Shown: positions 1 to 64,000 of the stretch, piece by piece | How the letters are laid out: each line of letters begins with the position of its first letter | How positions within the stretch are numbered: position 1 is the first letter of the stretch | DNA from: Chloroflexota bacterium | GTDB lineage: Bacteria; Chloroflexota; UBA11872; VXOZ01 | Direction: 5' to 3' | Length of the DNA: 64,000 nucleotides | Assembly: GCA_012270555.1 (NCBI GenBank) | Contig: JAAXIC010000048.1 | Coordinates: forward strand, 52,686-116,685 | The notes under the pieces: model-generated | Told to the model about the DNA's origin: nothing | Database searches by the model: none | Seen by the model: only the letters and a program-made list of their open reading frames with translations | Program-made: the position numbers and the translations under genes

Positions 1-157
1 GGTGCAGCATGATGTCCCAGCGGAATGGTGGGCCGCCCTCATCGCCGCCGACTTCCGAATGGCGTATCGACTCCGTCAAGCTCTCGCGGCCGAACCTCTT
101 TTCGGTGCCCACGTGGGCACAGCCGGTTGCCCACACTGAGAACGTCTCTGCCGACAT
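1..157 (-). CDS. 5' part of a probable calcineurin-like metallophosphoesterase (runs off the left edge)
   Basis: Hand translation gives MSAETFSVWATGCAHVGTEKRFGRESLTESIRHSEVGGDEGGPPFRWDIMLH. A GGAGG RBS precedes the ATG at 157. The beta-strand + xxHVG motif and the 'WDIMLH' segment resemble metallophosphoesterase motifs I and II. Not in the ORF track. Confidence 0.55.
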   Translation of the reverse strand, partial: MSAETFSVWATGCAHVGTEKRFGRESLTESIRHSEVGGDEGGPPFRWDIMLH

Positions 158-502
158 GTGTCTCCCTCCACCTGGCACTATCAGTTAGACCGTAACAACG
201 CAGTAGTTTTGACGTTATGTAAATGTGATTGGATCTGTTCGCAGGACCTGTCTGTGCCCGCCCTATTGCCTCGATTACGCCGCCTGTTTGAGCGCACTGC
301 CGTTCGGCTCCTCCATACTAATCACAACCCCGCTGACCGGCAAAGACATCACCCTTGAAAATCGCTATCATAGGGGTCAGCCCGCCGACCGTGTAGCGGC
401 TCGGCAATGGGCGTGTTTTCCCTCGTGGAGCGGGCGCACATGATTTCACAACATTCTGACAAGCGGTCCGCGGGAAGCCGTGAAGAAGCACAGGGAGGAT
501 GG

Positions 503-2080
503 ATGGGAGGGAAGTTTCTCTCAATCGACCAAGCGGTCTGGCTCATCCAGGACGGCGCTGCCATCGGCGTGGGCGGTTTCGTCGGTATTGGACATCCGGA
601 GGCGCTCTCCGCGGCAGTCGAGCGGCGTTTCTTGCAGACCGGCGAGCCGCGGAACCTTACGCTAATGTACGGCGCCGGTCAAGGCGACCGCCAAACGCGC
701 GGCCTCAATCACTTCGGCCATGAAGGGCTGGTCAAGCGCATCATCGGCGGCCACTGGGGACTGGCTCCCAGCCTCTGTCAACTGGTCCTCGACGGCAAGA
801 TCGAGGGCTACAATTTCCCCCAAGGTGTCATTGTCCATCTCTTCCGCGACATCGCCGCGGGCAAGCCCGGCACCATCACACACGTTGGCCTCCACACATT
901 TGTAGACCCGCGTCTGGAAGGGGGACGCGTTAATCCGGCTTCCACGCCGGAGGAGTTGGTGCAGCTTGTTGCATTGAACGGCGAAGAGCACCTCTTCTAT
1001 CCGCGCATAGAACTCGACGTCGGGTTCATTCGCGGCACGACCGCCGATCCCGACGGCAACATCAGCATGGAACGGGAAGCGGTCTACGGCGAGATGCTCA
1101 GCGTCGCGCTGGCCGTGCACAATTGCGGCGGCACCGTGATCGCGCAAGTAGAGCGCACGATAGACACGCCGTTACCCGCGCGCGAAATCAGAATCCCCGG
1201 CATTCTCGTCGACGTTGTGGCTGTTTCCGATCCCGGAGAGCACTGGCAGACATTCAGTGAGGAATTCAATCCGGCGTACGTAGAAACATCGTCGGAGAAA
1301 ACGGGTACCAGCGGGGAAGCGCCAGACTTCCCACCGCACCCGCTTGACGAGCGCAAGGTGATCGCTCGCCGCGCCGCCATGGAATTGCGCCGCGGTGACG
1401 TCGTCAACCTCGGCATTGGCCTGCCGGAGAGCGTAGCGGCGGTTGCAGCAGAGGAAAACATCATAGACGACCTGGTGATGACCGTCGAAAGCGGCGCAAT
1501 CGGCGGCATTCCCGCAGGCGGCCTCTCCTTCGGCGCTTCCTATAAGCCCACGGCCCTCATCGACTCGCCGTACATGTTCGATTTCTACGACGGCGGCGGC
1601 CTGGATATCGCCTGCCTCGGCGCGGCGCAGATCGATGCTGCCGGCAACGTGAACGTCAGTCGCTTCGGCAACGTCGTGCCTGGTGCGGGAGGCTTTGTGA
1701 ACATTAGCCACAACGCGAAGCGCATCGTCTTTTGCGGGACCTTCACGGCGGGAGGCCTGAACATTGCGATTGAGGACGGTACGTTGCAGATCATCCGCGA
1801 AGGCAGACACCCCAAGCTGGTGAATGCCGTAGAGCAAGTCACATTCAACGGCGCCTACGCGCGCTCACTGGGACGCACGATTACCTATGTCACCGAGCGC
1901 GCGGTCTTCACGCTTGCCGACGAAGGACTCACGCTCACGGAGATCGCACCCGGTGTGGATTTGGAGAGAGACGTGCTCGCTCAGATGGCGTTCAAGCCCC
2001 AAATTGCACCCGATTTGCGTCCTATGGACCCGACCCTTTTCCTCAATGAGCCAATGGGACTAGCGCAAGACTTCAAATAG
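503..2080 (+). CDS. Acyl-CoA:acetate/3-ketoacid CoA-transferase (single-chain family I, Pct/YdiF type)
   Basis: Motifs [47 protein letters not shown] (catalytic Glu) and GNVNVS. Start moved from 407 to ATG 503, which has GGAGG at 494-498. Confidence 0.92.
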
Positions 2081-2103
2081 CGCTCACACGTTCACTTGGC
2101 TGC

Positions 2104-2919
2104 TTGTTGCAAACACTCAGGGGATTCGCAGCGAGGAGTGGCATCATCCAGCGCAGGCAGATAAGAACCCTCTTGCTCGACCTGGACGGTACGCTCTACT
2201 TCAAAGGTGCACAGATTCAACATGCCGCTCAAGCCCTCACTGCTCTGAGAGAAAGAGGATTTCAATTACGTTTCCTAACAAACACCGATTCGAAGACTAG
2301 CGGCACTCTACAGCAGGAAATCGCAGCCATGAGTCTCGTAGTTGAAGAAGCAGAGATCTTTAGCGCCGCCACCGCCGCTCTGCGGTTTCTGCAAGAACGG
2401 CCGGGCAAGCGTTACTATTGCTTGGTTTCTCAGGAACTTACCGCCGCCTTTGCGCCTTTTCATGCCGTGGAGGGTGCCGTAGACTATGTACTAGTCGGAG
2501 ACTTCCGCGATTCCGTCAGTTATGATCTGCTGAATACGGCATTCAGGCACGTCATGGCAGGCGCGGAGATTGTTGCCCTACAGAAAGGCCGGTACTTTGT
2601 GAGCAACGAAGGTTTCAACCTGGATACCGGAGCGTTCGTGCAACTCCTAGAATATAGTTCCGGCAAGACGGCAAGAGTCCTTGGCAAGCCATCGGCAGAT
2701 TTCTTCCGGTTGGCAATCGAGCAGATGGCTTGCTCACCCGAACAAGTGGTCGTAGTCGGCGATGATGTGACGACTGACATCGTCGGAGCGCGGGCGGTCG
2801 GCGCCCTTAGCGTGCTGGTACGAACGGGAAAATACGCAGATGAAGCACTGGAGCGTTCTTCCGTTAAGCCCGACTATGTCGTTGATTCCATTGCCGATGT
2901 GCCGCAATTGCTCGTGTAA
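2104..2919 (+). CDS. HAD-superfamily subfamily IIA hydrolase (LHPP/HDHD2/NagD-like)
   Basis: LLDLDGTL (motif I), FLTN, GKPS and VVGDDVTTDIVGA. Start codon uncertain. Confidence 0.9.
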   Translation: MLQTLRGFAARSGIIQRRQIRTLLLDLDGTLYFKGAQIQHAAQALTALRERGFQLRFLTNTDSKTSGTLQQEIAAMSLVVEEAEIFSAATAALRFLQERPGKRYYCLVSQELTAAFAPFHAVEGAVDYVLVGDFRDSVSYDLLNTAFRHVMAGAEIVALQKGRYFVSNEGFNLDTGAFVQLLEYSSGKTARVLGKPSADFFRLAIEQMACSPEQVVVVGDDVTTDIVGARAVGALSVLVRTGKYADEALERSSVKPDYVVDSIADVPQLLV

Positions 2920-2980
2920 AGACAAGAAATCTCAGAACCATTGACGGCGAAAACCCCATTCTGGAAGGTGAGGTCAGAAA

Positions 2981-4195
2981 ATGAGCACGCGAACGCCGGT
3001 AATTCTAGGGGTGGCCCGCACACCCATCGGCAAGTTTGGCGGCGCATTTAGCGAACTCTCCGCGCCCGATCTTGGTGTGGTTGCGGCGCAGGCGGCGTTG
3101 GCACGAGCCGATGTGACACCTGATGCCGTCCAGGTTTCGATCTTCGGCCAAGTCTTGCAGGGCGGCAGCGGCATGAACCCTGCGCGGCAGGTGAGCCTGC
3201 GTGCCGGAGTGCCCGAGACTGTGCATGCCATGACCCTTAACCAGGTCTGCGCTTCCGGCCTGCAGGCCGTGGCGCTAGCCGGAAACTACATTCGCCTGGG
3301 AGAGGTCGACGTGGCTTTGGCCGGCGGCATGGAGAGCATGAGCCAAGCGCCGTATGTACTGCCCGACGCGCGCTGGGGCAGCAAGTTGGGTCATGCCAAC
3401 ATCGTGGATACGCTCATAGGTGACGGCCTTTGGGACGCGTTTGAAGACTGTCACATGGCCAATACCGCCGACACCTTGGCGCAAGAGTATGGAATCTCCC
3501 GTGAAGCGCAAGACCAATTTGCCTATGAGAGCCAGCAACGCTATGCGGCTGCGGCGCGCGCTTGCCACATCTCGGCTGAAATCGCGTCCGTGTCGGTGCC
3601 GCAGCGCCGGAGACCGCCCAAAATAGTCAGTGATGACGAGTACCCGCGACCGGATACGACTAGTGAGGCTTTGTCGTCTCTCCGTCCCGCGTTCAAGGAC
3701 GTTTCGTGCATCACTGCCGGCAATGCCTCCGGCATCAACGACGGCGCTGCGGCACTTGTCGTGGCATCGGCAGAGTGGGCAGAAGCTCAGCAACGCCAGC
3801 CTCTGGCTACGCTCACGGCGGTTGCGACCACCGGCGTAGCGCCAATGCGGATGGGTATTGGACCGGCAAAGGCGATCCGCATCCTCCTAGCCAAAACCGG
3901 CCTCACGCTGGATGACATCGACCTCTTGGAGATCAACGAAGCCTTTGCCGCACAAGTCCTGGCGGTTGAGGCTGAGTTCAACTGGGACCGTTCGCGCGTA
4001 AACGTAAACGGCGGCGCCATCGCGGTGGGACATCCCATTGGGGCGAGCGGGGCACGCATTTTGGGCACACTTATCCACGAAATGCAGCGCCGAAACGTCC
4101 GCCGGGGCATTGCGGCGCTGTGCGCCGGCGGCGGCATGGGCATCGCCGCTCTGGTGGAGCGCAACTGCGACTCCGCTGCGACCGGCAGTCCATGA
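2981..4195 (+). CDS. Acetyl-CoA acetyltransferase (thiolase)
   Basis: NQVCASG (active Cys), NEAFAAQ, GHPIGASG and ALCAGGGMG are all intact. Confidence 0.95.
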   Translation: MSTRTPVILGVARTPIGKFGGAFSELSAPDLGVVAAQAALARADVTPDAVQVSIFGQVLQGGSGMNPARQVSLRAGVPETVHAMTLNQVCASGLQAVALAGNYIRLGEVDVALAGGMESMSQAPYVLPDARWGSKLGHANIVDTLIGDGLWDAFEDCHMANTADTLAQEYGISREAQDQFAYESQQRYAAAARACHISAEIASVSVPQRRRPPKIVSDDEYPRPDTTSEALSSLRPAFKDVSCITAGNASGINDGAAALVVASAEWAEAQQRQPLATLTAVATTGVAPMRMGIGPAKAIRILLAKTGLTLDDIDLLEINEAFAAQVLAVEAEFNWDRSRVNVNGGAIAVGHPIGASGARILGTLIHEMQRRNVRRGIAALCAGGGMGIAALVERNCDSAATGSP

Positions 4196-4208
4196 GGGAG
4201 GCGCGGGT

Positions 4209-4967
4209 ATGAGACTTGAAGGCAAGAGTGCCCTGATTACGGGCGCCTCTCAGGGTATTGGACGCGCCACGGCTCTTGCATTTGCCCGCGCAGGTGCCAA
4301 CGTAGCAATTAACCACTACCCTGACGCAGAAGATGCGCACCGTCGCAACGCAGAGGCAGTGGCGCAGGAGGTGAAAAACCTGGGCCGCCAGGCACTCGTC
4401 ATTGGCGCGGACGTGGCGCAGGAGGAGCCGAGCGCGGCGATGGTGGCACAAGCCATCGAGGAGTTTGGTTGCCTTGACATCCTCGTGAACAATGCTGGCA
4501 TCCTGCGCGACGCGACCCTGCGCAACTTGACCCGCCAGCAGTGGGACGAGGTGCTGGACGTCAACCTCGGCAGCATGTTCAATTGCGCCAAGCCCGCGGC
4601 TATCCACATGCGCGAGCGCGAAGCGGGCAGCATTGTCAACATTGCTTCGGTGATCGGTCTCACGGGCAACTTCGGCCAAACGAACTACGCGGCGGCCAAA
4701 GCCGGCGCCATCGGCTTTACCAAGTCGCTGGCCAGAGAAATGGCGCGCTATGGCGTTCGTGTGAATGCCGTGGCGCCCGGCTTCATGGATACCGACATGA
4801 CCCGCACCATCGACCCCGAAATCAAAGAGAATATACGCAAGCAGATTCCGCTGGGGCACTTCGGTACGGCAGAAGACATCGCTGACGCCATTCTCTTCCT
4901 TGTCTCTGACGAGGCGCGCTACATCACCGGCGAGGTGCTGAGCGTCAACGGCGGCTGGTATATGTGA
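4209..4967 (+). CDS. 3-oxoacyl-(ACP/CoA) reductase, SDR family (FabG/PhaB-like)
   Basis: ITGASQGIG, NNAGI, SVIGLTGNFGQTNYAAAKAG (YxxxK) and VNAVAPGF. ATG at 4209 with GGAGG upstream. Confidence 0.92.
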   Translation: MRLEGKSALITGASQGIGRATALAFARAGANVAINHYPDAEDAHRRNAEAVAQEVKNLGRQALVIGADVAQEEPSAAMVAQAIEEFGCLDILVNNAGILRDATLRNLTRQQWDEVLDVNLGSMFNCAKPAAIHMREREAGSIVNIASVIGLTGNFGQTNYAAAKAGAIGFTKSLAREMARYGVRVNAVAPGFMDTDMTRTIDPEIKENIRKQIPLGHFGTAEDIADAILFLVSDEARYITGEVLSVNGGWYM

Positions 4968-5084
4968 GTGTGGATCTTTCGGTTGTTGTTCAAGGAGTCC
5001 GTCAATTCTCGCTAAAGCTGATAATTGATGCCAGTAGGCAAAATAAAACTGGCGACAATGGTCAGCGCTTCTGCATCTGGCGGA

Positions 5085-5110
5085 CGCAGGTTACAAACCT
5101 GCGCTACCGG
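5085..5110 (-). repeat. REP family A (GTAGCGCAGGTTTG[C/T]AACCTGCG), inverted copy
   Basis: Same palindrome at 9000-9026, 9163-9189, 31678-31795 (three degenerate copies) and 33061-33089. Confidence 0.85.
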
Positions 5111-5195
5111 AGGGTGGCACTCGACTTGTAGCACAAGGTCTTGTCCCCCGCATAATCCAAGAACATAGCGCGTACGGATCGAAAGGAAACTCCTT

Positions 5196-5858
5196 ATGCT
5201 GATCGACACCACCCAATTCAAGGCCAACCACCTTGCTGAGGACGCCGTTCTGCCAGCCGAAAAGACCGCGCTTATCATCGTCGACATGATGCGGCGCTTC
5301 TGCGATCCGGCCTGGCTGTCAGGTGGTAACGCCGAAAGCGAGCGCTGGTTTACTTCAGAACTGCAAAGCGTTATCCCCAACCTGCGTGCGATCCTCGACG
5401 CCTTTCGGTCTTCCGGCGGTCTGGTGGTTCACGTCGTCAACGCCAAGTGGACTAAAGAAGCGCGTGAAGCGGTGCCCTACCAGCGGGGGCGTGACTACGA
5501 CTACTTCGATTCCCACGCCATGTCCGTGATCGACGAGCTTGCGCCGCAGCGCGACGAGATAATCGTACGCAAGCTGACGAGTTCGGCCTTCACAGGCACG
5601 GGGCTTGACTACATGCTGAACAACGCCGGCATTCGGAACGTCGTACTCACCGGCCAATACGGCGGCGCGTGCGTCTTCTATAGCCTTATCCAGAGCCGCG
5701 AATACGGCTTCACCAACTACTGGCCGACAGATGCCATACTGCACGCCTCCGCCGTCGATAAGGCCATGATCACGCCATTGGTCGGCACCCGCTGGGCAAC
5801 GCTCGCTACGTCGGCACAAATCGCCCGGTCAATCACCGGTCAACGCGCCTTGGCGTGA
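5196..5858 (+). CDS. Cysteine hydrolase (isochorismatase family)
   Basis: ALIIVDMM (Asp), IVRKLTSSAFTGT (Lys) and VLTGQYGGACV (Cys) give the catalytic triad. Confidence 0.88.
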   Translation: MLIDTTQFKANHLAEDAVLPAEKTALIIVDMMRRFCDPAWLSGGNAESERWFTSELQSVIPNLRAILDAFRSSGGLVVHVVNAKWTKEAREAVPYQRGRDYDYFDSHAMSVIDELAPQRDEIIVRKLTSSAFTGTGLDYMLNNAGIRNVVLTGQYGGACVFYSLIQSREYGFTNYWPTDAILHASAVDKAMITPLVGTRWATLATSAQIARSITGQRALA

Positions 5859-5949
5859 AAGTTCGCGTCCCACCTGCCTTGCCGAAGCAAGAACGTAGCG
5901 GACGGTGAGGTAGTCAGTCCGTCATTACCATGAAAATAGCGTGACCAAG

Positions 5950-6143
5950 CCGTTCGCCCTGAGCATCGTCGAAGGGTGAACGGCGGAGGTAGCGGGTAGC
6001 AACTCCGCACCCTATTCTCTCCGTTCATGCTTCGACAAGGGTTGCGCGAAGCCCACTCAGCACGAACGGAGAGATGTGCGTTCACTTTCATTCCCTTGTG
6101 TGGCCTGAGCAAGGCCATGGTGATTCCCGTGAAAACGGGAATC
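5950..6143. repeat. Cluster of palindromic repeats: family B (CTTCGACA..CTCAGGGCGAACGG) x2 and family C (GATTCCCGT-GAAA-ACGGGAATC)
   Basis: Copies at 5950-5983, 6017-6073 and 6122-6143. The motifs recur elsewhere in the window. Confidence 0.8.
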
Positions 6144-6291
6144 CATCTTCGCTTCTCAAGCTGACCCTACCTCTGTGATATTTTGGCGAAATGCGAACTG
6201 AATTCTGCCCTCCCAGTCCTATGCCACCAGGCGCGATGAAATCCCATCTTACCCTGTCTAATCACCTCAATTCTGACTACATTCTCCTGCC

Positions 6292-6320
6292 TTGACACTC
6301 GTTACACGCGCTGCTAGTCT
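6292..6320 (+). promoter_or_regulatory. Sigma70-type promoter for the solute-binding protein gene
   Basis: TTGACA (6292-6297), 17-nt spacer, extended -10 TG-n-TAGTCT (6312-6320). Confidence 0.75.
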
Positions 6321-6362
6321 GCAACCAACCGGTTGGTTGAGCAGCCACAAAGGAGCAATCAG

Positions 6363-7745
6363 ATGACTCGACGCAAGATGTTACTCGGCCTCGGTTCCGG
6401 CGCGGGCCTGGCACTGTTGGCGGCCTGCGGTCAAGCGACCACGATGACTGGCGAGGCGCCGGCAGCCGAAGAGAAGATGGAGCCCAAGGCGGAAGAGAAG
6501 CCCGCAGAGCCGGAAACCTATGAGATTCGGGTGTTCACCACTGCCCGTTGGGACCTCAGCGAGGGCATTGGTTTGGAGGTGGTCCAGGAACTTGAGGAGG
6601 CCAATCCCGGCATTACCGTCAACGCCACTGTTGAGTCCGGCAACCGCATGGACAAGATGGTGACGTCTGTTGCCGCCGGTTTCGGCCTTGACATCGGCCA
6701 GGCAGGCTCGTGGCAGTCGCAGACCCTCGCCGTCCTCAAGGTGCCGGTGGGGCTCGACTCCTACATGGCGACCTCGAACGTCATCAAGAAAGAGGAGATC
6801 TGGGAATCGCTGCGCGGTGACTTGGAGTACAAGAGCGTGGTGCAGGGCATGCCGTTTGGCCCGGACATCCGCTTCCTCTATGTCGGCAATAAAGCCTACC
6901 TCGACGCTGGCCTTGACCCGGAGAGTCCACCGGCAACCTGGGACGATCTCGAGGGTGCGATTGCCAAAATCTATTCGGTTAGCGGCGACAAGATTGAGAA
7001 GCTCGGCTTCGACCCGTTGCGCGGCACGGGCGGCAACCACCTCTGGATGGTGCCCATGTGGCAGTTGGGTGGGGAGACCACGACGCCGGAAGGCAAGGTG
7101 AGCCTGAATACGCCTGAGGCGGAAGAGGCCCTGAACTGGCAGAAGAGCAGCATCTTCGATGCCCAGGGCGGCTACAACCAGGTGCTGGAATTCTGGGGTG
7201 AGGCGGCGCGGTATCCCGCTTACTTCCAGCCGTTCTTCCAAGGCGTGGTCGGCAATATGCACCTCACCAATTCCGAGCGTGCCGGGCAAATCCTGCCGAA
7301 TCAACCGGACTTTGAGTTCTCTTACGGGCCGTATCCCGTGCCCGAAGGCGGACGCCAGGCCGGCTACGGCGGCTGCCATACCTGGTTCATTACGGTTGAC
7401 TCCGCCCAGCCCGATAAGTCGTGGCTATTCATGGAGCATTTCGGCAGCCGGGACGTGAACATTCGCTGGGCACTGCACTTCGACCGTCTGCCCATCCGCT
7501 CCGACGTGGCAGATTCCGAGGAGTACCACCAGGGTGACGACTTCGTGCGCTTCTCCGCCAATATGATGCAGCACCGCAAATTCGTCATTCCGTTACCGGG
7601 TGCGCCGCAGGTGCTCAGCTTCGTCAATGGCTTCATACCGGATGTCATGGCCGGTAACATTACGATCCCCGAAGCGCTCAAGAATGCCAACGAGCAGATC
7701 CAGACCATTCTGGATGAGTTCCTGGCGGAGCACGGCGAAGCGTAA
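6363..7745 (+). CDS. Extracellular solute-binding protein (family 1, sugar type), Tat lipoprotein
   Basis: MTRRKMLLG...LLAACG signal, E/K/P-rich linker, PESPPATWDDL and GGCHTW motifs. AGGAG precedes ATG 6363. Confidence 0.9.
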   Translation: MTRRKMLLGLGSGAGLALLAACGQATTMTGEAPAAEEKMEPKAEEKPAEPETYEIRVFTTARWDLSEGIGLEVVQELEEANPGITVNATVESGNRMDKMVTSVAAGFGLDIGQAGSWQSQTLAVLKVPVGLDSYMATSNVIKKEEIWESLRGDLEYKSVVQGMPFGPDIRFLYVGNKAYLDAGLDPESPPATWDDLEGAIAKIYSVSGDKIEKLGFDPLRGTGGNHLWMVPMWQLGGETTTPEGKVSLNTPEAEEALNWQKSSIFDAQGGYNQVLEFWGEAARYPAYFQPFFQGVVGNMHLTNSERAGQILPNQPDFEFSYGPYPVPEGGRQAGYGGCHTWFITVDSAQPDKSWLFMEHFGSRDVNIRWALHFDRLPIRSDVADSEEYHQGDDFVRFSANMMQHRKFVIPLPGAPQVLSFVNGFIPDVMAGNITIPEALKNANEQIQTILDEFLAEHGEA

Positions 7746-7778
7746 TTGCGCATTTCAGCCCAATAAGCAGTTAGAATG

Positions 7779-7808
7779 GAAGGAGGAGGTCATGTGGCCT
7801 CCTCCTTC
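7779..7808 (+). terminator. Strong hairpin after the SBP gene (terminator or mRNA stabiliser)
   Basis: GAAGGAGGAGG-N8-CCTCCTCCTTC, an 11-bp perfect stem. Only a weak U-tract follows. Confidence 0.55.
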
Positions 7809-7831
7809 TGCAATGTGACGAAAGGTGTCCT

Positions 7832-8974
7832 GTGCCAGCCGAAGATCCCAGACTAACCGGAGCCGACGTTGATCCGCTGCGGCAGCAACTCTTTGAGGCC
7901 TACGACAACTGGCTCATGCGCCAGTGCCGCGAGCGCTACGACGCGCGCGGCGAGCGCTGGCAGCGTGACTGCTCCAGCCTTGAGGCGTACTGCCGTTCGG
8001 TGGCGCCGAATCGCGAGCGCCTCTTAGCCATGATTGGCGGCTGGCCGTGGGAGCGCGGGCCGCTGGAGCCTTGCATCGAGGAGATCGCCACCACCGACAC
8101 CTACACGGCATCACGCGTCTGGTACACGTCGTTTGACGACGTACGCGTGGACGCCATTCTCATTCGCCCCCACGGTGACGGTCCCTTTCCAGCAGTCCTC
8201 GCCCAACACGGCGTGAACCATACGCCGGAGCAGATTTGTGGCTTCTGTGATCCGGAACATAGCGCTGCTTACCATGAAATTGGCGTACGCCTGGCCAGAC
8301 ACGGCTACGTGGTCATTGCGCCGCGCATGATCGGCGGTTACGGCGAAGACCGCTACAACGTGCCGAATATTCCTTCGCTACGCTCGCAAGAGCAGGGCCG
8401 GGCCCAGAATCAGATTCACCGCAAAGCGCAATTGATCGGCCAGAGCATTCAGGCGCTGGAGTACTTTACTCTCTCCCGCGCCGTGGACTATCTGGAATCG
8501 CTGCCGGAAGTGGACAACGACCGCATCGGCCTCTACGGGCTTTCCCGCGGCGGGCGCGCGGCGCTGTGGCTGGGCGCGTTGGAGCAACGGCTGCAAGCGG
8601 TGGTGTCTTCCGCGTGGTTCAACGAGCGCTTCAGCAAGATGCTCCAGCCGGAGGCCATCAACGGCGCATTCATCGAGACCTCTTCCGAGTTCCAATTTAT
8701 CCCTGGTCTCTTTCATGAGTTCGGCGACGCCGACATTGCCTCGCTGATTTGCCCCCGCGCCTTCTTTGTCGAGGACGGCAAGCACGACGGCGCGGTGTGG
8801 TGGCCCAACGCCATCCAGGAATTCAAGCTCGTCGAGGAGTACTACGAGAAGCTCGGCATACCAGAGAAGTGCGGTATTCGCATCCACGAACAAGGCCACG
8901 AAACCGAGCCGGAAGACGAGATCACGGACATCCAGGCAGTGGCGTTTCTTGACCGCTGGCTGAAGGGAGCGTGA
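7832..8974 (+). CDS. Alpha/beta hydrolase (dienelactone hydrolase / acetylxylan esterase-like)
   Basis: GPFPAVLAQHG, RIGLYGLSRGG (GxSxG nucleophile elbow), DGKHD and HEQGHET. Confidence 0.85.
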   Translation: MPAEDPRLTGADVDPLRQQLFEAYDNWLMRQCRERYDARGERWQRDCSSLEAYCRSVAPNRERLLAMIGGWPWERGPLEPCIEEIATTDTYTASRVWYTSFDDVRVDAILIRPHGDGPFPAVLAQHGVNHTPEQICGFCDPEHSAAYHEIGVRLARHGYVVIAPRMIGGYGEDRYNVPNIPSLRSQEQGRAQNQIHRKAQLIGQSIQALEYFTLSRAVDYLESLPEVDNDRIGLYGLSRGGRAALWLGALEQRLQAVVSSAWFNERFSKMLQPEAINGAFIETSSEFQFIPGLFHEFGDADIASLICPRAFFVEDGKHDGAVWWPNAIQEFKLVEEYYEKLGIPEKCGIRIHEQGHETEPEDEITDIQAVAFLDRWLKGA

Positions 8975-8999
8975 TGACGGCGCTTGCACGCACATCGTT

Positions 9000-9072
9000 C
9001 CGGTAGCGCAGGTTTGCAACCTGCGCCCAGGCGCGAGCTTGAAGTCCACGTTGCCGGGCTTGCGTGCGACGT
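9000..9072 (+). pseudogene. Truncated duplicate of the REP + HMA-like 5' segment
   Basis: Encodes SAGLQPAPRRELEVHVAGLACDVV, paralogous to SAGLQPAPDREMEVHVAGLACTSI at 9163-9239, then diverges. Confidence 0.55.
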
Positions 9073-9089
9073 AGTTTCGGAGAACAATC

Positions 9090-9455
9090 ATGCCGCGACT
9101 GCTAAACTTCTTCATCGATCCTCGAGTAATTCTGCGGCGCGATGAGGCCCTCAGCGGCGATTCCAGTAGCGCAGGTTTGCAACCTGCGCCCGATAGGGAA
9201 ATGGAAGTCCATGTCGCCGGGCTTGCCTGCACCAGCATATGAGCGCGACGCACGCAGGAGGGCCTTGCGTCACTCCCCGGCGTCCGGGACATCAGCTTCA
9301 ACCCCGATGACGACACGTTCACCGTGCACTATCTTGGAGATGGGCTAGCCCACGGTGACGTTCACAGAGTGGTGCGTGCCAAAGTGGTAGCCAAACCGGT
9401 GCGCAAGCTGCTCGATTGGATCAGCCGCCCGTTTCGGCGCGCCGCGAATGCTTGA
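9090..9455 (+). CDS. HMA-like (heavy-metal-associated) small protein with in-frame UGA; candidate selenoprotein (C-x3-U)
   Basis: MPRLLNFFIDPRVILRRDEALSGDSSSAGLQPAPDREMEVHVAGLACTSI-[UGA 9240-9242]-ARRTQEGLASLPGVRDISFNPDDDTFTVHYLGDGLAHGDVHRVVRAKVVAKPVRKLLDWISRPFRRAANA*. The HMA pattern (V-x-G-L-x-C ... L-x-x-LPGV ... VHY) continues across the UGA. GGAG RBS before ATG 9090; alternative ATG at 9201. Confidence 0.75.
9243..9272 (+). promoter_or_regulatory. Putative bacterial SECIS element
   Basis: Hairpin ACGCA-GG-[AGGG]-CC-(U bulge)-UGCGU at 9252-9270. It starts 9 nt after the UGA, and the loop G lies 18 nt from the UGA. Confidence 0.6.
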
Positions 9456-9540
9456 TTGCAATCTTTGCACGTTCTTCCAACCACTCTACTCACCGGAGAT
9501 TAGAGAATCGGAAGAACCAGCGCAGGTGAGACTGTATCTC

Positions 9541-9602
9541 TCTCGTTCACACTTCGACAGGCCTGTACTGAGCTTATCGAAGTGCTCAGTGCGAACGGGA
9601 GA
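9541..9602. repeat. REP family B, nested double copy
   Basis: CGTTCACACTTCGACAGGCCTGTACTGAGCTTATCGAAGTGCTCAGTGCGAACGG, near-identical in layout to 27852-27906. Confidence 0.8.
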
Positions 9603-9803
9603 GTTTGCCGCAGGTTGCTCGTTCACGACCGCGCACGTATTTCCAACGGCCCCCAATGAGCGTAGTAGGGTTCTGGATCATTCCCGCTTGTGCATCTGCA
9701 CAATTGTGGCTACAGTGAGACTGCTAGTGCTGTGGACTCACGCACTGCCGGAGCCATGTCAACCAAGGTTTCTCGTTTCCCATCGTGAAGAGGACGCAGA
9801 CAC

Positions 9804-10859
9804 GTGCCCGCAACCTCATCCGACCCAGCACTCAACGCCACGCAGAGACTTCCAAGTCCGCCCATTCTCACCACCGTGGTGGGTAGCTACCCGGCGCCGG
9901 CATGGCTGCTCGCCCTGCCTAGCAAGCCGGCGTTGCGTGACGCCATGCTCGCCGTCTTCAAGACGCAGGAACTTGCCGGCATCGACGTGGTCACGGACGG
10001 CGAGCTTTCCCGCTTTGACGTCAGCCACCCCGAGACCCAAGGCATGATCGAGTATTTCATTTCCCCCTTAGCAGGGGTGGACACGGCGTTCAGTCGCTCT
10101 GAAGTAGACGCTTTCCGCCGACAAGCCGGTATGCAGTTCCGCAAGAAACCCGCGGGAGTCGTGAGGGCAGCTATAGGCGAGGGCACGCTCGACCTCCCAA
10201 CCGCCGCGGCCGGCGGCACTCTCACCGCGAAACCGTATAAATTCACGTTGACGAGTCCCTACATGCTGGCAAAGTCACTCCTCGACCTGCATTATCGTGA
10301 TGTCCGCCAACTGGCCTTCGCCATTGCCGACGTCTTTCAGGCACAGGCGGCCGATCTCAAGGCCGATGTATTGCAGATTGACGAGGCCAATCTCGTCGGC
10401 TCTCCGCAGGATGGCGAGTGGGCGGCTGATGTTCTCAACCACGTATTTGTGGGGTTCAAAGGAAAGAAAGGGGTGCATCTCTGCTTTGGCAATTACGGCG
10501 GCCAGACAATCCAGCAGGGACTCTTCAAAGACCTGCTGCCCTTCTTCAACCGGCTGGAATGCGACCATCTCATCCTGGAAATGGCTCGTCCCGGCGATGC
10601 CGAATTGCCGGTATTCAAGGACCTGCGAACCGAAATCGCCCTGGGCATCGGCGTCATTGACATCAAGGACAATGTCGTGGAATCACCCGACCTCATCGCC
10701 CGTCGCATCGAGCGCGCCGTGAATGTGCTGGGCGCAGACCGCATCAAGTGGGTGCATCCCGACTGCGGCTTTTGGATGCTCTCACGCATCGTGGCCGACC
10801 AAAAGATGACTGCACTGGCTAAGGGACGCGATCTCTATCTCGGACAGAAAAGCACATAA
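9804..10859 (+). CDS. Cobalamin-independent methionine synthase, single-domain (MetE C-terminal/core) type
   Basis: TTVVGSYP, VTDGELSR, QIDEAN, HLCFGN (Zn His/Cys), EMA and WVHPDCG (Zn Cys). Confidence 0.88.
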   Translation: MPATSSDPALNATQRLPSPPILTTVVGSYPAPAWLLALPSKPALRDAMLAVFKTQELAGIDVVTDGELSRFDVSHPETQGMIEYFISPLAGVDTAFSRSEVDAFRRQAGMQFRKKPAGVVRAAIGEGTLDLPTAAAGGTLTAKPYKFTLTSPYMLAKSLLDLHYRDVRQLAFAIADVFQAQAADLKADVLQIDEANLVGSPQDGEWAADVLNHVFVGFKGKKGVHLCFGNYGGQTIQQGLFKDLLPFFNRLECDHLILEMARPGDAELPVFKDLRTEIALGIGVIDIKDNVVESPDLIARRIERAVNVLGADRIKWVHPDCGFWMLSRIVADQKMTALAKGRDLYLGQKST

Positions 10860-10870
10860 GGAGCGAGTAA

Positions 10871-11929
10871 ATGGGCGAGCAAGCACGCGTGGCCGTTATC
10901 ACCGCCCCCTCGGGCACCATGCACGTGGCCGGTTTCTTGGAAATCCTGGCGGCACTGCCCGAGGTTGCACAAGTGGCGCTGGTGACGGACGGCGCGGATG
11001 ACATAGAGTCCCATGCCCGCGATCAGCTTGGCGCGCGACTGGTTGGCACACATCCCAATGCGGAGGCACTTTTTGGTTCGTTCGAGGCTGACCTCAGCAT
11101 TGTCAGCCTGGAGCCGCGCACCGCGCCGCCGGTCATCGCCGCCTGTTTACGCGCAGGCAGCCACGTGCTCGCCGAGAAACCCGCCTGCCTGCAGTGGGAA
11201 GAGTTCGCCGAGCTTGCGTCACTTGCGGATAAACAACAGCGCAACTTCGGCCTGGCCTTTGCGGCGCGGGGCTTTCCCTTCTTGCAAGACGCGAGAAGTC
11301 TGGTCGACAGCGGCAAGCTCGGCAAGCTCTACGGAGTGGACACCTATTTCATCGCCGACCAAACGCGCGTACAGCAAGCCGAGTGGCAGGCATCCTGGTT
11401 TTCTCAAAAAGCCTTTGCCGGTGGCGGACATCTCATGTGGCTGGGTATTCATTATGTCGATCTCTTACATCATCTCACCGGGCAGCGCATTGTTGAAGTC
11501 GGCGGCTTGACGGCAGTGGTTGGCGGCGCGCCCATCGATACGGAAGACGCTGCGGTTGCTGTGCTACGTTTCGCAGACGGCATGATTGGCACGCTAACCT
11601 CCGCCTACTATCTAGACCGCAACAAGCAATCGCACCTCCATCTCTGGGGGTCGCAGGGCTGGCTGCGGGGACGGCCCAACGATTGGGAAAGCTTGGAGTG
11701 GTACAGTACGCATCCTGCGGAGCAATCCGCGCCTTACCGTACTATTCACTACGACACGCCTAAGTCCGAAGTGAAGCCGACCTACTACGGCCTCGTGCGC
11801 GCAGCCGTGCATGGTGCAATGGGCATTGCACCGCATCCCGTTGCAACGGCCGAGGCCCTGCATGTGCTCAAGGTCGTCCATGCCATTTACCGCGCGGCGG
11901 AGACCGGCCAGACCCAGCGGGTCGAGTGA
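10871..11929 (+). CDS. Gfo/Idh/MocA oxidoreductase
   Basis: HVLAEKP, GGGHLMWLGIHYVD and EDAAVAVLRF. Confidence 0.88.
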   Translation: MGEQARVAVITAPSGTMHVAGFLEILAALPEVAQVALVTDGADDIESHARDQLGARLVGTHPNAEALFGSFEADLSIVSLEPRTAPPVIAACLRAGSHVLAEKPACLQWEEFAELASLADKQQRNFGLAFAARGFPFLQDARSLVDSGKLGKLYGVDTYFIADQTRVQQAEWQASWFSQKAFAGGGHLMWLGIHYVDLLHHLTGQRIVEVGGLTAVVGGAPIDTEDAAVAVLRFADGMIGTLTSAYYLDRNKQSHLHLWGSQGWLRGRPNDWESLEWYSTHPAEQSAPYRTIHYDTPKSEVKPTYYGLVRAAVHGAMGIAPHPVATAEALHVLKVVHAIYRAAETGQTQRVE

Positions 11930-12138
11930 CAGGTCACGGAGATGGGAGAGTTTATTCCCGCAAGAGACCTATCCACGACCATCACTGAAGCCATAAATTT
12001 CCGTTTCCAAGTGGAGGGGATAGAACCTGCCCAGTCCTCGTTTTGGAGTGAGGATGAATCTCCGCAACCTGACACACACTACCGATTTGGCACTAGAGCA
12101 CATAGGCCCTACCGGGAGTGGGGGCCACGTGGCAAGAA

Positions 12139-12172
12139 CCCCTCACCCCAGCCCTCTCCCCGAGGAGAGGGA
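12139..12172. repeat. REP family D (CCCTCACCCCAGCCCTCTCCC-n-GGAGAGGG)
   Basis: Palindromic core. Related copies at about 31803-31830 and 33097-33132. Confidence 0.7.
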
Positions 12173-12258
12173 GTAATCATTGCGCCTACGGTTGAAGTTG
12201 TGCAAAGCATGTGCTTGAACTGATGCGAAGGTTTCTATAGGAAGAGAGGGAGTTGGTA

Positions 12259-13362
12259 ATGAAACGCTATCGGGCGGCACTGATCGGCTGCGGCGGCATG
12301 AGCACGGCGCACCTGCGGGCTCAACACGAGGTCGCAGAAATTGACGTTGTGGCCGTGTGCGACATTGTGGAAGAGAAGCTGCACGCGGTGGGCGATGCGT
12401 TCAACGTCGAGAAGCGCTACACCGACTACCACGCCATGTTCACCGCGGAGAAGCCGGACATCGTCGCTATTGCCACGCAAGGGCCGCAGCACTGCGCCGC
12501 TACGGTAGCGGCGGCTGAGCACGGCGCGCACGTGCTCTGCGAGAAGCCCATGGCGCTCGACCTCGCCGAGACCGACCGCATGATCGATGCCTGCGACAAG
12601 GCTGGCGTCAAGCTCGCCATCAACCACCAAGCCACCGTGCGCCCTTCACTGAAGCGTATGCGGGACATGATCGAGAACGGCGACATTGGCGACGTCATCT
12701 TGGTGCGCGGCAACAACAAGAGCGGGCGCAAGGCCGGCAACGAGTTGATGGAGATGGGCACCCACGTCTTCGACCGCATGCAATACATCGGCGGCGCGCC
12801 GCAGTGGTGCTTTGCTCACCTCACCTGGCAGGGAGAGGCCGCTACCATCAATGACGCCATGGATTCTCAAGAAATGAGCCCCAGAGACCGCGCCTCCGGC
12901 CCGGTGCTCGGCGAGCGGGCGTATGCTCTCTTTGGCATGGAGCGCGCGCCGGTGGGTGAGTGCCAGTTTCTGGGCTATGCGAAGACGAACAATCGGCTCT
13001 ACAGCGTGGACGTGCTCGGCACCAAAGGACAGCTCTCATTGCGCGGCACCGGCATCCAGCGGGGCAAAAGCGACCTCTTTCACCTGCCTGTACCGGCATT
13101 CTACCCTGCCGATTTGCAGGAGGAACCGCTCTGGCAGCGCATTGAGATGCCGGAGGAACTCGACCCCCGCCTCGGCAATGAGAGCATCACGCCCATCCTG
13201 CAAGAGTTGATTAGGTCCATCGAGACTGGCAGCGAGCACCCCTGCAGCGGCGAAGCGGGCCGCCTGAACCTGGAGATGGTCATGGCGATCTACACCTCGC
13301 ACCTGAAAGGGCAGCGCGTCAGCATTCCGCTCGCCGAGCGGGCGCACCCGCTGTCTCGGTAG
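12259..13362 (+). CDS. Gfo/Idh/MocA oxidoreductase
   Basis: RAALIGCGGM, HVLCEKPMA and EMGTHVFD. Confidence 0.9.
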   Translation: MKRYRAALIGCGGMSTAHLRAQHEVAEIDVVAVCDIVEEKLHAVGDAFNVEKRYTDYHAMFTAEKPDIVAIATQGPQHCAATVAAAEHGAHVLCEKPMALDLAETDRMIDACDKAGVKLAINHQATVRPSLKRMRDMIENGDIGDVILVRGNNKSGRKAGNELMEMGTHVFDRMQYIGGAPQWCFAHLTWQGEAATINDAMDSQEMSPRDRASGPVLGERAYALFGMERAPVGECQFLGYAKTNNRLYSVDVLGTKGQLSLRGTGIQRGKSDLFHLPVPAFYPADLQEEPLWQRIEMPEELDPRLGNESITPILQELIRSIETGSEHPCSGEAGRLNLEMVMAIYTSHLKGQRVSIPLAERAHPLSR

Positions 13363-13381
13363 CGTTCCGCAGAAGAACTAT

Positions 13382-13417
13382 ATAGCCCCGGGTAGGCATG
13401 GTGCCTCCCGGGGGCTA
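13382..13417. terminator. Long hairpin between convergent genes (bidirectional terminator or REP)
   Basis: ATAGCCCCGGG-(T)-AGGCA-TGG-TGCCT-CCCGGGGCTAT. Confidence 0.6.
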
Positions 13418-13545
13418 TGGCTTGCGTGGCCGGTGCTAACACTGCTTGGCAGTATGCCGCGCTTGTAGACGTTTCCGCCAGTAGTATTGAAAGTCTCGCG
13501 CTTAATACAAGGCGCGAAAGCCAATCTTGTACCGTCTAAAAAACC

Positions 13546-14373
13546 TTAGGGCCAGTAGATCCGCACAGCAGCGCTCTCAACGCTCGTGCCGTTTGGCGTG
13601 AGCGCTATTATCGTGATAAATAGGGAACTGCTACCTTCCAAAATGTCGCTTCTGCGCAGGGCGAATGTGCCGCCGGCATTCGCAACACCGGAAGTTACTT
13701 GATTGCTCCCCAGGATCTTTCCATCCGCGCGAACCACATTGAAACTTGCCGCATTGGTAACCGAGACACTCAAATAGACGGGGTCCTGTGCGGCCCGATA
13801 CACGTATTGGCTATCCTCCGTTGCAGAATTCTGGGCGATTATGAAGGTAAAGGCCACTTCGCCGGTCTCAGCAGGCGCGCCGGGTGTGGCCGTTGGGAAG
13901 AAGCCTGGTTGCGGGGTCGCGGTAGGCCCGGGCGTCGCCGCAGATTCGCGCGGTTCCGGCTGTTTCGGTACGCGCAGCGACTGGCCTTCAAATATCTTAT
14001 TCGGATCAGAGAGGCAGTTCGCCGCCTGGAGAGTAGCCTGCGTAGAATCACTGCGCAGGGCGATGCTATAGAGCGTGTCTCCCGCTTGCACGGTGTACTC
14101 CGGCCAATCGGTGCGCGGCGTGCATGAGGGCGGGGCGGTCGCGGCCTGCGGCGCCCGCGTCGGCAGCGGTACCAGCGTCGGTACCGGCGAAGTAGCCGGC
14201 GTAACCGCAGTCTCTTGCGTTGGACGGATTACGGTTGGAATCACTTCGGGAGTCGGTGTCTCTTCATCAGGGCCGTTTCCCACAAAAGGGACGCAGGCAC
14301 TCGCAGTGACCGCAAGTCCCAGCAGCAGAAGCACAACCCGAAGGCTCGTAAGGCTTGATTTCACTGGCGACAC
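13546..14373 (-). CDS. LysM peptidoglycan-binding lipoprotein with a Pro/Thr-rich linker
   Basis: Signal ending TASAC (lipobox), PT-rich tract and LysM motif YTVQAGDTLYSIA...N...IFEGQSLRVP. Confidence 0.88.
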   Translation of the reverse strand: MSPVKSSLTSLRVVLLLLGLAVTASACVPFVGNGPDEETPTPEVIPTVIRPTQETAVTPATSPVPTLVPLPTRAPQAATAPPSCTPRTDWPEYTVQAGDTLYSIALRSDSTQATLQAANCLSDPNKIFEGQSLRVPKQPEPRESAATPGPTATPQPGFFPTATPGAPAETGEVAFTFIIAQNSATEDSQYVYRAAQDPVYLSVSVTNAASFNVVRADGKILGSNQVTSGVANAGGTFALRRSDILEGSSSLFITIIALTPNGTSVESAAVRIYWP

Positions 14374-14615
14374 TCCTCCTCTAGCACACTACCTTCGCCA
14401 CGGCCCGAGAGGTGCACAGACAATACGTCTCTCCGGTCTGACTTGATGGAATTGATCTACAAACCTAAGCTGCGCTGAGATCAGGGCAAGCGGGGGTAAA
14501 TACAGCACAACCAAAGGAACGCTCTGTGGGACTGAAGGTTCAGAGAGCTACCTACTATGATGCCTGGAATGGTCGCACATTTCAAGCGATTAGCGGTATC
14601 CGGCCTGAATCTGCA

Positions 14616-15569
14616 CTAAAGCAGGGATTGCGCCTTTGCCGCAATGTGCCGGGCGGTCAAGCCATACTTCTCAAGGAGCGCGGCCGGATCCCCCGATTCA
14701 GCGTACGTATTCTCAACGCCTACGAATGCCATCGCGCACGGCGCGTGCTCCGCCGCCGCCATTGCCACCACGCTGCCTAGCCCGCACTGCACGAGGTGCT
14801 CTTCGGCAACCACGATCTTGCCGGTCTCGCGCGCTGCTCTCGTGACCGCCTCTACGTCCAGCGGCCGCACCGTATGCATGTCCAGCACACGCGCCTCTAC
14901 TCCATCTGCGGCCAAGGTGTGCGCCGCTTCTAACGCCGCAGAGACCATGATGCCGTTGGCAATAAGCGTTATATCGTTGCCGCTGCGCAGTTCGTTCGCT
15001 TTGCCTAACGTGAAGTCAGGATCGTCTCCGTAAACTACCGGCACGTCCGGTCGGCCCACGCGCATATAGGCCGGGCCAACGGACTCCAGCATAGCCGCCA
15101 CGGCCTTGTGCGTAGAAGGCTCATCGGCGGGTACGATCACCGTAAACGTCGGCAAGCCCAGAGCCAGAGCCACATCTTCGATGGCCATCTGCGACGGACC
15201 GTCTTCACCGATACTGATACCAGCATGGCTGCCTACGACCTTGACGTTGAGGTTGGGGAAGGCAACCGACATGCGCAACTGGTCGTAGCCGTTGCACATG
15301 ATAAAGCAGGCAAAGCTGGCGATCACCGGCAGCTTGCCGCACGCCGCCAGGCCCGCGCCGATGCCCACCAAGTTCGATTCCGCAATGCCGACGTTGATAA
15401 AGCGCTCCGGAAACTCCTGAGCAAACCACTCGGTGCGGGTCGAATTATTGACGTCGCCGTCCACTACTACGATGTCCGCGTTCGTCTTGCCGGCCTCGCG
15501 CAGCGCAGCGCCAAAGGCATCGCGGGTAGCTTTTCCCATCGTGAATTCAATGTCGGGCTTTACTGCCAT
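14616..15569 (-). CDS. Transketolase, C-terminal (pyrimidine-binding) subunit
   Basis: ATRDAFG, FINVGIAESNLVG, HAGISIGEDGPSQMAIED and VVAEEH. The start at 15569 overlaps the stop of the N-terminal subunit. Confidence 0.93.
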   Translation of the reverse strand: MAVKPDIEFTMGKATRDAFGAALREAGKTNADIVVVDGDVNNSTRTEWFAQEFPERFINVGIAESNLVGIGAGLAACGKLPVIASFACFIMCNGYDQLRMSVAFPNLNVKVVGSHAGISIGEDGPSQMAIEDVALALGLPTFTVIVPADEPSTHKAVAAMLESVGPAYMRVGRPDVPVVYGDDPDFTLGKANELRSGNDITLIANGIMVSAALEAAHTLAADGVEARVLDMHTVRPLDVEAVTRAARETGKIVVAEEHLVQCGLGSVVAMAAAEHAPCAMAFVGVENTYAESGDPAALLEKYGLTARHIAAKAQSLL

Positions 15570-16402
15570 CCCAGTTCCTCCAGGGCGCGCTGCTCTTCTT
15601 CCTTGGTGAGCGCCTTGCCGTGATACGCGTAGTCTGCCTCGACGAAGGAAACACCCTTGCCCTTCACCGTGTGCGCGACTATGCACGAGGGGCGTCCCTG
15701 CGTGGCCTTGGCGCGCTGTAACGCCTCGAGCACGGCTTCCATGTCGTGTCCGTCGATCTCCTGCACGTCCCATTGAAACGCGCGCCATTTTTCCGTCAGT
15801 GGTGAGTAGTCCAGCACGTCGCGCACCCAGCCGGTCTGCTGGGCCTTGTTGTGGTCGACGATTGCCGTCACGTTGTCGAGGTCATAATGGGCAGCCGTCA
15901 TGGCGGCTTCCCAAATCTGTCCTTCGTCTTGCTCCCCGTCACCCAAGATGACGAATACATGATTGTCCGCATTGTCGATGCGGGCGGCGAACGCATGTCC
16001 CAAGCCAATGGAGAGTCCCTGTCCCAATGAGCCGGTGCTGGCTTCTACCCCAGGCAAGCGGGACATGTTGGGATGCCCCTCAAGCGGGCTGCCAATCTGC
16101 CGGAGTGTTTCGAGAAGGTCCGTTGAGAAATACCCTGCATGCGCTAAGACCACGTAGAGCAAGGGGCTGGCATGTCCTTTGCTCATAATCAAACGATCCC
16201 GCTTTGCCCAGTGCGGTTCCGCGGGATCATACCGCATTACTCCGCCAAAGTAGAGCGCCGCCATGATCTCCACACCGGAAAGCGAGCTTGACGGATGGCC
16301 CGATCCCGCAATCGTCGTGCATGTTATTATGTCACGCCGTAAGACTCTTGCCTGTTCTTTGAGTTCTGCAATTGACATCTTCATCGGTTCGCCCACAGTC
16401 AT
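15560..16402 (-). CDS. Transketolase, N-terminal (ThDP-binding) subunit
   Basis: GSGHPSSSLS, DRLIMSKGH, LEGHP, STGSLGQG, GDGEQDEGQIWEA and HGKA. Confidence 0.93.
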   Translation of the reverse strand: MTVGEPMKMSIAELKEQARVLRRDIITCTTIAGSGHPSSSLSGVEIMAALYFGGVMRYDPAEPHWAKRDRLIMSKGHASPLLYVVLAHAGYFSTDLLETLRQIGSPLEGHPNMSRLPGVEASTGSLGQGLSIGLGHAFAARIDNADNHVFVILGDGEQDEGQIWEAAMTAAHYDLDNVTAIVDHNKAQQTGWVRDVLDYSPLTEKWRAFQWDVQEIDGHDMEAVLEALQRAKATQGRPSCIVAHTVKGKGVSFVEADYAYHGKALTKEEEQRALEELGWQ

Positions 16403-16528
16403 CAGTATCCTTCTGCTGCCGTCTGTCTATCGGTTGTTCTACACCGACAAGAATTCCATCCCCAGGCTCCAGATCCACGCCTGTGTGCGGGACCCTTGCT
16501 CCGTTTGCTTTAAATCACACTCACACTA

Positions 16529-16542
16529 TTGTAACGTTTACA
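16529..16542. promoter_or_regulatory. LacI/CcpA-type operator-like near-palindrome
   Basis: The minus strand reads TGTAAACGTTACAA, upstream of the transketolase genes. Confidence 0.35.
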
Positions 16543-16877
16543 GGCCGGAGGCGCGAATGTGTCACCATGTATCCGTTTCCAGGCGCTCCTTTGCCGCCAC
16601 CCAACCTTTTGACCGTTGCTCATGCCCCATGCCGAATCTCGTAGCGTCACACTGGCAGCTTGGCAATGGAACAGAAGAGCGCTACAGGCAATTGGTGAAG
16701 AACGCTACTGAAATGCCAATGATATACTTATGCAGGAAGTTAGCGAAACTACCCGCAAGCGTCACCTTGCACGAGTAGCAAGCGAGTCTAGCAACTGCAA
16801 AAGACTCTGGATAGTTGCATCTTAGACTTCCTGCTCCTTGACCGGAACGCGCAAACGGTCACTCTAGAATTAGGGCA

Positions 16878-17759
16878 ATGGCTGAATTACCCTCGGAAGA
16901 TAGTCAAGCCAAGTCTCGATCCTTCCCCACCGTGTGGCAAGCGCTGCTCTTGCTCGGCCTGCTCTTCATTCTGCAATTGGGCGCAACCGTAGTCGTTACC
17001 TTCTATCAAGCTCTTCAGGAAATGCCTATTCAAGAGTTGACCACAACGCTTGCCGTCGTGAACGTAGCCACGTTTGGCGCGGTTGCGATACTGGGCGCAG
17101 CCTGGTCTCGCGTTTCCGTGCGCCAACTCTTCTACCTGCGGGGATTTTCACCCCTGCTCCTACTGCCGATGCTTGTGATGATGCTCGGACTCATCGTCAT
17201 CGTATCGGAGCTTGACAACGTCCTCCAACGCTTCCTCCCCATGCCGGACTGGTTCAGGGAAATGCTGTCGGGGCTCGGTCTGGGCGAAGGCTTTGTTTTA
17301 AGCACCTTCATTGTGCTTGTCATTGTCGCTCCTCTCACCGAAGAACCGCTCTTCCGCGGCATCCTGCTCCACGGCTTCACACGCAACTACGGTACGTGGT
17401 GGGCCGTCCTGGGCACGGCGTTCTTGTTTGGCGCAATTCATCTGAATCCCTGGCAATTCGTGGGCGCCTTCTTCCTTGGCATCGTCTTCGCTTGGTGGAC
17501 GCTGAAAACAAGGTCAATACTGCCGGCGACTCTCGGCCACGCACTGAATAACGGCATGGTTCTCATGACGGCTAACGTATCGAGCATAGAAATCCAGGGC
17601 TTCAATGCCTGGGAAGAAGGGGTGCCGGTACACCAGCCGTGGTGGTTTACGCTCACAGGAGTCGTGCTGATGGTAGTCGGTGGCGCAGTCTTGCACCGGA
17701 TGTGGTCGCGCCAAGAAGAACCGCTTACCAACGCGCCTCCGCAGAGCGAGCCAGCGTGA
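16878..17759 (+). CDS. CPBP (CAAX/Abi) family intramembrane metalloprotease
   Basis: APLTEEPLFRG, FGAIHLN and GHALNN motifs; multiple TM segments. Confidence 0.92.
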   Translation: MAELPSEDSQAKSRSFPTVWQALLLLGLLFILQLGATVVVTFYQALQEMPIQELTTTLAVVNVATFGAVAILGAAWSRVSVRQLFYLRGFSPLLLLPMLVMMLGLIVIVSELDNVLQRFLPMPDWFREMLSGLGLGEGFVLSTFIVLVIVAPLTEEPLFRGILLHGFTRNYGTWWAVLGTAFLFGAIHLNPWQFVGAFFLGIVFAWWTLKTRSILPATLGHALNNGMVLMTANVSSIEIQGFNAWEEGVPVHQPWWFTLTGVVLMVVGGAVLHRMWSRQEEPLTNAPPQSEPA

Positions 17760-17886
17760 CCCGCCCACGTGCCCTCATTTGTCTGAGGGCGCATCGCCTT
17801 GTGACTTACAGGCTCTTCTAAAATGCTCCAATGCTGCCGCCAAGTGTACGGCACGTCTCCAGTTCCTACGGCTTAGCGTAAAACCA

Positions 17887-18252
17887 CTAGCGCGAACGCA
17901 AGAACCACATGGCGTTGATGAGAAAGATCATCGCGAGCACGGCGTAGAAGCCTCCCGCTCCGGCCACACCGGCCCCAATAGCAAGCAGAGGGATGCCGAG
18001 ACCCATCGTCGGCATCGCCACGGCGAGAAAAGTCTTCGCATCTGACTTCGATTGCTTGCGAGACTTCCCCAGTGCGGCCTGCACCCGCTTATCGATGAGC
18101 GAGTCGATACGCTCAGCCAGCGCTTCGACGACTTCATCGTCGTATTGTTCGCCCAATTCCCGCCGCGCGCTCACCGCCAGCCCAAGCTCATCCTTCAGGC
18201 CGTCAGCGTTTGTGGAGTTTGTGGAATTCTTAGGACGTGTCTTCTTTGCCAT
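17887..18252 (-). CDS. Small hypothetical membrane protein (paralog 1)
   Basis: ARRELGEQYDDEVVEALAERID followed by two C-terminal TM helices. Clear paralog of the adjacent gene. Confidence 0.7.
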   Translation of the reverse strand: MAKKTRPKNSTNSTNADGLKDELGLAVSARRELGEQYDDEVVEALAERIDSLIDKRVQAALGKSRKQSKSDAKTFLAVAMPTMGLGIPLLAIGAGVAGAGGFYAVLAMIFLINAMWFLRSR

Positions 18253-18277
18253 CTATGTGTCCTCTTGAGATGTATAG

Positions 18278-18703
18278 CTAGCGCGAGCGCCACAGCCAAA
18301 TTACGTTGATAAGGAAGATCATGCCCAATACGGCAAGGAAGCCATTGGATCCGGCCACAATGGCGCCGACAATTGACAGCACAATGCCAAAGCCCAGCAC
18401 AGGCGTGGCCACTTTGAGAAAGGCCTCCGAGTCCGACCTTGCCCGCTTGCGCGTCCTTTCCATGGCCACCTCGACGCGCTCGTCAATAAACGTCTCAATG
18501 CGTTGGGCAAGCGCAGCCGCGACGTGATCCTCATACTGCTCGCCCAACTCGCGACGGGCCGCCACTGCTGCCGCAAGGTCTTCCTGCACGCGGTGCGCTT
18601 CCGGGTGATCCTTGGAACGGAACTTGCTCACCTTCGGCACGGTACTCTTACTCTCCTTGCTGGCAAATCGCCCGCGTGAGACTGTGCACTCATCATACCG
18701 CAA
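18278..18703 (-). CDS. Small hypothetical membrane protein (paralog 2)
   Basis: ARRELGEQYEDHVAAALAQRIE followed by two TM helices ending MIFLIN..W..RSR. Start uncertain. Confidence 0.7.
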   Translation of the reverse strand: MRYDECTVSRGRFASKESKSTVPKVSKFRSKDHPEAHRVQEDLAAAVAARRELGEQYEDHVAAALAQRIETFIDERVEVAMERTRKRARSDSEAFLKVATPVLGFGIVLSIVGAIVAGSNGFLAVLGMIFLINVIWLWRSR

Positions 18704-18745
18704 TTGACGGTATGCAACGAGATAAGCTCCTTCAGGTGACCTTTG

Positions 18746-19879
18746 TCACAACAACACGCCGTCGTCATGCAGCCGCCAGGCGGCGTCCACCAGCGCCCAC
18801 AGGCCGCCGCTTACTGCCGCATTGCCGCCCATGACCACCGGAAAGCCGGCTTCCCAGGCAGCACTTGCAAGTTCACGGGTAAATTCGTCACGGATTTTGT
18901 CGATGAGACCCATATCGGCAGCAAAGCGATCGTGTCCGCTAACCCTGCGGTCACCGTGCGCAAAGAGCACACGGGTATCGAGAAAGAGCGCATCCCCCAT
19001 CTGCGCGAACGCTGGAAAGAAAGCCTGCGGCCCCACCTCTTCCACGTAGAACCCCAGCAAAGACCGCACCGGCCGCGCGCTCGTGCTCATGCCGCGTTCT
19101 TCCGAGAAAACGCGTATGCGGCAGGCCATGTCCCTCCTGAGCAACGGCCAGAGTTGCGCGCTGACGCGCCCAGCCAAAATGACCTCTTCATGCGGCCGCA
19201 CAAAGGTCGGCATGGCTTCACGAAGACGACCCATGAGCCGGCTCAGTTGCCGCGCTGCCTCGTTGTCTTCCAGGTACGCACGCGTATGCGGGCCACAGAG
19301 CGGATGAAGCGCCAGCATCGCAAGATCGGTGGGCGTGTCGACATCGAACATCGCCGCAATTGTAGGCTCCAGCGGTTCATGGAGAAGACTTGCCTCCTGA
19401 ACCAATTGCCGCGCAAGGCCGTTATCACGCTTCTGCGGCAGGTCGACCGCAGTGAGGGCGCCGGCAGGGTGAAATCCGATAAAATCTGCCGAAAAGAAGT
19501 TGTTCGCTATCAGGCCGTGATCAAGACACGCAACCGCGTCGCGCAGGGTTGCCAATTCGGCAACGGAGAGCAACGGACTACTGCCGCCGCCAATGTAGAG
19601 CATTCGTGAAATCCCGTGACGCGCGACAATATCCGCCAGCGTCTTGCCAAAGTGGAAGCAATTGGGTTGCGCCGTTGGTTCTATGACTATCTCAGGCTCT
19701 ACATTGCCGAAGGACTCGGGCTGCGAAGTCGCAATAATGATCGGCGCGAATCCCCCCGCAGCCTGCGCCTTGGCAATGAGGTCTTTGGCAATGGCAACGT
19801 GACTGGCATAGACGAGCCGCTCCAGGGCCGAGCTGCCTTGCTTGCCCGCAAAGAGTACGAGCCCTACGTCTTTAGCCAT
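18746..19879 (-). CDS. Hypothetical protein with an N-terminal GT-A/nucleotidyltransferase-like (CofC/DUF2064-like) domain
   Basis: YIGGGSSPLL and FDVDTPTDL motifs. ATG at 19879 preferred over 19933. Confidence 0.6.
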   Translation of the reverse strand: MAKDVGLVLFAGKQGSSALERLVYASHVAIAKDLIAKAQAAGGFAPIIIATSQPESFGNVEPEIVIEPTAQPNCFHFGKTLADIVARHGISRMLYIGGGSSPLLSVAELATLRDAVACLDHGLIANNFFSADFIGFHPAGALTAVDLPQKRDNGLARQLVQEASLLHEPLEPTIAAMFDVDTPTDLAMLALHPLCGPHTRAYLEDNEAARQLSRLMGRLREAMPTFVRPHEEVILAGRVSAQLWPLLRRDMACRIRVFSEERGMSTSARPVRSLLGFYVEEVGPQAFFPAFAQMGDALFLDTRVLFAHGDRRVSGHDRFAADMGLIDKIRDEFTRELASAAWEAGFPVVMGGNAAVSGGLWALVDAAWRLHDDGVLL

Positions 19880-20034
19880 GTGCAAGTACGCCCTTCGGAC
19901 CTTGCCCTTTGTCGCCACGCCTCTGACAAACATGAACGGTACACAAAACAGCCGCCAGACGAGCGACTACGCCTCTCATCTAGCGGCTGAAACAGGTCCT
20001 ATTGCCACCGGACCCGCAGACAAGGAAATCACAC

Positions 20035-20346
20035 CTACATGTAGCCGTATTCCATGCGGATCTCTTCGGACATCATCTCCGGCGACCAGGCCGGGTCCCA
20101 GACGATCTCCACGTCCACTTCTTCCACACCCTCGAGGTCTTCGACTACCTGATGAACCTGGGCAATGATATACGGCCCTGCCGGGCAGCCGGGGAACGTG
20201 AGCGTCATCTTGATGTCCACGTTGTTGTCATCTTCCGAGGTGTTGATTTCGTAGATGAGGCCCAAATCCACAATGTTGACCCCTAGTTCAGGGTCGATAA
20301 CTTCCTTCAAGCCTTCACGAATGACGTCCTCGCCAGCAATAGCCAT
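20035..20346 (-). CDS. Metal-sulfur cluster assembly factor (DUF59/SufT/PaaD-like)
   Basis: VIDPELGVNIVDLGLIY, MTLTFPGCP and WDPAWSPEMMS. Confidence 0.93.
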   Translation of the reverse strand: MAIAGEDVIREGLKEVIDPELGVNIVDLGLIYEINTSEDDNNVDIKMTLTFPGCPAGPYIIAQVHQVVEDLEGVEEVDVEIVWDPAWSPEMMSEEIRMEYGYM

Positions 20347-20439
20347 GTATTTATCTCCTGGCTCCGATTACTATCGTGCCTCTATGCACCATGGTACCAA
20401 CCGCAAGCGCGCTCTCGCAATGCCGATCGCATATGCGAT

Positions 20440-21147
20440 CTAGTCCACTTCGCGCGCGTAGAGTTCCAGGATGCTCCCAGCGAAACCCGAAGCCTCCGGT
20501 GAGGCGAGAAAGATCAGCGCGTTGGCAAATTCGTCGAGCGTGACGGCGTTATGGAAGTCTTCAGCGTCGAGGTACTCCCTCGCTTCCGCCGTAGCAATGG
20601 CGCCCGCGACGAGACACGTGGGCACGATGCCGCGTTGCTTGTAGTCGCGGGCCACGCCCTTGGTAAAGGTGATCACGGCGGCCTTGCTCGCACCAAAGAG
20701 CGCCCGCCCCGGCGCGGGATCCAAGCCGCTGCCACCTGCAATGGTGATGATGTGGCCGTGCCCCTGATCCAACATGACAGGAAGAGCAGCGCGGACCAGA
20801 TTGTAGGTTGTGTAAAGGTTCGCCTCGATCTGATGCTGGAGATCTGCCAGGGTCGTGTCGGCCACCTCGCGCTGGTCAAAGCTGCCGGAGAGCAGCGTAG
20901 CCGCATCGAGACTGCCGAAGGCAGCGCAGGCCTCTTCTACCGCCTGCGCAGCATCATGCGGCTCGGTCAGATCCGCCTCGATTGCAAGCACTCCGTCGCC
21001 TTGAGGAATCCGGCCCAACGTAGCCTGCAAAGCATCGCGATCGCGGCTCGTGGTTGCGACGCGGTAGCCCGCTTCAATGAAGGCCGCGATGACCGCTTCA
21101 CCGGTGCGCGCGGTTCCACTGCCGATCAGAATTGTGCGAGACTCCAT
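20440..21147 (-). CDS. SDR family oxidoreductase
   Basis: Degenerate Gly motif (IGSGTARTG) and FGASKAAV (Tyr of YxxxK replaced by Phe), so possibly an atypical SDR. Confidence 0.8.
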   Translation of the reverse strand: MESRTILIGSGTARTGEAVIAAFIEAGYRVATTSRDRDALQATLGRIPQGDGVLAIEADLTEPHDAAQAVEEACAAFGSLDAATLLSGSFDQREVADTTLADLQHQIEANLYTTYNLVRAALPVMLDQGHGHIITIAGGSGLDPAPGRALFGASKAAVITFTKGVARDYKQRGIVPTCLVAGAIATAEAREYLDAEDFHNAVTLDEFANALIFLASPEASGFAGSILELYAREVD

Positions 21148-21172
21148 GCTTCACCGTATTCCAAACAAGAGA

Positions 21173-22141
21173 CTATTCTGACGCAATGGCGTAGCCGGCA
21201 TCAACGATCACCATAGCGCGGTGCATGTCTTCCAATGAGGCGAGAGGCTGAACACCCTCGCGATATGCCTGCAGCGTATCCCTGACAAAGTCCTGGTAGA
21301 GACCCGGCACGGAGTGGCCGCCGCGTTCCTCAATACCATCCTCCGTAATGATGCACGTTTGCCCGTCGCGATAGGTGATGTAGGTCTTGCCGTCGCTCAC
21401 GTTCCAGGCTACATCGGCGGCATCCGCGGGATACGTATACGCCACTTCCACCGTAGCAAAGGCGTCATCATCACCGTAGAAGGACACGTTTGCATACTCT
21501 TCCACCGGAATTCCCAGCGTAATGCGCCGCAAATGCGCCGATCCCACGCGCACGTCTTGGCTGCCCGTTAACCAGGCAAAGAGGTCGGCGTAATGGATTC
21601 CAAGATTGCGCAGAGCGCCGCCGCCGGACTCTTCGGGTTGCAGCATCCAGGGGCAACCGGAGTCCACATACCGCTGCACCGGGCCACCGGCGTAGCGGAA
21701 GTGCCCATGCCGAATCTGTCCCAGACGTCCGCTGTCGCGCATGGCCTTCACGGTCTGCGAAAACGGCGCCGCGCGGTTGGTAAGCGGGATGGCAACAAAT
21801 ACGTCATTCTGCTTGGCAAGCGCGATCAACCGCTCGAATTGGCTGGCGTCCGTACCAAGCGGTTTCTCGATTACAAAGGGGATGCGTCGCTCGAGAAGCT
21901 GTGTCGCGATTTCGGGTTGCATCCGGTAACGCCCAAAAGAGAAGACGAAATCGGGTTTCTCCTTCTCCAAGAGTTCCACGTAGTCCACATACGGCCTACA
22001 GCCGGCGTACTGTCCGGCGAACCGTTCTGCGTAGCCCGGTTGCTCATCCGAAACCGCCACCGGCGTAATGCCCAGCGCGGTGAATGCCGGTAGGTAGAGC
22101 GGTACGTGCCAGTGACTGATCTCCAGAATCGCGATACGCAT
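21173..22141 (-). CDS. Gfo/Idh/MocA oxidoreductase
   Basis: FVIEKPLG and GGGALRNLGIHYAD. Confidence 0.88.
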   Translation of the reverse strand: MRIAILEISHWHVPLYLPAFTALGITPVAVSDEQPGYAERFAGQYAGCRPYVDYVELLEKEKPDFVFSFGRYRMQPEIATQLLERRIPFVIEKPLGTDASQFERLIALAKQNDVFVAIPLTNRAAPFSQTVKAMRDSGRLGQIRHGHFRYAGGPVQRYVDSGCPWMLQPEESGGGALRNLGIHYADLFAWLTGSQDVRVGSAHLRRITLGIPVEEYANVSFYGDDDAFATVEVAYTYPADAADVAWNVSDGKTYITYRDGQTCIITEDGIEERGGHSVPGLYQDFVRDTLQAYREGVQPLASLEDMHRAMVIVDAGYAIASE

Positions 22142-22257
22142 CTGTTGTTCTCACTCCCGGAACGCTATCGTGCGAATTGTACTGAATCGGATTGCGGGGA
22201 AACACGAGTACCTAACTGGCACGTGCGAATGAAGCGCGTCCCCGCAGCGCCAGTTCT

Positions 22258-25038
22258 CTAGTCCGCCTCACCGTTCGCATTGTCTGCTAGCAAGTTGCGC
22301 AGCACGTACTGCAAGACACCGCCATGGCGATAGTAGTCCACCTCAATTGGTGTATTGATACGCGCCGTGACCGCAAAGGTCTTCTCGTTACCGTCAGCGT
22401 CACGTGCGCGGACGGTCAGCGTCTTCCGCGGGGACAGGCCATCCGCAATGCCTTCAATCGTAAACGTCTCGTGTCCTGTTAGACCTAGCGATTCCGCTGT
22501 TTCGCCCTCGCTGTACTGCAGGGGCAGCACGCCCATGCCGATAAGGTTGCTCCGATGAATGCGCTCATAGCTTTCAGCGATTACGGCGCGCACACCGAGC
22601 AGCAGGGGCCCTTTGGCCGCCCAGTCCCGGCTGGAACCCATGCCGTAGTCCTTACCGGCAAGGATAATCAGCGGCACCCCGTCGCGTTGGTATTCCACGG
22701 ACGCGTCATAAATGGTCGTCTCCGTCTCATCCGGCAAGTGGAGAGTCCAGCCGCCTTCTTTCGATACCAGTTGATTGCGCAGCCGCACGTTGGCGAACGT
22801 GCCGCGCATCATGACTTCGTGATTGCCGCGCCGGGAGCCATAGGAGTTGAATTCCCTGGGTTGCACGCCCTGCTCAATAAGATACTTCCCTGCCGGGCTG
22901 TCCTTAGCAATGGAACCCGCAGGCGAAATGTGGTCGGTCGTCACCGAGTCGCCAAGCACGGCCAGAACACGTGCGTCTGTTATGTCGGCAGGCGAGCCGG
23001 GTTCAGCCCCCATGTTTGCAAAGAATGGCGGCTGGCGCACATAGGTTGAGTCTCCGTCCCATGCAAAGAGCGTCCCCTCCGGCACCGCCAGCGTCTCCCA
23101 CTCCGCCATGCCCTCAAAGACTTTGTCGTACTGCTCGCGAAACATCTCCGCGTCCACCACCTGAGTCATGGCATCGGCAATCTCGCGCTGGCTCGGCCAA
23201 ATGTCTTGGAGATAAACTGGCTGCCCCGCGTCGTCAAAACCTATCGGATCATTTGTAAGGTCAGTATTGACCGTACCGGCCAGCGCATAGGCCACTACCA
23301 GCGGTGGCGAGGCAAGATACGAAGCACGCACGAGAGAGTGGATTCTGCCTTCAAAATTGCGGTTGCCGCTAAGCACGGCCGCCACCGCCAATTCATGCTC
23401 GCTAATGGTCTCTTCCAGCGGCTCCGCCAGGGGGCCGCTATTGCCAATACAGGTGGTGCAGCCGTATCCCACCAAGTGAAAGCCCAAGGCTTCAAGATGC
23501 GGCACCAGGTCAAGTTTCTTCAAGTAGTCCATCACCACTCGCGAGCCGGGAGCCAGGCTCGTTTTCACCCAGGGCTTTCGTCCGATGCCGGCTGCCACGG
23601 CATTCTTCGCCAAGAGGCCGGCACCAATCATGACGGCCGGGTTGGAGGTGTTCGTGCAGCTCGTGATGGCTGCGATCACTACCGCGCCTTCGCCAATCCT
23701 TGCGGGCACGCCATCCACAGAAACCTCAATGTTCGCTGCCGGGTCCGCAACCGCGACCGAGCCGGTATCCTGCGCGGCTGCACCCACTGCAGGGCTGCCG
23801 TTCGCGGCACCGTTGCCGTTGGTCTCGGCAAACTTTTCGGGATAGGCATCGACAAAACTCTGTCGCACGCCCTGCAGGGCAACGCGGTCCTGCGGACGCT
23901 TTGGCCCGGCCAGGCTCGGCTCGACTGATGACAAGTCAAGCTCCAGGGTATCCGTGAACAGCGGCTCCGGATCGGAGGGGCGATAGAACATCCCCTGTTC
24001 CTTGCAATACGCCTCAACGAGCTGCACCAAGTCTTCATCGCGTCCGGTGAGGCGGAGATAGCGGAGCGTCTCGGCATCCACGGGGAACATGCCCACAGTG
24101 GCCCCGTACTCCGGCGCCATGTTCGAGATCGTCGCGCGATCCGGTAAGCTCAGAGACGCCATGCCCGGCCCGCAAAACTCGACGAACTTACCCACAACGC
24201 CGTGCTGCCGCAGCATCTGCGTGACCGTGAGCACAAGATCGGTGGCAGTCGCACCCTCCGGCAGTTGACCGTTCAAACGAAAGCCAACGACCTCCGGCAT
24301 AAGCAAAGAAATGGGCTGTCCGAGCATGACCGCCTCAGCCTCGATGCCGCCCACGCCCCAGCCCAGCACACCGAGACCGTTAATCATAGTGGTGTGAGAA
24401 TCAGTTCCCACAAGGGAATCGGGATAGGCTACAAGCTCGCCGTTGCGCGAGTCGGCAAAAACCACTCGTCCTAGGTATTCCAAATTAACCTGGTGCACAA
24501 TGCCGGTATCCGGCGGCACGATACTAAAGTTGTCAAAGGCTTTCTGTCCCCAGCGGAGAAAGGCATAACGTTCTTGGTTGCGGGCAAACTCGCGCTGGGC
24601 GTTGATGGCAAAGGCGTCCGAAGTGCCGTACACGTCCACCTGCACCGAGTGATCGATGATGAGATCGGCCGGCTGCAAGGGGTTGATACGTTCAGGGTCA
24701 CCGCCTAACTCGCTAATTGCCTCCCGCATTGCCGCAAGATCAACCACGGAGGGCACGCCGGTGAAGTCCTGCAGGATCACCCGCGCGGGAGTGAAATTGA
24801 TCTCCCGTGCTTCTGCCTGGCGCGGTGCCCAATGCGCCGCTGCCACTACGTCTTCCCGCATCACCGAGCGACCGTCCTCGGTGCGCAACAGGCTCTCCAG
24901 TAATACCTTGATGGAGAAGGGAAGTTGCGCCACATTGCCAATTCCAGCGTTCGCTAGGGCTGCCAGGCGGTAGATCGTGTACGTATTGCCGCCAGCAGTA
25001 AACGTCGACTTACTGTCAAAACTATTCGCGGAACTCAT
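22258..25038 (-). CDS. acnA: Aconitate hydratase A
   Basis: [59 protein letters not shown] and [10 protein letters not shown]. Start moved to ATG 25038 (MSSANSF). Confidence 0.97.
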
Positions 25039-25253
25039 CCAAAACCTCAATCCAGTACCAATGCTTCTAATCCGATCGCAGAATTTCCTCAAGTACTGAC
25101 TAGAGGATACTACATTATATGCTTTCCAACAGCGGCGACAACGATTGGCGAATCTCAACCCAGCGTAAATCCCGTTTGAATCGGGCATGTCGGCGGAGTA
25201 TAGTTTAGTCAAGATAAGACGTACTGAACTTTTCGCAGAACAAGGTACCGTTC

Positions 25254-26081
25254 ATGCAACTCTCGCTATCGGGACGAATCGTCGAAGCCGAGCACATCAA
25301 GACCAACTCGTCTCTCAATTTTGTCGAGTTTGCCGAGCTTGCCGCCCGCGTGGGATTCCAGGCGGTCTGCGTTCGCTCTACGCACCTGAATAGTGATACT
25401 CCGCTGGAACGCGCGCGTGAAATGCGGGGTTTTTTGGAACAAGATGGGCTCGCGGCTTCAATGGTCATGTTGGACAAACGCGTAGCAAGCCAGGGAACCA
25501 CTCCTGATGCTGGCACGCCGCTAGGCAACATTACGCCAATGCTCGAACGCGCGACGGCGATCGGTAGTGACATGATTCGCGTCGCAATAAAGAGCTCAGA
25601 TGATATCCCTATTGCGCAGCGCGCCGCCGATGAAGCGCGCGAGCACGGCATCCGGCTCGCCCATCAGAACCACACGAAGACGCCGTTCGAGACGGTTGCT
25701 GACTGTGTGGAAATGTTCAAACGCATTGACCGCCCAAACCTGGGGCTCATCGCCGAACCGGCGAACTTCATGCTCTGCGGAGAAGACTACGGCGCGGAAG
25801 CCCTGAAGCCCCTGGCTGCCTCCATCTTCAACGTCTACGTGCAAAACCTGGACGTTTCGGACTCCGGTTCATCTACCATCGAGACCAATCGCGGCGCCGT
25901 ACGCTACGAACGCCTCGTCATTGGCGATGAGGGCGGCGTCAATTTGGAGCACTTTCATGATGGGCTCAATGCGATCGGCTATGCCGGCTTCGTCACCTCA
26001 AACCAACCGGCCATCGCGGAGACTTCATCCGAGGAGTTGAGCAAACAAGTGTATGCCGCCCTGGCGCGCTTCGCTCAGTAG
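25254..26081 (+). CDS. Sugar phosphate isomerase/epimerase (xylose isomerase-like TIM barrel)
   Basis: The typical metal ligands are altered (LAHQNH, LIAEPAN, NVYVQN); GYAGFVTS is present. Confidence 0.75.
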   Translation: MQLSLSGRIVEAEHIKTNSSLNFVEFAELAARVGFQAVCVRSTHLNSDTPLERAREMRGFLEQDGLAASMVMLDKRVASQGTTPDAGTPLGNITPMLERATAIGSDMIRVAIKSSDDIPIAQRAADEAREHGIRLAHQNHTKTPFETVADCVEMFKRIDRPNLGLIAEPANFMLCGEDYGAEALKPLAASIFNVYVQNLDVSDSGSSTIETNRGAVRYERLVIGDEGGVNLEHFHDGLNAIGYAGFVTSNQPAIAETSSEELSKQVYAALARFAQ

Positions 26082-26328
26082 CAGGCACCCGCCCGGCGCT
26101 TAAAGCTCATTCGCTCTTTACCTGCACTACCTGCTCTTTGGCCTTGCAACTAGAATCAGACCCCAGGCTGCCGCCCTCTCGATGCGGGGCCGCTTGGGAT
26201 CCCGAGAATTCCGGTTTCCTGCGCTGCTCTTGTACACACAACGCCGGGTAACGCTATACTAACGGCAACAGTTATTCGTTGCAGCAAGAAAAAGCAAGTC
26301 AGCACTTCTCGCATGGGAGGGAACTGCC

Positions 26329-26745
26329 ATGGCATCGACATTGGTTCACGTGGGTGTACGCGCCAGCGACATTGACAAGACTATTCACTTCTGGCGTGAC
26401 GCTCTCGGACTTGAAGTGGTAAACGAGCTCCACCACGGTTTCGACCTCAGCGACGGCTACCACAACTTTCGCGTCTTCCAGCACGAGGGACCGGACCGCC
26501 CGGCACATGTGTCCGGCATGTTGGACTATTTGCACATCGGCGTGAAGGTCACGGACCTAGCGGAAGCGGCCACGCGACTCGCCGACATGGGGTATGAAAT
26601 CTTCTGGGAAGGCGTCAGCGAAGGGCACGAGTACGAATATGATCCCTCCAAGCCGCCTTCCGGTTCGTTCAAAGTGGAAGACCCCGACGGCATTGTGGTC
26701 GACGTGACCGCAAGCGACGATCAATGGCCGGGAGTAGAGCTTTGA
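26329..26745 (+). CDS. VOC (glyoxalase-like) family protein
   Basis: LVHVGVRASD, YLHIGVKVTDL and EDPDGIVVDV. Confidence 0.85.
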   Translation: MASTLVHVGVRASDIDKTIHFWRDALGLEVVNELHHGFDLSDGYHNFRVFQHEGPDRPAHVSGMLDYLHIGVKVTDLAEAATRLADMGYEIFWEGVSEGHEYEYDPSKPPSGSFKVEDPDGIVVDVTASDDQWPGVEL

Positions 26746-27839
26746 GCACGCAATACCGGGTCTGCATCATCGGCACCGGCCGCATGGGCGGCCTCATAGA
26801 GGACGAGCAAGACATCCGGGGTTACATGACGCCCTATGGTCACTTTCCCAGCTATGACGCCATGCCGGAAACCACGGTGGTCGCCGTGGCAAACCGGGGC
26901 AAAGAGCGCCTGGAACGGTTTTGCCAGCGCTTTGGCGTGACCAATGCCTATCTCGACTATCGCGAGATGATCGAGAAAGAGAAACCGGATATCGTCAGCG
27001 TTACCACGCCGTCGTTTGCCCGGGCCGAACCAATCATCTTCTGCGCGGAGCACGGCGTAAAGGGCATTTTCGCCGAGAAGGGCCTGTGCGCGTCACTGGA
27101 GGAGGCCGACCGCATCCACGAGGCGGTGACACGCAACAACGTCGCTTTCAACTGGGGCACGCAGCGCCGCCACCACGATGCTTACAAGCGCCTGCGCGCC
27201 GCCATACTCGGTGGCGCCATCGGCCAGCCGTTGCACGCGATTGTGTACTATTGGACAGACATCATCAAGCACCACCCGCACACCATCGACGTTGCCAACA
27301 TGATGCTGGGCGATCCCAAGCCGACGTGGGTCGAGGGACGGTTGGTCGATCCCAGCGATCCTCGCGTGAAAGGCAACGAAAAGGCAACCGCACCCTATGA
27401 TGCTGAGAAGCACGCCTTCGTGCCAAATGCAGGCCAGGAAGTCGCCGATCCTCAGGTGGACTTCTTCCGCATTGGATACGAGACTGGGCAGGAGAGCTAT
27501 TTCATCCCGACGCCGAGGTCATTTGACGTGGAAGTTCGCGGCACGGAGGGGCGGGCCATCTCCTGGGACAACGGTATCAACACCCGCATTGAGCGACCGG
27601 TGCGGCGCGGTGTCGAATTGGAGGAGACGACGATCCATGCCTCTGGCGATGGGCCGTCAGTCACAAACATCCGCAATCTGATTCGCGAGATCGAGACCGG
27701 CGAACGCACCGACGGCAACATCGACCGCGTCATGCAGACTGTGGAGCCGCAGTTTGGGATTGCATATTCATCGTTGCAGGGCGGCGCGCGGGTCTCGCTG
27801 CCGGTGGCGGATAGAAGCCTGTATATTCCCGGGGGTTAG
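26742..27839 (+). CDS. Gfo/Idh/MocA oxidoreductase
   Basis: YRVCIIGTGRMG, IFAEKG and HHPHTID. TTG start overlaps the VOC stop codon. Confidence 0.88.
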   Translation: MSTQYRVCIIGTGRMGGLIEDEQDIRGYMTPYGHFPSYDAMPETTVVAVANRGKERLERFCQRFGVTNAYLDYREMIEKEKPDIVSVTTPSFARAEPIIFCAEHGVKGIFAEKGLCASLEEADRIHEAVTRNNVAFNWGTQRRHHDAYKRLRAAILGGAIGQPLHAIVYYWTDIIKHHPHTIDVANMMLGDPKPTWVEGRLVDPSDPRVKGNEKATAPYDAEKHAFVPNAGQEVADPQVDFFRIGYETGQESYFIPTPRSFDVEVRGTEGRAISWDNGINTRIERPVRRGVELEETTIHASGDGPSVTNIRNLIREIETGERTDGNIDRVMQTVEPQFGIAYSSLQGGARVSLPVADRSLYIPGG

Positions 27840-27851
27840 AGGTTGATTTTC

Positions 27852-27963
27852 TGTTCACCCTTCGACAAGCCTGTGCTGAGCCTGCCGAAGTGCTCAGGGC
27901 GAACGGCGTGTGAGAGCGTAGAGATGTCGGTCATTCCGGCTCAGGCCGGAGTCCAGGGATGAC
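27852..27963. repeat. REP family B (nested) + family C
   Basis: CCCTTCGACAAGCCTGTGCTGAGCCTGCCGAAGTGCTCAGGGCGAACGG, then GTCATTCCGGCTCAGGCCGGAGTCC. Confidence 0.8.
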
Positions 27964-28108
27964 GCAACGATAGACTCTCGATTGATTGTGGTCGGCCGTT
28001 AAGGGCGAATTAGGTTCTCTGGCGGCATCGGCGTGCGGCTGAAACCACAAGTGATACATTGGCCGGATTCGAGCAAGAGGTGTTCCGCGTATTAAGGGAG
28101 GTTGAAGC

Positions 28109-29185
28109 ATGGCAAAAACGTACCGCGCGGCGCTCGTCGGCTGCAGTCGGATGGGAGCGTTCATTGACAATGAGACTAGGCGGGACCGCTCAATCCCGTT
28201 GCCCTATTCCCATGCCGCAGGCTACGAGGCATGCCCGCGTACCGATCTCGTGGCGGGCGCCGATTTGCGCCCCGATGTGTTGGAGCAGTTCGGCGCACGC
28301 TACAACGTGGGCTCAGACCACTGGTATACCAACCACCGCGACTTGATTGCCAACGAGCAGCCAGACATACTCAGCATCGCCACACAGCCGGAGCCGCGCT
28401 GCGAAATCATCCTGCATGCCATCGAAGCAGGCGTTCGTGCGCTTTATGTCGAGAAGCCGCTCTGCGCCTCAGTCGCCGAGGCCGAAGCCATCCGCGACGC
28501 CGTGCGCGCAAACAACGTCGCCCTAAATATGGGCACCAACCGCCGCTGGCATGACGGTTTCTTAGCGATGCGCGCTAAGATTCACTCCGGTGACTTTGGC
28601 GACTTGCGCACGCTCATCAACTTCCAGACGGGGAATTTCTTCAACACCTCCAGTCACTACTTCGATCTTCTGATATATCTCAACCACGACAACCCACCGC
28701 AATGGGTGCAGGGGCATGTTTTTCAGTTTGATGAACTCGTGATCGGCAACGAAGTGCTGGAAGATCCGGCGGGCACGGGGACCATCATGTTCGCAAACGG
28801 CGTGCTCGGCTATGCGCTGGAGAGTACAAGAAGAGCTGAAGTTGAGGCGGTATGCGGTAAAGGCATCATTTCGGCCTTGAATAACGGTACGGAGTTTCGT
28901 ACGCGCATACAAGAGCCAGGAACATTGGTGGACGGGCCAAATCTGGACAATCCGCCGACAAGCGCAACCCTGAATCTTGTCAACGACATCGTCCACGCCC
29001 TCGACACCGGAGAGCCCACCCGCGGCGGCGCGGAGGTTGCATATTGGAACACCCAAATCATCTTCGGCATGATCGAATCGCACCGGCAGGGTGGTGCGCG
29101 GGTAGAGCTTCCTCTTACTAATCACGATTTGCGCTTCATCCGCCGCGACCACGTGGCGCGCCAGCCGAAGTACGCTCCGGGCTAG
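28109..29185 (+). CDS. Gfo/Idh/MocA oxidoreductase (paralog A)
   Basis: YRAALVGCSRMG, LYVEKPLC and TSSHYFD. Confidence 0.9.
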   Translation: MAKTYRAALVGCSRMGAFIDNETRRDRSIPLPYSHAAGYEACPRTDLVAGADLRPDVLEQFGARYNVGSDHWYTNHRDLIANEQPDILSIATQPEPRCEIILHAIEAGVRALYVEKPLCASVAEAEAIRDAVRANNVALNMGTNRRWHDGFLAMRAKIHSGDFGDLRTLINFQTGNFFNTSSHYFDLLIYLNHDNPPQWVQGHVFQFDELVIGNEVLEDPAGTGTIMFANGVLGYALESTRRAEVEAVCGKGIISALNNGTEFRTRIQEPGTLVDGPNLDNPPTSATLNLVNDIVHALDTGEPTRGGAEVAYWNTQIIFGMIESHRQGGARVELPLTNHDLRFIRRDHVARQPKYAPG

Positions 29186-29203
29186 AGCTGGCCTGATTCA
29201 AGA

Positions 29204-29385
29204 GTCATTTCGAGCGAAGGCGAGAAATCTAGGGCCGACCATGGAAATGTGTGCCAGACTGTGCGCCCAGTTCGGCGAGTGGGATGGAGACCCAAGGTGT
29301 CCCTTAGAGCACACTGCCCGCAGAGTCGGGCACCACAATCGGCAGGTGCGGATCAAAGATGGGTTCCCGCTTTCGCGAGAACGAC
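29204..29385. repeat. Intergenic repeats: GTCATTTCGAGCGAAGGCGAGAAATCT (family E) and GTTCCCGCTTTCGCGAGAAC (family C)
   Basis: Copies at 29204-29230 and 29361-29385, between the two Gfo paralogs. Confidence 0.65.
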
Positions 29386-29498
29386 GATCTCTGAATTTTC
29401 TGTATCCCTAGACAGTGGTGTCCAATGGCCTAGATTGCGGTGCAATGACATTCACAATCGCCGGCACTGCGCCATTGTATGTTTGAGGAGTTTCCGTT

Positions 29499-30575
29499 AT
29501 GGCAAAAACGTACCGCGCCGCACTTATCGGCTGCAGCCGCATGGGAGCGTTCATCGACAATGAACACCAAGACTATCGCCCGATACCGCTGCCGTATTCC
29601 CATGCCGCCGGCTACGAGGCGTGCCCGCGCACCGATCTCGTGGCGGGCGCCGAACTCCGTCCGGAAGTGCTGGAAAAGTTTGGCGAACGCTACAACGTGG
29701 GTTCCGACCACAGGTACACCAATTATCGCGACTTAATAGCCCACGAGCAGCCGGACATTCTCAGCATCGCCACGCAGCCGGAGCAGCGCTGCGAGATCAT
29801 CCTGCATGCCATCGAGGCCGGTGTCCGTGCGCTCTATGTAGAGAAGCCTCTCTGTGCCTCGGTCGCGGAGGCGGAAGCCATTCGCGATGCAGTGCACGCC
29901 AACAACGTCGCCTTTAGCATGGGCACCAACCGCCGCTGGCACAATGGATTCGCGGCTATGCACGCCAAGATTCACTCCGGGGACTTTGGCGAGTTGCGCA
30001 CCCTCATAAATTACTGTACCGGTTCATTCTTCAATGGGTTCAGTCACTCCATTGACCTCTTCATGTTCCTCAATAACGACGTGACGCCGCAATGGGTACA
30101 GGCCTATGTCTTTCAGTTCGATGAACTCGTTGTAGGCAACGAAGTACTGGAAGACCCGGCGGGCACAGGCACCATAATGTATGCAAACGGGGTCTTCGGC
30201 TATGGGCTGGTCAGTCCCAGGCGCGCCGAGGTCGAGGCGGTATGCGACACCGGTATGATTGAGGCGTTGGACAACGGCGTGGAATTTCGTACGCGCAGCA
30301 AAGAAATGGACTCGTCTCAGGACGAGCCAAACCTCGCATATGAACGGAAAAGTTCAACTTTGCTCCTCATCGAGGATCTCGTCCACGCGCTCGACACTGG
30401 CAAGCCGACCCGTGGCGGCGCGGACGTGGCCTATTGGAATACCCAGGTCATCTTTGGCCTGATCGAATCGCACCGGCAGGGAGGCGCGCGGGTGGAGCTA
30501 CCTCTCACCAATCACGATTTGCGCTTCATTCGCCACGACCGCGCCGCTAGCCAACCGACGTACACGCCAATCTAG
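29499..30575 (+). CDS. Gfo/Idh/MocA oxidoreductase (paralog B)
   Basis: Same length (358 aa) as paralog A and largely identical to it; GFSHSID replaces TSSHYFD. Confidence 0.9.
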   Translation: MAKTYRAALIGCSRMGAFIDNEHQDYRPIPLPYSHAAGYEACPRTDLVAGAELRPEVLEKFGERYNVGSDHRYTNYRDLIAHEQPDILSIATQPEQRCEIILHAIEAGVRALYVEKPLCASVAEAEAIRDAVHANNVAFSMGTNRRWHNGFAAMHAKIHSGDFGELRTLINYCTGSFFNGFSHSIDLFMFLNNDVTPQWVQAYVFQFDELVVGNEVLEDPAGTGTIMYANGVFGYGLVSPRRAEVEAVCDTGMIEALDNGVEFRTRSKEMDSSQDEPNLAYERKSSTLLLIEDLVHALDTGKPTRGGADVAYWNTQVIFGLIESHRQGGARVELPLTNHDLRFIRHDRAASQPTYTPI

Positions 30576-30672
30576 CGGTTATTGAGCAGCGACCTAGCAA
30601 GGACCGGACAGCGACTACAGTGCCAGTTCAGAATTCCGACAAGTCTCATCGAATCGAAAGGCATTAAGGAAC

Positions 30673-31650
30673 ATGGCTGACATGATGTGGCGGGTTGGCA
30701 AGCATGAGGGTTTGGGTAACATCGTGATGGAACAGGTGCCCATTCCCGATCTCGGCCCCAAAGAAGTGCTCGTGCGCGTCCATAGGAGCCTTATCAGCCG
30801 CGGCTCGGAGCTCTGGAGGCGCTACGTCATGCCCGGGCCGGTGGACCCCCGCAGTATGGGATATTCTACGGCAGGCGTCGTAGAGAAAGTGGGCAGTGAG
30901 GTGACCAGGTTTGCGCCCGGTGACCGCGTCTCTTGCACCGCGCCCCACGCAGAATATGCGGTTGGCGACGCGAGTGCCGCCGCAAAGCGGCGGGTGGTAC
31001 ATCTCCCGGACGACGTGCCTTTTGTTGACGGGACGTTTCAACCCCTTATCACCAGCTCCATTGGCTGGACTGCCACCGCCGGCATTCAGCCGCAACACAC
31101 CGTAATAATCCTGGGTCTTGGCCTGGTCGGCAACCTCGTCATGCAAGCCGCGACCCGCTTCATGCCCGCGCTGCTCTGCAGCATCGACATGCTGCCGATT
31201 CGCCGCAGACTGGCGGAAGAGCGGAACATGGGAACTATCATCGACGGTGCCGCGCGCGATCCGGTGGAGTCCGTCTTGGAACTGACGGGTGGAAACGGCG
31301 CAGACATCGTGATCGATTGCGTCGGCGGCCGTGCGGGCATAAAGTCATTTGCGCAGGCCCAGGACATGATGGCCGCCGGCGGTCTGCTGCAGATCATCGG
31401 CCTCTACCACGACGGCCCGCTGCCGCTGGACGCCGCCAAGATGCAGCGCAAGCGCCTGATTGGCGGCTACTTGATGGAAACTGACGTGGACGCCAATGCC
31501 CGCGCGGCTATGGAGGCGCTCTCCAACGGCCTCATCCAAGCCGCGCCCCTCGTCACCCACCGCTTCCCGGGTAACCAGGCGAAACAGGCATTCGACCTGC
31601 TCTACGAACACCCAGAAGACGCCATGGGCGTAATAATGGAGTGGGCGTAG
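30673..31650 (+). CDS. MDR/zinc-binding dehydrogenase family (YcjQ-like, no structural Zn loop), paralog A
   Basis: SLISRGSE, GYSTAGVV, LGLGLVG, GADIVIDCVG and LVTHRF. Confidence 0.88.
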   Translation: MADMMWRVGKHEGLGNIVMEQVPIPDLGPKEVLVRVHRSLISRGSELWRRYVMPGPVDPRSMGYSTAGVVEKVGSEVTRFAPGDRVSCTAPHAEYAVGDASAAAKRRVVHLPDDVPFVDGTFQPLITSSIGWTATAGIQPQHTVIILGLGLVGNLVMQAATRFMPALLCSIDMLPIRRRLAEERNMGTIIDGAARDPVESVLELTGGNGADIVIDCVGGRAGIKSFAQAQDMMAAGGLLQIIGLYHDGPLPLDAAKMQRKRLIGGYLMETDVDANARAAMEALSNGLIQAAPLVTHRFPGNQAKQAFDLLYEHPEDAMGVIMEWA

Positions 31651-31677
31651 CTGACAGCGGCCCTCTTGCCACGTCTC

Positions 31678-31830
31678 TGGTGGCGCAGACTAGCAACCTG
31701 CGAACCGAGACCTGCCATTGCTCCGGTAGCGCAGGTTTGCAATCTGCGAGTCAAGCCCTGCCATCGCTCCCGGTTGCGCAGACATGCAACCTGCGGAGAA
31801 GCACCCTCACCCCCGTATCAAGTACGGGGC
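31678..31830. repeat. BIME-like mosaic: three family-A REPs at 46-47 bp spacing plus a family-D copy
   Basis: GTGGCGCAG at 31680, GTAGCGCAG at 31726 and GTTGCGCAG at 31773. Confidence 0.75.
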
Positions 31831-32057
31831 AGGCTCTAACTCATTCCCTTGAGATGCCTTTGCGCAACCCAATCCCCATGATGGGGGAAGGCCGGGAATT
31901 GGATGAAAAGGAATGACACTATGCTAGCTAGTAGTGTAAGCGCTCCCCTGGATTCGCGGGAATGACCGCCATGTCCATTTACAATCTTAGTTCCAATCCC
32001 GCAGAGCGAGAATTAGCAGTCGAATTGTGCTTCACGTAACTAAAGGATGGGATAGCG

Positions 32058-33035
32058 ATGTCTGACATGATGTGGCGGGTTGCCAAACATGAAGGTCTGG
32101 GCAATATCGTGATGGAGCAGGTGCCCATACCCGAACTCGGTCCCAATGAGGCGCTCGTGCGCGTCCATGCGAGCCTCATCAGCCGCGGCTCGGAACTCTG
32201 GAAGCGCTACATCGACCCCGGGCCGATTGATCCTGGCAGGATGGGGTATTCTACCGCGGGGGTAATAGAGAAAGTGGGCAGCGATGTAACCTGGTTTGCG
32301 CCCGGGGACCGCGTCTCCTGCGCCGCACCCCACGCCGAATACGCAATCTGGGATGCTGGGGCTGCCGTCAGCCGGCGCTTAGCGAAGCTGCCGGACGACG
32401 TGCCGTTAGTTGACGGCACCTTTCAACCCCTCGTCTCGAGTTCCCTTGGCTGGACTGCCGCCGCCGGCATTCAGCCTCAGCACACGGTAGTGATTCTGGG
32501 GCTTGGCTTGGTAGGCAATCTTGTCATGCAGGCCGCGACCCGCTTCATGCCCGCGCAACTGTGCGGCGTGGACGTGCTGCCCAATCGTCGTGGGCTCATG
32601 GAACAACTGAGAATTGGTACGGTGATTGACGGCGCCGCCCGCGATCCGGTCGAGTCCGTGCTGGAACTCACGGACGGGAAGGGAGCGGACATCGTCATCG
32701 ATTGCGTGGGTGGGCGTGCCGGAGTGAAGTCTTTTGAGCAGGCGCAAGACATGCTAGTTGCCGGCGGCTTGCTACAGATAATCGGCCTCTACCACGACGT
32801 CCCGCTACCGCTGGACGCCAGCAAGATTCAGGGCAGGCGCCTACTTGGTGGCCATTTACCGGACACCGACTTGAACGCTGCGGCCCGTGCCACAATGGAG
32901 GCCCTTTCCAGCGGTCTAATACGGGTCGCACCGCTTGTTACCCATTACTTTCCGGGCAATCAGGCGAAAGAAGCGTTTGATCTGCTCTACGAGCACCCCG
33001 AAAGTGCCATGGGCGTAATTCTGGAGTGGACGTAG
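32058..33035 (+). CDS. MDR/zinc-binding dehydrogenase family, paralog B
   Basis: Same length (325 aa) as paralog A and largely identical to it. Confidence 0.88.
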   Translation: MSDMMWRVAKHEGLGNIVMEQVPIPELGPNEALVRVHASLISRGSELWKRYIDPGPIDPGRMGYSTAGVIEKVGSDVTWFAPGDRVSCAAPHAEYAIWDAGAAVSRRLAKLPDDVPLVDGTFQPLVSSSLGWTAAAGIQPQHTVVILGLGLVGNLVMQAATRFMPAQLCGVDVLPNRRGLMEQLRIGTVIDGAARDPVESVLELTDGKGADIVIDCVGGRAGVKSFEQAQDMLVAGGLLQIIGLYHDVPLPLDASKIQGRRLLGGHLPDTDLNAAARATMEALSSGLIRVAPLVTHYFPGNQAKEAFDLLYEHPESAMGVILEWT

Positions 33036-33060
33036 CTGGCACGAGACCAGTTGCGCATCG

Positions 33061-33132
33061 TCTCCGGTAGCGCAGGTTTGTAACCTGCGGAGAGGCACCC
33101 CCACCCCGGGCCTTTCCTCGAGGCAGAGGGAA
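33061..33132. repeat. REP family A + family D after paralog B
   Basis: Mirrors the arrangement at 31768-31830. Confidence 0.75.
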
Positions 33133-33179
33133 TGCCAAGCATGGTCTTAGGCTACGCGTGGCACTTCTAAGCTGACCGC

Positions 33180-34370
33180 CTACTCTCCCGCCAGCGCCCG
33201 CGCGCCCGGCATCGCAGCCTCAATGCGCTCCGCTGCGGCCATGAGATTTTCCAAAGAGTTCGCGAAGGAAAACCGCACGTAGCCTTCGCCCGCCGCGCCA
33301 AAGCCCGTGCCGGAGAGCGAAGCCACCCCGGCTTCTTCCAGCCAATACTGTTCCAGACGCGCCGAGCCTACGCCGAGCTCTTTCACGTTGCAGAAGGCAT
33401 AAAATGCCCCTTCCGGCACAAGGCACGAGAGGCCGTCAATGGCATTAAGCGCGCCAATGAAGGCGTCGCGGCGGCGGCGAAACTCCGCCACCATTGCATC
33501 TACCGAATCCTGAGGGCCCGTGAGCGCCTCGATACCGGCCATCTGCGTAAAGCTCGCCGTGCATGACGTGGCGTTATTGAGGATCAGCCCGATCTTCTCA
33601 GCGAGAGGCTCCGGCATCACGCCATAGCCCAAGCGCCAGCCCGTCATCGCGTAGGTCTTCGAGTGACCGTCCAGCAGGATTGTCTGTTCCTGCAAGCCGG
33701 GATGCTCCAAAATGGAAGCGTGGCTGCCTTCGTAGACTATGCGGCTGTATATCTCATCGCTCAGTACCCAAATCGGCTTGCCCCGTATCATGTTGGCGAT
33801 CTCGCCCAATTCTTCCGCCGTGAACACCCCACCGGTGGGATTGTGCGGCGCGTTCAAGATTATGAGCCGTGTCTTGTCGGTGATGCTGTCACGCAACTCG
33901 TCCAGGTCCCAGCGGAACTGCCGCTCTTCGTAGAGGGTCAACGGCACCCTGGTAGCGCCGGCGAAGCGCAGCATCGAATCATAGGTCGGAAAACCGGGGT
34001 CAGGATAGATTGCCTCATCACCGGGATTTACCGTCGCCAAGATGCTGGCAAACACGATAGGCTTCGCACCGGGCGTGACGACGACGTTTTCCGGCGAAGT
34101 CTCAACTCCCCATCCCTCATGCACATAATCGGCGATAACCTCCCGGAACGGCATCAGGCCGGGCGTGGGACCGTAACCCGTATGCCCGTCCCGCAGCGCC
34201 TGCACGCCGGCCTCGACGATGTTTTCAGGCGTGGGGAAATCCGGCTCACCGATTTCCAAGTGGACGATGTCTTTTCCAGCCCGCTCCAATTGCCGGGCGC
34301 GCGCCAGGACGGCAAACGCCGATTCTCCTTTCAACAGGTCTGTGCGCGCGGCAATGATAGGGACAGCCAT
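33180..34370 (-). CDS. PLP-dependent aminotransferase class I/II (aspartate aminotransferase-like)
   Basis: LEIGEPDF, NAPHNPTG, LSDEIY and GHSKTYAMTGWRLG (PLP Lys). Confidence 0.93.
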   Translation of the reverse strand: MAVPIIAARTDLLKGESAFAVLARARQLERAGKDIVHLEIGEPDFPTPENIVEAGVQALRDGHTGYGPTPGLMPFREVIADYVHEGWGVETSPENVVVTPGAKPIVFASILATVNPGDEAIYPDPGFPTYDSMLRFAGATRVPLTLYEERQFRWDLDELRDSITDKTRLIILNAPHNPTGGVFTAEELGEIANMIRGKPIWVLSDEIYSRIVYEGSHASILEHPGLQEQTILLDGHSKTYAMTGWRLGYGVMPEPLAEKIGLILNNATSCTASFTQMAGIEALTGPQDSVDAMVAEFRRRRDAFIGALNAIDGLSCLVPEGAFYAFCNVKELGVGSARLEQYWLEEAGVASLSGTGFGAAGEGYVRFSFANSLENLMAAAERIEAAMPGARALAGE

Positions 34371-34492
34371 CAATCCACTCCTTTTCCCCGGTCCTTAATC
34401 TAGATCAATTGTACTGGTTCCCCTAAGCCCCGCCAACACTGTGCTAAACTCGTCATACGAATGGCGTTCACCTGTATGCTGAATGGAAACTC

Positions 34493-35461
34493 ATGGCGCT
34501 CGCATCAATGCCCCAGGACCCACGGCTGTTCCGCATTACTGCCATTTGGAATTGGGACAGTATTGTTGAACTCTTCTTCATTAACGGCCCCACGCGGGCG
34601 CTCATCGACACTGGCGCTTCCTATACGCCTCGAGAGTTCGTGGAACCTGCCCTGCGGTCGCTTGGCCTCGAGCTCACCGACATCGACGTTATCCTCAACA
34701 CCCACGGGCACCAGGACCACATGGGCGGCAATCACGCGCTGCTCAACCAGATAAATGCACAGGTCTACATGCATCGCGAAGATGCCTTCTTGGTCGCAGA
34801 CCTCGAAGCGCACATGGAATACATCTGGCATGCGGACAAGCGCGTCCTCGGCCAGGATCTCAGCGCGCGGCGGGCGCAATTCCTGCACACGGTCACCGGC
34901 CCCTCGGCCGTACACCGCAAACTTGAAGACAACGAGATCGTAGATCTCGGCGACGACATTCAGCTTCGCGTGGTCCATCTGCCGGGACATTCCCCAGGCA
35001 GCATTGCCTACCATTGGGAAGAAAAGAAAATCGCCTTCGCCGGTGACGCCGTGCAAGGGTATGGCAGCAAGCCGGGCACGTTTCCCCTCTACTACACGGC
35101 GCGCGGGTACGAGCGATCCATGCAGAAGTTGGCGTCGCTTCAAATCGAGACTCTGGCGCTCGCTCATCGGTACCTCTGGACCCAGGATGCGCGGGATGCA
35201 CTCCGCAGCGGCAAGGCTGCGGAGCAGACCGTCCAGGATAGCATCGCGGTGACGCGAATGATTCACCAGTCGGTACGGGAAGCACTCAAGGCTCATGCCG
35301 GCGCCGGATTCCTGCCGGTGGCGCTTGCCGCGACGCAAACACTGGCTGCCGCGTTGCCGTTCACAATCGAGCCGCGCACGGGACTGCCCACCGGTTTACC
35401 AGCTACCCTCTATGCTCACTACACAGAATTGACGGGTGAGAGCGGCGGTGCAGCGTCCTAG
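34493..35461 (+). CDS. MBL-fold metallo-hydrolase
   Basis: LIDTG, THGHQDHMGG, PGHSPGS, AGDA and LAH. Confidence 0.92.
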   Translation: MALASMPQDPRLFRITAIWNWDSIVELFFINGPTRALIDTGASYTPREFVEPALRSLGLELTDIDVILNTHGHQDHMGGNHALLNQINAQVYMHREDAFLVADLEAHMEYIWHADKRVLGQDLSARRAQFLHTVTGPSAVHRKLEDNEIVDLGDDIQLRVVHLPGHSPGSIAYHWEEKKIAFAGDAVQGYGSKPGTFPLYYTARGYERSMQKLASLQIETLALAHRYLWTQDARDALRSGKAAEQTVQDSIAVTRMIHQSVREALKAHAGAGFLPVALAATQTLAAALPFTIEPRTGLPTGLPATLYAHYTELTGESGGAAS

Positions 35462-35495
35462 CGACGGCGGCACATGTTCAAAGTTTTCGCACAGT

Positions 35496-35527
35496 CCGTA
35501 CATGGTTCGACAGGCTCACCACGAACG
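35496..35527. repeat. REP family B copy
   Basis: CCGTACATGGTTCGACAGGCTCACCACGAACG. Confidence 0.7.
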
Positions 35528-35580
35528 AACTGTGCTGTGGATCCCGCTCTCTCAGCCAAGGCCTGATGCTCAACAACCGG

Positions 35581-35609
35581 TTGCCTGCCCCCACGCCGCG
35601 TGATAGAAT
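35581..35609 (+). promoter_or_regulatory. Sigma70 promoter of tRNA-Leu
   Basis: TTGCCT-N17-TAGAAT with an extended TG, about 19 nt upstream of the tRNA. Confidence 0.7.
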
Positions 35610-35628
35610 CCCGCTGGGGATAGACAAA

Positions 35629-35715
35629 GCCGAAGTGGCGGAATTGGAAGACGCGCTACGTTCAGGGCGTAGTGGGCCTTGCGCTCGTGAGGGTTCGAAT
35701 CCCTCCTTCGGCACC
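35629..35715 (+). tRNA. tRNA-Leu(CAG)
   Basis: Acceptor stem GCCGAAG/CTTCGGC, D-arm GGAATTGGAAGAC, anticodon arm CTACG-TTCAGGG-CGTAG, long variable arm and T-arm GGTTCGAATCC. The 3' end is ACC(T), so CCA is incomplete. Confidence 0.97.
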
Positions 35716-35769
35716 TCATAGCGCTGGTGGCTCGCGCAACCATCCAACAGTGAGACGCTGGGAGAAACA

Positions 35770-36606
35770 ATGAGCGATCAGGAATCCGATCAGTTAGGCC
35801 CACTATTCACGCGGTACGTGCAATCGGTGGGCGTAGCCAGACTGAATGGTGAAGAAGCGCAGCATCTCCGCAGGTTTGTCAGTTGGTGCGGCCCGGACAC
35901 CCGTATCGGGGCAATCTACCCCCATCAACTTCAGGCCTATCTCGACCAGGTAGCCACATCCGCCGCCGACCCCAAACCGTGCGCCAGCGCGCTACGCACG
36001 TTCTTCTCCCACGCCAGCAAGGCCGGCTGGGTAGAAAACAACCCAGCTACCGGACTAAGAATTACCAAACGAAGCACGAAGAGCGATCCGCGTGCTGCTG
36101 CCGCCCAGACCGGCAACACCTTCATCAGCCGTAAGCGGTACGACGAGTTGAGTGTTGAGCTAGAGCAACATAAGGGCGAAGGGCGCGAACGCATCAGCCG
36201 GCTCCTGCATGCCGCCATCAAGGATGGCGACCTGCGCGAGAATGCCGCCTACGATGAGGCCAAGTACCAGCAGGGTATGCTGGAGGCCCGCATTCGAGAA
36301 TTGGAGCAAACCCTCCGCACGAGCACGATTACCGAAGAAGAAAAACAACCGACAGACGAAGACAGTGATGGTGCCGCCGACGAGGGCATAAAGATCGGCA
36401 TGCGCGTTGAGTTAGAGCCCATCGACGGCAGTGAAACGATTGCCTACCAGCTCGTGGGACCGTCGGAAGTGGATCCGCTCGAAGGTCGGATCTCCTACCT
36501 TTCTCCCGTCGGCGCGAGCCTCCTCGCCAAGCGCGCGGGGGACACGGTTGCTGTGGAAACACCCGCGGGCAGCGAGACGTACCGAGTCTTGAGCTACTCT
36601 TTCTAG
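35770..36606 (+). CDS. greA: Transcription elongation factor GreA with an N-terminal integrase core-binding (SAM-like) extension
   Basis: C-terminal half has GDLRENAAY..AK..Q..LEARI.ELE and EVDPLEGRISYLSPVGASLL. N-terminal ~110 aa include SALRTFFSHASKAGWVENNPATGL. Confidence 0.88.
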   Translation: MSDQESDQLGPLFTRYVQSVGVARLNGEEAQHLRRFVSWCGPDTRIGAIYPHQLQAYLDQVATSAADPKPCASALRTFFSHASKAGWVENNPATGLRITKRSTKSDPRAAAAQTGNTFISRKRYDELSVELEQHKGEGRERISRLLHAAIKDGDLRENAAYDEAKYQQGMLEARIRELEQTLRTSTITEEEKQPTDEDSDGAADEGIKIGMRVELEPIDGSETIAYQLVGPSEVDPLEGRISYLSPVGASLLAKRAGDTVAVETPAGSETYRVLSYSF

Positions 36607-36855
36607 CCGGTCTTGGGTGTCGCCAACCGCATTACGCTCTGCAGCGTAGCGCAGCCGTGCCGTGCATCATCTTAAACCAACTCCAGCGCACGGAACCGGG
36701 AACAAGCATTGCAGCGACTGCCGCAAAAGCTGCCTCCCTCGGTAACTACGGTCCCTCGCTTGCCTTGCCAATGCTTGTGAGCGCGTCTAGTACAGCCTCC
36801 AATTGGCTGGTACAATACGAGTGTACCCGCCGGAGTTCGTCCACCAGAGGATGCC

Positions 36856-37284
36856 ATGATCGAGACCATAGCCACCGTCCTAAACTACGTTCTTGCCTTC
36901 CTCATTGCCTACGCGATTGCGCTGTGGATCGCGCTCGCCATCTGGGCCTTCTATGACATTCGCACACGGACCAACGATATCTTGGTGCAGCTCTTTTCGG
37001 TCCTGCTCGTGCTTGCCTTCAATGTATTCGGTCTCATCCTCTATTTGTTTCTCCGTCCCAAGGAGACGCTGGCAGAGGCAAACGTATTGGCGCTGGAAGA
37101 AGAGAGCTACCTGGCCGAAAGCGAAGCGATGTCTCGCTGTCCCAATTGCAACTATCGCTTGGAAAACGACTACGTGCTCTGTCCAATGTGCCAGATGGAA
37201 CTAAGAAAGCGCTGTACCGGCTGCCGTAACCTCGCGGACTTGCAGTGGAATGTGTGCGCTTACTGCGGCACACCGGTGCACTAA
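36856..37284 (+). CDS. Membrane protein with a double zinc ribbon
   Basis: Two or three N-terminal TM helices, then CPNC..CPMC..CTGC..CAYC. Confidence 0.85.
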   Translation: MIETIATVLNYVLAFLIAYAIALWIALAIWAFYDIRTRTNDILVQLFSVLLVLAFNVFGLILYLFLRPKETLAEANVLALEEESYLAESEAMSRCPNCNYRLENDYVLCPMCQMELRKRCTGCRNLADLQWNVCAYCGTPVH

Positions 37285-37380
37285 GCGCTCTTAGGCCCTG
37301 CAGCGTGACTAAAGGCGGCTTCCGGTCACAAACCCTGTACTTTCCTCTCCTAGACATCGCTTGTTTGCCTAAGGAATACC

Positions 37381-38151
37381 GTGCCTTTCAACCCCAATCA
37401 GGATACTGAAAGCCAGCCGCTGCCTTCACCGCCCGCTGCATCTGATGCTTCCAGGATTGCGGTCCGCGAGTGGCCGGTAGCAGAACGCCCGCGCGAGCGC
37501 TTGCGCGACCTTGGCCCGGCCCACCTCTCCACGGCGGAATTGCTTGCCATCATCCTGCGCACCGGCACGCGGGAGAATTCGGTAGTTGCCCTCGCGCAAG
37601 GGATGTTAGACAAATTCGGCGGGGCCGGAGGTTTGGCCCAAGCAAGCTTCCGCCAGCTAACCCGGTTTCCCGGTGTTGGTGAGGCCAAGGTAGCCCAGTT
37701 GAAGGCGGCGTTGGAGCTTGGCCGCCGCGCCAGCGCAAGTACCCAGCCCGAACTGCCAATAATTCGCTCAGCCGCTGACGCAAAGCGCTACTTGCTCTCC
37801 GACTTTGTGGATGAAGAGCAGGAGAAATTCCTCGTTGTTCTGCTCGACACGAAGCATCACGTCGTGGGCAAAGAGGTCCTCTATCGCGGCACGCTAAACC
37901 AGACAGTTATTCGCCCCGCCGAGGTGTTTCGTGAGGCGGTGCGCGCCAACTGCGCGTCGGTGCTCGTCGCCCACAACCATCCGAGTGGCGATCCGACCCC
38001 TTCTGCCGACGACGTCGCCACCACGGCCCGCTTGGAGAAAGCCGGTGATCTCTTGGAAATCAAGCTTGTCGATCACATCATCATGACACGCGATGCGGCG
38101 CTCTCGCTGCGGGAGAAGGGGCTTGGGTTTGCCAGCCGCCACACAAATTGA
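37381..38151 (+). CDS. radC: RadC (UPF0758) JAB-domain protein
   Basis: ERPRERL, LSTAELLAIILRTG, GVGEAK and AHNHPSGDPTPSADD. Confidence 0.95.
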   Translation: MPFNPNQDTESQPLPSPPAASDASRIAVREWPVAERPRERLRDLGPAHLSTAELLAIILRTGTRENSVVALAQGMLDKFGGAGGLAQASFRQLTRFPGVGEAKVAQLKAALELGRRASASTQPELPIIRSAADAKRYLLSDFVDEEQEKFLVVLLDTKHHVVGKEVLYRGTLNQTVIRPAEVFREAVRANCASVLVAHNHPSGDPTPSADDVATTARLEKAGDLLEIKLVDHIIMTRDAALSLREKGLGFASRHTN

Positions 38152-38213
38152 GGCCCTGTCTCACCCGCATAGACGCGCGGAGGCGTGCCATAGTAACGCG
38201 AATGTGAGTTCTT

Positions 38214-38400
38214 AGAGCCTATTTACAATCCTCTCGTCTGGGCGCGCAACGTTCGCCCTGAGCCTGTCGAAGGGTGAATGGGACCGTGAAAAGTTAGCGG
38301 ATCGCCGTTCGTACTTCGACAGGGGCTTCGCGCAGCCCTCAGCACGAACGGCTTTTATCGGCAATGCAAACTTCATCTGGAAAGAACGCAAACAGGCTCT
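38214..38400. mobile_element. MITE-like element with 13-bp imperfect terminal inverted repeats, carrying two family-B palindromes
   Basis: Left end AGAGCCTATTTAC (38214-38226); right end GCAAACAGGCTCT (38388-38400), 11/13 complementary. A partial second copy lies at 40958-41053. Confidence 0.6.
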
Positions 38401-38524
38401 TTAAAGAGCGTGCGAGTTGCAAGTCCGACTGAGCGCGGCCTCGTTGCTGAACAAGGCATGCAGTTCGCCGTGCAGTGCTATGCTATAGGTAGAACGAACC
38501 CGATGCCCTGGGGAGGAAACCGCC

Positions 38525-39154
38525 ACGAAATCGTTCGCTAAGGAAGTCCTTCATACTCTCCTACTCACCGCCATAATCTTCTTTGGCACCCGTCTTGCGG
38601 TACAAAACTACCGCGTTGAAGGGAGCAGCATGTATAGCACCTTGCATCACAGCGAGTTTGTCTTGGTAAACAAGCTGGCCTACGTGCGCTCGGAACCGCG
38701 GCACGGTGACATCATCGTCTTTAATTATCCTGATGAACCCTCACAGCAGTTTGTGAAGCGCATCATTGCCATTCCGGGCGATACAATCGAGATACGCCAA
38801 GGCACCGTCTACGTGAATGGAGAGAGAATTACCGAACCGTACGTCAGCAGAGGCGCGCAACTCGCGGGTTTTGTCAGCCGGGATGAGCTGGCAATGCGTA
38901 CCGTACCCGCCGATTCCTACTTCGTCATGGGAGATAATCGACGCGGCAGCCGGGATTCCCGTGAATGGGGATTCCTACCGCGCAAATTCATCGTGGGCAA
39001 GGTATGGGTAGCGTACTGGCCTCCGGAAGACTTCGGTGTTATACAGCACTTCGAGCTCGTCGTGCCGGATCCCGCCGGACGCAAAGAAGCGGCTGACTTC
39101 GACAGGGTCGCCGACCGCGACAGAGTCGCCGCCTATGATAAGGTCCCGGCTTAG
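38525..39154 (+). CDS. lepB: Signal peptidase I
   Basis: In-frame KSFAKEVLHTLLLTAIIFFGTRLAVQNYRVEGSSMYSTL (TM + catalytic Ser), GDIIVF, FVKRIIAIPGD (catalytic Lys) and GDNRRGSRDSR. The only plausible start is ACG 38525, 8 nt after GGAGG. Confidence 0.9.
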   Translation, partial: TKSFAKEVLHTLLLTAIIFFGTRLAVQNYRVEGSSMYSTLHHSEFVLVNKLAYVRSEPRHGDIIVFNYPDEPSQQFVKRIIAIPGDTIEIRQGTVYVNGERITEPYVSRGAQLAGFVSRDELAMRTVPADSYFVMGDNRRGSRDSREWGFLPRKFIVGKVWVAYWPPEDFGVIQHFELVVPDPAGRKEAADFDRVADRDRVAAYDKVPA

Positions 39155-39588
39155 TGCCTCCCGATCTCTTCGAATACTTGTTTGCGGCTCCCGGGCCGCC
39201 GGGGTCGTTCTACCGTGAGCTTGCTCCTCTGCTGACCATAGGCTTTGGGTCCGGTTTGGGGATCTCCTTTGTCTACTACCTGATCAGCGGCATGCTCTTC
39301 GGGAGCAGCCCACTGCGGCGCTTGGCCGTACGGGTAGTGCTGCTCACCAGCATGGTCGTCAACGGTCTCGGCCTATTTGCCGTTTTCTTGCGCCAGGCCG
39401 GCTGGGGCATCCTCTCGTATCGTTTCGTGCTCGTCCTCATCGCTATCGTGCAGGTGTATATCTTAGTCAGGACGTTCTGGTATCTCTTCCGCGTGTTGCC
39501 TCGCAAACTAACCGAATCCGCTGAAGAAAAGAGCAAGAATTCGTCTCGTGGGCGGCGCAAACGAGCCACGCGGCGTAAGAAGCGCTAG
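39154..39588 (+). CDS. Hypothetical membrane protein with a basic C-terminal tail
   Basis: Three hydrophobic segments and a tail RGRRKRATRRKKR. GTG start overlaps the lepB stop. Confidence 0.7.
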   Translation: MPPDLFEYLFAAPGPPGSFYRELAPLLTIGFGSGLGISFVYYLISGMLFGSSPLRRLAVRVVLLTSMVVNGLGLFAVFLRQAGWGILSYRFVLVLIAIVQVYILVRTFWYLFRVLPRKLTESAEEKSKNSSRGRRKRATRRKKR

Positions 39589-39639
39589 CGGTCATATAGG
39601 AAAGTCAGCGGAGTTCTGCAGGGGGTACTGCCTGATGAA

Positions 39640-40143
39640 TCACGGCTCGAAGGGTACCTCGACCATCGTTCTCTTGAGCCGATCAAAAGTCCGCTCCAGT
39701 TCCTCAGAAATCACGCGGATCCCGGAAAAGACCGTCATATAGTTCGTATCCCCGTCCCAGCGCGGCACGATGTGCACGTGGACGTGATCGAGGATGCCGG
39801 CGCCCGCGGCGGCGCCTAGATTTACGCCAATATTCACCGCATCCGGTTGAAACGTCCTGCGCAGAAGGCGCACCCCGTAACGGACAACGTGCATGACGTT
39901 TGTGCTCTCATCTGCGGTCAGGTCGTCCAGGTCGCCAACGTGCCGATAGGGCACCACGAGGAGATGTCCGTTATTATAGGGATAACGGTTGCAGATGATG
40001 AAGCAGGCCTCATTCCGATGCAGCACGAGATTGGCTCTATCGTCAGTGTCCTGGCTTGCTTCGCAGAACACGCACGTGTCGGTAGGCCGCTTCTCTCTTG
40101 CCAAGTATTCCATACGCCACGGTGACCAGAGTACGTCTCTCAT
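39640..40143 (-). CDS. HIT family protein (Ap4A phosphorylase/hydrolase-like)
   Basis: LWSPWRMEY, CVFC, NRYPYNNGHLLVVP, HVHVHIVPRWDGDTN. Confidence 0.92.
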   Translation of the reverse strand: MRDVLWSPWRMEYLAREKRPTDTCVFCEASQDTDDRANLVLHRNEACFIICNRYPYNNGHLLVVPYRHVGDLDDLTADESTNVMHVVRYGVRLLRRTFQPDAVNIGVNLGAAAGAGILDHVHVHIVPRWDGDTNYMTVFSGIRVISEELERTFDRLKRTMVEVPFEP

Positions 40144-40172
40144 CATCTCAACCGGATGACTTTGCTCATCTC

Positions 40173-40910
40173 TTGCCTGTGCTGCGTGCCCGCTGCGCCG
40201 CGCTAAACGTCCCACTTGATCTGACACAAGTACGGCGGCTGTACGCGTATCTGGAACTGCTCTTGCAGCAGCGCGGGCGAGTCAATCTTACCGGAATTCG
40301 CGATCCCGCACAGGCAGAACGGCTGCTGCTGTTGGAATCAATCGCTACCGTGTTGGCAGTGCCGAACCTGCGCAGCGCGTCCCGTGACGATGCAGGTCTC
40401 CGGCTTCTGGACGTCGGCACCGGCGGCGGCATTCCCGGCATTCCCCTCGCTATCGCTTTTCCTCACGTCGCGGTGACGCTGCTCGAAGCGACCCGAAAGA
40501 AAGTGGACTTCCTCCAGCACGTCGTGCAATCGCTTGCTCTAGAGAACGTGGCGGCGCTATGGGGCCGTGCTGAAGACCTGGCACACGTGCCTGAGCACCG
40601 TGAGCACTATGATGTGGTCACGGTACGCGGCGTAAGCGGTCTCACCACTGTGGCGGAGCTTGCGCTTCCCTTCTGCAAGCGTGGAGGGTTGCTTGCGGCG
40701 TACAAATCGCTGCCGTTGGATGGCGAACTGCAAGCGGCAGACCATGCAATCCACGCGCTTGGCGGCCGCAAGCCGCGGGTAATGCCCTTCAATCTGCCCG
40801 AGTTACCCGCGCAACACTGCCTGGTGACAGTAGAGAAGTCCGCGGTCACGCCCAAGCAGTATCCCCGCCGCGCCGGTCTACCCGCACGGCGTCCCCTTGC
40901 GCAGCGCTAG
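40173..40910 (+). CDS. rsmG: 16S rRNA (guanine(527)-N7)-methyltransferase
   Basis: NLTGI, LLDVGTGGGIPGIPLAI, RAEDL, YDVVTVRG and TPKQYPRRAGLP. Start uncertain; TTG 40173 avoids overlap with the HIT gene. Confidence 0.9.
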   Translation: MPVLRARCAALNVPLDLTQVRRLYAYLELLLQQRGRVNLTGIRDPAQAERLLLLESIATVLAVPNLRSASRDDAGLRLLDVGTGGGIPGIPLAIAFPHVAVTLLEATRKKVDFLQHVVQSLALENVAALWGRAEDLAHVPEHREHYDVVTVRGVSGLTTVAELALPFCKRGGLLAAYKSLPLDGELQAADHAIHALGGRKPRVMPFNLPELPAQHCLVTVEKSAVTPKQYPRRAGLPARRPLAQR

Positions 40911-40957
40911 CTTACCCCAGTCACCGTAAATGGACACCTGAGCGAGCAGTAGTGCTT

Positions 40958-41053
40958 AGAGCCTGTTTGCAATCTTCTTGTCTGGGCGTGTAGCGTTCGC
41001 CCTGAGCTTGTCGAAGGGTGAATGGGACCGTGAAAAGTTGGCGAATCGCCGTT
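40958..41053. mobile_element. Truncated copy of the MITE-like element
   Basis: AGAGCCTGTTTGCAATC...CGTTCGCCCTGAGCTTGTCGAAGGGTGAATGGGACCGTGAAAAGTTGGCGAATCGCCGTT aligns with 38214-38309. Confidence 0.6.
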
Positions 41054-41057
41054 GCAC

Positions 41058-41807
41058 TCAGAGGAGCCTCGCCGCCTCGCTATCAACCAGCACCGTACCG
41101 TTCCGATGAAGTTGGAGAAATGAGGCCGGAACGCGCGGCGTGACGGCGCTGGCTACTGTCCGGCTCAACGCCTGCGCTTTACTCTCACCGCTTGCCAGCA
41201 GCAGAATGCGTTTGGCCTGCAAGATTGTGCCCATTCCCATCGTTATAGCGCGATCAGGGAAGTCATCGAGAGAAGGAAATGGGTTAGCGACGGCGCCTCT
41301 CCAGTACGCGTACGCCAGGCGGCGCGTTTCCGCGCTGAGGCAGGCTACGTGGACCTCGGCCCGCAACTCAGCGCCCGGCTCGTTGAAGCCTATGTGCCCG
41401 TTCTGACCGATCCCTAACACCGCGAGGTCTACGTGGCCCGCCTTCGCGATTGCTTCTTCATATGCGCGGCATTCAGTTTCAGGCTCCGGCGCGGCGCCGT
41501 TCGGTATGTGCGTGCGCTGCGGCGCAAGATTCACGTGAGCAAGCAGGTGTTCCCGCATGTACGTATGGTAACTGGCGGGATGCTCCGGCGCCAGGCCCAA
41601 GTATTCATCGAGATTGAAGGTGTGCACGCGGGAGAAGTCTGCCTGCCCGCGCTCATATGCCGCCACGAGTTGTCGATACATCCCAACGGGAGTCGCGCCC
41701 GTCGGAAGCCCTAGTACAAGCTCCGGTTCTTTTTGAATTGCCTCGCAAACAACCTCCGCCGCACGCAGGCTCATCTCCGCGTACGACGGCGCCACAACGA
41801 TTTCCAT
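41058..41807 (-). CDS. nagB: Glucosamine-6-phosphate deaminase
   Basis: LGLPTGATP, TFNLDEY, GIGQNGHIGFNEP and AITMGMGTI. Confidence 0.95.
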   Translation of the reverse strand: MEIVVAPSYAEMSLRAAEVVCEAIQKEPELVLGLPTGATPVGMYRQLVAAYERGQADFSRVHTFNLDEYLGLAPEHPASYHTYMREHLLAHVNLAPQRTHIPNGAAPEPETECRAYEEAIAKAGHVDLAVLGIGQNGHIGFNEPGAELRAEVHVACLSAETRRLAYAYWRGAVANPFPSLDDFPDRAITMGMGTILQAKRILLLASGESKAQALSRTVASAVTPRVPASFLQLHRNGTVLVDSEAARLL

Positions 41808-41978
41808 GTGCCTCCCTCTCTTGTCCGCGCCCATTATACACAGAAGACGCGCGGCGACGAGGAATCGCCACCTGCTTCAAACAGCCTGTCCGCAAGACGC
41901 ACCCGTAGTTCCTGCTGTATACTTGCCTCCAAGTCAAAGCCCACGAGATAGCGCCCCAGGAACGCAAAGGGGAGTAGC

Positions 41979-43172
41979 ATGGATTTTCGCCCAGACGATC
42001 TTTTCACTCACGTTGACGCGGACGAAATTGTGGCCCTTGCCGGCGGCTTGGCCCAAATCCCCAGCGAGATACCCAACGAAGGCCCAATTGCCAACTATCT
42101 CGCAGACGAGATGCGCAGGACCGGCGCGTTCGATGAGGTACACCTGCAAGACGTCGTGCCAGGACGACCCAATGTCATTGGAGTTGTACGCGGCAGCGGC
42201 GGCGGGCCCAATCTACTGCTCAACGGTCACCTCGACACCGGCGCGCCTGCCGGTGAGTGGTCGCGCGGTCCGTACGATGTCTACGAAGAGTATGGCTTCC
42301 TCTATGGCTTCGGCCTAACGGACATGAAGGGCGCGGTGGCGTGTTTGGTGAAGGCGGCCGAAGCGGTAGCCCGCGCCGATGTACGCCCCAAGGGCGACCT
42401 CGTCGTCACGGCTGTCGTGCATCATGACGTGTGCGGGCTCGGCACAAAGTTCTTCTTGGAGTCCAATGATCGCCCGTTCGCCATGTGCATCAATGGCGAA
42501 CCCACCGGCTTGCGCCTCCAACTCGCTCACGGCGGGGCGTGGCAATTCGAACTGGCGACCCACGGGGTTGCCGAGCACATTAGCCGCCGCGACGAGGGCG
42601 TGGATGCGACCGCCAAGATGGTAAAGCTGCTCGCCGCCTTGGACGAACGCGCACTGACGTTCGATCCCGACCAAGCCCTCGAAGGTCTGCCGCGGCTGGT
42701 CGTCGGGCAGATAAACGGCGGCACCGCCGCATCACGGACGGCCAACCGTTGCACAGCAAGGGGCGACGTGCGCATCGTGCCCGGCATGACCGCCGAGACC
42801 CTCTCCGCTGACTTCAGGCGGGTGATTGCGGACATCGCGGCCACCGACCCGGAGTTCCGCGCCGACCTCCGCACGCTGGTCTACCAGCGCCCCTTCCAGA
42901 TTGACGCTGATTCCCCGGTCGTTGCGCTGACGGCGCAAGCGCACCGCGACGTGACGGGAGAAGAGCCTGAGACCTCAACCGGACTGCCGGTTTGCAGTTA
43001 CGTTACCGACTCCTCCGACATCGTGCGGCACGGTATTCCGACAATCGTCTACGGGCCGAGCAACTGGCGCATGGTGCCGGACGAACGCATCAGCATTGCG
43101 GAGATGGTGACCGCGACAAAGGTCTACGCCCTGGCGGCCGCCCGCGTGGTCACGGGCCAGAACAGCACTTAA
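41979..43172 (+). CDS. M20/M25/M40 family metallo-hydrolase (ArgE/DapE-like)
   Basis: LLLNGHLDT, DMKG and GEPT. The usual EE general-base motif appears as VHHD. Confidence 0.85.
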   Translation: MDFRPDDLFTHVDADEIVALAGGLAQIPSEIPNEGPIANYLADEMRRTGAFDEVHLQDVVPGRPNVIGVVRGSGGGPNLLLNGHLDTGAPAGEWSRGPYDVYEEYGFLYGFGLTDMKGAVACLVKAAEAVARADVRPKGDLVVTAVVHHDVCGLGTKFFLESNDRPFAMCINGEPTGLRLQLAHGGAWQFELATHGVAEHISRRDEGVDATAKMVKLLAALDERALTFDPDQALEGLPRLVVGQINGGTAASRTANRCTARGDVRIVPGMTAETLSADFRRVIADIAATDPEFRADLRTLVYQRPFQIDADSPVVALTAQAHRDVTGEEPETSTGLPVCSYVTDSSDIVRHGIPTIVYGPSNWRMVPDERISIAEMVTATKVYALAAARVVTGQNST

Positions 43173-43238
43173 GGGCGTCGCACGTGGCAAAGATGCGTTT
43201 GCCGTTAGCGTTCGCTTCAACACCACCCACGAATCTGT

Positions 43239-43266
43239 GTAGGGGCGCTTCGCGAAGCGCCCCTAC
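43239..43266. repeat. GTAG-type REP, perfect 28-bp palindrome
   Basis: GTAGGGGCGCTTCGCGAAGCGCCCCTAC, between convergent genes. Confidence 0.85.
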
Positions 43267-43296
43267 TCCTTTCGAAATGTGGTGCTACGGTCCGTG

Positions 43297-44226
43297 TTAG
43301 GCATCGCTGCCATTGGTGCGCGATGGGTTTGGAGCCGTATCGACGATGCCGCCCAGGCCTCCTGCCAACTTCGCTAGTTCGACTGGGAATATCCACTTGG
43401 TTGACGGACTCTCCGCCATGTTCTGGAGCGTTTGCAGGTACTGGATGAGCATCGTGTTGGAATCCACCGTCTGCGCAATCTGAAAAACGTGGCTGATGGC
43501 GGTGGCATAGCCCTCTGCGCGGAGCGATTGCGCCTCTCTTTCCGCCTCAGCCCTTAAAATTGTGGCCTGACGGTCACCTTCCGCCTTGAGAATTTCAGAT
43601 TGCTTATCACCCTCCGCCACCAAGATCGCCGACTGCTTCTGGCCGCCGGCCTCGGTGACCATGGCGCGCCGGTTGCGCTCGGCGGACATTTGCCGGTTCA
43701 TCGCATCCTGCACTTCGCGCGGCGGCAGAATCTCACGGATTTCAACAGTGGTTACCTTCACGCCCCAGCGGGCGGTCACTTCGTCGAGCTTCGCGCGCAA
43801 GATATTGTTTATCTGCTCGCGCTTGGCAAGCACGTCGTCCAGGGAGATGTCACCAATGACCGCACGTAGAGTAGTGGTTGCAATGCCCTGTGAGGCGCCG
43901 GCGAAGTTCGCCACCTGCACCACGCTGTCGTGAGGATTGGTGACCTTCCAGTAGATGAGAAAGTCGATGAGGATTGGCGCATTATCCGAGGTGATGCAGC
44001 TCTGTTGCGGGATTTCCAGGAACTGCTCGCGCAAGTCTACCCGTACCGGTCGGTCGATGATCGGCCAGAGCCAGACGATACCCGGCCCTCTTGGCTGTGC
44101 CATTACGCGTCCCAGTCGAAAGACCACCAGTCGCTCGTACTCCGCCACAATCTTGATGGCAGAATACGCCAGCCAGAGAAAGAGAACTACCAGGACTACT
44201 ACAATTGCAATGAGTTGACCGTTCAT
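43297..44226 (-). CDS. SPFH/stomatin-like (band 7) protein
   Basis: ERLVVFRLG, VDLRE, ITSDN, LRAVIG, WGVKVTTVEI and AERNRRA. Confidence 0.93.
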   Translation of the reverse strand: MNGQLIAIVVVLVVLFLWLAYSAIKIVAEYERLVVFRLGRVMAQPRGPGIVWLWPIIDRPVRVDLREQFLEIPQQSCITSDNAPILIDFLIYWKVTNPHDSVVQVANFAGASQGIATTTLRAVIGDISLDDVLAKREQINNILRAKLDEVTARWGVKVTTVEIREILPPREVQDAMNRQMSAERNRRAMVTEAGGQKQSAILVAEGDKQSEILKAEGDRQATILRAEAEREAQSLRAEGYATAISHVFQIAQTVDSNTMLIQYLQTLQNMAESPSTKWIFPVELAKLAGGLGGIVDTAPNPSRTNGSDA

Positions 44227-44301
44227 GGCGCGTAACCCTCTCTTTCGTGTACGTTACACTTTGCTTCAGCCGTATCTACCGGCGCTTGCGTCTTCTCACT
44301 C

Positions 44302-45654
44302 TCAGTCCGGCCCGGCCTCGCTCAACTTCGTCAGCGCCGGGATTTCCGGCGCCGGACCGACCACAAGAGCGAGCCCGTCAACGTCATAGACCCAAATATG
44401 TTCCCCTTCCGCTACCGTCTCTCCTACTGTGCGCGCCGACCACTCCTCACCGGCTACGCGCACCACGCCCTCTGGGTCTAACGCAGTGAGCGCCACACCT
44501 TCCTGCCCCACAATGCGCTTCTGCCCCCGGAACTGTTGGGGCTCCTTCTGCGACTGCGCGGCAATTCGCAAGAGAAAGACAAGGAATGCGACAGTGAGCG
44601 CAACCATGAAGCCGAGCACCCAGGGCGACACAAAGAACGGGCCGCCAAAGGGAGCCGTGAGTGGCTGGTAGAGCAACAATGTGCCCAGGACAAGCGCCAC
44701 CACACCGCCAAAGCCAAGAATGCCGAGACCCGGATTCTGGGCCTCGAACGCAATCAACGCCGCGGCAATGACCAGCAGCGCCACCCCTCCCCAATTGATG
44801 GGCAGCGTCCCAAATGCCACCAGTGCCAACACAATCGCAATGGCGCCCACGACCGCCGGCAGCACGGCGCCCGGGTTATAGAGCTCCGCGATTACGGCAT
44901 AGAGGCCGATCAAGAAGAGCAAATAGGCAGTATTGGGGTTGATGATGAACTTGAGCGCCTGTTCGGCAAAGTTGTATTCCATCTCCCGCAACGGCGCGCC
45001 GGCAACGACGAGCGTGCGCGTCCACGTGGGTGTTTGCACCTGGCGGCCGTCGAGCTTTGCGATGAGATCGGGTATGTCCCGCGCCATCAGGTCGACGACA
45101 TCCGCCTTCACCGCTTCCTCCGCAGTCATCGTTTGGCTGGAGCGGACGGCCTGTTCCGCCCACTCGGCGTTCCGCCGCCGCAGCTCTGCCAAACTGCGAA
45201 TGTAGGCCACCGCTTCGTTGGTTACTTTCGCGTCCATGTCACCCAGAATCTGCCCGCCGCCCACGGAGACCGGGTGCGCCGCGCCGATGTCGGTGCCCGG
45301 CGCCATCACCGCCACGTGCGCCGCCATCGCCAGGAAGACACCCGCGCTGGCCGCGCGTCCTCCCTGTGGGTAAACAAAGACAACCACAGGCACGGGCGAC
45401 GCCAACATGCCTTGCACCATGGCCCTCATAGAGGAGTCGAGGCCGCCGGGGGTATCGAGAAGGACGATGAGCGCTTCCGCCTGGTCCGCGCTGGCACGGT
45501 CGAGCGCACGGGCAAAAAGCCGCTCGGAGGCGGGGTCAATGGCGCCGGTGATCCTCACGGTATCTACCGTGCCTAAGCGCTCTTGCGCAAGCGCTCCCTC
45601 AAGCGAAAGAAGAGCGGCAACCAGGACGATTGCACTCAATAGCGTTCTTCGCAT
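44302..45654 (-). CDS. nfeD: NfeD-like membrane-bound serine protease (long form)
   Basis: LDTPGG, RAASAG, GTDIGAAHPV, TM region and C-terminal OB fold (GVVRVAGEEWSA). Classic partner of SPFH genes. Confidence 0.92.
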   Translation of the reverse strand: MRRTLLSAIVLVAALLSLEGALAQERLGTVDTVRITGAIDPASERLFARALDRASADQAEALIVLLDTPGGLDSSMRAMVQGMLASPVPVVVFVYPQGGRAASAGVFLAMAAHVAVMAPGTDIGAAHPVSVGGGQILGDMDAKVTNEAVAYIRSLAELRRRNAEWAEQAVRSSQTMTAEEAVKADVVDLMARDIPDLIAKLDGRQVQTPTWTRTLVVAGAPLREMEYNFAEQALKFIINPNTAYLLFLIGLYAVIAELYNPGAVLPAVVGAIAIVLALVAFGTLPINWGGVALLVIAAALIAFEAQNPGLGILGFGGVVALVLGTLLLYQPLTAPFGGPFFVSPWVLGFMVALTVAFLVFLLRIAAQSQKEPQQFRGQKRIVGQEGVALTALDPEGVVRVAGEEWSARTVGETVAEGEHIWVYDVDGLALVVGPAPEIPALTKLSEAGPD

Positions 45655-45896
45655 CGACTTTCCTTCCATGTCTCCCTTTTCATTATACTCCTGTTTGAAA
45701 ACCTGCAATCGCATACTGTGCTTCATATCCAAGGAGTGTGAGTTCTCCGTTTGAGCTTGCTGCGAGTCTATCTATCTGTCACGATGGGAGTGAATCCAAT
45801 CTTTTAGCCCAACGTCCGCAGGCGAGAGGCCTATTTTCGCACGAGATAGACTTCTGCCTGGCGCATCCTCAACAGTATTTTCAAGAAAGATCCAAT

Positions 45897-47930
45897 ATGA
45901 CCAACCGTCTGACAGCAGAGACAAGCCCATACCTCCTGCAGCACGCCGAAAACCCCGTGTACTGGTATCCCTGGGGTGAGGATGCGCTCGCGGCCGCAAG
46001 GGAGTCGGAGCGGCCGATCTTGCTTTCCATCGGCTACTCGTCGTGCCACTGGTGCCACGTGATGGCACACGAGTCGTTCGAGGACGCAGAGACTGCCGCA
46101 TATATGAACGAGCATTTCGTTAATATCAAAGTAGACCGTGAAGAGCGTCCCGACCTCGACGACATCTACATGAAGGCGGTGCAGGGACTTACCGGCCAAG
46201 GCGGCTGGCCGCTCACCGTTTTCCTCACGCCGGCAGGCAAACCCTTCTTTGGCGGCACCTACTTTCCGCCCGTGTCCCGCATGAACATGCCGTCCTTTCG
46301 GCAAGTGATGGAGGCTGTCATAGATGCTTGGCAACAGCGCCGCCAGCAGGTAGAGGAGCAGTCGGAGAAGCTGCGCGACTTCATCGCCGAACACACCGCT
46401 TTTGATCCTTCACCCACCACGCTCACGCTCACGACACTCAGAGAAGCGGGGGAAACCATTCAGGCCAACTACGATCCGATTCACGGCGGGTTTGGCGCGG
46501 CGCCAAAGTTTCCCCAGGCAATGTCACTGGAGTTCCTCCTGCGTCGCTACCACCGCACGCAAGACCTCAGCCTGCTCAATGCCATTACCAAAACCCTGGA
46601 CAGCATGGCGTACGGCGGCATCTACGATCAGATTGGCGGTGGCTTTCATCGCTATTCGGTGGACACGCGCTGGCTGGTGCCCCACTTCGAGAAGATGCTC
46701 TACGATAATGCGCTGCTGAGCCGCCTCTACTTGGATGCATACATGCGCACGCAGAATCCGCTCTACGAACGCATCGCTTGCGAGACCCTGGACTACGTCC
46801 GACGGGAAATGACCGACCCGGCAGGCGGTTTCTACTCGGCGCAGGATGCCGACAGCGAGGGCGAAGAAGGCAAGTACTACGTCTGGACACCCGACGAGAT
46901 AGAAGCAGTGCTAGGCGCTGACGATGCCCAACTCTTTTGCAGCTACTACGGCGTTACGCCTGAAGGCAATTTCGAGGGCAAGAACATCCTCTTTCTCGGA
47001 AGCGGCGCGGAGGCCGGTCTCAGCGAGGCAGAGATTGCTCGTGTGCGTACTGTCCTGAACCCGCAACTGCTGGAGGCACGAGCGTCACGCGTGAAGCCGG
47101 AGACCGACACGAAGGTCATTTCCGGTTGGAACGGCCTGATGCTCCAGTCTTTCGCCCAAGCCGCCCGGCAATTGGGCCGTCCTGAAGACCTTGAGACCGC
47201 TCTCGCCAATGGCGAGTTCTTGCTGGATACGATGGTGCAGGGCAACCGGCTGGCTCACACATATACGCCCGGCAAGGCGGCGGGGCTTGGCTTCTTGGAG
47301 GACTATGGCAGTGTGACCGTTGGCTTGCTTGCGCTCTATGAAGCCACATTCGATGCCAGGTGGTTCAGTGCGGCGCGCGGTCTTTGCGACACCATCTTGC
47401 GGGAATTCTACGACGGGAACGGGGCATTCTTCGACACCTCCACGCAGCACGAGGAACTCATCGTCAGGCCGCGCAACCTCTTCGACAACGCGGTGCCATC
47501 CGGCACGTCACTTGCCTGCGATGCCCTGCTCCGTCTCTACGCCTACACGGGCGATAGCACGTACCTAGATCCGGTGGAGGCGGCACTCCGCCTGCAGGCA
47601 GAGGCCTTGACCAAAGCGCCGAGCGCCTTTGGGAGAATGCTTTGCGTGGCAGACAGCCTACTCGCCCCGATCAAGGAAGTCGCCATCATCGGCGATCCGA
47701 CAGCGCAGGATACCCAGGCGCTCCTCGAAAGCATCAACGATCAATATGCGCCAGACATTGTGCTTGCCCTGCGACATCCAGACGACAGGACAGCGGCGGA
47801 TGACGTTCCCCTGCTCACCGAGCGGCAGCAGATAGACGGCCAAGCGACGGCCTATGTTTGCCGCCAGTTTGTCTGCAAGCAACCCACGACGGATCCGGCG
47901 GAATTACGTTCCCAGGTGGCAGCGCCGTAG
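45897..47930 (+). CDS. Thioredoxin-domain protein (YyaL/DUF255/SPATA20 family)
   Basis: [49 protein letters not shown] and [10 protein letters not shown]. Confidence 0.95.
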
Positions 47931-47971
47931 CGCTTGGGTCACGTCCGATGCCGAATTTCCGCAGAAACACC

Positions 47972-48127
47972 GTGAGGGCACGACATGTCGTGCCCTCACC
48001 CTATAGGCAGCCGCCGCCCGAATCCGTCATTCCCGCTTTCGCGGGAATCCATCTTTGTTATTAGAACTTGCCTCACAAATACATTGCTCTGTGCATATCC
48101 GCCCTTCGACAGGCTCAGGGCGAACGG
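47972..48127. repeat. Cluster of three palindromic repeats
   Basis: Perfect palindrome GTGAGGGCACGACATGTCGTGCCCTCAC (47972-47999), family C (48026-48050) and family B (48099-48127). Confidence 0.8.
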
Positions 48128-48216
48128 AAAACAGTGGCAAGCATTTCCATGGCAGGTTCGAAGAGTTTCGACCAACTGCACCATGAACGAGCCTGCGGCG
48201 TGCAGATTAACCCAAC

Positions 48217-48939
48217 CTACATCATGCTGCGCGCTACGTTGCCGCCATAGGCCGATTCACCGCGCACCAGAATGCGATACGGGTCCTGCACGCCGGCCAA
48301 TTCATCCACGCTCACGTAGCCCATGGTCATGCTGGTGCGCGTGCCGGTGGTAAGGTTCGTGCCGACGCGGTGGAAGATCTGGCTGTCGATAACGGCTAGG
48401 CCGCCGGCCGGGCTGGGCACGGGCACTTCCTGTGCGCGAATTTCGTCGGTGATGACGTCTTCAACGCTTGATTTCGTGCCGAGATTCTGGATCCAATTGA
48501 AGAGGTGCGTGCCGGGAACCAGATGCGTGCAGCCGTTCTCAACGGTGGCCTCTTCCAGGTAGAACAACACTGTCACGATATCTCGCGTCCACTGCAGCAC
48601 GTCGCGGTGGAGTCCTGTGTACCCGCGGGAGGGTGGATTGAGCGTGGAGTGGTTGTGCCGGTTCGTGATGAGTTCGATGTTGGGCCCCAGCAGCGATTCC
48701 AAGGAGTCAAGCACGAGCGGGCTGGTCGCGGTTTCTCTGAAGATTGGGTCACGATCAAGTACCTGGGAGAGCCGGATTATGTCCCCATTCTTGTCGCGGA
48801 CATAGGGTTCCACCTCATTGGCCACATCGGTGTGAATAGCTTCTTTAAGCCGCGCCACCGTTTCGTCGGACATTCGTCCTGGCAGCCGCAAAAACCCATT
48901 GTGACGAAAGAGCTTTACCTGGTCGTCCGAAAGCGCCAT
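48217..48939 (-). CDS. Phytanoyl-CoA dioxygenase (PhyH) family Fe(II)/2-oxoglutarate enzyme
   Basis: LHRD (HxD), ENGCTHLVPGTH, FHRVGTN and terminal R. Confidence 0.88.
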   Translation of the reverse strand: MALSDDQVKLFRHNGFLRLPGRMSDETVARLKEAIHTDVANEVEPYVRDKNGDIIRLSQVLDRDPIFRETATSPLVLDSLESLLGPNIELITNRHNHSTLNPPSRGYTGLHRDVLQWTRDIVTVLFYLEEATVENGCTHLVPGTHLFNWIQNLGTKSSVEDVITDEIRAQEVPVPSPAGGLAVIDSQIFHRVGTNLTTGTRTSMTMGYVSVDELAGVQDPYRILVRGESAYGGNVARSMM

Positions 48940-49086
48940 ACTCGCACTCCTCTAAGTCATCTGTTCGCGTCGATTGCGTTGCACGCAGTCTTCTAGCACA
49001 ATGATACGCTTCACCGCGCCGTCGTGCATCCAGTATGGAAGAAGCTGCCGGAATCCGGCAAGAACCCTCGAGCAGCTTACAAAGCG

Positions 49087-49117
49087 CCACCCGCCCTGCG
49101 GCGTGCAGGGCGGGTGG
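49087..49117 (-). terminator. Probable intrinsic terminator after the SBP pair
   Basis: 13-bp stem CCACCCGCCCTGC / GCAGGGCGGGTGG. Confidence 0.6.
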
Positions 49118-49152
49118 ATTTCCGCGCAAGCCAAGCGTGGCTTGACTGTCTG

Positions 49153-50544
49153 CTAGCTCTCGATGCGGGCTTTCCATTCGTCGAGAATGGCCTGCATGTC
49201 GTGCTCGGCCGAGGCCAAGCCTTCCTGCGGCGTCAACTTGCCGGAGGTCACGTCGTCAACCAACGGGATCCGCCAGCGGCGGCGCAGTGCCTCGGCTCCA
49301 GGAATACCCACGTTTCCTACACGGTGCGGGATCATCTCGTTCTGCGTTAGCAAGAACGGGTCGTTTTCGTGGAATTCCTCCGAGTGCGTAACGTCGATGC
49401 GGATTGGAATGCGGTCGAAGCGCTTGGCAAATTTCAGATTCCATTCGGGTCGCGCACCGAATTCAATAAAGGCCCAGCCGCCGTCCGGGTTGGCCGCGCT
49501 ATTGCCAATGTGCCACGTATGCGTGCCGCCCCAGGTTGCATGCTTATCGGTCGAGCGCGGGCGTGGATACGTCATGAAATGGAAGGAGAGATCCGGCGCG
49601 TTGACACGCAGCCACTCGCCGCGCTCAGCATACGTCGCCCAGTAGTTGGCGATGCGGCCGTCATTGAAGTGGACGTTAGACCGGATGCCCTGGCCTCTGA
49701 GCTGCTGCACGTTGTCCCAACCACCCTGGAGGTCGAAGATCTTCTTTAGCCACGTGAGCGCCTCCACGGCCTCCGGGCTATTGATCGTGACCGTCCAACG
49801 GTCTTCACTGAAGCGCGAGCCACCGAGTTGCGTCAGGGGAACGATCCACTCATTGTGCCCGCCGCTGCCCCAAAACGGCGCGTAACCGGAAACTGTCAGC
49901 TTGCCGCCGGCATCCACCTTGGACGTCTTAGCGACCACCTCTTCCATCTCATCCCAGTACTGGGGTGGGTTGTCCGGATCCAGGCCCGCCTCCAGGTAGC
50001 TCTCAGTCCGCATGTACATGACACGCAAGTCAGGCGAATATGAGAATCCGTAGAGCTTGCCGTCCCAGTAATTCTCGGCGAAGAGCGATTCCCAGAATTC
50101 GCTCATGTCGACGCCGGACGCCTTGACGCGGGGCAACAGGTCGGTAGCCACTCCTGTGAGCCCCCACTCCGGCGAGAACCAGTCGCCGCCGGAAGCCACA
50201 TCCGGCGAAGAGCCCGCCGCAGCAGCGGTGATTACGGTGTTCCACAGACTGGCGGGCGTAGATCCCACGACGCGGACTTTGTTATCGTATGCCTCGCGGA
50301 AGGCATTGGATATCTCACCGCCGGTGTCTGAGCCAAAGTCGTACTTGGTGGGACTCCAGACGGTCACCACGCCTTCGACCGCGCCTGGCTCCGTCATGGC
50401 TTTGGGCTCATCCGCTGGCGCCTCCGCATCCGCTGGCGCCATCTCTGCTGCCGGCTGGACGCCACAGGCCGCCGCCAGGAGCGTGGCTGCACCAATGCCG
50501 GCTCCCGCCAGCAAACCTCGTCGCGAAACGTGCACTGTCTTCAC
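49153..50544 (-). CDS. Extracellular solute-binding protein, Tat lipoprotein (paralog A)
   Basis: SRRGLLAG...LLAAACG signal, GLDPDNPP.YWDE and WGGTHTW. Confidence 0.9.
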   Translation of the reverse strand: MKTVHVSRRGLLAGAGIGAATLLAAACGVQPAAEMAPADAEAPADEPKAMTEPGAVEGVVTVWSPTKYDFGSDTGGEISNAFREAYDNKVRVVGSTPASLWNTVITAAAAGSSPDVASGGDWFSPEWGLTGVATDLLPRVKASGVDMSEFWESLFAENYWDGKLYGFSYSPDLRVMYMRTESYLEAGLDPDNPPQYWDEMEEVVAKTSKVDAGGKLTVSGYAPFWGSGGHNEWIVPLTQLGGSRFSEDRWTVTINSPEAVEALTWLKKIFDLQGGWDNVQQLRGQGIRSNVHFNDGRIANYWATYAERGEWLRVNAPDLSFHFMTYPRPRSTDKHATWGGTHTWHIGNSAANPDGGWAFIEFGARPEWNLKFAKRFDRIPIRIDVTHSEEFHENDPFLLTQNEMIPHRVGNVGIPGAEALRRRWRIPLVDDVTSGKLTPQEGLASAEHDMQAILDEWKARIES

Positions 50545-50592
50545 ATAAACCTCCTAAACCAAGTTGAATACTACCACCGACACAACCCTCTC

Positions 50593-51984
50593 CTAACCGT
50601 CAATGCGGGCCTTCCACTCGTCGAGGATGGCCTGCATGTCGTGCTCGGCTGCCGCCAAGCCTTCCTCCGGCGTCACCTTGCCCGAGGTCACGTCGTCGAC
50701 CAACGGGATGCGCCAGCGGCGGCGCAGGGCCTCCGCGCCGGGTATACCAACGTTGCCCACGCGGAAAGGAATCTGGGAATTTTGCAGCAACCGGAACGGA
50801 TCATTTTCGTGATACGCTTCCGAATTGGTCACGTCAATACGGATCGGTATGCGGTCGAACCGCTTGCAGAATTTCAGATTCCAATCCGGTCGCGCCATGA
50901 ACTCGATGAATCCCCAGCCTCCATCAGGGTTGGCCGCGCTATTGCCAATGTGCCACGTATGCGTGCCGCCCCAGGTTGCCGCGCGATCGGTCTCTCGCGG
51001 ACGTGGATACGGCATAAAATGGAAGGTGAGGTCGGGCGCGTTGATGTTCAGCCACTCACCGCGCTCAGAGTAAGTCGCCCAGTAATTGGCGATGCGGCCG
51101 TCATTGAAGTGTACGTTGGAGCGAATGCCCTGGCCTCTGAGTTGCTGGACATTGTCCCAGCCGCCCTGGAGGTCGAAAATCTTCTTGAGCCACTCCAGCG
51201 CCTGTACGGCTTCCGGGCTGTTGATGGTGACCGTCCAGCGGTCCTCGCTAAAGCGCGAGCCGCCGAGCTGCGTGAGGGGAATAATCCACTCGTTGTGGCC
51301 GCCGCTACCCCAGAAGGGCGCGTAGCCGGAAACCGTGAGCTTGCCGCCCGCGTCCACCTTCGAGGTCCTTGTGACCACCTCTTCCATCTCGTCCCAATAC
51401 TGTGGCGGGTTGTCCGGATCCAGGCCCGCCTCCAGGTAGCTCTCAGTCCGCATGTACATCACGCGCAAGTCGGGGGCGTAGGTAAAGCCGTAGAGCGCGC
51501 CTTCCCAGTAGTTCTCGGCAAAGAGAGATTCCCAGTACTCACTCATGTCCAGGTTGGAGGTCTTGACGCGCGGTAGGAGATCGGTAGCAACACCGGTCAG
51601 GCCCCACTCCGGCGAGAACCAGTCGCCGCCGGAGGCAACATCCGGCGAAGAGCCGGCCGCGGCCGCGGTCGTAATCGTGTTCCACAGGCTGGCCGGTGTG
51701 GAAGGCACTACACGGACGTTATTGTCGTATGCTTCGCGGAAAGCATTTGCGATCTCGCCGCCAAGATCCGTGCTGAAGTCGAATCTTGTGGGACTCCAGA
51801 CCGTCACCACGCCCTCGACTGCACCCGGCTCCGTCATGGCCTCGGGCGCTTCGGCTTCCGGCTCCGCATCCGCTGGCGCCATTTCTCCAGCCGGCTGGAC
51901 GCCACAGGCCGCCGCAAGGAGCGTAGCTGCGCCAATCCCAGCTCCCGCTAAGAAACCTCGTCGTGAAATGTGCGCTGTCTTCAC
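50593..51984 (-). CDS. Extracellular solute-binding protein, Tat lipoprotein (paralog B)
   Basis: GTG start at 51984 with GGAGG upstream; colinear with paralog A at a 1440-bp offset. Confidence 0.9.
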   Translation of the reverse strand: MKTAHISRRGFLAGAGIGAATLLAAACGVQPAGEMAPADAEPEAEAPEAMTEPGAVEGVVTVWSPTRFDFSTDLGGEIANAFREAYDNNVRVVPSTPASLWNTITTAAAAGSSPDVASGGDWFSPEWGLTGVATDLLPRVKTSNLDMSEYWESLFAENYWEGALYGFTYAPDLRVMYMRTESYLEAGLDPDNPPQYWDEMEEVVTRTSKVDAGGKLTVSGYAPFWGSGGHNEWIIPLTQLGGSRFSEDRWTVTINSPEAVQALEWLKKIFDLQGGWDNVQQLRGQGIRSNVHFNDGRIANYWATYSERGEWLNINAPDLTFHFMPYPRPRETDRAATWGGTHTWHIGNSAANPDGGWGFIEFMARPDWNLKFCKRFDRIPIRIDVTNSEAYHENDPFRLLQNSQIPFRVGNVGIPGAEALRRRWRIPLVDDVTSGKVTPEEGLAAAEHDMQAILDEWKARIDG

Positions 51985-52198
51985 TGTCCCCTCCTTGGTA
52001 TGGAGTGCGATTTGTCTTCGAGAAAACCCTACCACCCTGCACAAACATAGTCAATGACTCGGAACCATCGTATCCTGCTTAGCTGCAAACCACCTCAACT
52101 CTGCGCTCTGTCGTATGGAGATAACTGAAGGCAAGTGGGGACGTTTCGTGCTTCACATGAGGTCGCACTGAGTTGGTCGTGGTATGCACCTCACCCGA

Positions 52199-52272
52199 CC
52201 GTTCGCGCTGAGCTTGTCGAAGTGTGAACGCCTGCCTTACCGTTCGCGCTGAGCCTGTCGAAGTGTGAACGG
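52199..52272. repeat. Two direct copies of REP family B
   Basis: CCGTTCGCGCTGAGC(T/C)TGTCGAAGTGTGAACG at 52199-52230 and 52240-52272. Confidence 0.85.
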
Positions 52273-52416
52273 CATCGAATGCACTTTTCTCTTCTTCCAT
52301 ACACGTGCTTTCCCAAGAGCCAAACGCAAGGCTGAGAGCCCAGGCATATACCCAATCCGGCGTCATTGGTATAATATCTACGGAGTAGTCCTCACACCCC
52401 CGGTTCAACGTGACCC

Positions 52417-53343
52417 ATGCAAAGACTCTTCCGCAATCAAGAACGGCGCTTTGGCTTCTTGCCCGGCCGGCAGCGGCAGCCGGACGTTCCCGATGAACTC
52501 TGGGAGAAATGCGCCGGCTGCGGCGAGATGATCTACTTGGCGGAGTTCGAGCAGAACGCTCACGTCTGCCCTAAGTGCGACCATCATGCCCGCCTGAGCG
52601 CGCGCAAGCGTGTGCAGTTCCTCCTCGATCCCGACACGTTTGTCGAGCGGGACAGCACTATGCGCTCGCAAGACATCCTGAACTTCGAGCGGCCCGAGCG
52701 CAGTTACGAGCAGAAACTCGAGGACGAGGCCGGCAAGGCCGGCATACCGGAATCCGTCATCTATGGCACCGGCACAGTCCGCGGCGAAGAGGTGGTGTTG
52801 GCCGTCATCGACACAAACTTCTTCATGGCAACGATGGGTTCTGTGGTTGGTGAGAAGGTCACGCGCGCCATTGAGCTTGCGACGGAGACACGTACGCCGC
52901 TGGTCATCGTGGCGGCGTCAGCCGGCGCGCGCATGGAAGAAGGCATGTTCTCGCTCATGCAGATGGCCAAGACCTCCGCCGCCTTGACGCGGCTGCACGA
53001 GGCCCGCGTACTTTACGTCTCGGTGCTCACCGACCCGACTCTTGCCGGCGTTACCGCCAGCTTCGCGACCCTTGCCGACGTCATAGTCGCCGAGCCGCAA
53101 GCCACCATCGGCTTCACCGGCCCGCGCCTCATCGAACAGATTACCCACGCCAAATTGCCCGCCGGAACCCACTCAGCCGAATTCATGCTCGAGCGGGGTA
53201 TGGTGGACTGCATCGTGCCGCGCAATGACTTGAGGCGCACGCTGGCGCGCCTCATCGGTCTTTATTCCTCACAGACGTCTGACCCTTCCACCGACGGTAT
53301 GCCGCCGATGAACGGCGGTGTGCAGGCAAAGGCTCCATCCTAA
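52417..53343 (+). CDS. accD: Acetyl-CoA carboxylase carboxyltransferase beta
   Basis: Zn finger CAGC..CPKC, MGSVVGEK, SAGARMEEG, GVTASFA and IGFTGPR. Confidence 0.95.
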   Translation: MQRLFRNQERRFGFLPGRQRQPDVPDELWEKCAGCGEMIYLAEFEQNAHVCPKCDHHARLSARKRVQFLLDPDTFVERDSTMRSQDILNFERPERSYEQKLEDEAGKAGIPESVIYGTGTVRGEEVVLAVIDTNFFMATMGSVVGEKVTRAIELATETRTPLVIVAASAGARMEEGMFSLMQMAKTSAALTRLHEARVLYVSVLTDPTLAGVTASFATLADVIVAEPQATIGFTGPRLIEQITHAKLPAGTHSAEFMLERGMVDCIVPRNDLRRTLARLIGLYSSQTSDPSTDGMPPMNGGVQAKAPS

Positions 53344-53346
53344 GCT

Positions 53347-54297
53347 ATGGCTTACGAATTTGAACATGAACTTGTCGACCTGCGCGAACGCATCGAATCC
53401 ATGGAGTCCGAGCTAAAGAACGGCGCGCCGGAAGATGCGGCGCAGGAGTTGAAGTCGCTCCGTACTGAACTGGAGCGGCAAACGGCGGACGTGTTCGCCA
53501 AGCTCTCACCGTGGGAGCGGGTGCAGCTTGCACGGCACCCGCAGCGTCCCCGCACGCTAGACTTCATCCGGTATGCGTTCACGGACTTTGTGGAACTCCA
53601 CGGCGACCGCCATTTTGGCGACGATTTGGCAGTAGTCGGCGGCCCGGCCCGCCTCAACGACACGCCGGTGATGGTAGTGGGACACCAGAAGGGCACAGAT
53701 GCCCCGGATAACCAGCAACGTAATTTCGGCATGGCGCACCCGGAGGGCTTCCGCAAAGCGCGGCGGCTCATGCTCCAGGCTGAGAAATTCCGGTTGCCGC
53801 TCTTCACGTTCCTCGACATTCCCGGGGCCAGCCCTTTCCTGGCCGATGAGGAGCGGGGCCAGGCGTGGGCAATCGCCGAGAATCTGCTGACGATGAGCCA
53901 ACTGCGGACGCCCATCGTCGTCACCGTCATTGGTGAAGGCGGCAGCGGCGGCGCTTTGGCGCTGGGTATCGGCGACCGCGTCCTCATGCTCGAGTTCAGC
54001 ATGTATTCGGTCGCTTCACCGGAAGGCGCCGCATCCATCGTCTGGAAGGATGCGAAGTTTGCGCCGGAAGCGGCGAATTCGTTGAAGCCATTCGCCCAAG
54101 ACCTCAAATCCCTGGGCATCGTCCACCGTGTGGTACCGGAACCGCCCGGCGGCGCCCATGTCGACCCCCGTGGCGCAGCGTTGGCGCTCAAGACGGCCCT
54201 AGTCGCAGAGCTCGACGCGCTTCAAGAGCTCCCTCTCACCACACTGATTGAACGCCGCTACGACTTCTATCGCTCCCTCGGCATCGTGGCCCCGTAG
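53347..54297 (+). CDS. accA: Acetyl-CoA carboxylase carboxyltransferase alpha
   Basis: ARHPQRP, ELHGDR, NFGMAHPEGFRKA, GEGGSGGALA and VASPEGAASI. Confidence 0.95.
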   Translation: MAYEFEHELVDLRERIESMESELKNGAPEDAAQELKSLRTELERQTADVFAKLSPWERVQLARHPQRPRTLDFIRYAFTDFVELHGDRHFGDDLAVVGGPARLNDTPVMVVGHQKGTDAPDNQQRNFGMAHPEGFRKARRLMLQAEKFRLPLFTFLDIPGASPFLADEERGQAWAIAENLLTMSQLRTPIVVTVIGEGGSGGALALGIGDRVLMLEFSMYSVASPEGAASIVWKDAKFAPEAANSLKPFAQDLKSLGIVHRVVPEPPGGAHVDPRGAALALKTALVAELDALQELPLTTLIERRYDFYRSLGIVAP

Positions 54298-54516
54298 TTT
54301 ATTCCTGCCAATCCCCTCTCCCAGTATCGAGGGGCAAGATGCAGGCCTAAAAAGCGCTTTCACATACCCTTGGTTGAATAAGTCGAGCGGAGAAGCGACC
54401 ATCGCTCCTCCAAACATGAACATCCGGCGCGCTCCCAACGTGGATGGAATAGCACCTATGACGTGGGTACCTGTAGCCGGCACGGCAAAGATCGCGGTTG
54501 ATCCACCGTCAGAAGC

Positions 54517-55275
54517 ATGAACGCACAAGATTATGTTTACACGGTTGCGGTCCTGGCTGACATCCATGGCAATGCGGCCGCTCTACGGGCGGTGCTGAAT
54601 GCTCTTGTTGACCAAAACTTTGATGCCCTCATATTTGCTGGCGACCTTGTCCTGAACGGTCCGCGCCCGGCGGAGACCCTGGACATCATACGTGCTCTTG
54701 ACGTGCCAACAATCTACGGCAACGCCGACCGCTACGTCTGCGATCCAAACCATCCTGATCCCGGCGTGCAGTGGGTACGTGAACAGCTAGATGCCGGGGG
54801 AATCGCGTGGCTGGCCGGCTTGCCGTTCGCGCACCGCATTACTCCCCCGGGTGGAGAATCTCCCACCGATGATCTGCTCATCGTCCATGCCACCCCGACT
54901 GATGTGGAAGCGGTGTTGGCCTTAGAATCTGACCGCTTCGGCCTGCTGCAGGTCACCCCGCAGTCGAAAGCCGAGCGGTTGCTTGGTTCAGCCCAAGCGG
55001 ACCTCATTCTTGGCGGTCACCTTCACTACGCCTCCTCAGGAAAAGTAGGTGAGCGGCGGTGTGCAACCGTAGGTTCCGTGGGCTTTCCGTGTGATGGCGA
55101 CGCGCGCGCCGCCTACGCGATGGCGGCCTGGGACGGCCGGAACTGGCAAGTACAGCACTGCCGCGTTGACTACAACCATCTGCAGGTGGCGGCGGAGATT
55201 GAGCAATCCAGTTTCCCATTTGCCGCAAATTCGGCTGAGCGAATTCGACGGGCTCGGTTCATTCCCCAAGAGTAG
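54517..55275 (+). CDS. Metallophosphoesterase family protein (YfcE/MJ0936-like)
   Basis: ADIHGN, AGDLV, YGNAD, VHATP and GHLH. Confidence 0.9.
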   Translation: MNAQDYVYTVAVLADIHGNAAALRAVLNALVDQNFDALIFAGDLVLNGPRPAETLDIIRALDVPTIYGNADRYVCDPNHPDPGVQWVREQLDAGGIAWLAGLPFAHRITPPGGESPTDDLLIVHATPTDVEAVLALESDRFGLLQVTPQSKAERLLGSAQADLILGGHLHYASSGKVGERRCATVGSVGFPCDGDARAAYAMAAWDGRNWQVQHCRVDYNHLQVAAEIEQSSFPFAANSAERIRRARFIPQE

Positions 55276-55309
55276 CGCGTAGTCCACAGCAGTTAGCAAG
55301 GAACGATTC

Positions 55310-56641
55310 ATGACCTTTGAGTCGAAACACTCCCAACAACCAGCCGGGCTAGACCCTTTAGCGCGTGCCCATGACTTCCAGGTGCGGCAGGCAACGTTGG
55401 GGCGCATCCGGGCCGGGCACCAAGTCATCCTCGCTGAACTCAAGCCCACCCGCGCGCAGATCGACCGGGGACTGGAACTGCACTACAACAGCTTCGTGGC
55501 TGACGCACAGGGGTCGGTGCAACTAAGTTCAACCCACGGCATCGTGGGTGATCGGTTGCGGGAAGAACTGGAACCGTATCGCGAAGAGTTGTCGCGGCAA
55601 GACCTGGGCCCGGAGGAGCTTGGTCGCCGCCTGGCCGCCATCCACTTCAAACGCAAGACCTTCGAATCGGCCTTCGACACGCAGTGGCTCGCGGAGTCGC
55701 AGGCGCTCTACCGCATCGCCGGGGTTGACCTGGGCGTCTGCGATGTCGCCGGACCTGAAGAGAACTCCTTCGAAACGGCACTCGATCGCATTGCGCGCAT
55801 CAACTTTGCACACGATCAACGCGACGACATCATTCGCGTTACCAAGCTTACAGACATCGAACGGGGGATTCGCAGCGGGACGCCGAGCGAGATGTTCCAT
55901 CTGGCTGGCGTCGGCTGCTTCGCGCAAGCATCAGACCCGTTGCGAAATCTCGACTTGCTCTACGCGCTTGGTGTGCGCATGTCCCAAATGACGTACATCC
56001 AAGCAAACGGCCTCTGCAGTTCATACTTGCAGGAGAAGGACACCGGCCTGACGCCCCTTGGCAAGCAAGTAGTGCGGCGCATGAACGAACTGGGCATCAT
56101 GGTGGATTTGGCCCACAGCGGCGAGCGGTCGTCGCATGACATGATCGCGGCCTCAACCGAACCGGTGCTGCTCAGCCACACGGGGTGCCGCGCTGTCTAC
56201 GATGACTCCACGAACCGGGGGTATCTGGAAAAGGTGTTCCAGCAGCCCTATGCCCGCGGCGCAACGATGCCGACGCGACCCGTGAGCCGCAACGCGGACG
56301 ATGCCATGCTCAAGGCCGTGGCCGCGAAAGGCGGGCTGGTGGCGATTTACTCGATCGACTACGTGCTCGGCACCGGGCCGGAGTCGTTCCACACCTGGTA
56401 CCGCCATCTGGAGCACGCGATCAGTGTCGTGGGCAGCGATCACGTCGCCATCGGCACGGACCGCACCTTCTTCCCCACCTGGCAGCCCGGCGCGCTCGAC
56501 TGGACCAACTGGCCCTACTGGACCGTCGGGCTAGTCTGTAAAGGGCACTCAGACGACGAAATCCAAAAGATCATCGGCGGCAACTTCCTGCGCTACGCCC
56601 GGCAGGTGCTCGACAAACGCCCCTGGGGGACGTTCATGTAG
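55310..56641 (+). CDS. Membrane dipeptidase-like (peptidase M19, amidohydrolase fold) protein
   Basis: GLTPLGKQVVRRMNELGIMVDLAH, LLSHTG, RNADD and DHVAIGTD. Confidence 0.85.
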   Translation: MTFESKHSQQPAGLDPLARAHDFQVRQATLGRIRAGHQVILAELKPTRAQIDRGLELHYNSFVADAQGSVQLSSTHGIVGDRLREELEPYREELSRQDLGPEELGRRLAAIHFKRKTFESAFDTQWLAESQALYRIAGVDLGVCDVAGPEENSFETALDRIARINFAHDQRDDIIRVTKLTDIERGIRSGTPSEMFHLAGVGCFAQASDPLRNLDLLYALGVRMSQMTYIQANGLCSSYLQEKDTGLTPLGKQVVRRMNELGIMVDLAHSGERSSHDMIAASTEPVLLSHTGCRAVYDDSTNRGYLEKVFQQPYARGATMPTRPVSRNADDAMLKAVAAKGGLVAIYSIDYVLGTGPESFHTWYRHLEHAISVVGSDHVAIGTDRTFFPTWQPGALDWTNWPYWTVGLVCKGHSDDEIQKIIGGNFLRYARQVLDKRPWGTFM

Positions 56642-56733
56642 TTTCGCCATTGGCACGGGCTTGCCTGTGCATGAGATAATAGACTTACAGTTGACATCAA
56701 TTTGAAGATTTAGACTATTCAACAGGCAATGGC

Positions 56734-57255
56734 ATGCCAGACGTTTTATTCCTTGTTAAGGCGCGCGGTGGAGCAACTATACCCAGAGCCGCAATGCTGG
56801 CTGCTTACCCCAATGGAACATACCGCACGGGCCAGACCGACACCGATGGCAAGTGCCAACTCGACCTTTACCGCATCGATAAGGAAATGAAGGTACTTGT
56901 CGCTGCTGAGGGGCATCTGCCATACCACACAGACCTCATTCCGGGAGAATCGAACGTTGTTCACTTGGAATTAGATCCATCAAAGGATGACAAGAGAGCG
57001 CTTCTTTTCACGCGGAGCACTGGCTACATCCCAGGCATTGAGGGACGCCTCAATCCCCACAAGGATGGCTATGTGTACGCCGAAAACATCGCCATAAACG
57101 GAAGACTTGCAACCCCTGCCGCACATTTTCAGATTGGAGAATGCCTCCATCTGATCGATGTATTTGGCGTCTCAACCACAATCCGTTTCTTGGTCGTAGA
57201 GGGGCAGTTTTCGCTTATTGAATACACCGAACCCAAGGATTACGCGGGGGAATAG
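56734..57255 (+). CDS. Hypothetical protein (N-terminal carboxypeptidase-regulatory-like beta-sandwich)
   Basis: GQTDTDGKCQL and VLVAAEG pattern. AT-richer codon usage. Confidence 0.55.
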   Translation: MPDVLFLVKARGGATIPRAAMLAAYPNGTYRTGQTDTDGKCQLDLYRIDKEMKVLVAAEGHLPYHTDLIPGESNVVHLELDPSKDDKRALLFTRSTGYIPGIEGRLNPHKDGYVYAENIAINGRLATPAAHFQIGECLHLIDVFGVSTTIRFLVVEGQFSLIEYTEPKDYAGE

Positions 57256-57257
57256 GC

Positions 57258-57650
57258 ATGGCGACGGCAGAACAGCATCGAGAGATAAGCTTGCAATTCT
57301 TGGACCATGCGGAGGACGAATTACGGAAGGGTGATCTCCTTCAAGCCTCCGAGAAAGCGTGGGGAGCGGTTTCACACTTTGTGAATTCTGTTGCCCGCCA
57401 ACGGAATTGGCCATTGGGGTCGCACAGGCAATTGATCGAGAATGCCAACAGGCTGATCAACCAGGACCCAGCCAACGCAAGCCAAAGGCGGAGGTTGCTA
57501 CTTTCGATTGAGGCGCTTCATGCCAACTTCTATCACGCGCATTTGGATGAAGTCTTGGTTGGGGAGGGTATCGAGGGTGCCAAGGAACTCATCAGGGATC
57601 TGGAAGATCTCAATAGGTACACATCTGAAATGAACACAACGACCGACTAG
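57258..57650 (+). CDS. PaREP1-like (HEPN-fold) protein
   Basis: GDLLQASEKAWGA, SHR.L and LHANFYH. Confidence 0.8.
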   Translation: MATAEQHREISLQFLDHAEDELRKGDLLQASEKAWGAVSHFVNSVARQRNWPLGSHRQLIENANRLINQDPANASQRRRLLLSIEALHANFYHAHLDEVLVGEGIEGAKELIRDLEDLNRYTSEMNTTTD

Positions 57651-57826
57651 GATTTAGACTTTCTTGTTCGGTTTATAACTGCCCAATGGATCTGAATCGG
57701 TAGGCCGAGTGAACAGCGATTCAGCCCGTATCGTAACCTTAGACGCTCACCCCTCCCCTAGTCTTGCGCCAAACTTCCGATAGCTGTGAGCAATAGGCAT
57801 CCCACGCCATCCTTCCAATTAGCCCC

Positions 57827-58966
57827 CTAGTATATCCCAGGAAATATCCGGTACTTCACCTTCGCCTGGTACTCCGCCCACTTTTCCGCGCCGTACTTCT
57901 TGATGCATTCCTTTTCGTCGTCACGTTGGTGCGTGATTTCGTACGTGGTCATGTAGACGAAGTACACCCACGCCCAGGGATTCGCGAAGTGGCCGAAGAG
58001 CAGGGCAACGCCGAGGGCGATGATCACCTCGCCCATATAGTTGAAGTGCCGCGCGGCGCCCCAGAATCCGTTGCACAGGATCTTGCGGTCGCCGGCCGCG
58101 ATGTATTCAGGTTCGATGAGCCCCAGGAATTTGCGGTCCGGCCAGCGCTTGAACGTGTACTTCTGCATGTTTGCGCCGCGCGAGATGCTCCAGCCGAACC
58201 AGAGCAGCGCAGCCGTGCCGCCGAGCAAAATGTACGTCCACGGTGACGAGATTTCCGGGCGCGGCAGTGCCGCCATGCCCCAGATCGGCAGAACGTACAG
58301 CCATCCCCAGATCACAAGAGCGCCCCAGATCAGCTTGAAGCCCAGCTTTTCGTGGATCAAGTCGTATGTATACAGTTGGACGCGCTCGAAGAAGAAGTAG
58401 TCCGCGATGTAGAACGTCATGAACGCCGCAAAGAGAAAAACGCCCGGGTTGGAGTCCGCGCCAAAGCGTTCGTAGTGATACGCGGCGGCGGAGAGCGCGT
58501 TGAGCGCCAGCATCGTCCCGCCGGCGACGTAGAGGTACATCTTCACGTCGAAGCGGTTGTTGAAGAACGACAACTCCTGCGCCCGCCCCAGCCAGAAGGC
58601 CGCGATGGGATTCTTTACCTCGCCGCGCGGCTGGCTGAACACCGCAATGATTGTCAGAACAAACGCAACCACTGTGCCGCCGGCCACCGCGTAGGGGGCC
58701 GACCGGTAAAACCAATCACGGGGCATGCCGGTGAGTTCCAGCGCCCACACGACCAGCGCAAGGGCAAACACCAGAATGCCGCTCAGCTTGTATGCGCGGG
58801 GTTTGCCGGTCGCCGGATCGGTGACGTAGCCGGGTACCCGCCTGCCCGGCAGGATAACCTGCGCCAGGAAGAACACGACGAAGAGCGCCAAGGGGGTGAG
58901 AAAGCCCAGCAACGCTTCCGTACCGCTAAGCGCGAAGAGGTGCTCGATTCCTAGGCGTTCAAGCAT
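57827..58966 (-). CDS. ERG4/ERG24 family sterol reductase-like membrane protein (paralog A)
   Basis: YKLSG, YDLIHEKLGFKL, RGANMQKYTFK, GFWGAARHFNYMGE and C..KYG..W..Y..KVKYRIFPGIY. Confidence 0.88.
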   Translation of the reverse strand: MLERLGIEHLFALSGTEALLGFLTPLALFVVFFLAQVILPGRRVPGYVTDPATGKPRAYKLSGILVFALALVVWALELTGMPRDWFYRSAPYAVAGGTVVAFVLTIIAVFSQPRGEVKNPIAAFWLGRAQELSFFNNRFDVKMYLYVAGGTMLALNALSAAAYHYERFGADSNPGVFLFAAFMTFYIADYFFFERVQLYTYDLIHEKLGFKLIWGALVIWGWLYVLPIWGMAALPRPEISSPWTYILLGGTAALLWFGWSISRGANMQKYTFKRWPDRKFLGLIEPEYIAAGDRKILCNGFWGAARHFNYMGEVIIALGVALLFGHFANPWAWVYFVYMTTYEITHQRDDEKECIKKYGAEKWAEYQAKVKYRIFPGIY

Positions 58967-59018
58967 GACCGCTAATCGCTTTCAATTGTGTAATCATCAT
59001 TGCTATGAGGGAAGACGC

Positions 59019-60158
59019 CTAGTAGATACCGGGAATGATGCGATACTTCACCTTTGTCTGGTACTCCGCCCACTTTTCGGGGCCGTACTTCGCTTCGCAG
59101 GCCTCTTCGTCTTCGCGTTGCCGCAGGGTGAATATAGTGACGATGAAGACAAAGTACGTCCACGCCCAGGGACTGGTGAAGTGGCCGAACGCCAAGCCGT
59201 ATGAAAAGGCGAGGATCCCTTCGCCCAAGTAATTGAAGTGGCGAGCGGGACGCCAGAAACCACTGGTCAGGATCTTACGATCGCCGGCCACGATGTGGGT
59301 CGGCTCGATAATCCCCAGAAACTTGCGGTCGGGCCAGCGCTTGAAGGTGTACTTCTGCAAATTGGCGCCGCGCGTAATCGTCCAGCCGACGAAGAACAGC
59401 GCGACGGACGCAAGCAGCCACACAATCGTCCCTGCCGTGGAAAAACCGGGATGCGGCAGCGCGGCTATGCCCCACAGCGGCAGAATATAGAGCCAGCCGT
59501 AAACCATGATGCCGCCCCAGAACATCTTGAAGCCCAGCTTTTCATGGATAATGTCGTACGTGTAGAGTTGGACCCGCTCGAAGATGAAGTAGTCCACGAC
59601 GTAATAGGTCAAGAACGCCGCAAAGAGAAACACTCCTGGGTTGAAGTCGTCGCCAAAGCGACCATAGTGGTACGCGGCGCCGGAGAGCGCGTTGAGCGAC
59701 AGCATCGTGCCGCCGACAACGTAGAAGTACATCTTGATGTCAATGCGGTTCTTGAAGAACGACAGCTCTTGGGACCGCCCCAGCCAGAAGGCCGCGATGG
59801 GATTCTTTACTTCGCCCCGAGGCTGGCCGAACACCGCGATGAGCGCGAGAATTGTGACTACCACTGAGCCGCCGGACACGGCGTAGATTGCCGAGCGGTA
59901 GAACCAGTCGCGCGGCATGCCGGTGAGTTCCAGCGCCCAGACAGCCAGTGCGATGATGTACACCAGCAGCCCGTTCAGCTTGTACTTGCGGGGCTCGCCG
60001 GTCTCTCTATCGGTAACGTACCCCTCAACCCACCGGCCCGGTAGGATGAGTTGAACCAGGAAGAACAAGACGAAGATCGCCAGCGGGGTGAGGAACCCCA
60101 GCAGCGCTTCCTGCCCGGAAAGCTCGAATAGGTGCTCGATACCAAGCCACTCAATCAT
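59019..60158 (-). CDS. ERG4/ERG24 family sterol reductase-like membrane protein (paralog B)
   Basis: YKLNG, YDIIHEKLGFKM, RGANLQKYTFK, GFWRPARHFNYLGE and CEAKYG..W..Y..KVKYRIIPGIY. Confidence 0.88.
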   Translation of the reverse strand: MIEWLGIEHLFELSGQEALLGFLTPLAIFVLFFLVQLILPGRWVEGYVTDRETGEPRKYKLNGLLVYIIALAVWALELTGMPRDWFYRSAIYAVSGGSVVVTILALIAVFGQPRGEVKNPIAAFWLGRSQELSFFKNRIDIKMYFYVVGGTMLSLNALSGAAYHYGRFGDDFNPGVFLFAAFLTYYVVDYFIFERVQLYTYDIIHEKLGFKMFWGGIMVYGWLYILPLWGIAALPHPGFSTAGTIVWLLASVALFFVGWTITRGANLQKYTFKRWPDRKFLGIIEPTHIVAGDRKILTSGFWRPARHFNYLGEGILAFSYGLAFGHFTSPWAWTYFVFIVTIFTLRQREDEEACEAKYGPEKWAEYQTKVKYRIIPGIY

Positions 60159-60385
60159 GACCGCATACCTCTCATTCCGGTGATGGAGCCACCATAGGTG
60201 TGGCAAAAGGGGAGGGTTCTTGACACACTATGCAGCAAGGGACATTACAGTGTCAATCTGCCTCCTACGGACCGCCGCTGGCGCCAGCGCGCTCGTCAAT
60301 ACCGTTTGGAGAGTGCGTTACCAAGGGGCCTCTGTCGCTGCAGTGTCTCGGGGCAGATCAACCCAGAATGTTACCCTTCAAAGGC

Positions 60386-61201
60386 TTAGCTAAGCGAGAA
60401 GATCGTATCCAAAGACTCGGCCATGATGCGCGCGCCTAGGGCCGGATTGTGGCGCATAGGACCGATCTCGACGGTTACAAAGTCGTCGTAGCCGATAGCA
60501 TCCCACGCCTGGCGCACCGCCGGCCAGTCCACCGATCCTTCCAACAGGGTCGTAAAATAGCCGCCGGGCCGTTGCACCACAAAGTCCTTGACGTGGCACT
60601 TCTTGATGCGCTTGCCGAGGATGCGAATCCACTGCTCCGGGTAGCCGTAGGCCAGAATGTTCCCCACGTCAAAGTAAGCGCCGACGTGCGGATCATTGAT
60701 CTCATCAACGAAGCGCGCGAATTCCAGCGGACTGAGCAGGAACTTATTCCACACGTTCTCCACGCCAATTGCCACCCCTAAACTGCGCGCCTTCGGTATC
60801 AGCCCCGCGATCGCATCGCGCGCCCTGTTGTAGGCATCGTCGTAGGCCGTGTGTTCGTCAACCACGCCCGGCACTATGAGCAGCGTATTTGCCCCAATTT
60901 CGTGCGCGATTTCCAGCATCCGTTCATTGATGCGCGCCGCGTTTGCGCGGACATCCGGGTCGGCGTCGGTCATGCACACCTGCCAATTCAGGCCGGTGTA
61001 GGTGCTGGGAAGCTCCAGGCCTATAGACTCCGCATGTTTGCGGATCGCCCTTAGCTCATCATTCGAGAGATTGATGTGCAACGAGCCCTCATTGGCGAAC
61101 GTCAGTTCCACACCATCGAAGCCCGCTTCCTTGGCGGTATCGAGAATCTGGTTTGGCTGCCAATCGCCTGGCAAGGCTCCCCGGTTTAGGCCCTTCTTCA
61201 T
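60386..61201 (-). CDS. Sugar phosphate isomerase/epimerase (hexulose-6-P isomerase / L-ribulose-5-P 3-epimerase-like)
   Basis: GFDGVEL, IGVENVWNKFLLSP, YFDVGN, CHVKD and VTVEI. Confidence 0.9.
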   Translation of the reverse strand: MKKGLNRGALPGDWQPNQILDTAKEAGFDGVELTFANEGSLHINLSNDELRAIRKHAESIGLELPSTYTGLNWQVCMTDADPDVRANAARINERMLEIAHEIGANTLLIVPGVVDEHTAYDDAYNRARDAIAGLIPKARSLGVAIGVENVWNKFLLSPLEFARFVDEINDPHVGAYFDVGNILAYGYPEQWIRILGKRIKKCHVKDFVVQRPGGYFTTLLEGSVDWPAVRQAWDAIGYDDFVTVEIGPMRHNPALGARIMAESLDTIFSLS

Positions 61202-61603
61202 GATGTTCTTCTACTCCTCCCTTGCTCCCTTAAACTATGGCTTCTCAATTCCAGTTGACCACTGGTAGGTGAGATTTTCCTCAACATGAAACCCGTTTTG
61301 GACGCAGAAGTCAACGAAACGGCGCCACGGCAGTCGGAAGAGAAATGTCGGGACTTTGAGGACGGACAATGCTGACGTCTCCTAAAGACCATGGATTAGC
61401 GGGTGTCGTGCCACAATCTGACTGTCCAGTCCGGCGGGAAATCAGTGCCGTACTGCGTTTTGCAGGCGTTGCAGGCAGTTGTGGAGGCATAAATCCCGCT
61501 GTAGAATAATTCTTAAGGGAACTTTGGCTCGAGCCCAGAAGACCCAAAGGGAAGAGTTGAGAATAGCCGTCTACAGCGCGCCTGCCGCGCCTAGCATCGC
61601 TTG

Positions 61604-64000
61604 ATGTTTCGTACGTTCGGGCACATCGTCGTGCCGCTTCGCATTCCTTTACTTCTCTTTTGGATCGCGCTCGCGCTCGTCCTCGGTCTCACTGCACCCT
61701 CCGTCAGTGACGTCGCTTCTTCCGATCAGACGAGCTTCCTACCGACTTCCTCTAATTCAATTGCCGCCCGCACTCTGGAAGCAGAGAAATTTGCCGCGAG
61801 CGGCAGCGCCAGCAGCGGAATCCTCATTCTCGTGCGCGAGGGTGGTCTCACCGCGGCCGACCGGGGCTTCGCGGAGAGCCTTCACAACTGGCTGCTCTCT
61901 CCCCAAGGTCCGGCCGTCGTGCAGGACGTGGTCTCCGTCTTCAGCCATCCAGAGCGGGAGAACACCCTGACCAGCCTGGACGGCGCCGCGATGCTGCTCA
62001 CGGTGAACTTCACCGTAGCGGCCTTTCAGCCGGTGATGGACGAAGCTACGGTTGCCATTCGCGAGCGCGTGCGGCAAGGCAGGCCGGACGGCCTGGATGT
62101 GCACTACACCGGCGAGACCGGATTAAGCACTGACTTGGTGGATAGCGTTGTGGAGAGCACTGACCGGACCACGATTGTCACGGTGGTGCTCGTAATCGGC
62201 TTGCTCTTCTTCATTTATCGTGCCCCTCTGGCAGTCCTCATTCCGCTCATTACGATTACGCTAGCATATCTCGTTTCACGGGGCGTCTTGGGCTATCTGG
62301 CTCAAGCGGGCTGGCAGATCTCATCCCTGCTTGATTCCTACATGGTGGTGCTGGTCTTCGGCGCCGGCACCGACTACTCGCTCTTCTTCATTTCTCGATT
62401 CCGGGAGGAGTTGGCCCGCCATTCGGCGTTTGAAGCAGCCGTGCGTTCTGTGCAGCGCATTGGCGCGGTGATTGCGGCGAGCGCCATTACGACGATGGTC
62501 GGCCTTTCAGCACTGGGCTTGGCACGCTTCGGCATCGTGCAGACAATGGGACCGGGCCTGGCGCTGGCCGTAGGCATCACGCTGCTTGCCGGCCTCACGC
62601 TCACTCCGGCCTTGCTCTCCCTCTTTGGGAATTATCTCTTCTGGCCGCGCAAGACGAGTGTTGAGAATACACAGCCCTCCACATTCTGGATCAAAGTAAG
62701 CAATCTGGTTGCCCGCCGTCCCTTCATTCCGGTGGTGCTCATTACCGCGCTCCTTGCCCTGCCGTACATCGGATTGACACAGTACCGCGAAAACCTGGCC
62801 GTGATCGCTTCTCTTCCCAAGACGACCGACTCCCGGCAAGGATTTGATGCCATCGCCAGGCACTTTCCGCAAGGTGAATACGCACCCACTACCGTGCTGA
62901 TCGAGCTCGAGGAACGAGGCGATCTATCCTCCGCACCGTACCTGCGTGCAATCGGGACGCTACAAGAGCGACTCCTAACTCTGGAATTCGTCGATCAAAC
63001 ACGCAGCATCCTCGACCCCACCGGCGGCAGGGAAGCTGCCGCCATATTCTCTGTCCCGGCGCAACTCGACCGAATTGCGGCGTCAGTTCGCGCGCCTCAA
63101 AACACCGATGGCGCATCGCCCGCGCAGCAAATCGATGAAGCCGCATCGCTAGCGGAAACGCTGAGCGCCTACGTGGCAGAATTGGCCGCCGCTTTTCCGG
63201 ATCTAGCCCAGGCAGGGGCGTACACCCAAACTCGGGAAGCACTCGTCAACCTATCAAATGCAACGGTCAACCTGCGTGCCCAAGCGCACCCCTCGCATCA
63301 GTTGCGTCAGCTTGCCGCGCAATTGCGTCAGCCCCCGCCGGTGGAGAGTGGCGCTGATCCGGCTGCCGGCTTCGCAGCAATAGGCGCGTACTTGGCGGAA
63401 CTCGCTGCAGCTTTCCCGGATGCCGCCGCAGAGCCCTCATTCGTCGAAGCCAATCGTCTCTTGGCCGGAATTCAGCAGGCAACGCAAAGCCAGCCGGCAG
63501 CGAACAGTCTCAATGACCAGCAGCGCGCGGCGCAGCTACTGCAACTGCAGACACTCAGCGGCGAATTGGCCGGGCAACTCGAACTGCTTGCCGCTTCCTT
63601 TACCGATCAGCCTGACGCGGTATTCTTCCCAACCGGCGCGTCGGCACAAGAGCCAGCGGCGAATTCCATGGCGGCGGCATTGGACGGAATCGCAGACTCG
63701 CTTACTGCGTTGCGCGACTCCTTTGCGGATTACCCGCATCCGTACTTCATCCCCAAGTCGCTGCCGGAAATGGGGGAAGCCGCAAGCGCAGTGATGCCGG
63801 TATTCTACGCGGAAGACGCAACGACACTTCGCTTTTTCGTCATCCTGAAGGGCGATCCGCTCAGACCCGCGGCGATCAATTCGATGGGCGAATTGCGGCA
63901 AACGCTTGAAGAGAATCTTGACGGGCCACTGGCTTCTGCCAGGATCTTCCTGGGTGGCGCAACAGCCGAGCTTAGCGATATCCAAAGGGTCGTGCGTCAA
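61604..64000 (+). CDS. MMPL (RND superfamily) transporter, 3' end outside the window
   Basis: Hand translation gives MFRTFGHIVV...QTSFLP...HYTGETGL...VLVFGAGTDYSLFFISRFREEL (GxxxDY motif)...TLTPALL...DSRQGFDAIARHFPQG. Absent from the ORF track because no stop codon falls inside the window. Confidence 0.92.
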   Translation, partial: MFRTFGHIVVPLRIPLLLFWIALALVLGLTAPSVSDVASSDQTSFLPTSSNSIAARTLEAEKFAASGSASSGILILVREGGLTAADRGFAESLHNWLLSPQGPAVVQDVVSVFSHPERENTLTSLDGAAMLLTVNFTVAAFQPVMDEATVAIRERVRQGRPDGLDVHYTGETGLSTDLVDSVVESTDRTTIVTVVLVIGLLFFIYRAPLAVLIPLITITLAYLVSRGVLGYLAQAGWQISSLLDSYMVVLVFGAGTDYSLFFISRFREELARHSAFEAAVRSVQRIGAVIAASAITTMVGLSALGLARFGIVQTMGPGLALAVGITLLAGLTLTPALLSLFGNYLFWPRKTSVENTQPSTFWIKVSNLVARRPFIPVVLITALLALPYIGLTQYRENLAVIASLPKTTDSRQGFDAIARHFPQGEYAPTTVLIELEERGDLSSAPYLRAIGTLQERLLTLEFVDQTRSILDPTGGREAAAIFSVPAQLDRIAASVRAPQNTDGASPAQQIDEAASLAETLSAYVAELAAAFPDLAQAGAYTQTREALVNLSNATVNLRAQAHPSHQLRQLAAQLRQPPPVESGADPAAGFAAIGAYLAELAAAFPDAAAEPSFVEANRLLAGIQQATQSQPAANSLNDQQRAAQLLQLQTLSGELAGQLELLAASFTDQPDAVFFPTGASAQEPAANSMAAALDGIADSLTALRDSFADYPHPYFIPKSLPEMGEAASAVMPVFYAEDATTLRFFVILKGDPLRPAAINSMGELRQTLEENLDGPLASARIFLGGATAELSDIQRVVRQ

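Follow-up and report, generated by a model that had tools for sequence, protein, structure and literature searches.

A probable HMA-like selenoprotein with a C-x-x-x-U loop, encoded through an in-frame UGA codon in sponge-associated Chloroflexota

The gene at 9090-9455 (+) of the window (the whole 64,000-nucleotide stretch of Chloroflexota DNA analysed here) very probably encodes a genuine selenoprotein. On translation its frame comprises 121 residues, with an in-frame TGA at 9240-9242 as codon 51, and the protein around this codon reads ...EMEVHVAGLACTSI-TGA(9240-9242)-ARRTQEGLASLPGVRDISFNPDDDTFTVHY.... A sequence-only reading of this DNA had proposed a frame led by a ribosome binding site, with ATG 9090 as start and ATG 9201 as alternative, that stays open for 70 codons beyond the UGA. 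Both ATGs are present, GGAG precedes the first at a spacing of 7 nt, and translation confirmed 70 open codons downstream of the TGA, ending at the gene's own stop, TGA 9453-9455. A purine-rich motif (GGAG, GGAT or GGGT) was found at equal distance from the start in the other loci. The features of the gene and its surroundings are as follows.

8998..9067 (+), out-of-frame, decaying partial duplicate of 9161-9230 (palindrome plus the DNA of 'EVHVAGLAC'), not in the gene product; identified as a direct repeat
9079..9082 (+), Shine-Dalgarno-like GGAG, 7 nt 5' of ATG 9090; direct reading
9090..9455 (+), full coding sequence of the probable 121-residue selenoprotein, with Sec at codon 51; translation, orthologs and dN/dS
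9090..9149 (+), conserved N-terminal segment MPRLLNFFIDPRVILRRDEA, a predicted beta-strand that may complete the sheet; clade conservation and the P0001 model
9162..9192 (+), REP-like palindrome in the linker, core GCGCAGGTTTGCAACCTGCGC at 9169-9189, encoding S-S-A-G-L-Q-P-A-P; copy count and comparison of loci
9207..9377 (+), predicted HMA-like (ferredoxin-fold) metal-binding domain, residues 40-96; Pfam, PDB profile and Foldseek
9228..9230 (+), TGC for Cys47, putative first ligand of the C-T-S-I-U loop; invariant in the clade and the wider family
9240..9242 (+), in-frame TGA, putative selenocysteine codon (residue 51) at the second ligand position; TGA/TGC loci, the Cys column of the wider family and the CopA alignment
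9247..9284 (+), candidate SECIS-type RNA region, with a frozen core at 9255-9275 (CAG GAG GGC CTT GCG TCA CTC); synonymous constraint and hairpin energies
9252-9258/9264-9270 (+), stem of candidate hairpin (a), loop AGGGC; 7 pairs and -8.1 kcal/mol in the window
9258-9263/9269-9275 (+), upper stem of candidate hairpin (b), with bulged A9272 and loop CUUGC, above a lower stem at 9247-9251/9280-9284; comparative data
9393..9446 (+), basic C-terminal helix (predicted) KPVRKLLDWISRPFRRAA, the most conserved segment of the protein; clade conservation and the P0001 model

Codon 51 was aligned across 17 orthologous Chloroflexota loci and was TGA in 11 of them and TGC (Cys) in 6. The TGA loci come from diverged MAGs, and their local sequence is always C-T-S-I-TGA. 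Cys forms are loci L008, L011, L012, L014, L017 and L018 and proteins P0001-P0005, and further database proteins also carry Cys at position 51. Closed chromosomes with the Cys form are OZ244798.1, OZ244775.1, OZ244922.1, OZ244145.1, OZ253463.1 and OY760183.1. Full-length Cys orthologs span 120-139 aa, and insertions in relatives have lengths that are multiples of three. In the wider family (~100-120 aa) the column at position 51 is one of four that are invariant, with Cys in all non-UGA relatives. The sequence-only reading had named Cys or another UGA at this codon as the homolog pattern that would support it; Cys orthologs and TGA in 10 further loci were found, and no homolog either ends at codon 51 or has a non-Cys residue there. 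The Ile codon immediately 5' of position 51 is ATA in 11/11 Sec forms and ATC in 6/6 Cys forms. Sec and Cys alleles occur among genomes that share 81-97% identity in their neighbouring genes. A scan of a metagenome collection added one locus only.

Substitution rates were compared along the gene, giving dN/dS of 0.20 for the N-terminal part, 0.15 for the part up to the UGA and 0.21 for the part after it; the last value, from a test already suggested on the basis of the sequence, indicates purifying selection. Seven of the 11 Sec loci, the one in this window among them, have GCG or GCA directly 3' of the TGA and reach their next in-frame start only after 27-43 codons. Over this start-less stretch dN/dS is 0.18-0.20, and variable sites number 29, 27 and 52 at codon positions 1, 2 and 3, so that third positions dominate. 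Judged by codon substitution, both halves of the gene are evidently translated and under purifying selection. The genetic code is without TGA reassignment: TGA serves as an ordinary stop in 10/43 long ORFs of the window and as the gene's own stop in 11/11 Sec loci. Other ORF pairs split by a TGA were sought across the window and no convincing one emerged; the filter used discards the present gene too, on account of its overlap with the antisense shadow ORF 8378-9322. Neither promoters nor terminators were predicted in scans of 8900-9850.

Downstream of the TGA, the seven codons at 9255-9275 have a synonymous identity of 0.97 in Sec forms (permutation p ~1e-5) versus 0.73 in Cys forms (p = 0.36). 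Hairpin energies differ in the same direction for both candidate pairings, at -7.1 versus -1.1 kcal/mol for hairpin (a) and -8.9 versus -3.5 kcal/mol for hairpin (b) in Sec and Cys forms, respectively; both hairpins are kept in all Sec forms and are gone in 5/6 Cys forms. The hairpin that the sequence-only reading had placed at 9252-9270 corresponds to (a). It does exist, with some reservations: the fold of 9238-9300 in this window alone was no better than that of shuffled sequence (z = -0.14), its central pair is disrupted in 4/11 orthologs, and it is one of two candidate pairings, of which (b) accounts for the comparative data at least as well. Owing to the invariant core, neither hairpin showed significant covariation, and the tests could not tell the two apart. 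An Rfam scan of 8500-10200 (E <= 10) returned no SECIS match and a single chance snoRNA match at 9005-9070, which is the palindrome, and no second copy of the frozen block occurs within the window. The comparative data support block 9255-9275 as a putative SECIS-type signature, with a constraint specific to UGA forms and two candidate pairings. Among the Cys forms, L011 appears caught just after Sec-to-Cys conversion.

The resemblance to HMA domains noted from the sequence was borne out by profile searches. With Cys placed at the UGA, PF00403 scored 27.0 bits (25.5 full-length), a small margin over the gathering score of 24.8; the post-UGA part alone scored 18.6 bits, and precomputed PF00403 matches are recorded on Cys orthologs. 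A PDB profile search matched CopA 1p6t (E = 5.6e-5) and aligned Sec with the second Cys of the CopA CAAC motif, as expected for a UGA at the second metal-ligand position, with Cys47 placed one residue further out. Foldseek was run on an AlphaFold model of the Cys ortholog P0001 (mean pLDDT 67); the best geometric matches were CopA, CopZ, MerP and Atx1, with target TM-scores of 0.65-0.73 and rmsd of ~2 A, at weak E-values of 6e-3 or higher. The model, of moderate confidence at this mean pLDDT, has a beta-alpha-beta-beta-alpha core in which the canonical last beta-strand is not predicted and for which the N-terminal strand may substitute. The loop reads G-L-A-C-T-S-I-U, with three residues between the ligands, and does not match the two-residue loop of GMxCxxC. 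The unusual C-x3-U spacing is real and a family trait, with CxxxC in many Cys relatives, and some members of the wider family have the canonical HMA loop, CxxC. Profile and model together support a predicted HMA fold in which the loop is one residue larger than CxxC and Sec would occupy the second ligand position.

Both ends of the protein are conserved. N-terminal residues M1, P2, R3, L5, N6, D10, P11, R17 and E19 are invariant in the clade, the motif MPxLxNhhVxP also occurs in distant family members, and the P0001 model places a strand at 12-20. On direct reading the N-terminus MPRLLNFFIDPRVILRRDEALSGD has no hydrophobic core and thus no signal peptide of MerP type. At the C-terminus P103, R105, K106, L107, L108, W110, R113, P114, F115 and R116 are invariant in the clade (R105 also in the wider family), and the model has a low-confidence helix at 103-119 (pLDDT ~55). 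The linker of the L018/P0059 relatives contains a His/Asp-rich insertion, which fits a metal-related role.

The linker of the gene also carries the REP-like palindrome, of which the window has 5 copies versus 0 expected. Its position is +81 in 16/17 loci; in L018, whose linker has a long insertion, it is +243. Its synonymous sites are constrained in both Sec (p = 0.0015) and Cys forms (p = 0.0004); distant family members lack the palindrome, and P0055 and P0058 have tandem expansions of it. A 70-nt direct repeat that had not been noticed before, 8998-9067 / 9161-9230, is 83% identical between its copies and is built around the palindrome, comprising the DNA of 'SAGLQPAP...EVHVAGLAC'. The upstream palindrome copy (~ -81) is found only in 7 Sec loci, and only the window and L007 retain the extended upstream similarity in full; in L005, L006 and L010 it has decayed.

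The conserved neighbourhood of the clade consists of SBP, esterase, MetE-core and GFO/IDH/MocA genes. A link to the adjoining MetE-core gene, which the sequence-only reading had pointed out, was not upheld: the adjacency is limited to one narrow clade with a wholly syntenic neighbourhood and is absent around distant members. Functional inference from the operon was rejected with it, as four distant family members have no common neighbour. Around both the clade loci and the distant members, metal-transport and mer genes are missing from every neighbourhood examined. Specifically, mer genes (the merT, merA, merR context of MerP) were absent within 10 kb either side in every locus, and no P1B-type ATPase or CsoR/CopY regulator was found in the conserved neighbourhood or near distant members. 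Genes for selA, selB, selD and tRNA-Sec were likewise not found in the 233 kb examined of these genomes; tblastn with approximate E. coli SelA/SelB/SelD probes against the window and all loci gave no matches, and ARAGORN detected no tRNA-Sec in the window and 21 loci. For Chloroflexi, both the Sec trait and tRNA-Sec are on record (PMC1794560, PMC5389517), and SelA and SelB occur together in most sponge-symbiont bins (PMC5649159).

Several other explanations of the TGA were weighed. An error in sequencing or assembly, or a nonsense mutation of TGC/TGT confined to this strain, has in its favour only the prior that a lone metagenome TGA can be erroneous. Its probability is negligible, and it is refuted by the comparative data: the TGA-bearing gene is base-for-base identical in two independent assemblies of this genome (L001, L002), TGA recurs in the 10 further diverged loci, including closed long-read chromosomes (OZ242272.1, OZ244803.1, OZ242329.1), and it co-varies with the ATA codon and the frozen downstream block. 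Because TGA is carried by 11 diverged lineages (dS ~0.8) and by duplicate assemblies, both an assembly error and a recent nonsense mutation are excluded; the sequence-only reading had acknowledged either as fatal to its proposal. Annotation pipelines in effect take the TGA as a true stop, and the gene had rightly been described as unannotated in one piece: several assemblies cut it into calls of 50 aa and 70 aa. Either a gene that is split or in decay, or a pair of separate small genes for a peptide of 50 aa and a protein of 70 aa, would agree with these calls and with the GTG, a possible start, that follows the TGA in 4/11 Sec loci. Such an arrangement is most unlikely given that the other seven Sec loci lack a start for 27-43 codons yet maintain low dN/dS there, that the TGA is kept across lineages at this level of divergence with no other disruption, and that neither half could form the domain alone; in the window's own contig the part after the TGA has no gene call. 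Near-cognate read-through (e.g. by tRNA-Trp or tRNA-Cys), stimulated by the downstream RNA element in place of Sec insertion, would accommodate both the Sec machinery not seen in the 233 kb and an RNA element that lacks a match to any curated SECIS model. It is nevertheless judged very unlikely, as an invariant Cys in every non-UGA relative is the exact pattern of Sec substitution, Trp or Arg at position 51 would abolish a ligand, and both phylum and habitat are known Sec users. No established bacterial mechanism is known that couples stimulated near-cognate read-through with Cys orthologs. We infer that the recoding is by Sec insertion.

What the selenoprotein does is a separate matter. Known bacterial selenoproteins are nearly all redox enzymes, and Cys47/Sec51 might be a redox centre (of a thiol-selenol oxidoreductase or a peroxide/disulfide sensor) for which the HMA-like fold is only a scaffold. 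Most bacterial Sec/Cys pairs are housed in redox-active motifs (PMC1794560, PMC13188914), the loop is one residue off the canonical metal-binding CxxC, no metal-handling gene lies nearby, and a Cys/Sec pair is equally compatible with a redox role. A redox centre is still considered rather unlikely: fold and ligand positions fit metallochaperones and not thioredoxin-fold redox proteins, the canonical CxxC loop persists in part of the wider family, relatives have His/Asp-rich linker insertions, and Sec-containing metal-transport proteins are known (PMC2398784, PMC13188914). Binding or transfer of a soft thiophilic metal ion would be the most likely function, at a probability somewhat above even. 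Because metal-transport and mer genes are missing nearby, the case for metal binding is made solely from fold and ligand positions.

In the proposed mechanism, an mRNA stem-loop within 9247-9284, recognised by the SelB/Sec-tRNA(Sec) complex, would direct the ribosome to decode the UGA at 9240-9242 as selenocysteine. Translation would then run for 70 codons to the gene's own UGA stop and yield a 121-residue cytoplasmic selenoprotein. Its metal loop, G-L-A-C47-T-S-I-U51, would represent the classical GMxCxxC loop plus one residue, with Sec as second ligand, and its other parts would be the conserved N-terminal strand, a disordered linker with the REP-like palindrome and the conserved basic C-terminal helix. 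An ion of Cu(I) or Hg(II) type may be bound or passed on via the thiolate-selenolate pair, and the C-terminal helix may dock to a partner or to the membrane.

Profiles and structural matches agree that the predicted fold is that of CopZ, Atx1 and CopA (PF00403; metallochaperones and N-terminal domains of P1B-ATPases). The two ligand positions at the beta1-alpha1 junction are shared, as is the R...G-L...L-P-G-V helix-to-strand signature that comes after them. Unlike these proteins, the present family has a loop of C-x-x-x-U/C, one residue longer and with Sec as second ligand, Leu (G-L-A-C) in place of the usual Met or Thr context, no predicted last strand, an added conserved N-terminal strand and basic C-terminal helix, and no partner ATPase in any neighbourhood. 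For the RNA element the reference is the bacterial SECIS, of E. coli fdhF type and with the bSECIS consensus of Zhang and Gladyshev. As in those elements, a candidate stem-loop lies a few nt 3' of the UGA within the coding sequence and has a G in its apical loop, at a distance of 16-21 nt from the UGA here, and its maintenance is confined to loci with the UGA; here, in contrast, no Rfam model is matched, two hairpins overlap and covariation has no statistical support. Sec in HMA-related metal proteins has precedents (PMC2398784, PMC13188914), which likewise have Sec for a Cys ligand in a soft-metal site and were likewise discovered via Sec/Cys pairs and a downstream hairpin. Those proteins have two-residue spacing (in the ATPase with Sec first), belong to other phyla and are transporters or periplasmic, whereas the protein described here is stand-alone, apparently cytoplasmic and part of a separate Chloroflexota family, and neither mer nor ATPase genes accompany it. 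A 2026 catalogue (PMC13188914) contains neither PF00403, the CxxxU motif, nor the word Chloroflex. HMA-like selenoproteins of sponge-associated Chloroflexota are apparently an uncatalogued family of known fold and mechanism. It is fairly probable that the gene founds an uncatalogued selenoprotein family, stand-alone and HMA-like, with an enlarged C-x3-U loop and a Sec/Cys polymorphism among very close sponge-symbiont Chloroflexota whose alleles are interleaved on the species tree.

Mis-annotation of bacterial selenoproteins is systematic, and re-annotation of the 11 TGA loci as single genes is warranted. A small HMA-type protein with Sec at a ligand position would add to the few cases in which selenium is a probable metal ligand, and would extend the selenoproteome of Chloroflexota and of sponge symbionts. 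The Sec and Cys alleles occur in genomes with neighbours as similar as given above, and therefore provide matched natural variants for biochemical comparison; because L011 appears to be so recent a conversion, they may also give a clean view of SECIS maintenance and decay. If the interpretation is true, the family would be a natural minimal system for comparing selenium with sulfur as a metal ligand and for following the rate of SECIS decay after Cys replaces Sec.

The gene at 9090-9455 is very probably a genuine selenoprotein gene, judged on comparative sequence evidence. Re-reading of its frame gave an exact match to the sequence-only reading: translation from ATG 9090 on the forward strand runs through MPRLLNFFIDPRVILRRDEALSGDSSSAGLQPAPDREMEVHVAGLACTSI to an in-frame TGA (9240-9242, codon 51) and continues through ARRTQEGLASLPGVRDISFNPDDDTFTVHYLGDGLAHGDVHRVVRAKVVAKPVRKLLDWISRPFRRAANA to a stop TGA at 9453-9455. 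The gene, including its internal TGA, was found identical in two independent assemblies, ERZ23495058 (ENA; scaffold_49, 141 kb, the source of the window) and that of locus L002. The sequence elements of initiation and putative recoding are as follows.

9079-9082 (+), Shine-Dalgarno-like GGAG, 7 nt before ATG 9090
9252-9258/9264-9270 (+), hairpin (a), proposed in the sequence-only reading; loop AGGGC, -8.1 kcal/mol in the window
9258-9263/9269-9275 (upper stem) and 9247-9251/9280-9284 (lower stem) (+), hairpin (b), RNAalifold consensus; bulged A9272, loop CUUGC

An antisense ORF of 314 aa (8378-9322, reverse strand) overlaps both the upstream esterase gene and the gene at 9090-9455. It was called by no gene caller and resembles the shadow ORFs common in GC-rich DNA; such an ORF can hide the real small gene from simple ORF filters, and this one did so in an ORF scan of the window.

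Searching 5.8 billion protein clusters recovered only 12 close relatives of the gene product. Five were full length (120-139 aa), with the motif G-L-A-C-x-x-[IF]-C-[VA]-R-R-T and Cys at the position of the window's TGA; the other seven were 70-aa gene calls starting at the codon right after the aligned TGA position, and the DNA of three of these loci carried TGA at the aligned codon, preceded in frame by ...HVAGLACTSI. A one-genome-per-species scan added 12 loci, all annotated as Chloroflexota/Chloroflexi MAGs, many in the form of closed ~3.5-Mb chromosomes, and a metagenome scan added one. TGA was present in 11 distinct loci (Sec forms), each as C-T-S-I(ATA)-TGA, and TGC in six (Cys forms), as C-[TA]-[GR]-I(ATC)-TGC; the earlier proposal to look for either Cys or a UGA at codon 51 of the homologs therefore returned a positive result. 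The Ile codon before the recoded position (window 9237-9239) was the rare ATA in 11/11 Sec forms and ATC in 6/6 Cys forms, and the residue ahead of it was Ser (AGC or AGT) in the former and Gly or Arg in the latter, suggesting that the 5' context of the TGA has a part in recoding too. In two low-coverage long-read assemblies ('5x', '4x'; L005 6107-6770, L006 7120-8505) the neighbouring isochorismatase and SBP genes were split, probably by frameshift errors; the gene's TGA in both was identical to that in high-quality assemblies.

Several alternatives to site-specific recoding were weighed. An assembly error, a recent nonsense mutation and homologs that end at codon 51 were all ruled out by the comparison of loci. 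Among Sec forms (mean dS ~0.7-1.1), dN/dS was 0.20 over residues 1-23, 0.15 over 24-50 and 0.21 over 52-121. Re-initiation after the TGA was ruled out because selection persists where no start codon is available: in 7 of the 11 Sec loci, the window included, GCG or GCA follows the TGA and no in-frame ATG/GTG/TTG comes until 27-43 codons on, and this start-less stretch still has a dN/dS of 0.18-0.20, with 29, 27 and 52 variable sites at codon positions 1, 2 and 3. A reassigned genetic code was excluded by the use of TGA as an ordinary terminator: it closes 10 of the window's 43 long non-overlapping ORFs, and the gene itself in 11/11 Sec loci; the internal TGA must therefore be recoded site-specifically.

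Mean per-codon synonymous identity across the whole gene was 0.62 in Sec forms, and rose to 0.97 (permutation p ~1e-5) in the seven codons Q-E-G-L-A-S-L at 9255-9275 (CAG GAG GGC CTT GCG TCA CTC). The same codons varied freely in Cys forms (0.73, p = 0.36), and the constraint therefore acts at the RNA level and only where there is a UGA. Every Sec form retained both hairpins, and the Cys forms other than L011 had lost them, with mean energies in Sec versus Cys forms of -7.1 versus -1.1 kcal/mol for (a) and -8.9 versus -3.5 kcal/mol for (b). Hairpin (a) can form, as first proposed, but its central pair is broken in 4/11 Sec sequences and the overlapping hairpin (b), 99% paired and with one compensated pair (C-G, U-G, U-A), competes with it. 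Neither outdid the shuffle controls, a consequence of the invariant core. Folding 3' of the UGA, suggested as a further check, gave an unexceptional result for the window alone (z = -0.14), and the region matched no Rfam model. Our reading is that a SECIS-type element lies within 9247-9284 and would pair as (a) or (b). The Cys form L011, which retains the SECIS-like block, looks like a recent Sec to Cys convert. In a neighbor-joining tree of neighbouring genes (9804-11926; window, L008-L018) Sec and Cys forms were interleaved (L008-Cys with L009/L013-Sec, L011-Cys with L016-Sec), and in the tree of the gene itself Sec forms stood apart from Cys forms. Since the trees are unbootstrapped, they give only a hint of repeated Sec/Cys conversion or allele exchange among close relatives.

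Two palindromic repeat families occur in and around the gene.

5084-5104 (-), 9006-9026, 9169-9189, 31729-31749 and 33070-33090, REP-like palindrome, with a cluster at ~31685-31795
9550-9598 and at least 10 further sites (e.g. 5950, 6056, 25965, 27858-27893, 38249-38338, 40993, 48102-48114, 52199-52253), second repeat family

The REP-like palindrome (core CTCCGGTAGCGCAGGTTTGCAACCTGCG) is dispersed in the genome and has five copies in the window against none expected; four are intergenic, three of those 30-80 nt 3' of a stop codon, and the cluster holds three related copies at 46-47 nt spacing. The copy in the gene's linker encodes SAGLQPAP, and Sec and Cys forms alike show synonymous-site constraint there; relatives P0055 and P0058 have tandem expansions of it, and distant family members lack it. 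A 70-nt direct repeat (8998-9067 versus 9161-9230, 83% identical) places an incomplete copy of the palindrome, together with the EVHVAGLAC-coding DNA, shortly before the gene and out of frame with it. Only the window and L007 have this copy intact; it is degraded in L005, L006 and L010, does not occur in Cys-form loci, and looks like a decaying partial duplication. The second family (CACTTCGACAGGC ... CTCAGTGCGAACGG) is present more than 11 times in the window, once within the 348-nt spacer between the gene and the MetE-core gene; many orthologous loci also have it 3' of the gene, where it shows up in translations as recurring 'SHFDKLSANG' and 'FTLRQAQCER'.

The earlier assignment of an HMA-like domain held. 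With the TGA read as Cys, the product scored 27.0 bits against Pfam HMA (gathering score 24.8), the 70 residues 3' of the TGA alone scored 18.6 bits, and a profile search with the family gave the B. subtilis CopA HMA domains as best solved relatives (1p6t, E = 5.6e-5). Aligned on R-x-x-x-G-L...P-G-V, Sec51 corresponds to the second Cys of the CopA C-A-A-C, and Cys47 lies one residue further out. An AlphaFold model was built on P0001, a Cys ortholog with 75% identity (mean pLDDT 67, ~80 in the core), with strands at 12-20, 35-43, 65-71 and 76-82 and helices at 48-60, 88-99 and 103-119. The PDB structures closest to it in geometry (Foldseek) were HMA domains of CopA, CopZ, MerP, Atx1 and ZntA (target TM-score 0.65-0.73, rmsd ~2 Å over ~60 residues), at weak E-values (>= 6e-3). 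By its loop spacing the product falls outside strict HMA membership, while it is predicted to work like an HMA domain. The wider family is rare (40 hits at E <= 1e-3 when 1.84 billion representatives were searched exhaustively by HMM) and consists of proteins of ~100-120 aa with an N-terminal MPxLxNhhVxP, an HMA-like core with a CxxxC or canonical CxxC loop, and a basic C-terminal helix. Only G44, C47, C51 and R105 are invariant across it, and Sec therefore replaces an invariant cysteine. Some Cys-form relatives (L018 3001-3516, encoding P0059; P0014; P0058) carry long in-frame low-complexity His/Asp/Ser-rich linker insertions (e.g. DSAHGSDSDHSSDSAHNHGSAH), which recall the tails with which metallochaperones bind metal. 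The only name given to any of these proteins in the sources is an automatic 'copper chaperone CopZ' label.

Function was inferred from fold and ligands. The order SBP_bac_1, DLH/AXE1 esterase, the gene, Meth_synt_2 (MetE-core) and GFO_IDH_MocA was found in 17/17 loci; neighbour proteins are 81-97% identical and the loci form one narrow clade, so this synteny says little on function. Four distant family members lay in unrelated neighbourhoods with no shared neighbour, P1B-ATPase, mer or MetE-core gene, and the link first hinted at, to the adjacent MetE-core gene (Zn-dependent), therefore finds no support. The favoured reading is a soft-metal site formed by thiolate and selenolate, metal binding being rated somewhat above an even chance as the function. 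The main alternative, a redox role, is possible and distinctly less probable; the His/Asp-rich insertions in L018/P0059 lean mildly towards metal handling.

No selA, selB, selD or tRNA-Sec was found in the window or any of the loci (233 kb of these genomes). Indirect support for Sec machinery comes from records of selenoproteins (PMC1794560) and tRNA-Sec (PMC5389517) in Chloroflexi, and from sponge symbionts, where SelA and SelB are found together in the majority of bins, across phyla (PMC5649159). The GOS survey reported a Sec-containing MerP and a cation-transporting ATPase with UxxC (PMC2398784). The entries of a catalogue from 2026 include a MerT-type protein (PF02411, C/SxxU), the ATPase and a 2Fe-2S protein of the 'CopZ family' (cd10141); PF00403, a three-residue spacing and Chloroflex do not appear in it (PMC13188914). 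Sec in metal-handling proteins, the mechanism of Sec insertion and the HMA fold are thus already known; the family, the CxxxU loop and the lineage are new. No new principle is involved; the gain is a new selenoprotein family, open to re-annotation, whose ligand geometry is unusual and whose natural Sec/Cys polymorphism is useful.

What the first reader, a model, noticed from the sequence alone, without database searches (positions are those of the whole stretch)
57827..60158. Tandem pair of eukaryote-type sterol reductases (ERG4/ERG24, DHCR7-like) in a bacterium with no sterol genes nearby
Seen in sequence: two ~380-aa multi-pass paralogs carry RGAN.QK..FK, GFW..ARHFNY.GE and C..KYG..W..Y...V.YRI.PGIY. 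Established knowledge: these are ERG4/ERG24 signatures. GFWG.ARHFNY resembles sterol delta7-reductase rather than delta14-reductase (GWWG..RHPNY). Bacterial members are rare and are known mainly from sterol-making methanotrophs and intracellular bacteria such as Coxiella. Also seen: the catalytic-region Asp is Glu in both, and the family HR-x-x-RD motif is altered (LRQREDE, THQRDDE), differently in each copy. Inference: two specialised enzymes that modify host or environmental sterols, possibly with altered cofactor or substrate preference. This would suggest a eukaryote-associated lifestyle.
Basis: partly seen in the sequence, partly recalled or inferred. Interest (0 to 1): 0.8.

Follow-up and report, generated by a model that had tools for sequence, protein, structure and literature searches.

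The report
Sponge-symbiont sterol-reductase-like gene pair
Two adjacent genes in a likely sponge-associated Chloroflexota bacterium encode membrane reductases of the sterol-reductase superfamily; they belong to a tightly conserved, horizontally spread clade seen mostly in sponge and coral microbes that is neither DHCR7 nor the known C-14 reductase, and its substrate has not been tested.

Summary
Two intact, co-oriented 379-aa paralogs (71% identical) lie at 57827-58966 and 59019-60158 on the minus strand. Both score about 128 bits on Pfam ERG4_ERG24, and the model of A has the full MaSR1 fold.

- **Not rare:** the genes belong to a discrete clade (fixed 379 aa, 67% identity or more) found in MAGs of ten or more phyla. 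Most look like sponge or coral symbionts, which supports a eukaryote-associated lifestyle.
- **Partly published:** Kelly et al. 2022 reported "ERG24" enrichment and doublets in sponge symbionts. Their operon-linked reductase, however, is only 31% identical to A and B.
- **Not DHCR7-like:** bootstrapped trees place the clade in an uncharacterised superclade with protist proteins. DHCR7 and MaSR1-type reductases fall outside it.
- **The "altered" motifs are not special to this pair:** Glu for the catalytic-region Asp and the acidic residue in HR-x-x-RD occur across the whole superclade. Only A's Arg-to-His change in the NADPH pocket is lineage-specific.

In Dadabacteria the clade gene sits beside a sterol methyltransferase, a P450, a Rieske oxygenase and an MMPL transporter. 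A sterol substrate is therefore likely, but which double bond is reduced is unknown. Whether this lineage has an oxidosqualene cyclase elsewhere is unresolved.

The parts
57827..58966 (-). Paralog A (379 aa): ERG4/ERG24-superfamily 10-TM reductase, 'A-type' lineage of the 379-aa clade. Carries His346 where the NADPH-pocket Arg (MaSR1 R395) normally sits.
   Evidence: ORF. PF01222 at 128.5 bits. AF2 model pLDDT 89.9, pTM 0.89. Foldseek 4quv TM 0.78 over 379 columns. Residue map. dN/dS 0.16-0.31 among 7 orthologs.
59019..60158 (-). Paralog B (379 aa from the ATG at 60158; a TTG-extended ORF reaches 60206): same family, 'B-type' lineage, close to the clade consensus. Retains Arg346 (MaSR1 R395).
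   Evidence: ORF. PF01222 at 129.1 bits. 71% identical to A. Only one departure from the >=93% clade consensus. dN/dS 0.08-0.20. The 379-aa length is conserved in nearly all clade members.
58967..59018 (-). 52-nt B-A intergenic spacer. No terminator-like site lies in it, so B and A are probably co-transcribed (inferred).
   Evidence: Sequence. The terminator scan found only within-gene, chance-level sites.
60227..60256 (-). Promoter-like site TTGACA-18 nt-CATAGT about 70 nt upstream of B's ATG, with a GAGAGG Shine-Dalgarno-like stretch just before the ATG. Weak evidence only.
   Evidence: 10 of 12 hexamer matches, but 1 site found against 1.7 expected in shuffles. Sequence.
55310..57650 (+). 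Context only. Convergent downstream neighbours: M19 dipeptidase, a 173-aa hypothetical protein and a PaREP1-family protein. They are syntenic with the pair in sister genomes, and with the lone B-type copy in L039. No functional link is shown.
   Evidence: Pfam. Synteny in L001, L003-L005 and L039; L002 keeps only the M19 gene.
60386..64000 (.). Context only. Xylose-isomerase-like TIM-barrel gene (60386-61201, minus strand) upstream of B, and a divergently transcribed MMPL(+LysM) transporter gene (61604 to beyond the window end, plus strand). Neither is conserved upstream of the pair in sister genomes, so the pair sits at a synteny break.
   Evidence: Pfam. 1122-aa MMPL+LysM product on the source contig. 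No matches at 45% identity or more in L001-L005.

Best explanation
A and B are two functional, probably co-transcribed paralogs. Each encodes a 10-transmembrane, NAD(P)H-dependent carbon-carbon double-bond reductase of the ERG4/ERG24 (sterol reductase) superfamily.

They belong to a discrete clade: fixed length of 379 aa, 67% identity or more, and a QELSFFNNR loop in place of the family's NPR motif. The clade occurs in MAGs of at least ten bacterial phyla. Most of these appear to be sponge or coral symbionts, and the pattern is best explained by horizontal spread within those communities plus strong purifying selection.

The clade is neither DHCR7 nor the C-14 reductase of the sponge-symbiont sterol operon. 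It lies in an uncharacterised superclade that also contains proteins from choanoflagellates, chytrids, oomycetes and algae.

The most likely function (inferred) is reduction of a sterol double bond other than delta-14. A side-chain bond such as delta-24(28) or delta-24(25) is the leading candidate, and a ring bond remains possible. The substrate would be sterols made by CSG-bearing community members or by the host. In this Chloroflexota lineage, where no cyclase was detected, the substrate is probably exogenous.

B looks like the consensus enzyme. A is a diverged but still constrained copy with Arg-to-His in the NADPH phosphate pocket, which suggests a shifted cofactor affinity or substrate.

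Shown: gene integrity, family, fold, residue conservation, clade structure, taxonomic spread, gene neighbourhoods. Inferred: sterol substrate, which bond, the source of the sterol, co-transcription.
For: **Family and fold.** PF01222 at about 128 bits. Best solved relative is MaSR1, E 1e-32. The AF2 model (pLDDT 89.9) superposes on 4quv over its full length with TM 0.78, while SRD5A and ICMT match only partially.

**Active-site integrity.** Y241, E249, D257, E261, R313, N316, Q318, K319, H357, N359, Y360, D399, C403, K406 and Y407 (MaSR1 numbering) are all kept. D363 is Glu, as it is in the CSG reductases. R395 is kept in B and in 80 of 87 clade members. Roles of these residues come from PMC4951196 and PMC12489058.

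**Selection.** dN/dS is 0.08-0.31 across 6-7 orthologs of each paralog.

**Clade.** 100% bootstrap monophyly, 99% with P0122, and 100% for the superclade that excludes DHCR7 and the MaSR1 type. In a 50%-identity library the clade collapses to one full-length representative.

**Spread and ecology.** Copies in ten or more phyla are about 70% identical. Source names point to sponge or coral. K00222 is reported enriched in sponge MAGs compared with seawater MAGs (PMC9531527).

**Sterol link.** In all ten Dadabacteria-type loci the gene lies next to some combination of SMT (PF08498), GPP34-P450 fusions, a Rieske/KshA_C oxygenase, a flavin oxidoreductase, an MMPL transporter and a LolA-like protein. 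The same P450, SMT and MMPL types flank the Nitrospirales sterol operon. The 41% relative P0129 sits in a cluster of SDRs, an SRPBCC protein, a Rieske/KshA_C oxygenase and a sulfotransferase. Eleven genomes carry both a clade gene and an OSC at separate loci.

**Not the delta-14 enzyme.** The operon has its own reductase next to CYP51. It is 31% identical to A and B and groups with MaSR1.
Against: - No member of the clade or of its superclade has been assayed, so the substrate is an inference from family and context.
- 65 of the 79 loci, including the window, have no sterol-related neighbour.
- The closest relatives outside the clade (P0122, P0129, the protist subfamily) have Phe at the predicted catalytic Tyr241. 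The superclade's chemistry may therefore differ from canonical sterol reductases.
- The canonical family signatures are not matched.
- ERG4 reference sequences could not be obtained, so the relationship to the delta-24(28) reductases is untested.
- Absence of OSC from the window lineage is not established. Chloroflexota group-2 OSCs fell below the reporting cut.
- The sponge association rests largely on MAG naming plus one published enrichment under a KEGG label that may lump two clades. Sample metadata were not checked.
- Synonymous distances cannot date the transfers.
Confidence: 0.6

Rival explanations
1. The genes are ordinary C-14 sterol reductases (ERG24/TM7SF2, KEGG K00222) serving a de novo bacterial sterol pathway encoded elsewhere in the genome. 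The pair would simply be a duplicated pathway gene.
For: Sources label relatives 'delta14-sterol reductase' or 'ergosterol biosynthesis protein'. Kelly et al. list TM7SF2/ERG24 as occurring scattered or in doublets. The best solved relative is a delta-14 reductase. Eleven genomes with a clade gene also have an OSC elsewhere.
Against: The sterol operon already has its own reductase next to CYP51. It is only 31% identical to A and B and groups with MaSR1, while the 379-aa clade sits in a different superclade with 100% bootstrap support. No clade gene lies next to CYP51 or OSC in any of 79 loci. None of the lineage's chromosomes appears among the top-ranked OSC loci of three scans.
Confidence: 0.1
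2. The genes are DHCR7-type delta-7 sterol reductases acting on host 7-dehydrosterols.
For: The GFWG.ARHFNY motif is shared with real DHCR7s. Coxiella provides a precedent for an orphan delta-7-like reductase.
Against: The motif is also in the CSG-type reductase (GFWGIGRHLNY) and in the protist subfamily consensus, so it is not diagnostic. DHCR7 gives the lowest whole-protein scores, 72-89 bits. DHCR7 is monophyletic and separate at 100% bootstrap. DHCR7 keeps GD and HR..RD, and A and B do not. Homology does not exclude delta-7 activity by convergence.
Confidence: 0.07
3. The clade reduces a non-sterol lipid, for example another isoprenoid, a polyprenol, a hopanoid or triterpenoid, or a steroid-like natural product. 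Alternatively, one copy has lost catalysis and serves as a binding or regulatory protein.
For: The whole superclade is uncharacterised. The nearest relatives lack the predicted catalytic Tyr. NCBI names the proteins only 'DUF1295 domain-containing'. Most loci lack sterol neighbours. The CSG's best database match is reported to be a sarasinoside (steroid saponin) cluster. A carries R395H, and in LBR the R583Q change at that position lowers NADPH affinity.
Against: The clade itself keeps Tyr241 and the rest of the pocket. Both copies are under purifying selection. Where a conserved context exists, it is specifically sterol-type: an SMT with the Sterol_MT_C domain, KshA_C Rieske oxygenases and a sterol-sensing-like MMPL.
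Confidence: 0.2
4. The genes are eukaryotic (sponge) contamination or an assembly artefact, not bacterial genes.
For: The family is typically eukaryotic.
Against: The pair lies between ordinary bacterial genes (accD/accA, ABC binding proteins, an M19 peptidase) with matching GC content. There are no introns. The same arrangement occurs in five chromosome-level Chloroflexota assemblies of 2.6-3.5 Mb. The exact proteins were found on five contigs read from the collection.
Confidence: 0.01

Closest known systems
MaSR1 (Methylotuvimicrobium alcaliphilum delta-14 sterol reductase, PDB 4QUV) and eukaryotic ERG24/TM7SF2/LBR
   Same: Same superfamily and the same 10-TM fold (TM 0.78 over the full length). 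The NADPH-pocket Asn359, the Arg395 equivalent (in B), Tyr241, Asp257 and the C-terminal C..KYG block are all shared.
   Different: Only 28-31% identical. Asp363 is Glu, Arg398 is acidic, His394 is lost, and the NPR loop is replaced by QELSFFNNR. The clade sits in a different, well-supported superclade. There is no CYP51 or OSC neighbour.
CSG-type 'TM7SF2/ERG24' of sponge-symbiont sterol operons (Kelly et al. 2022, PMC9531527)
   Same: Same ecological setting (sponge-symbiont MAGs of many phyla), the same pattern of cross-phylum conservation and horizontal transfer, and the same Glu at position 363. Probably counted under the same KEGG label, K00222.
   Different: Only 31% identical. The CSG type keeps HR..RD, groups with MaSR1, and lies in the order ERG24-CYP51-SQMO/OSC. 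The 379-aa clade is never in that operon.
Coxiella burnetii orphan sterol reductases CBU1158 (delta-7-like) and CBU1206/Stmp1 (delta-24-like)
   Same: Two ERG4/ERG24-family enzymes in a host-associated bacterium with no sterol genes beside them, proposed to modify host sterols. This is the best functional analogy for the window's pair.
   Different: The Coxiella genes are described as homologs of two different canonical eukaryotic subfamilies, not tandem paralogs of one clade. I could not compare their sequences here. Absence of the pathway is established for Coxiella but not for this lineage.
DHCR7 (7-dehydrocholesterol reductase)
   Same: Same superfamily; shared GFWG.ARH.NY stretch.
   Different: The most distant of the references tested (72-89 bits). 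It forms a separate monophyletic group and keeps GD and HR..RD.
Uncharacterised eukaryote-containing ERG4/ERG24 subfamily (e.g. Monosiga brevicollis A9VAA6/XP_001749698, chytrid, Aphanomyces, Polarella and Ectocarpus proteins)
   Same: Same superclade at 100% bootstrap. Shares Glu363 and the R-Q-x-[DE]-D form of signature 2, with about 35-42% identity.
   Different: The subfamily has Phe at Tyr241 and keeps the FNPR loop. The 379-aa clade has Tyr and a remodelled loop. No listed member carries a name pointing to a characterised enzyme.

Membership tests
ERG4/ERG24 sterol-reductase superfamily (Pfam PF01222) | Profile HMM score above the curated gathering threshold over most of the protein | tested here: met
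   128.5 and 129.1 bits against a cutoff of 27, covering residues 26-379.
ERG4/ERG24 sterol-reductase superfamily (Pfam PF01222) | 10-TM fold of MaSR1, with the cofactor pocket in the C-terminal half | tested here: met
   AF2 model of A, pLDDT 89.9. Foldseek 4quv E 1e-16, TM 0.78, 379 aligned columns.
ERG4/ERG24 sterol-reductase superfamily (Pfam PF01222) | NADPH-pocket residues equivalent to MaSR1 N359 and R395 (LBR N547 and R583) | tested here: inconclusive
   N359 is kept in A and B. R395 is kept in B and in 80 of 87 clade members, but it is His in A and the six other A-type sequences. Roles from PMC4951196.
ERG4/ERG24 sterol-reductase superfamily (Pfam PF01222) | Predicted catalytic Tyr241 and Asp363 (MaSR1 numbering) | tested here: inconclusive
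   The Tyr is kept in all clade members. The Asp is replaced by Glu, a conservative change that is also present in the CSG-type reductases. Roles come from modelling in PMC12489058.
ERG4/ERG24 sterol-reductase superfamily (Pfam PF01222) | The two classical family signature patterns (G..x[YH]D.x.G..LNPR and xx[HR]R..RD...C..KYG). The patterns were recalled from memory and relaxed. | tested here: not met
   0 of 13 clade sequences match either pattern, and MaSR1 matches both. The patterns are approximate, so this is a weak test.
ERG4/ERG24 sterol-reductase superfamily (Pfam PF01222) | NADPH-dependent reduction of a sterol C=C bond | not testable with these tools
   Needs expression and lipid assays.
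DHCR7 (delta-7 sterol reductase) | Groups with bona fide DHCR7 in a phylogeny and scores best against DHCR7 | tested here: not met
   DHCR7 is monophyletic at 100% and lies outside the superclade. It gives 72-89 bits, against 127-129 for MaSR1 and CSG-type.
DHCR7 (delta-7 sterol reductase) | GFWG.ARH.NY.GD followed by HR..RD...C..KYG | tested here: not met
   The first half of the motif is shared, but the pair has GE instead of GD and T-H-Q-R-D-D or L-R-Q-R-E-D instead of HR..RD.
C-14 sterol reductase (ERG24/TM7SF2/MaSR1; KEGG K00222) | Groups with MaSR1 or ERG24-type sequences | tested here: not met
   The CSG-type reductases fall nearer the MaSR1-like sequences than the clade does, and MaSR1+P0258+P0234 form a group at 79.5%. 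The 379-aa clade is in the other superclade (100%).
C-14 sterol reductase (ERG24/TM7SF2/MaSR1; KEGG K00222) | Genomic linkage to CYP51 (C-14 demethylase) and OSC, as in bacterial sterol operons | tested here: not met
   None in the window or in 79 clade loci with 8-kb flanks.
Sponge-symbiont cluster of steroid genes (CSG; Kelly et al. 2022) | Operon order ERG24-CYP51-SQMO/OSC, flanked by DFR and by SMT or FDFT1 | tested here: not met
   The window has none of these genes. The published CSG sequence was read directly.
DUF1295 (PF06966) | Best-scoring family and full-length match | tested here: not met
   Only 33.3 and 26.6 bits, restricted to residues ~207-370, far below the PF01222 score. NCBI's 'DUF1295 domain-containing' name is an under-annotation.
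Orphan host-sterol-modifying reductases of host-associated bacteria (Coxiella type) | The genome lacks squalene epoxidase and OSC | tested here: inconclusive
   No OSC or SQMO in the 64-kb window. The lineage's six contigs are absent from the top-ranked OSC loci of three scans. Those lists are truncated, and group-2 Chloroflexota OSCs fell below the cut.

The most novel reading that the evidence does not exclude
The 379-aa clade is a previously unrecognised bacterial sterol side-chain reductase (delta-24(28) or delta-24(25)) that spread horizontally among sponge symbionts. It would work with the bacterial sterol methyltransferases to saturate methylated, ethylated or propylated side chains, the reduction step that a microbial route to 24-isopropylcholesterol-type 'sponge biomarker' sterols would need. 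In lineages without a cyclase, such as the Dadabacteria and possibly this Chloroflexota lineage, it would act on host-derived sterols. The A/B pair would then be two enzymes with different cofactor or substrate ranges.
Probability: 0.2. Interest if true: 0.8.

Novelty: new variant of a known kind. Interest (0 to 1): 0.55.

Why it matters
Sponge sterols, and especially 24-isopropylcholesterol, underpin a much-debated claim for the oldest animal biomarkers. Recent work shows that sponge-symbiont bacteria carry sterol operons and methyltransferases able to build the 24-isopropyl side chain (PMC9531527, PMC10070321).

This analysis shows that the "ERG24" signal in those microbiomes is really two unrelated clades. 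One is the operon-linked C-14 reductase. The other, to which this pair belongs, is a separate and extremely conserved clade carried by ten or more phyla. In Dadabacteria it is wired to a methyltransferase, a P450, a Rieske oxygenase and a transporter.

If it proves to be a sterol reductase, it is a concrete and clonable candidate for a missing tailoring step. It would also be a marker for symbionts that modify sterols rather than make them. In addition, the work flags an uncharacterised protist subfamily that automated annotation labels as delta-14 reductase.

If it is not a sterol enzyme, KEGG-based claims of widespread sterol capacity in sponge symbionts are inflated. Either outcome can be tested with existing lysate assays.

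Tried and rejected
1. NCBIfam scan of A and B: no family.
2. Looking for a conserved neighbourhood across all 79 loci: none found beyond lineage-specific synteny. A and B are not part of a universal operon.
3. Context of outgroups P0122, P0176 and P0167: uninformative or too short.
4. Naming the 50%-identity representatives through cluster look-ups: mostly unnamed or automatic names.
5. Profile search with an 18-sequence alignment: timed out.
6. Exhaustive listing of OSC-bearing genomes: not possible. The motif scan stopped at 120 rows and the search for related loci keeps only 80 loci. The 'N stretches matched' figures count pattern matches, not genomes, so I do not quote them as genome counts.
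7. Retrieving a Dehalococcoidia CSG from the paper's supplement: the stored fasta is cut off before that entry.
8. Using dS to date the A/B split or the transfers: rejected. All copies have GC3 of about 0.7-0.97, and cross-phylum dS (0.65-1.5) overlaps the A-B value of 0.73.
9. A-type and B-type as sisters (in-lineage duplication) versus separate acquisitions: unresolved at 44.5% bootstrap (the earlier NJ tree separated them). In CAXXVD01 the B-type occupies the syntenic site alone and the A-type lies elsewhere.
10. Habitat of abundant clusters from record names: uninformative.
11. The MaSR1 Nature paper could not be opened under the PMC id I guessed. Residue roles were taken from two later open papers instead.
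12. A search for the Monosiga accession in the literature found nothing.


Full report
**1. What is there**

The minus strand carries two intact ORFs of 379 aa: A at 57827-58966 and B at 59019-60158. B's ORF can be extended to a TTG at 60206. The ATG start is preferred for two reasons: it follows a GAGAGG stretch, and 379 aa is the length of nearly all relatives.

A and B are 71% identical with no gaps. Both match Pfam ERG4_ERG24 at about 128 bits against a cutoff of 27. A weak DUF1295 hit covers only the C-terminal part. NCBIfam has no model for them.

The only correction is one spacing error in the C-terminal pattern.

The two genes are separated by 52 nt with no terminator-like site. A promoter-like TTGACA-18-CATAGT lies about 70 nt upstream of B, but one such site is no more than shuffled sequence gives. 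Co-transcription is therefore an inference.

**2. Fold and active site**

An AlphaFold2 model of A, built on a 40-sequence alignment, is confident (pLDDT 89.9, pTM 0.89). It superposes over all 379 columns on the Methylotuvimicrobium sterol reductase MaSR1 (4quv; TM 0.78, 28% identity). Steroid 5-alpha-reductases and ICMT match only partially.

Published work places MaSR1 N359 and R395 (LBR N547 and R583) in the NADPH pocket, and mutating them lowers NADPH affinity (PMC4951196). Modelling of ERG24 proposes MaSR1 Tyr241 and Asp363 as the catalytic pair and notes an invariant Asp257 (PMC12489058).

Mapping these positions gives the following:
- **Kept in A and B:** Y241, E249, D257, E261, R313, N316, Q318, K319, H357, N359, Y360, D399, C403, K406 and Y407.
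- **D363 is Glu** in all 87 clade sequences, in the related protist subfamily, and also in the operon-linked CSG reductases.
- **R398 is acidic or hydrophobic** across the clade and the protist subfamily.
- **R395** is kept in B and in 80 of 87 clade members. It is His only in the seven A-type sequences.
- **The family's NPR loop** is replaced by QELSFFNNR in this clade only.

Only R395H is special to A.

**3. Both copies are maintained**

Each paralog has intact orthologs in six other assemblies. Pairwise dN/dS is 0.16-0.31 for A-type and 0.08-0.20 for B-type. B departs from the 93% clade consensus at one position and A at three.

**4. A discrete clade spread across phyla, mostly in sponge and coral symbionts**

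A database search returned 989+ homologs. The best 120 are almost all exactly 379 aa and at least 70% identical.

In one-genome-per-species contigs, 79 distinct loci were returned. They come from Chloroflexota/Dehalococcoidia, Binatia, Nitrospirales, Bryobacterales, Thermodesulfobacteriota/Dadabacteria, Latescibacterota, Gemmatimonadota (Longimicrobiales, Palauibacter), Acidimicrobiaceae, Rhodospirillaceae and Syntrophobacterales. All are 69-93% identical to A.

The evidence for a sponge or coral origin is as follows:
- Many isolate names look like sponge or coral bins (RHO, COS, IRC, SB06xx, Spongia_Bin9, Plut).
- The jk18x and p16x names are Ircinia MAGs according to Kelly et al.'s Table S1.
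- The window's own proteins lie on a 140,972-bp contig. One copy is in ENA assembly ERZ23495086 as scaffold 'ROBB19-1_SAMN11878272_METAG', which I read as a sponge metagenome. I did not check the sample record.

In a library clustered at 50% identity the clade collapses to one full-length representative. The next full-length relatives are 48%, 41% and 36% identical.

The tree has a long stem and short internal branches that group roughly by class. Together with about 70% identity across phyla, this indicates horizontal spread plus strong constraint. Synonymous distances could not date the spread because of GC3 bias.

**5. Relation to the published sponge-symbiont sterol genes**

Kelly et al. 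2022 (PMC9531527) reported K00222 'TM7SF2/ERG24' as enriched in Ircinia symbionts, occurring 'scattered ... or in doublets'. They also described an ERG24-CYP51-LSS operon (CSG) in 115 of 537 MAGs from ten phyla, with evidence of horizontal transfer and low omega.

I translated a CSG from their supplement. Its reductase is 343 aa, keeps WHRSIRDERRC, and is only 31% identical to A and B. In family trees it falls near MaSR1.

The 'ERG24' signal in sponge microbiomes is therefore two clades, and the window's pair belongs to the non-operon one. I found no paper that makes this distinction, but the library is limited to open-access papers.

**6. Not DHCR7**

I used a recalled human DHCR7 fragment only as a probe. 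It retrieved named DHCR7 sequences from rat, mouse, Xenopus, Nematostella, chytrids, a Chlamydiia MAG and others.

These real DHCR7s do carry GFWGVARH[FLM]NY, but followed by GD and by HR..RD. The GFWG motif is also in the CSG reductase and in the protist subfamily consensus SGFWGLSRHxNYLGE, so it is not diagnostic.

BLAST scores for A are:

| Reference | Bits |
|---|---|
| P0122 | 320 |
| P0129 | 264 |
| Monosiga A9VAA6 | 192 |
| MaSR1 | 129 |
| CSG-type | 127 |
| DHCR7 | 72-89 |

A 200-replicate bootstrap NJ analysis gave:

| Grouping | Support |
|---|---|
| 379-aa clade monophyletic | 100% |
| Clade + P0122 | 99% |
| Clade + bacterial relatives + protist subfamily | 100% |
| DHCR7 monophyletic and outside | 100% |

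The protist subfamily (choanoflagellate, chytrids, Aphanomyces, Polarella, Ectocarpus and others) carries only automatic names. ERG4 references could not be obtained, so the relationship to delta-24(28) reductases remains open.

**7. Evidence for a sterol substrate**

Most neighbourhoods are lineage-specific and uninformative. The exception is the ten Dadabacteria-type loci. There the clade gene is flanked by some combination of:
- one to three GPP34-P450 fusion genes;
- a sterol methyltransferase with the Sterol_MT_C domain;
- a flavin amine-oxidase-like protein;
- a Rieske/KshA_C oxygenase;
- an MMPL transporter with a faint sterol-sensing match;
- a LolA-like protein.

Homologs of the same P450 fusion (about 62% identical), SMT and MMPL flank the Nitrospirales CSG.

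The 41% relative P0129 lies among three SDRs, an SRPBCC protein, a Rieske/KshA_C oxygenase and a sulfotransferase.

Eleven genomes have both a clade gene and a CSG-type OSC at distant loci (compare). Since those genomes already have an operon C-14 reductase, the clade enzyme should reduce a different bond. The SMT adjacency makes a side-chain bond the leading guess, but this is an inference.

**8. Does this lineage make sterols?**

The 64-kb window has no homolog of OSC, SQMO, CYP51, SMT, the P450 fusion, the Rieske oxygenase or the sterol-linked MMPL. The rest of the window encodes ordinary heterotroph functions.

Three genome-collection scans did not return any of the lineage's six contigs:
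- an alphaproteobacterial OSC probe;
- the WHGWPVxDCT motif;
- a sponge Chloroflexi OSC probe, which returned 23 Chloroflexota loci at 76% identity or more.

However, the lists are truncated. A second Chloroflexota OSC group, including the one on OZ244816.1, fell below the cut. Absence is therefore suggested but not shown. Kelly's Table S1 scores several sponge Chloroflexota lineages as lacking a CSG, but I could not place the window below phylum level.

**9. Origin of the pair**

The tandem arrangement occurs only in the window's lineage (L001-L005) and, independently, in L028. The other 73 loci have one copy.

A-type and B-type are both deep lineages within the clade. Whether they are sisters is unresolved (44.5% bootstrap).

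In the related assembly CAXXVD01 the B-type gene sits alone at the syntenic site, next to the PaREP1, 173-aa and M19 genes. The A-type gene is elsewhere.

The window has three other tandem paralog pairs at 79-88% identity, so tandem duplication is common in this genome. Upstream synteny (TIM barrel, MMPL) is not shared with the sister genomes.

**10. Verdict**

Family assignment and host association are supported. Rarity, DHCR7 affinity and the cofactor argument are not.

The pair is a lineage-specific doublet of a clade that is widespread in sponge-symbiont MAGs, already partly reported under a lumped KEGG label, and biochemically uncharacterised. The closest functional analogy is Coxiella's orphan reductase pair (PMC8787468).

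Interest is moderate. The clade is a good, testable candidate for a bacterial sterol-tailoring reductase relevant to the sponge-biomarker debate, but nothing here shows which reaction it performs.

Noticed in passing
window 28109-30575, 30673-33035, 49153-52044: Three more tandem paralog pairs besides the reductases: GFO/IDH/MocA oxidoreductases (79% identical), Zn-dependent alcohol dehydrogenases (79%) and ABC solute-binding proteins (88%). Tandem duplication looks like a habit of this genome.
   Followed up: partly
window 56734-57650: A PaREP1/PaREP8-family protein (a family named for archaea) and an adjacent 173-aa protein with no Pfam match. Both are conserved just downstream of the reductase locus in most sister genomes and in L039. 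Function unknown.
   Followed up: partly
window 61604-64000 (runs off the end): An MMPL/RND-type transporter transcribed divergently from the TIM-B-A unit. On the source contig the 1122-aa product also carries LysM domains. It is not related to the sterol-linked MMPL of Dadabacteria at E 1e-4 and is not syntenic in sister genomes.
   Followed up: partly
L033 359-7427; L043; L126 13424-15451: Fusion proteins of a GPP34/GOLPH3-like domain (a eukaryotic Golgi phosphoprotein family) with a cytochrome P450, present in one to three tandem copies next to sterol genes in Dadabacteria and Nitrospirales sponge MAGs. They are about 62% identical across the two phyla. I found no description of this architecture.
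   Followed up: partly
L080 5485-12133: A sponge-type Gammaproteobacteria contig carries a sulfotransferase, three SDRs, an SRPBCC/polyketide-cyclase-like protein, an ERG4/ERG24 reductase (41% identical to A) and a Rieske/KshA_C oxygenase, with a LolA-like gene nearby. It looks like a steroid tailoring cluster, possibly for sulfated steroids.
   Followed up: no
P0142 and relatives: A protist ERG4/ERG24 subfamily (Monosiga, chytrids, Aphanomyces, Polarella, Ectocarpus and others) has Glu363, R-Q-x-D-D and Phe at the predicted catalytic Tyr241, and carries only automatic names. It may be the Monosiga 'C7-reductase orthologue' said to be hard to reconcile with that organism's delta-7 sterols (PMC4967820). 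I could not verify this.
   Followed up: partly
L170-L243 and L287-L308: Chloroflexota CSG-type OSCs fall into two groups that are only 66-72% identical over full-length alignments, as far apart as OSCs of different phyla. This is consistent with separate acquisitions. MAG SB0665_bin_35 has two OSC loci (L287 and L302, 79% identical), which means either two operons or a mixed bin.
   Followed up: no
CSG from PMC9531527 supplement; L126 7390-10992; L149 7528-10968: The 'LSS/ERG7' gene of the sponge-symbiont operon is a squalene-monooxygenase/oxidosqualene-cyclase fusion of about 1150-1270 aa. Brown et al. also mention fused SMO/OSC homologs.
   Followed up: no
window 10871-13362, 21173-22141, 25254-30575, 60386-61201: A high density of GFO/IDH/MocA oxidoreductases (at least six) and xylose-isomerase-like TIM-barrel proteins (two), together with several ABC solute-binding proteins. 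This suggests a sugar or inositol-type catabolic repertoire.
   Followed up: no
window 43297-45732; 16878-17759: An SPFH/Band-7 gene paired with an NfeD membrane protease, a membrane-microdomain-associated pair, and an Rce1-like CAAX prenyl endopeptidase homolog. No link to the reductases was tested.
   Followed up: no
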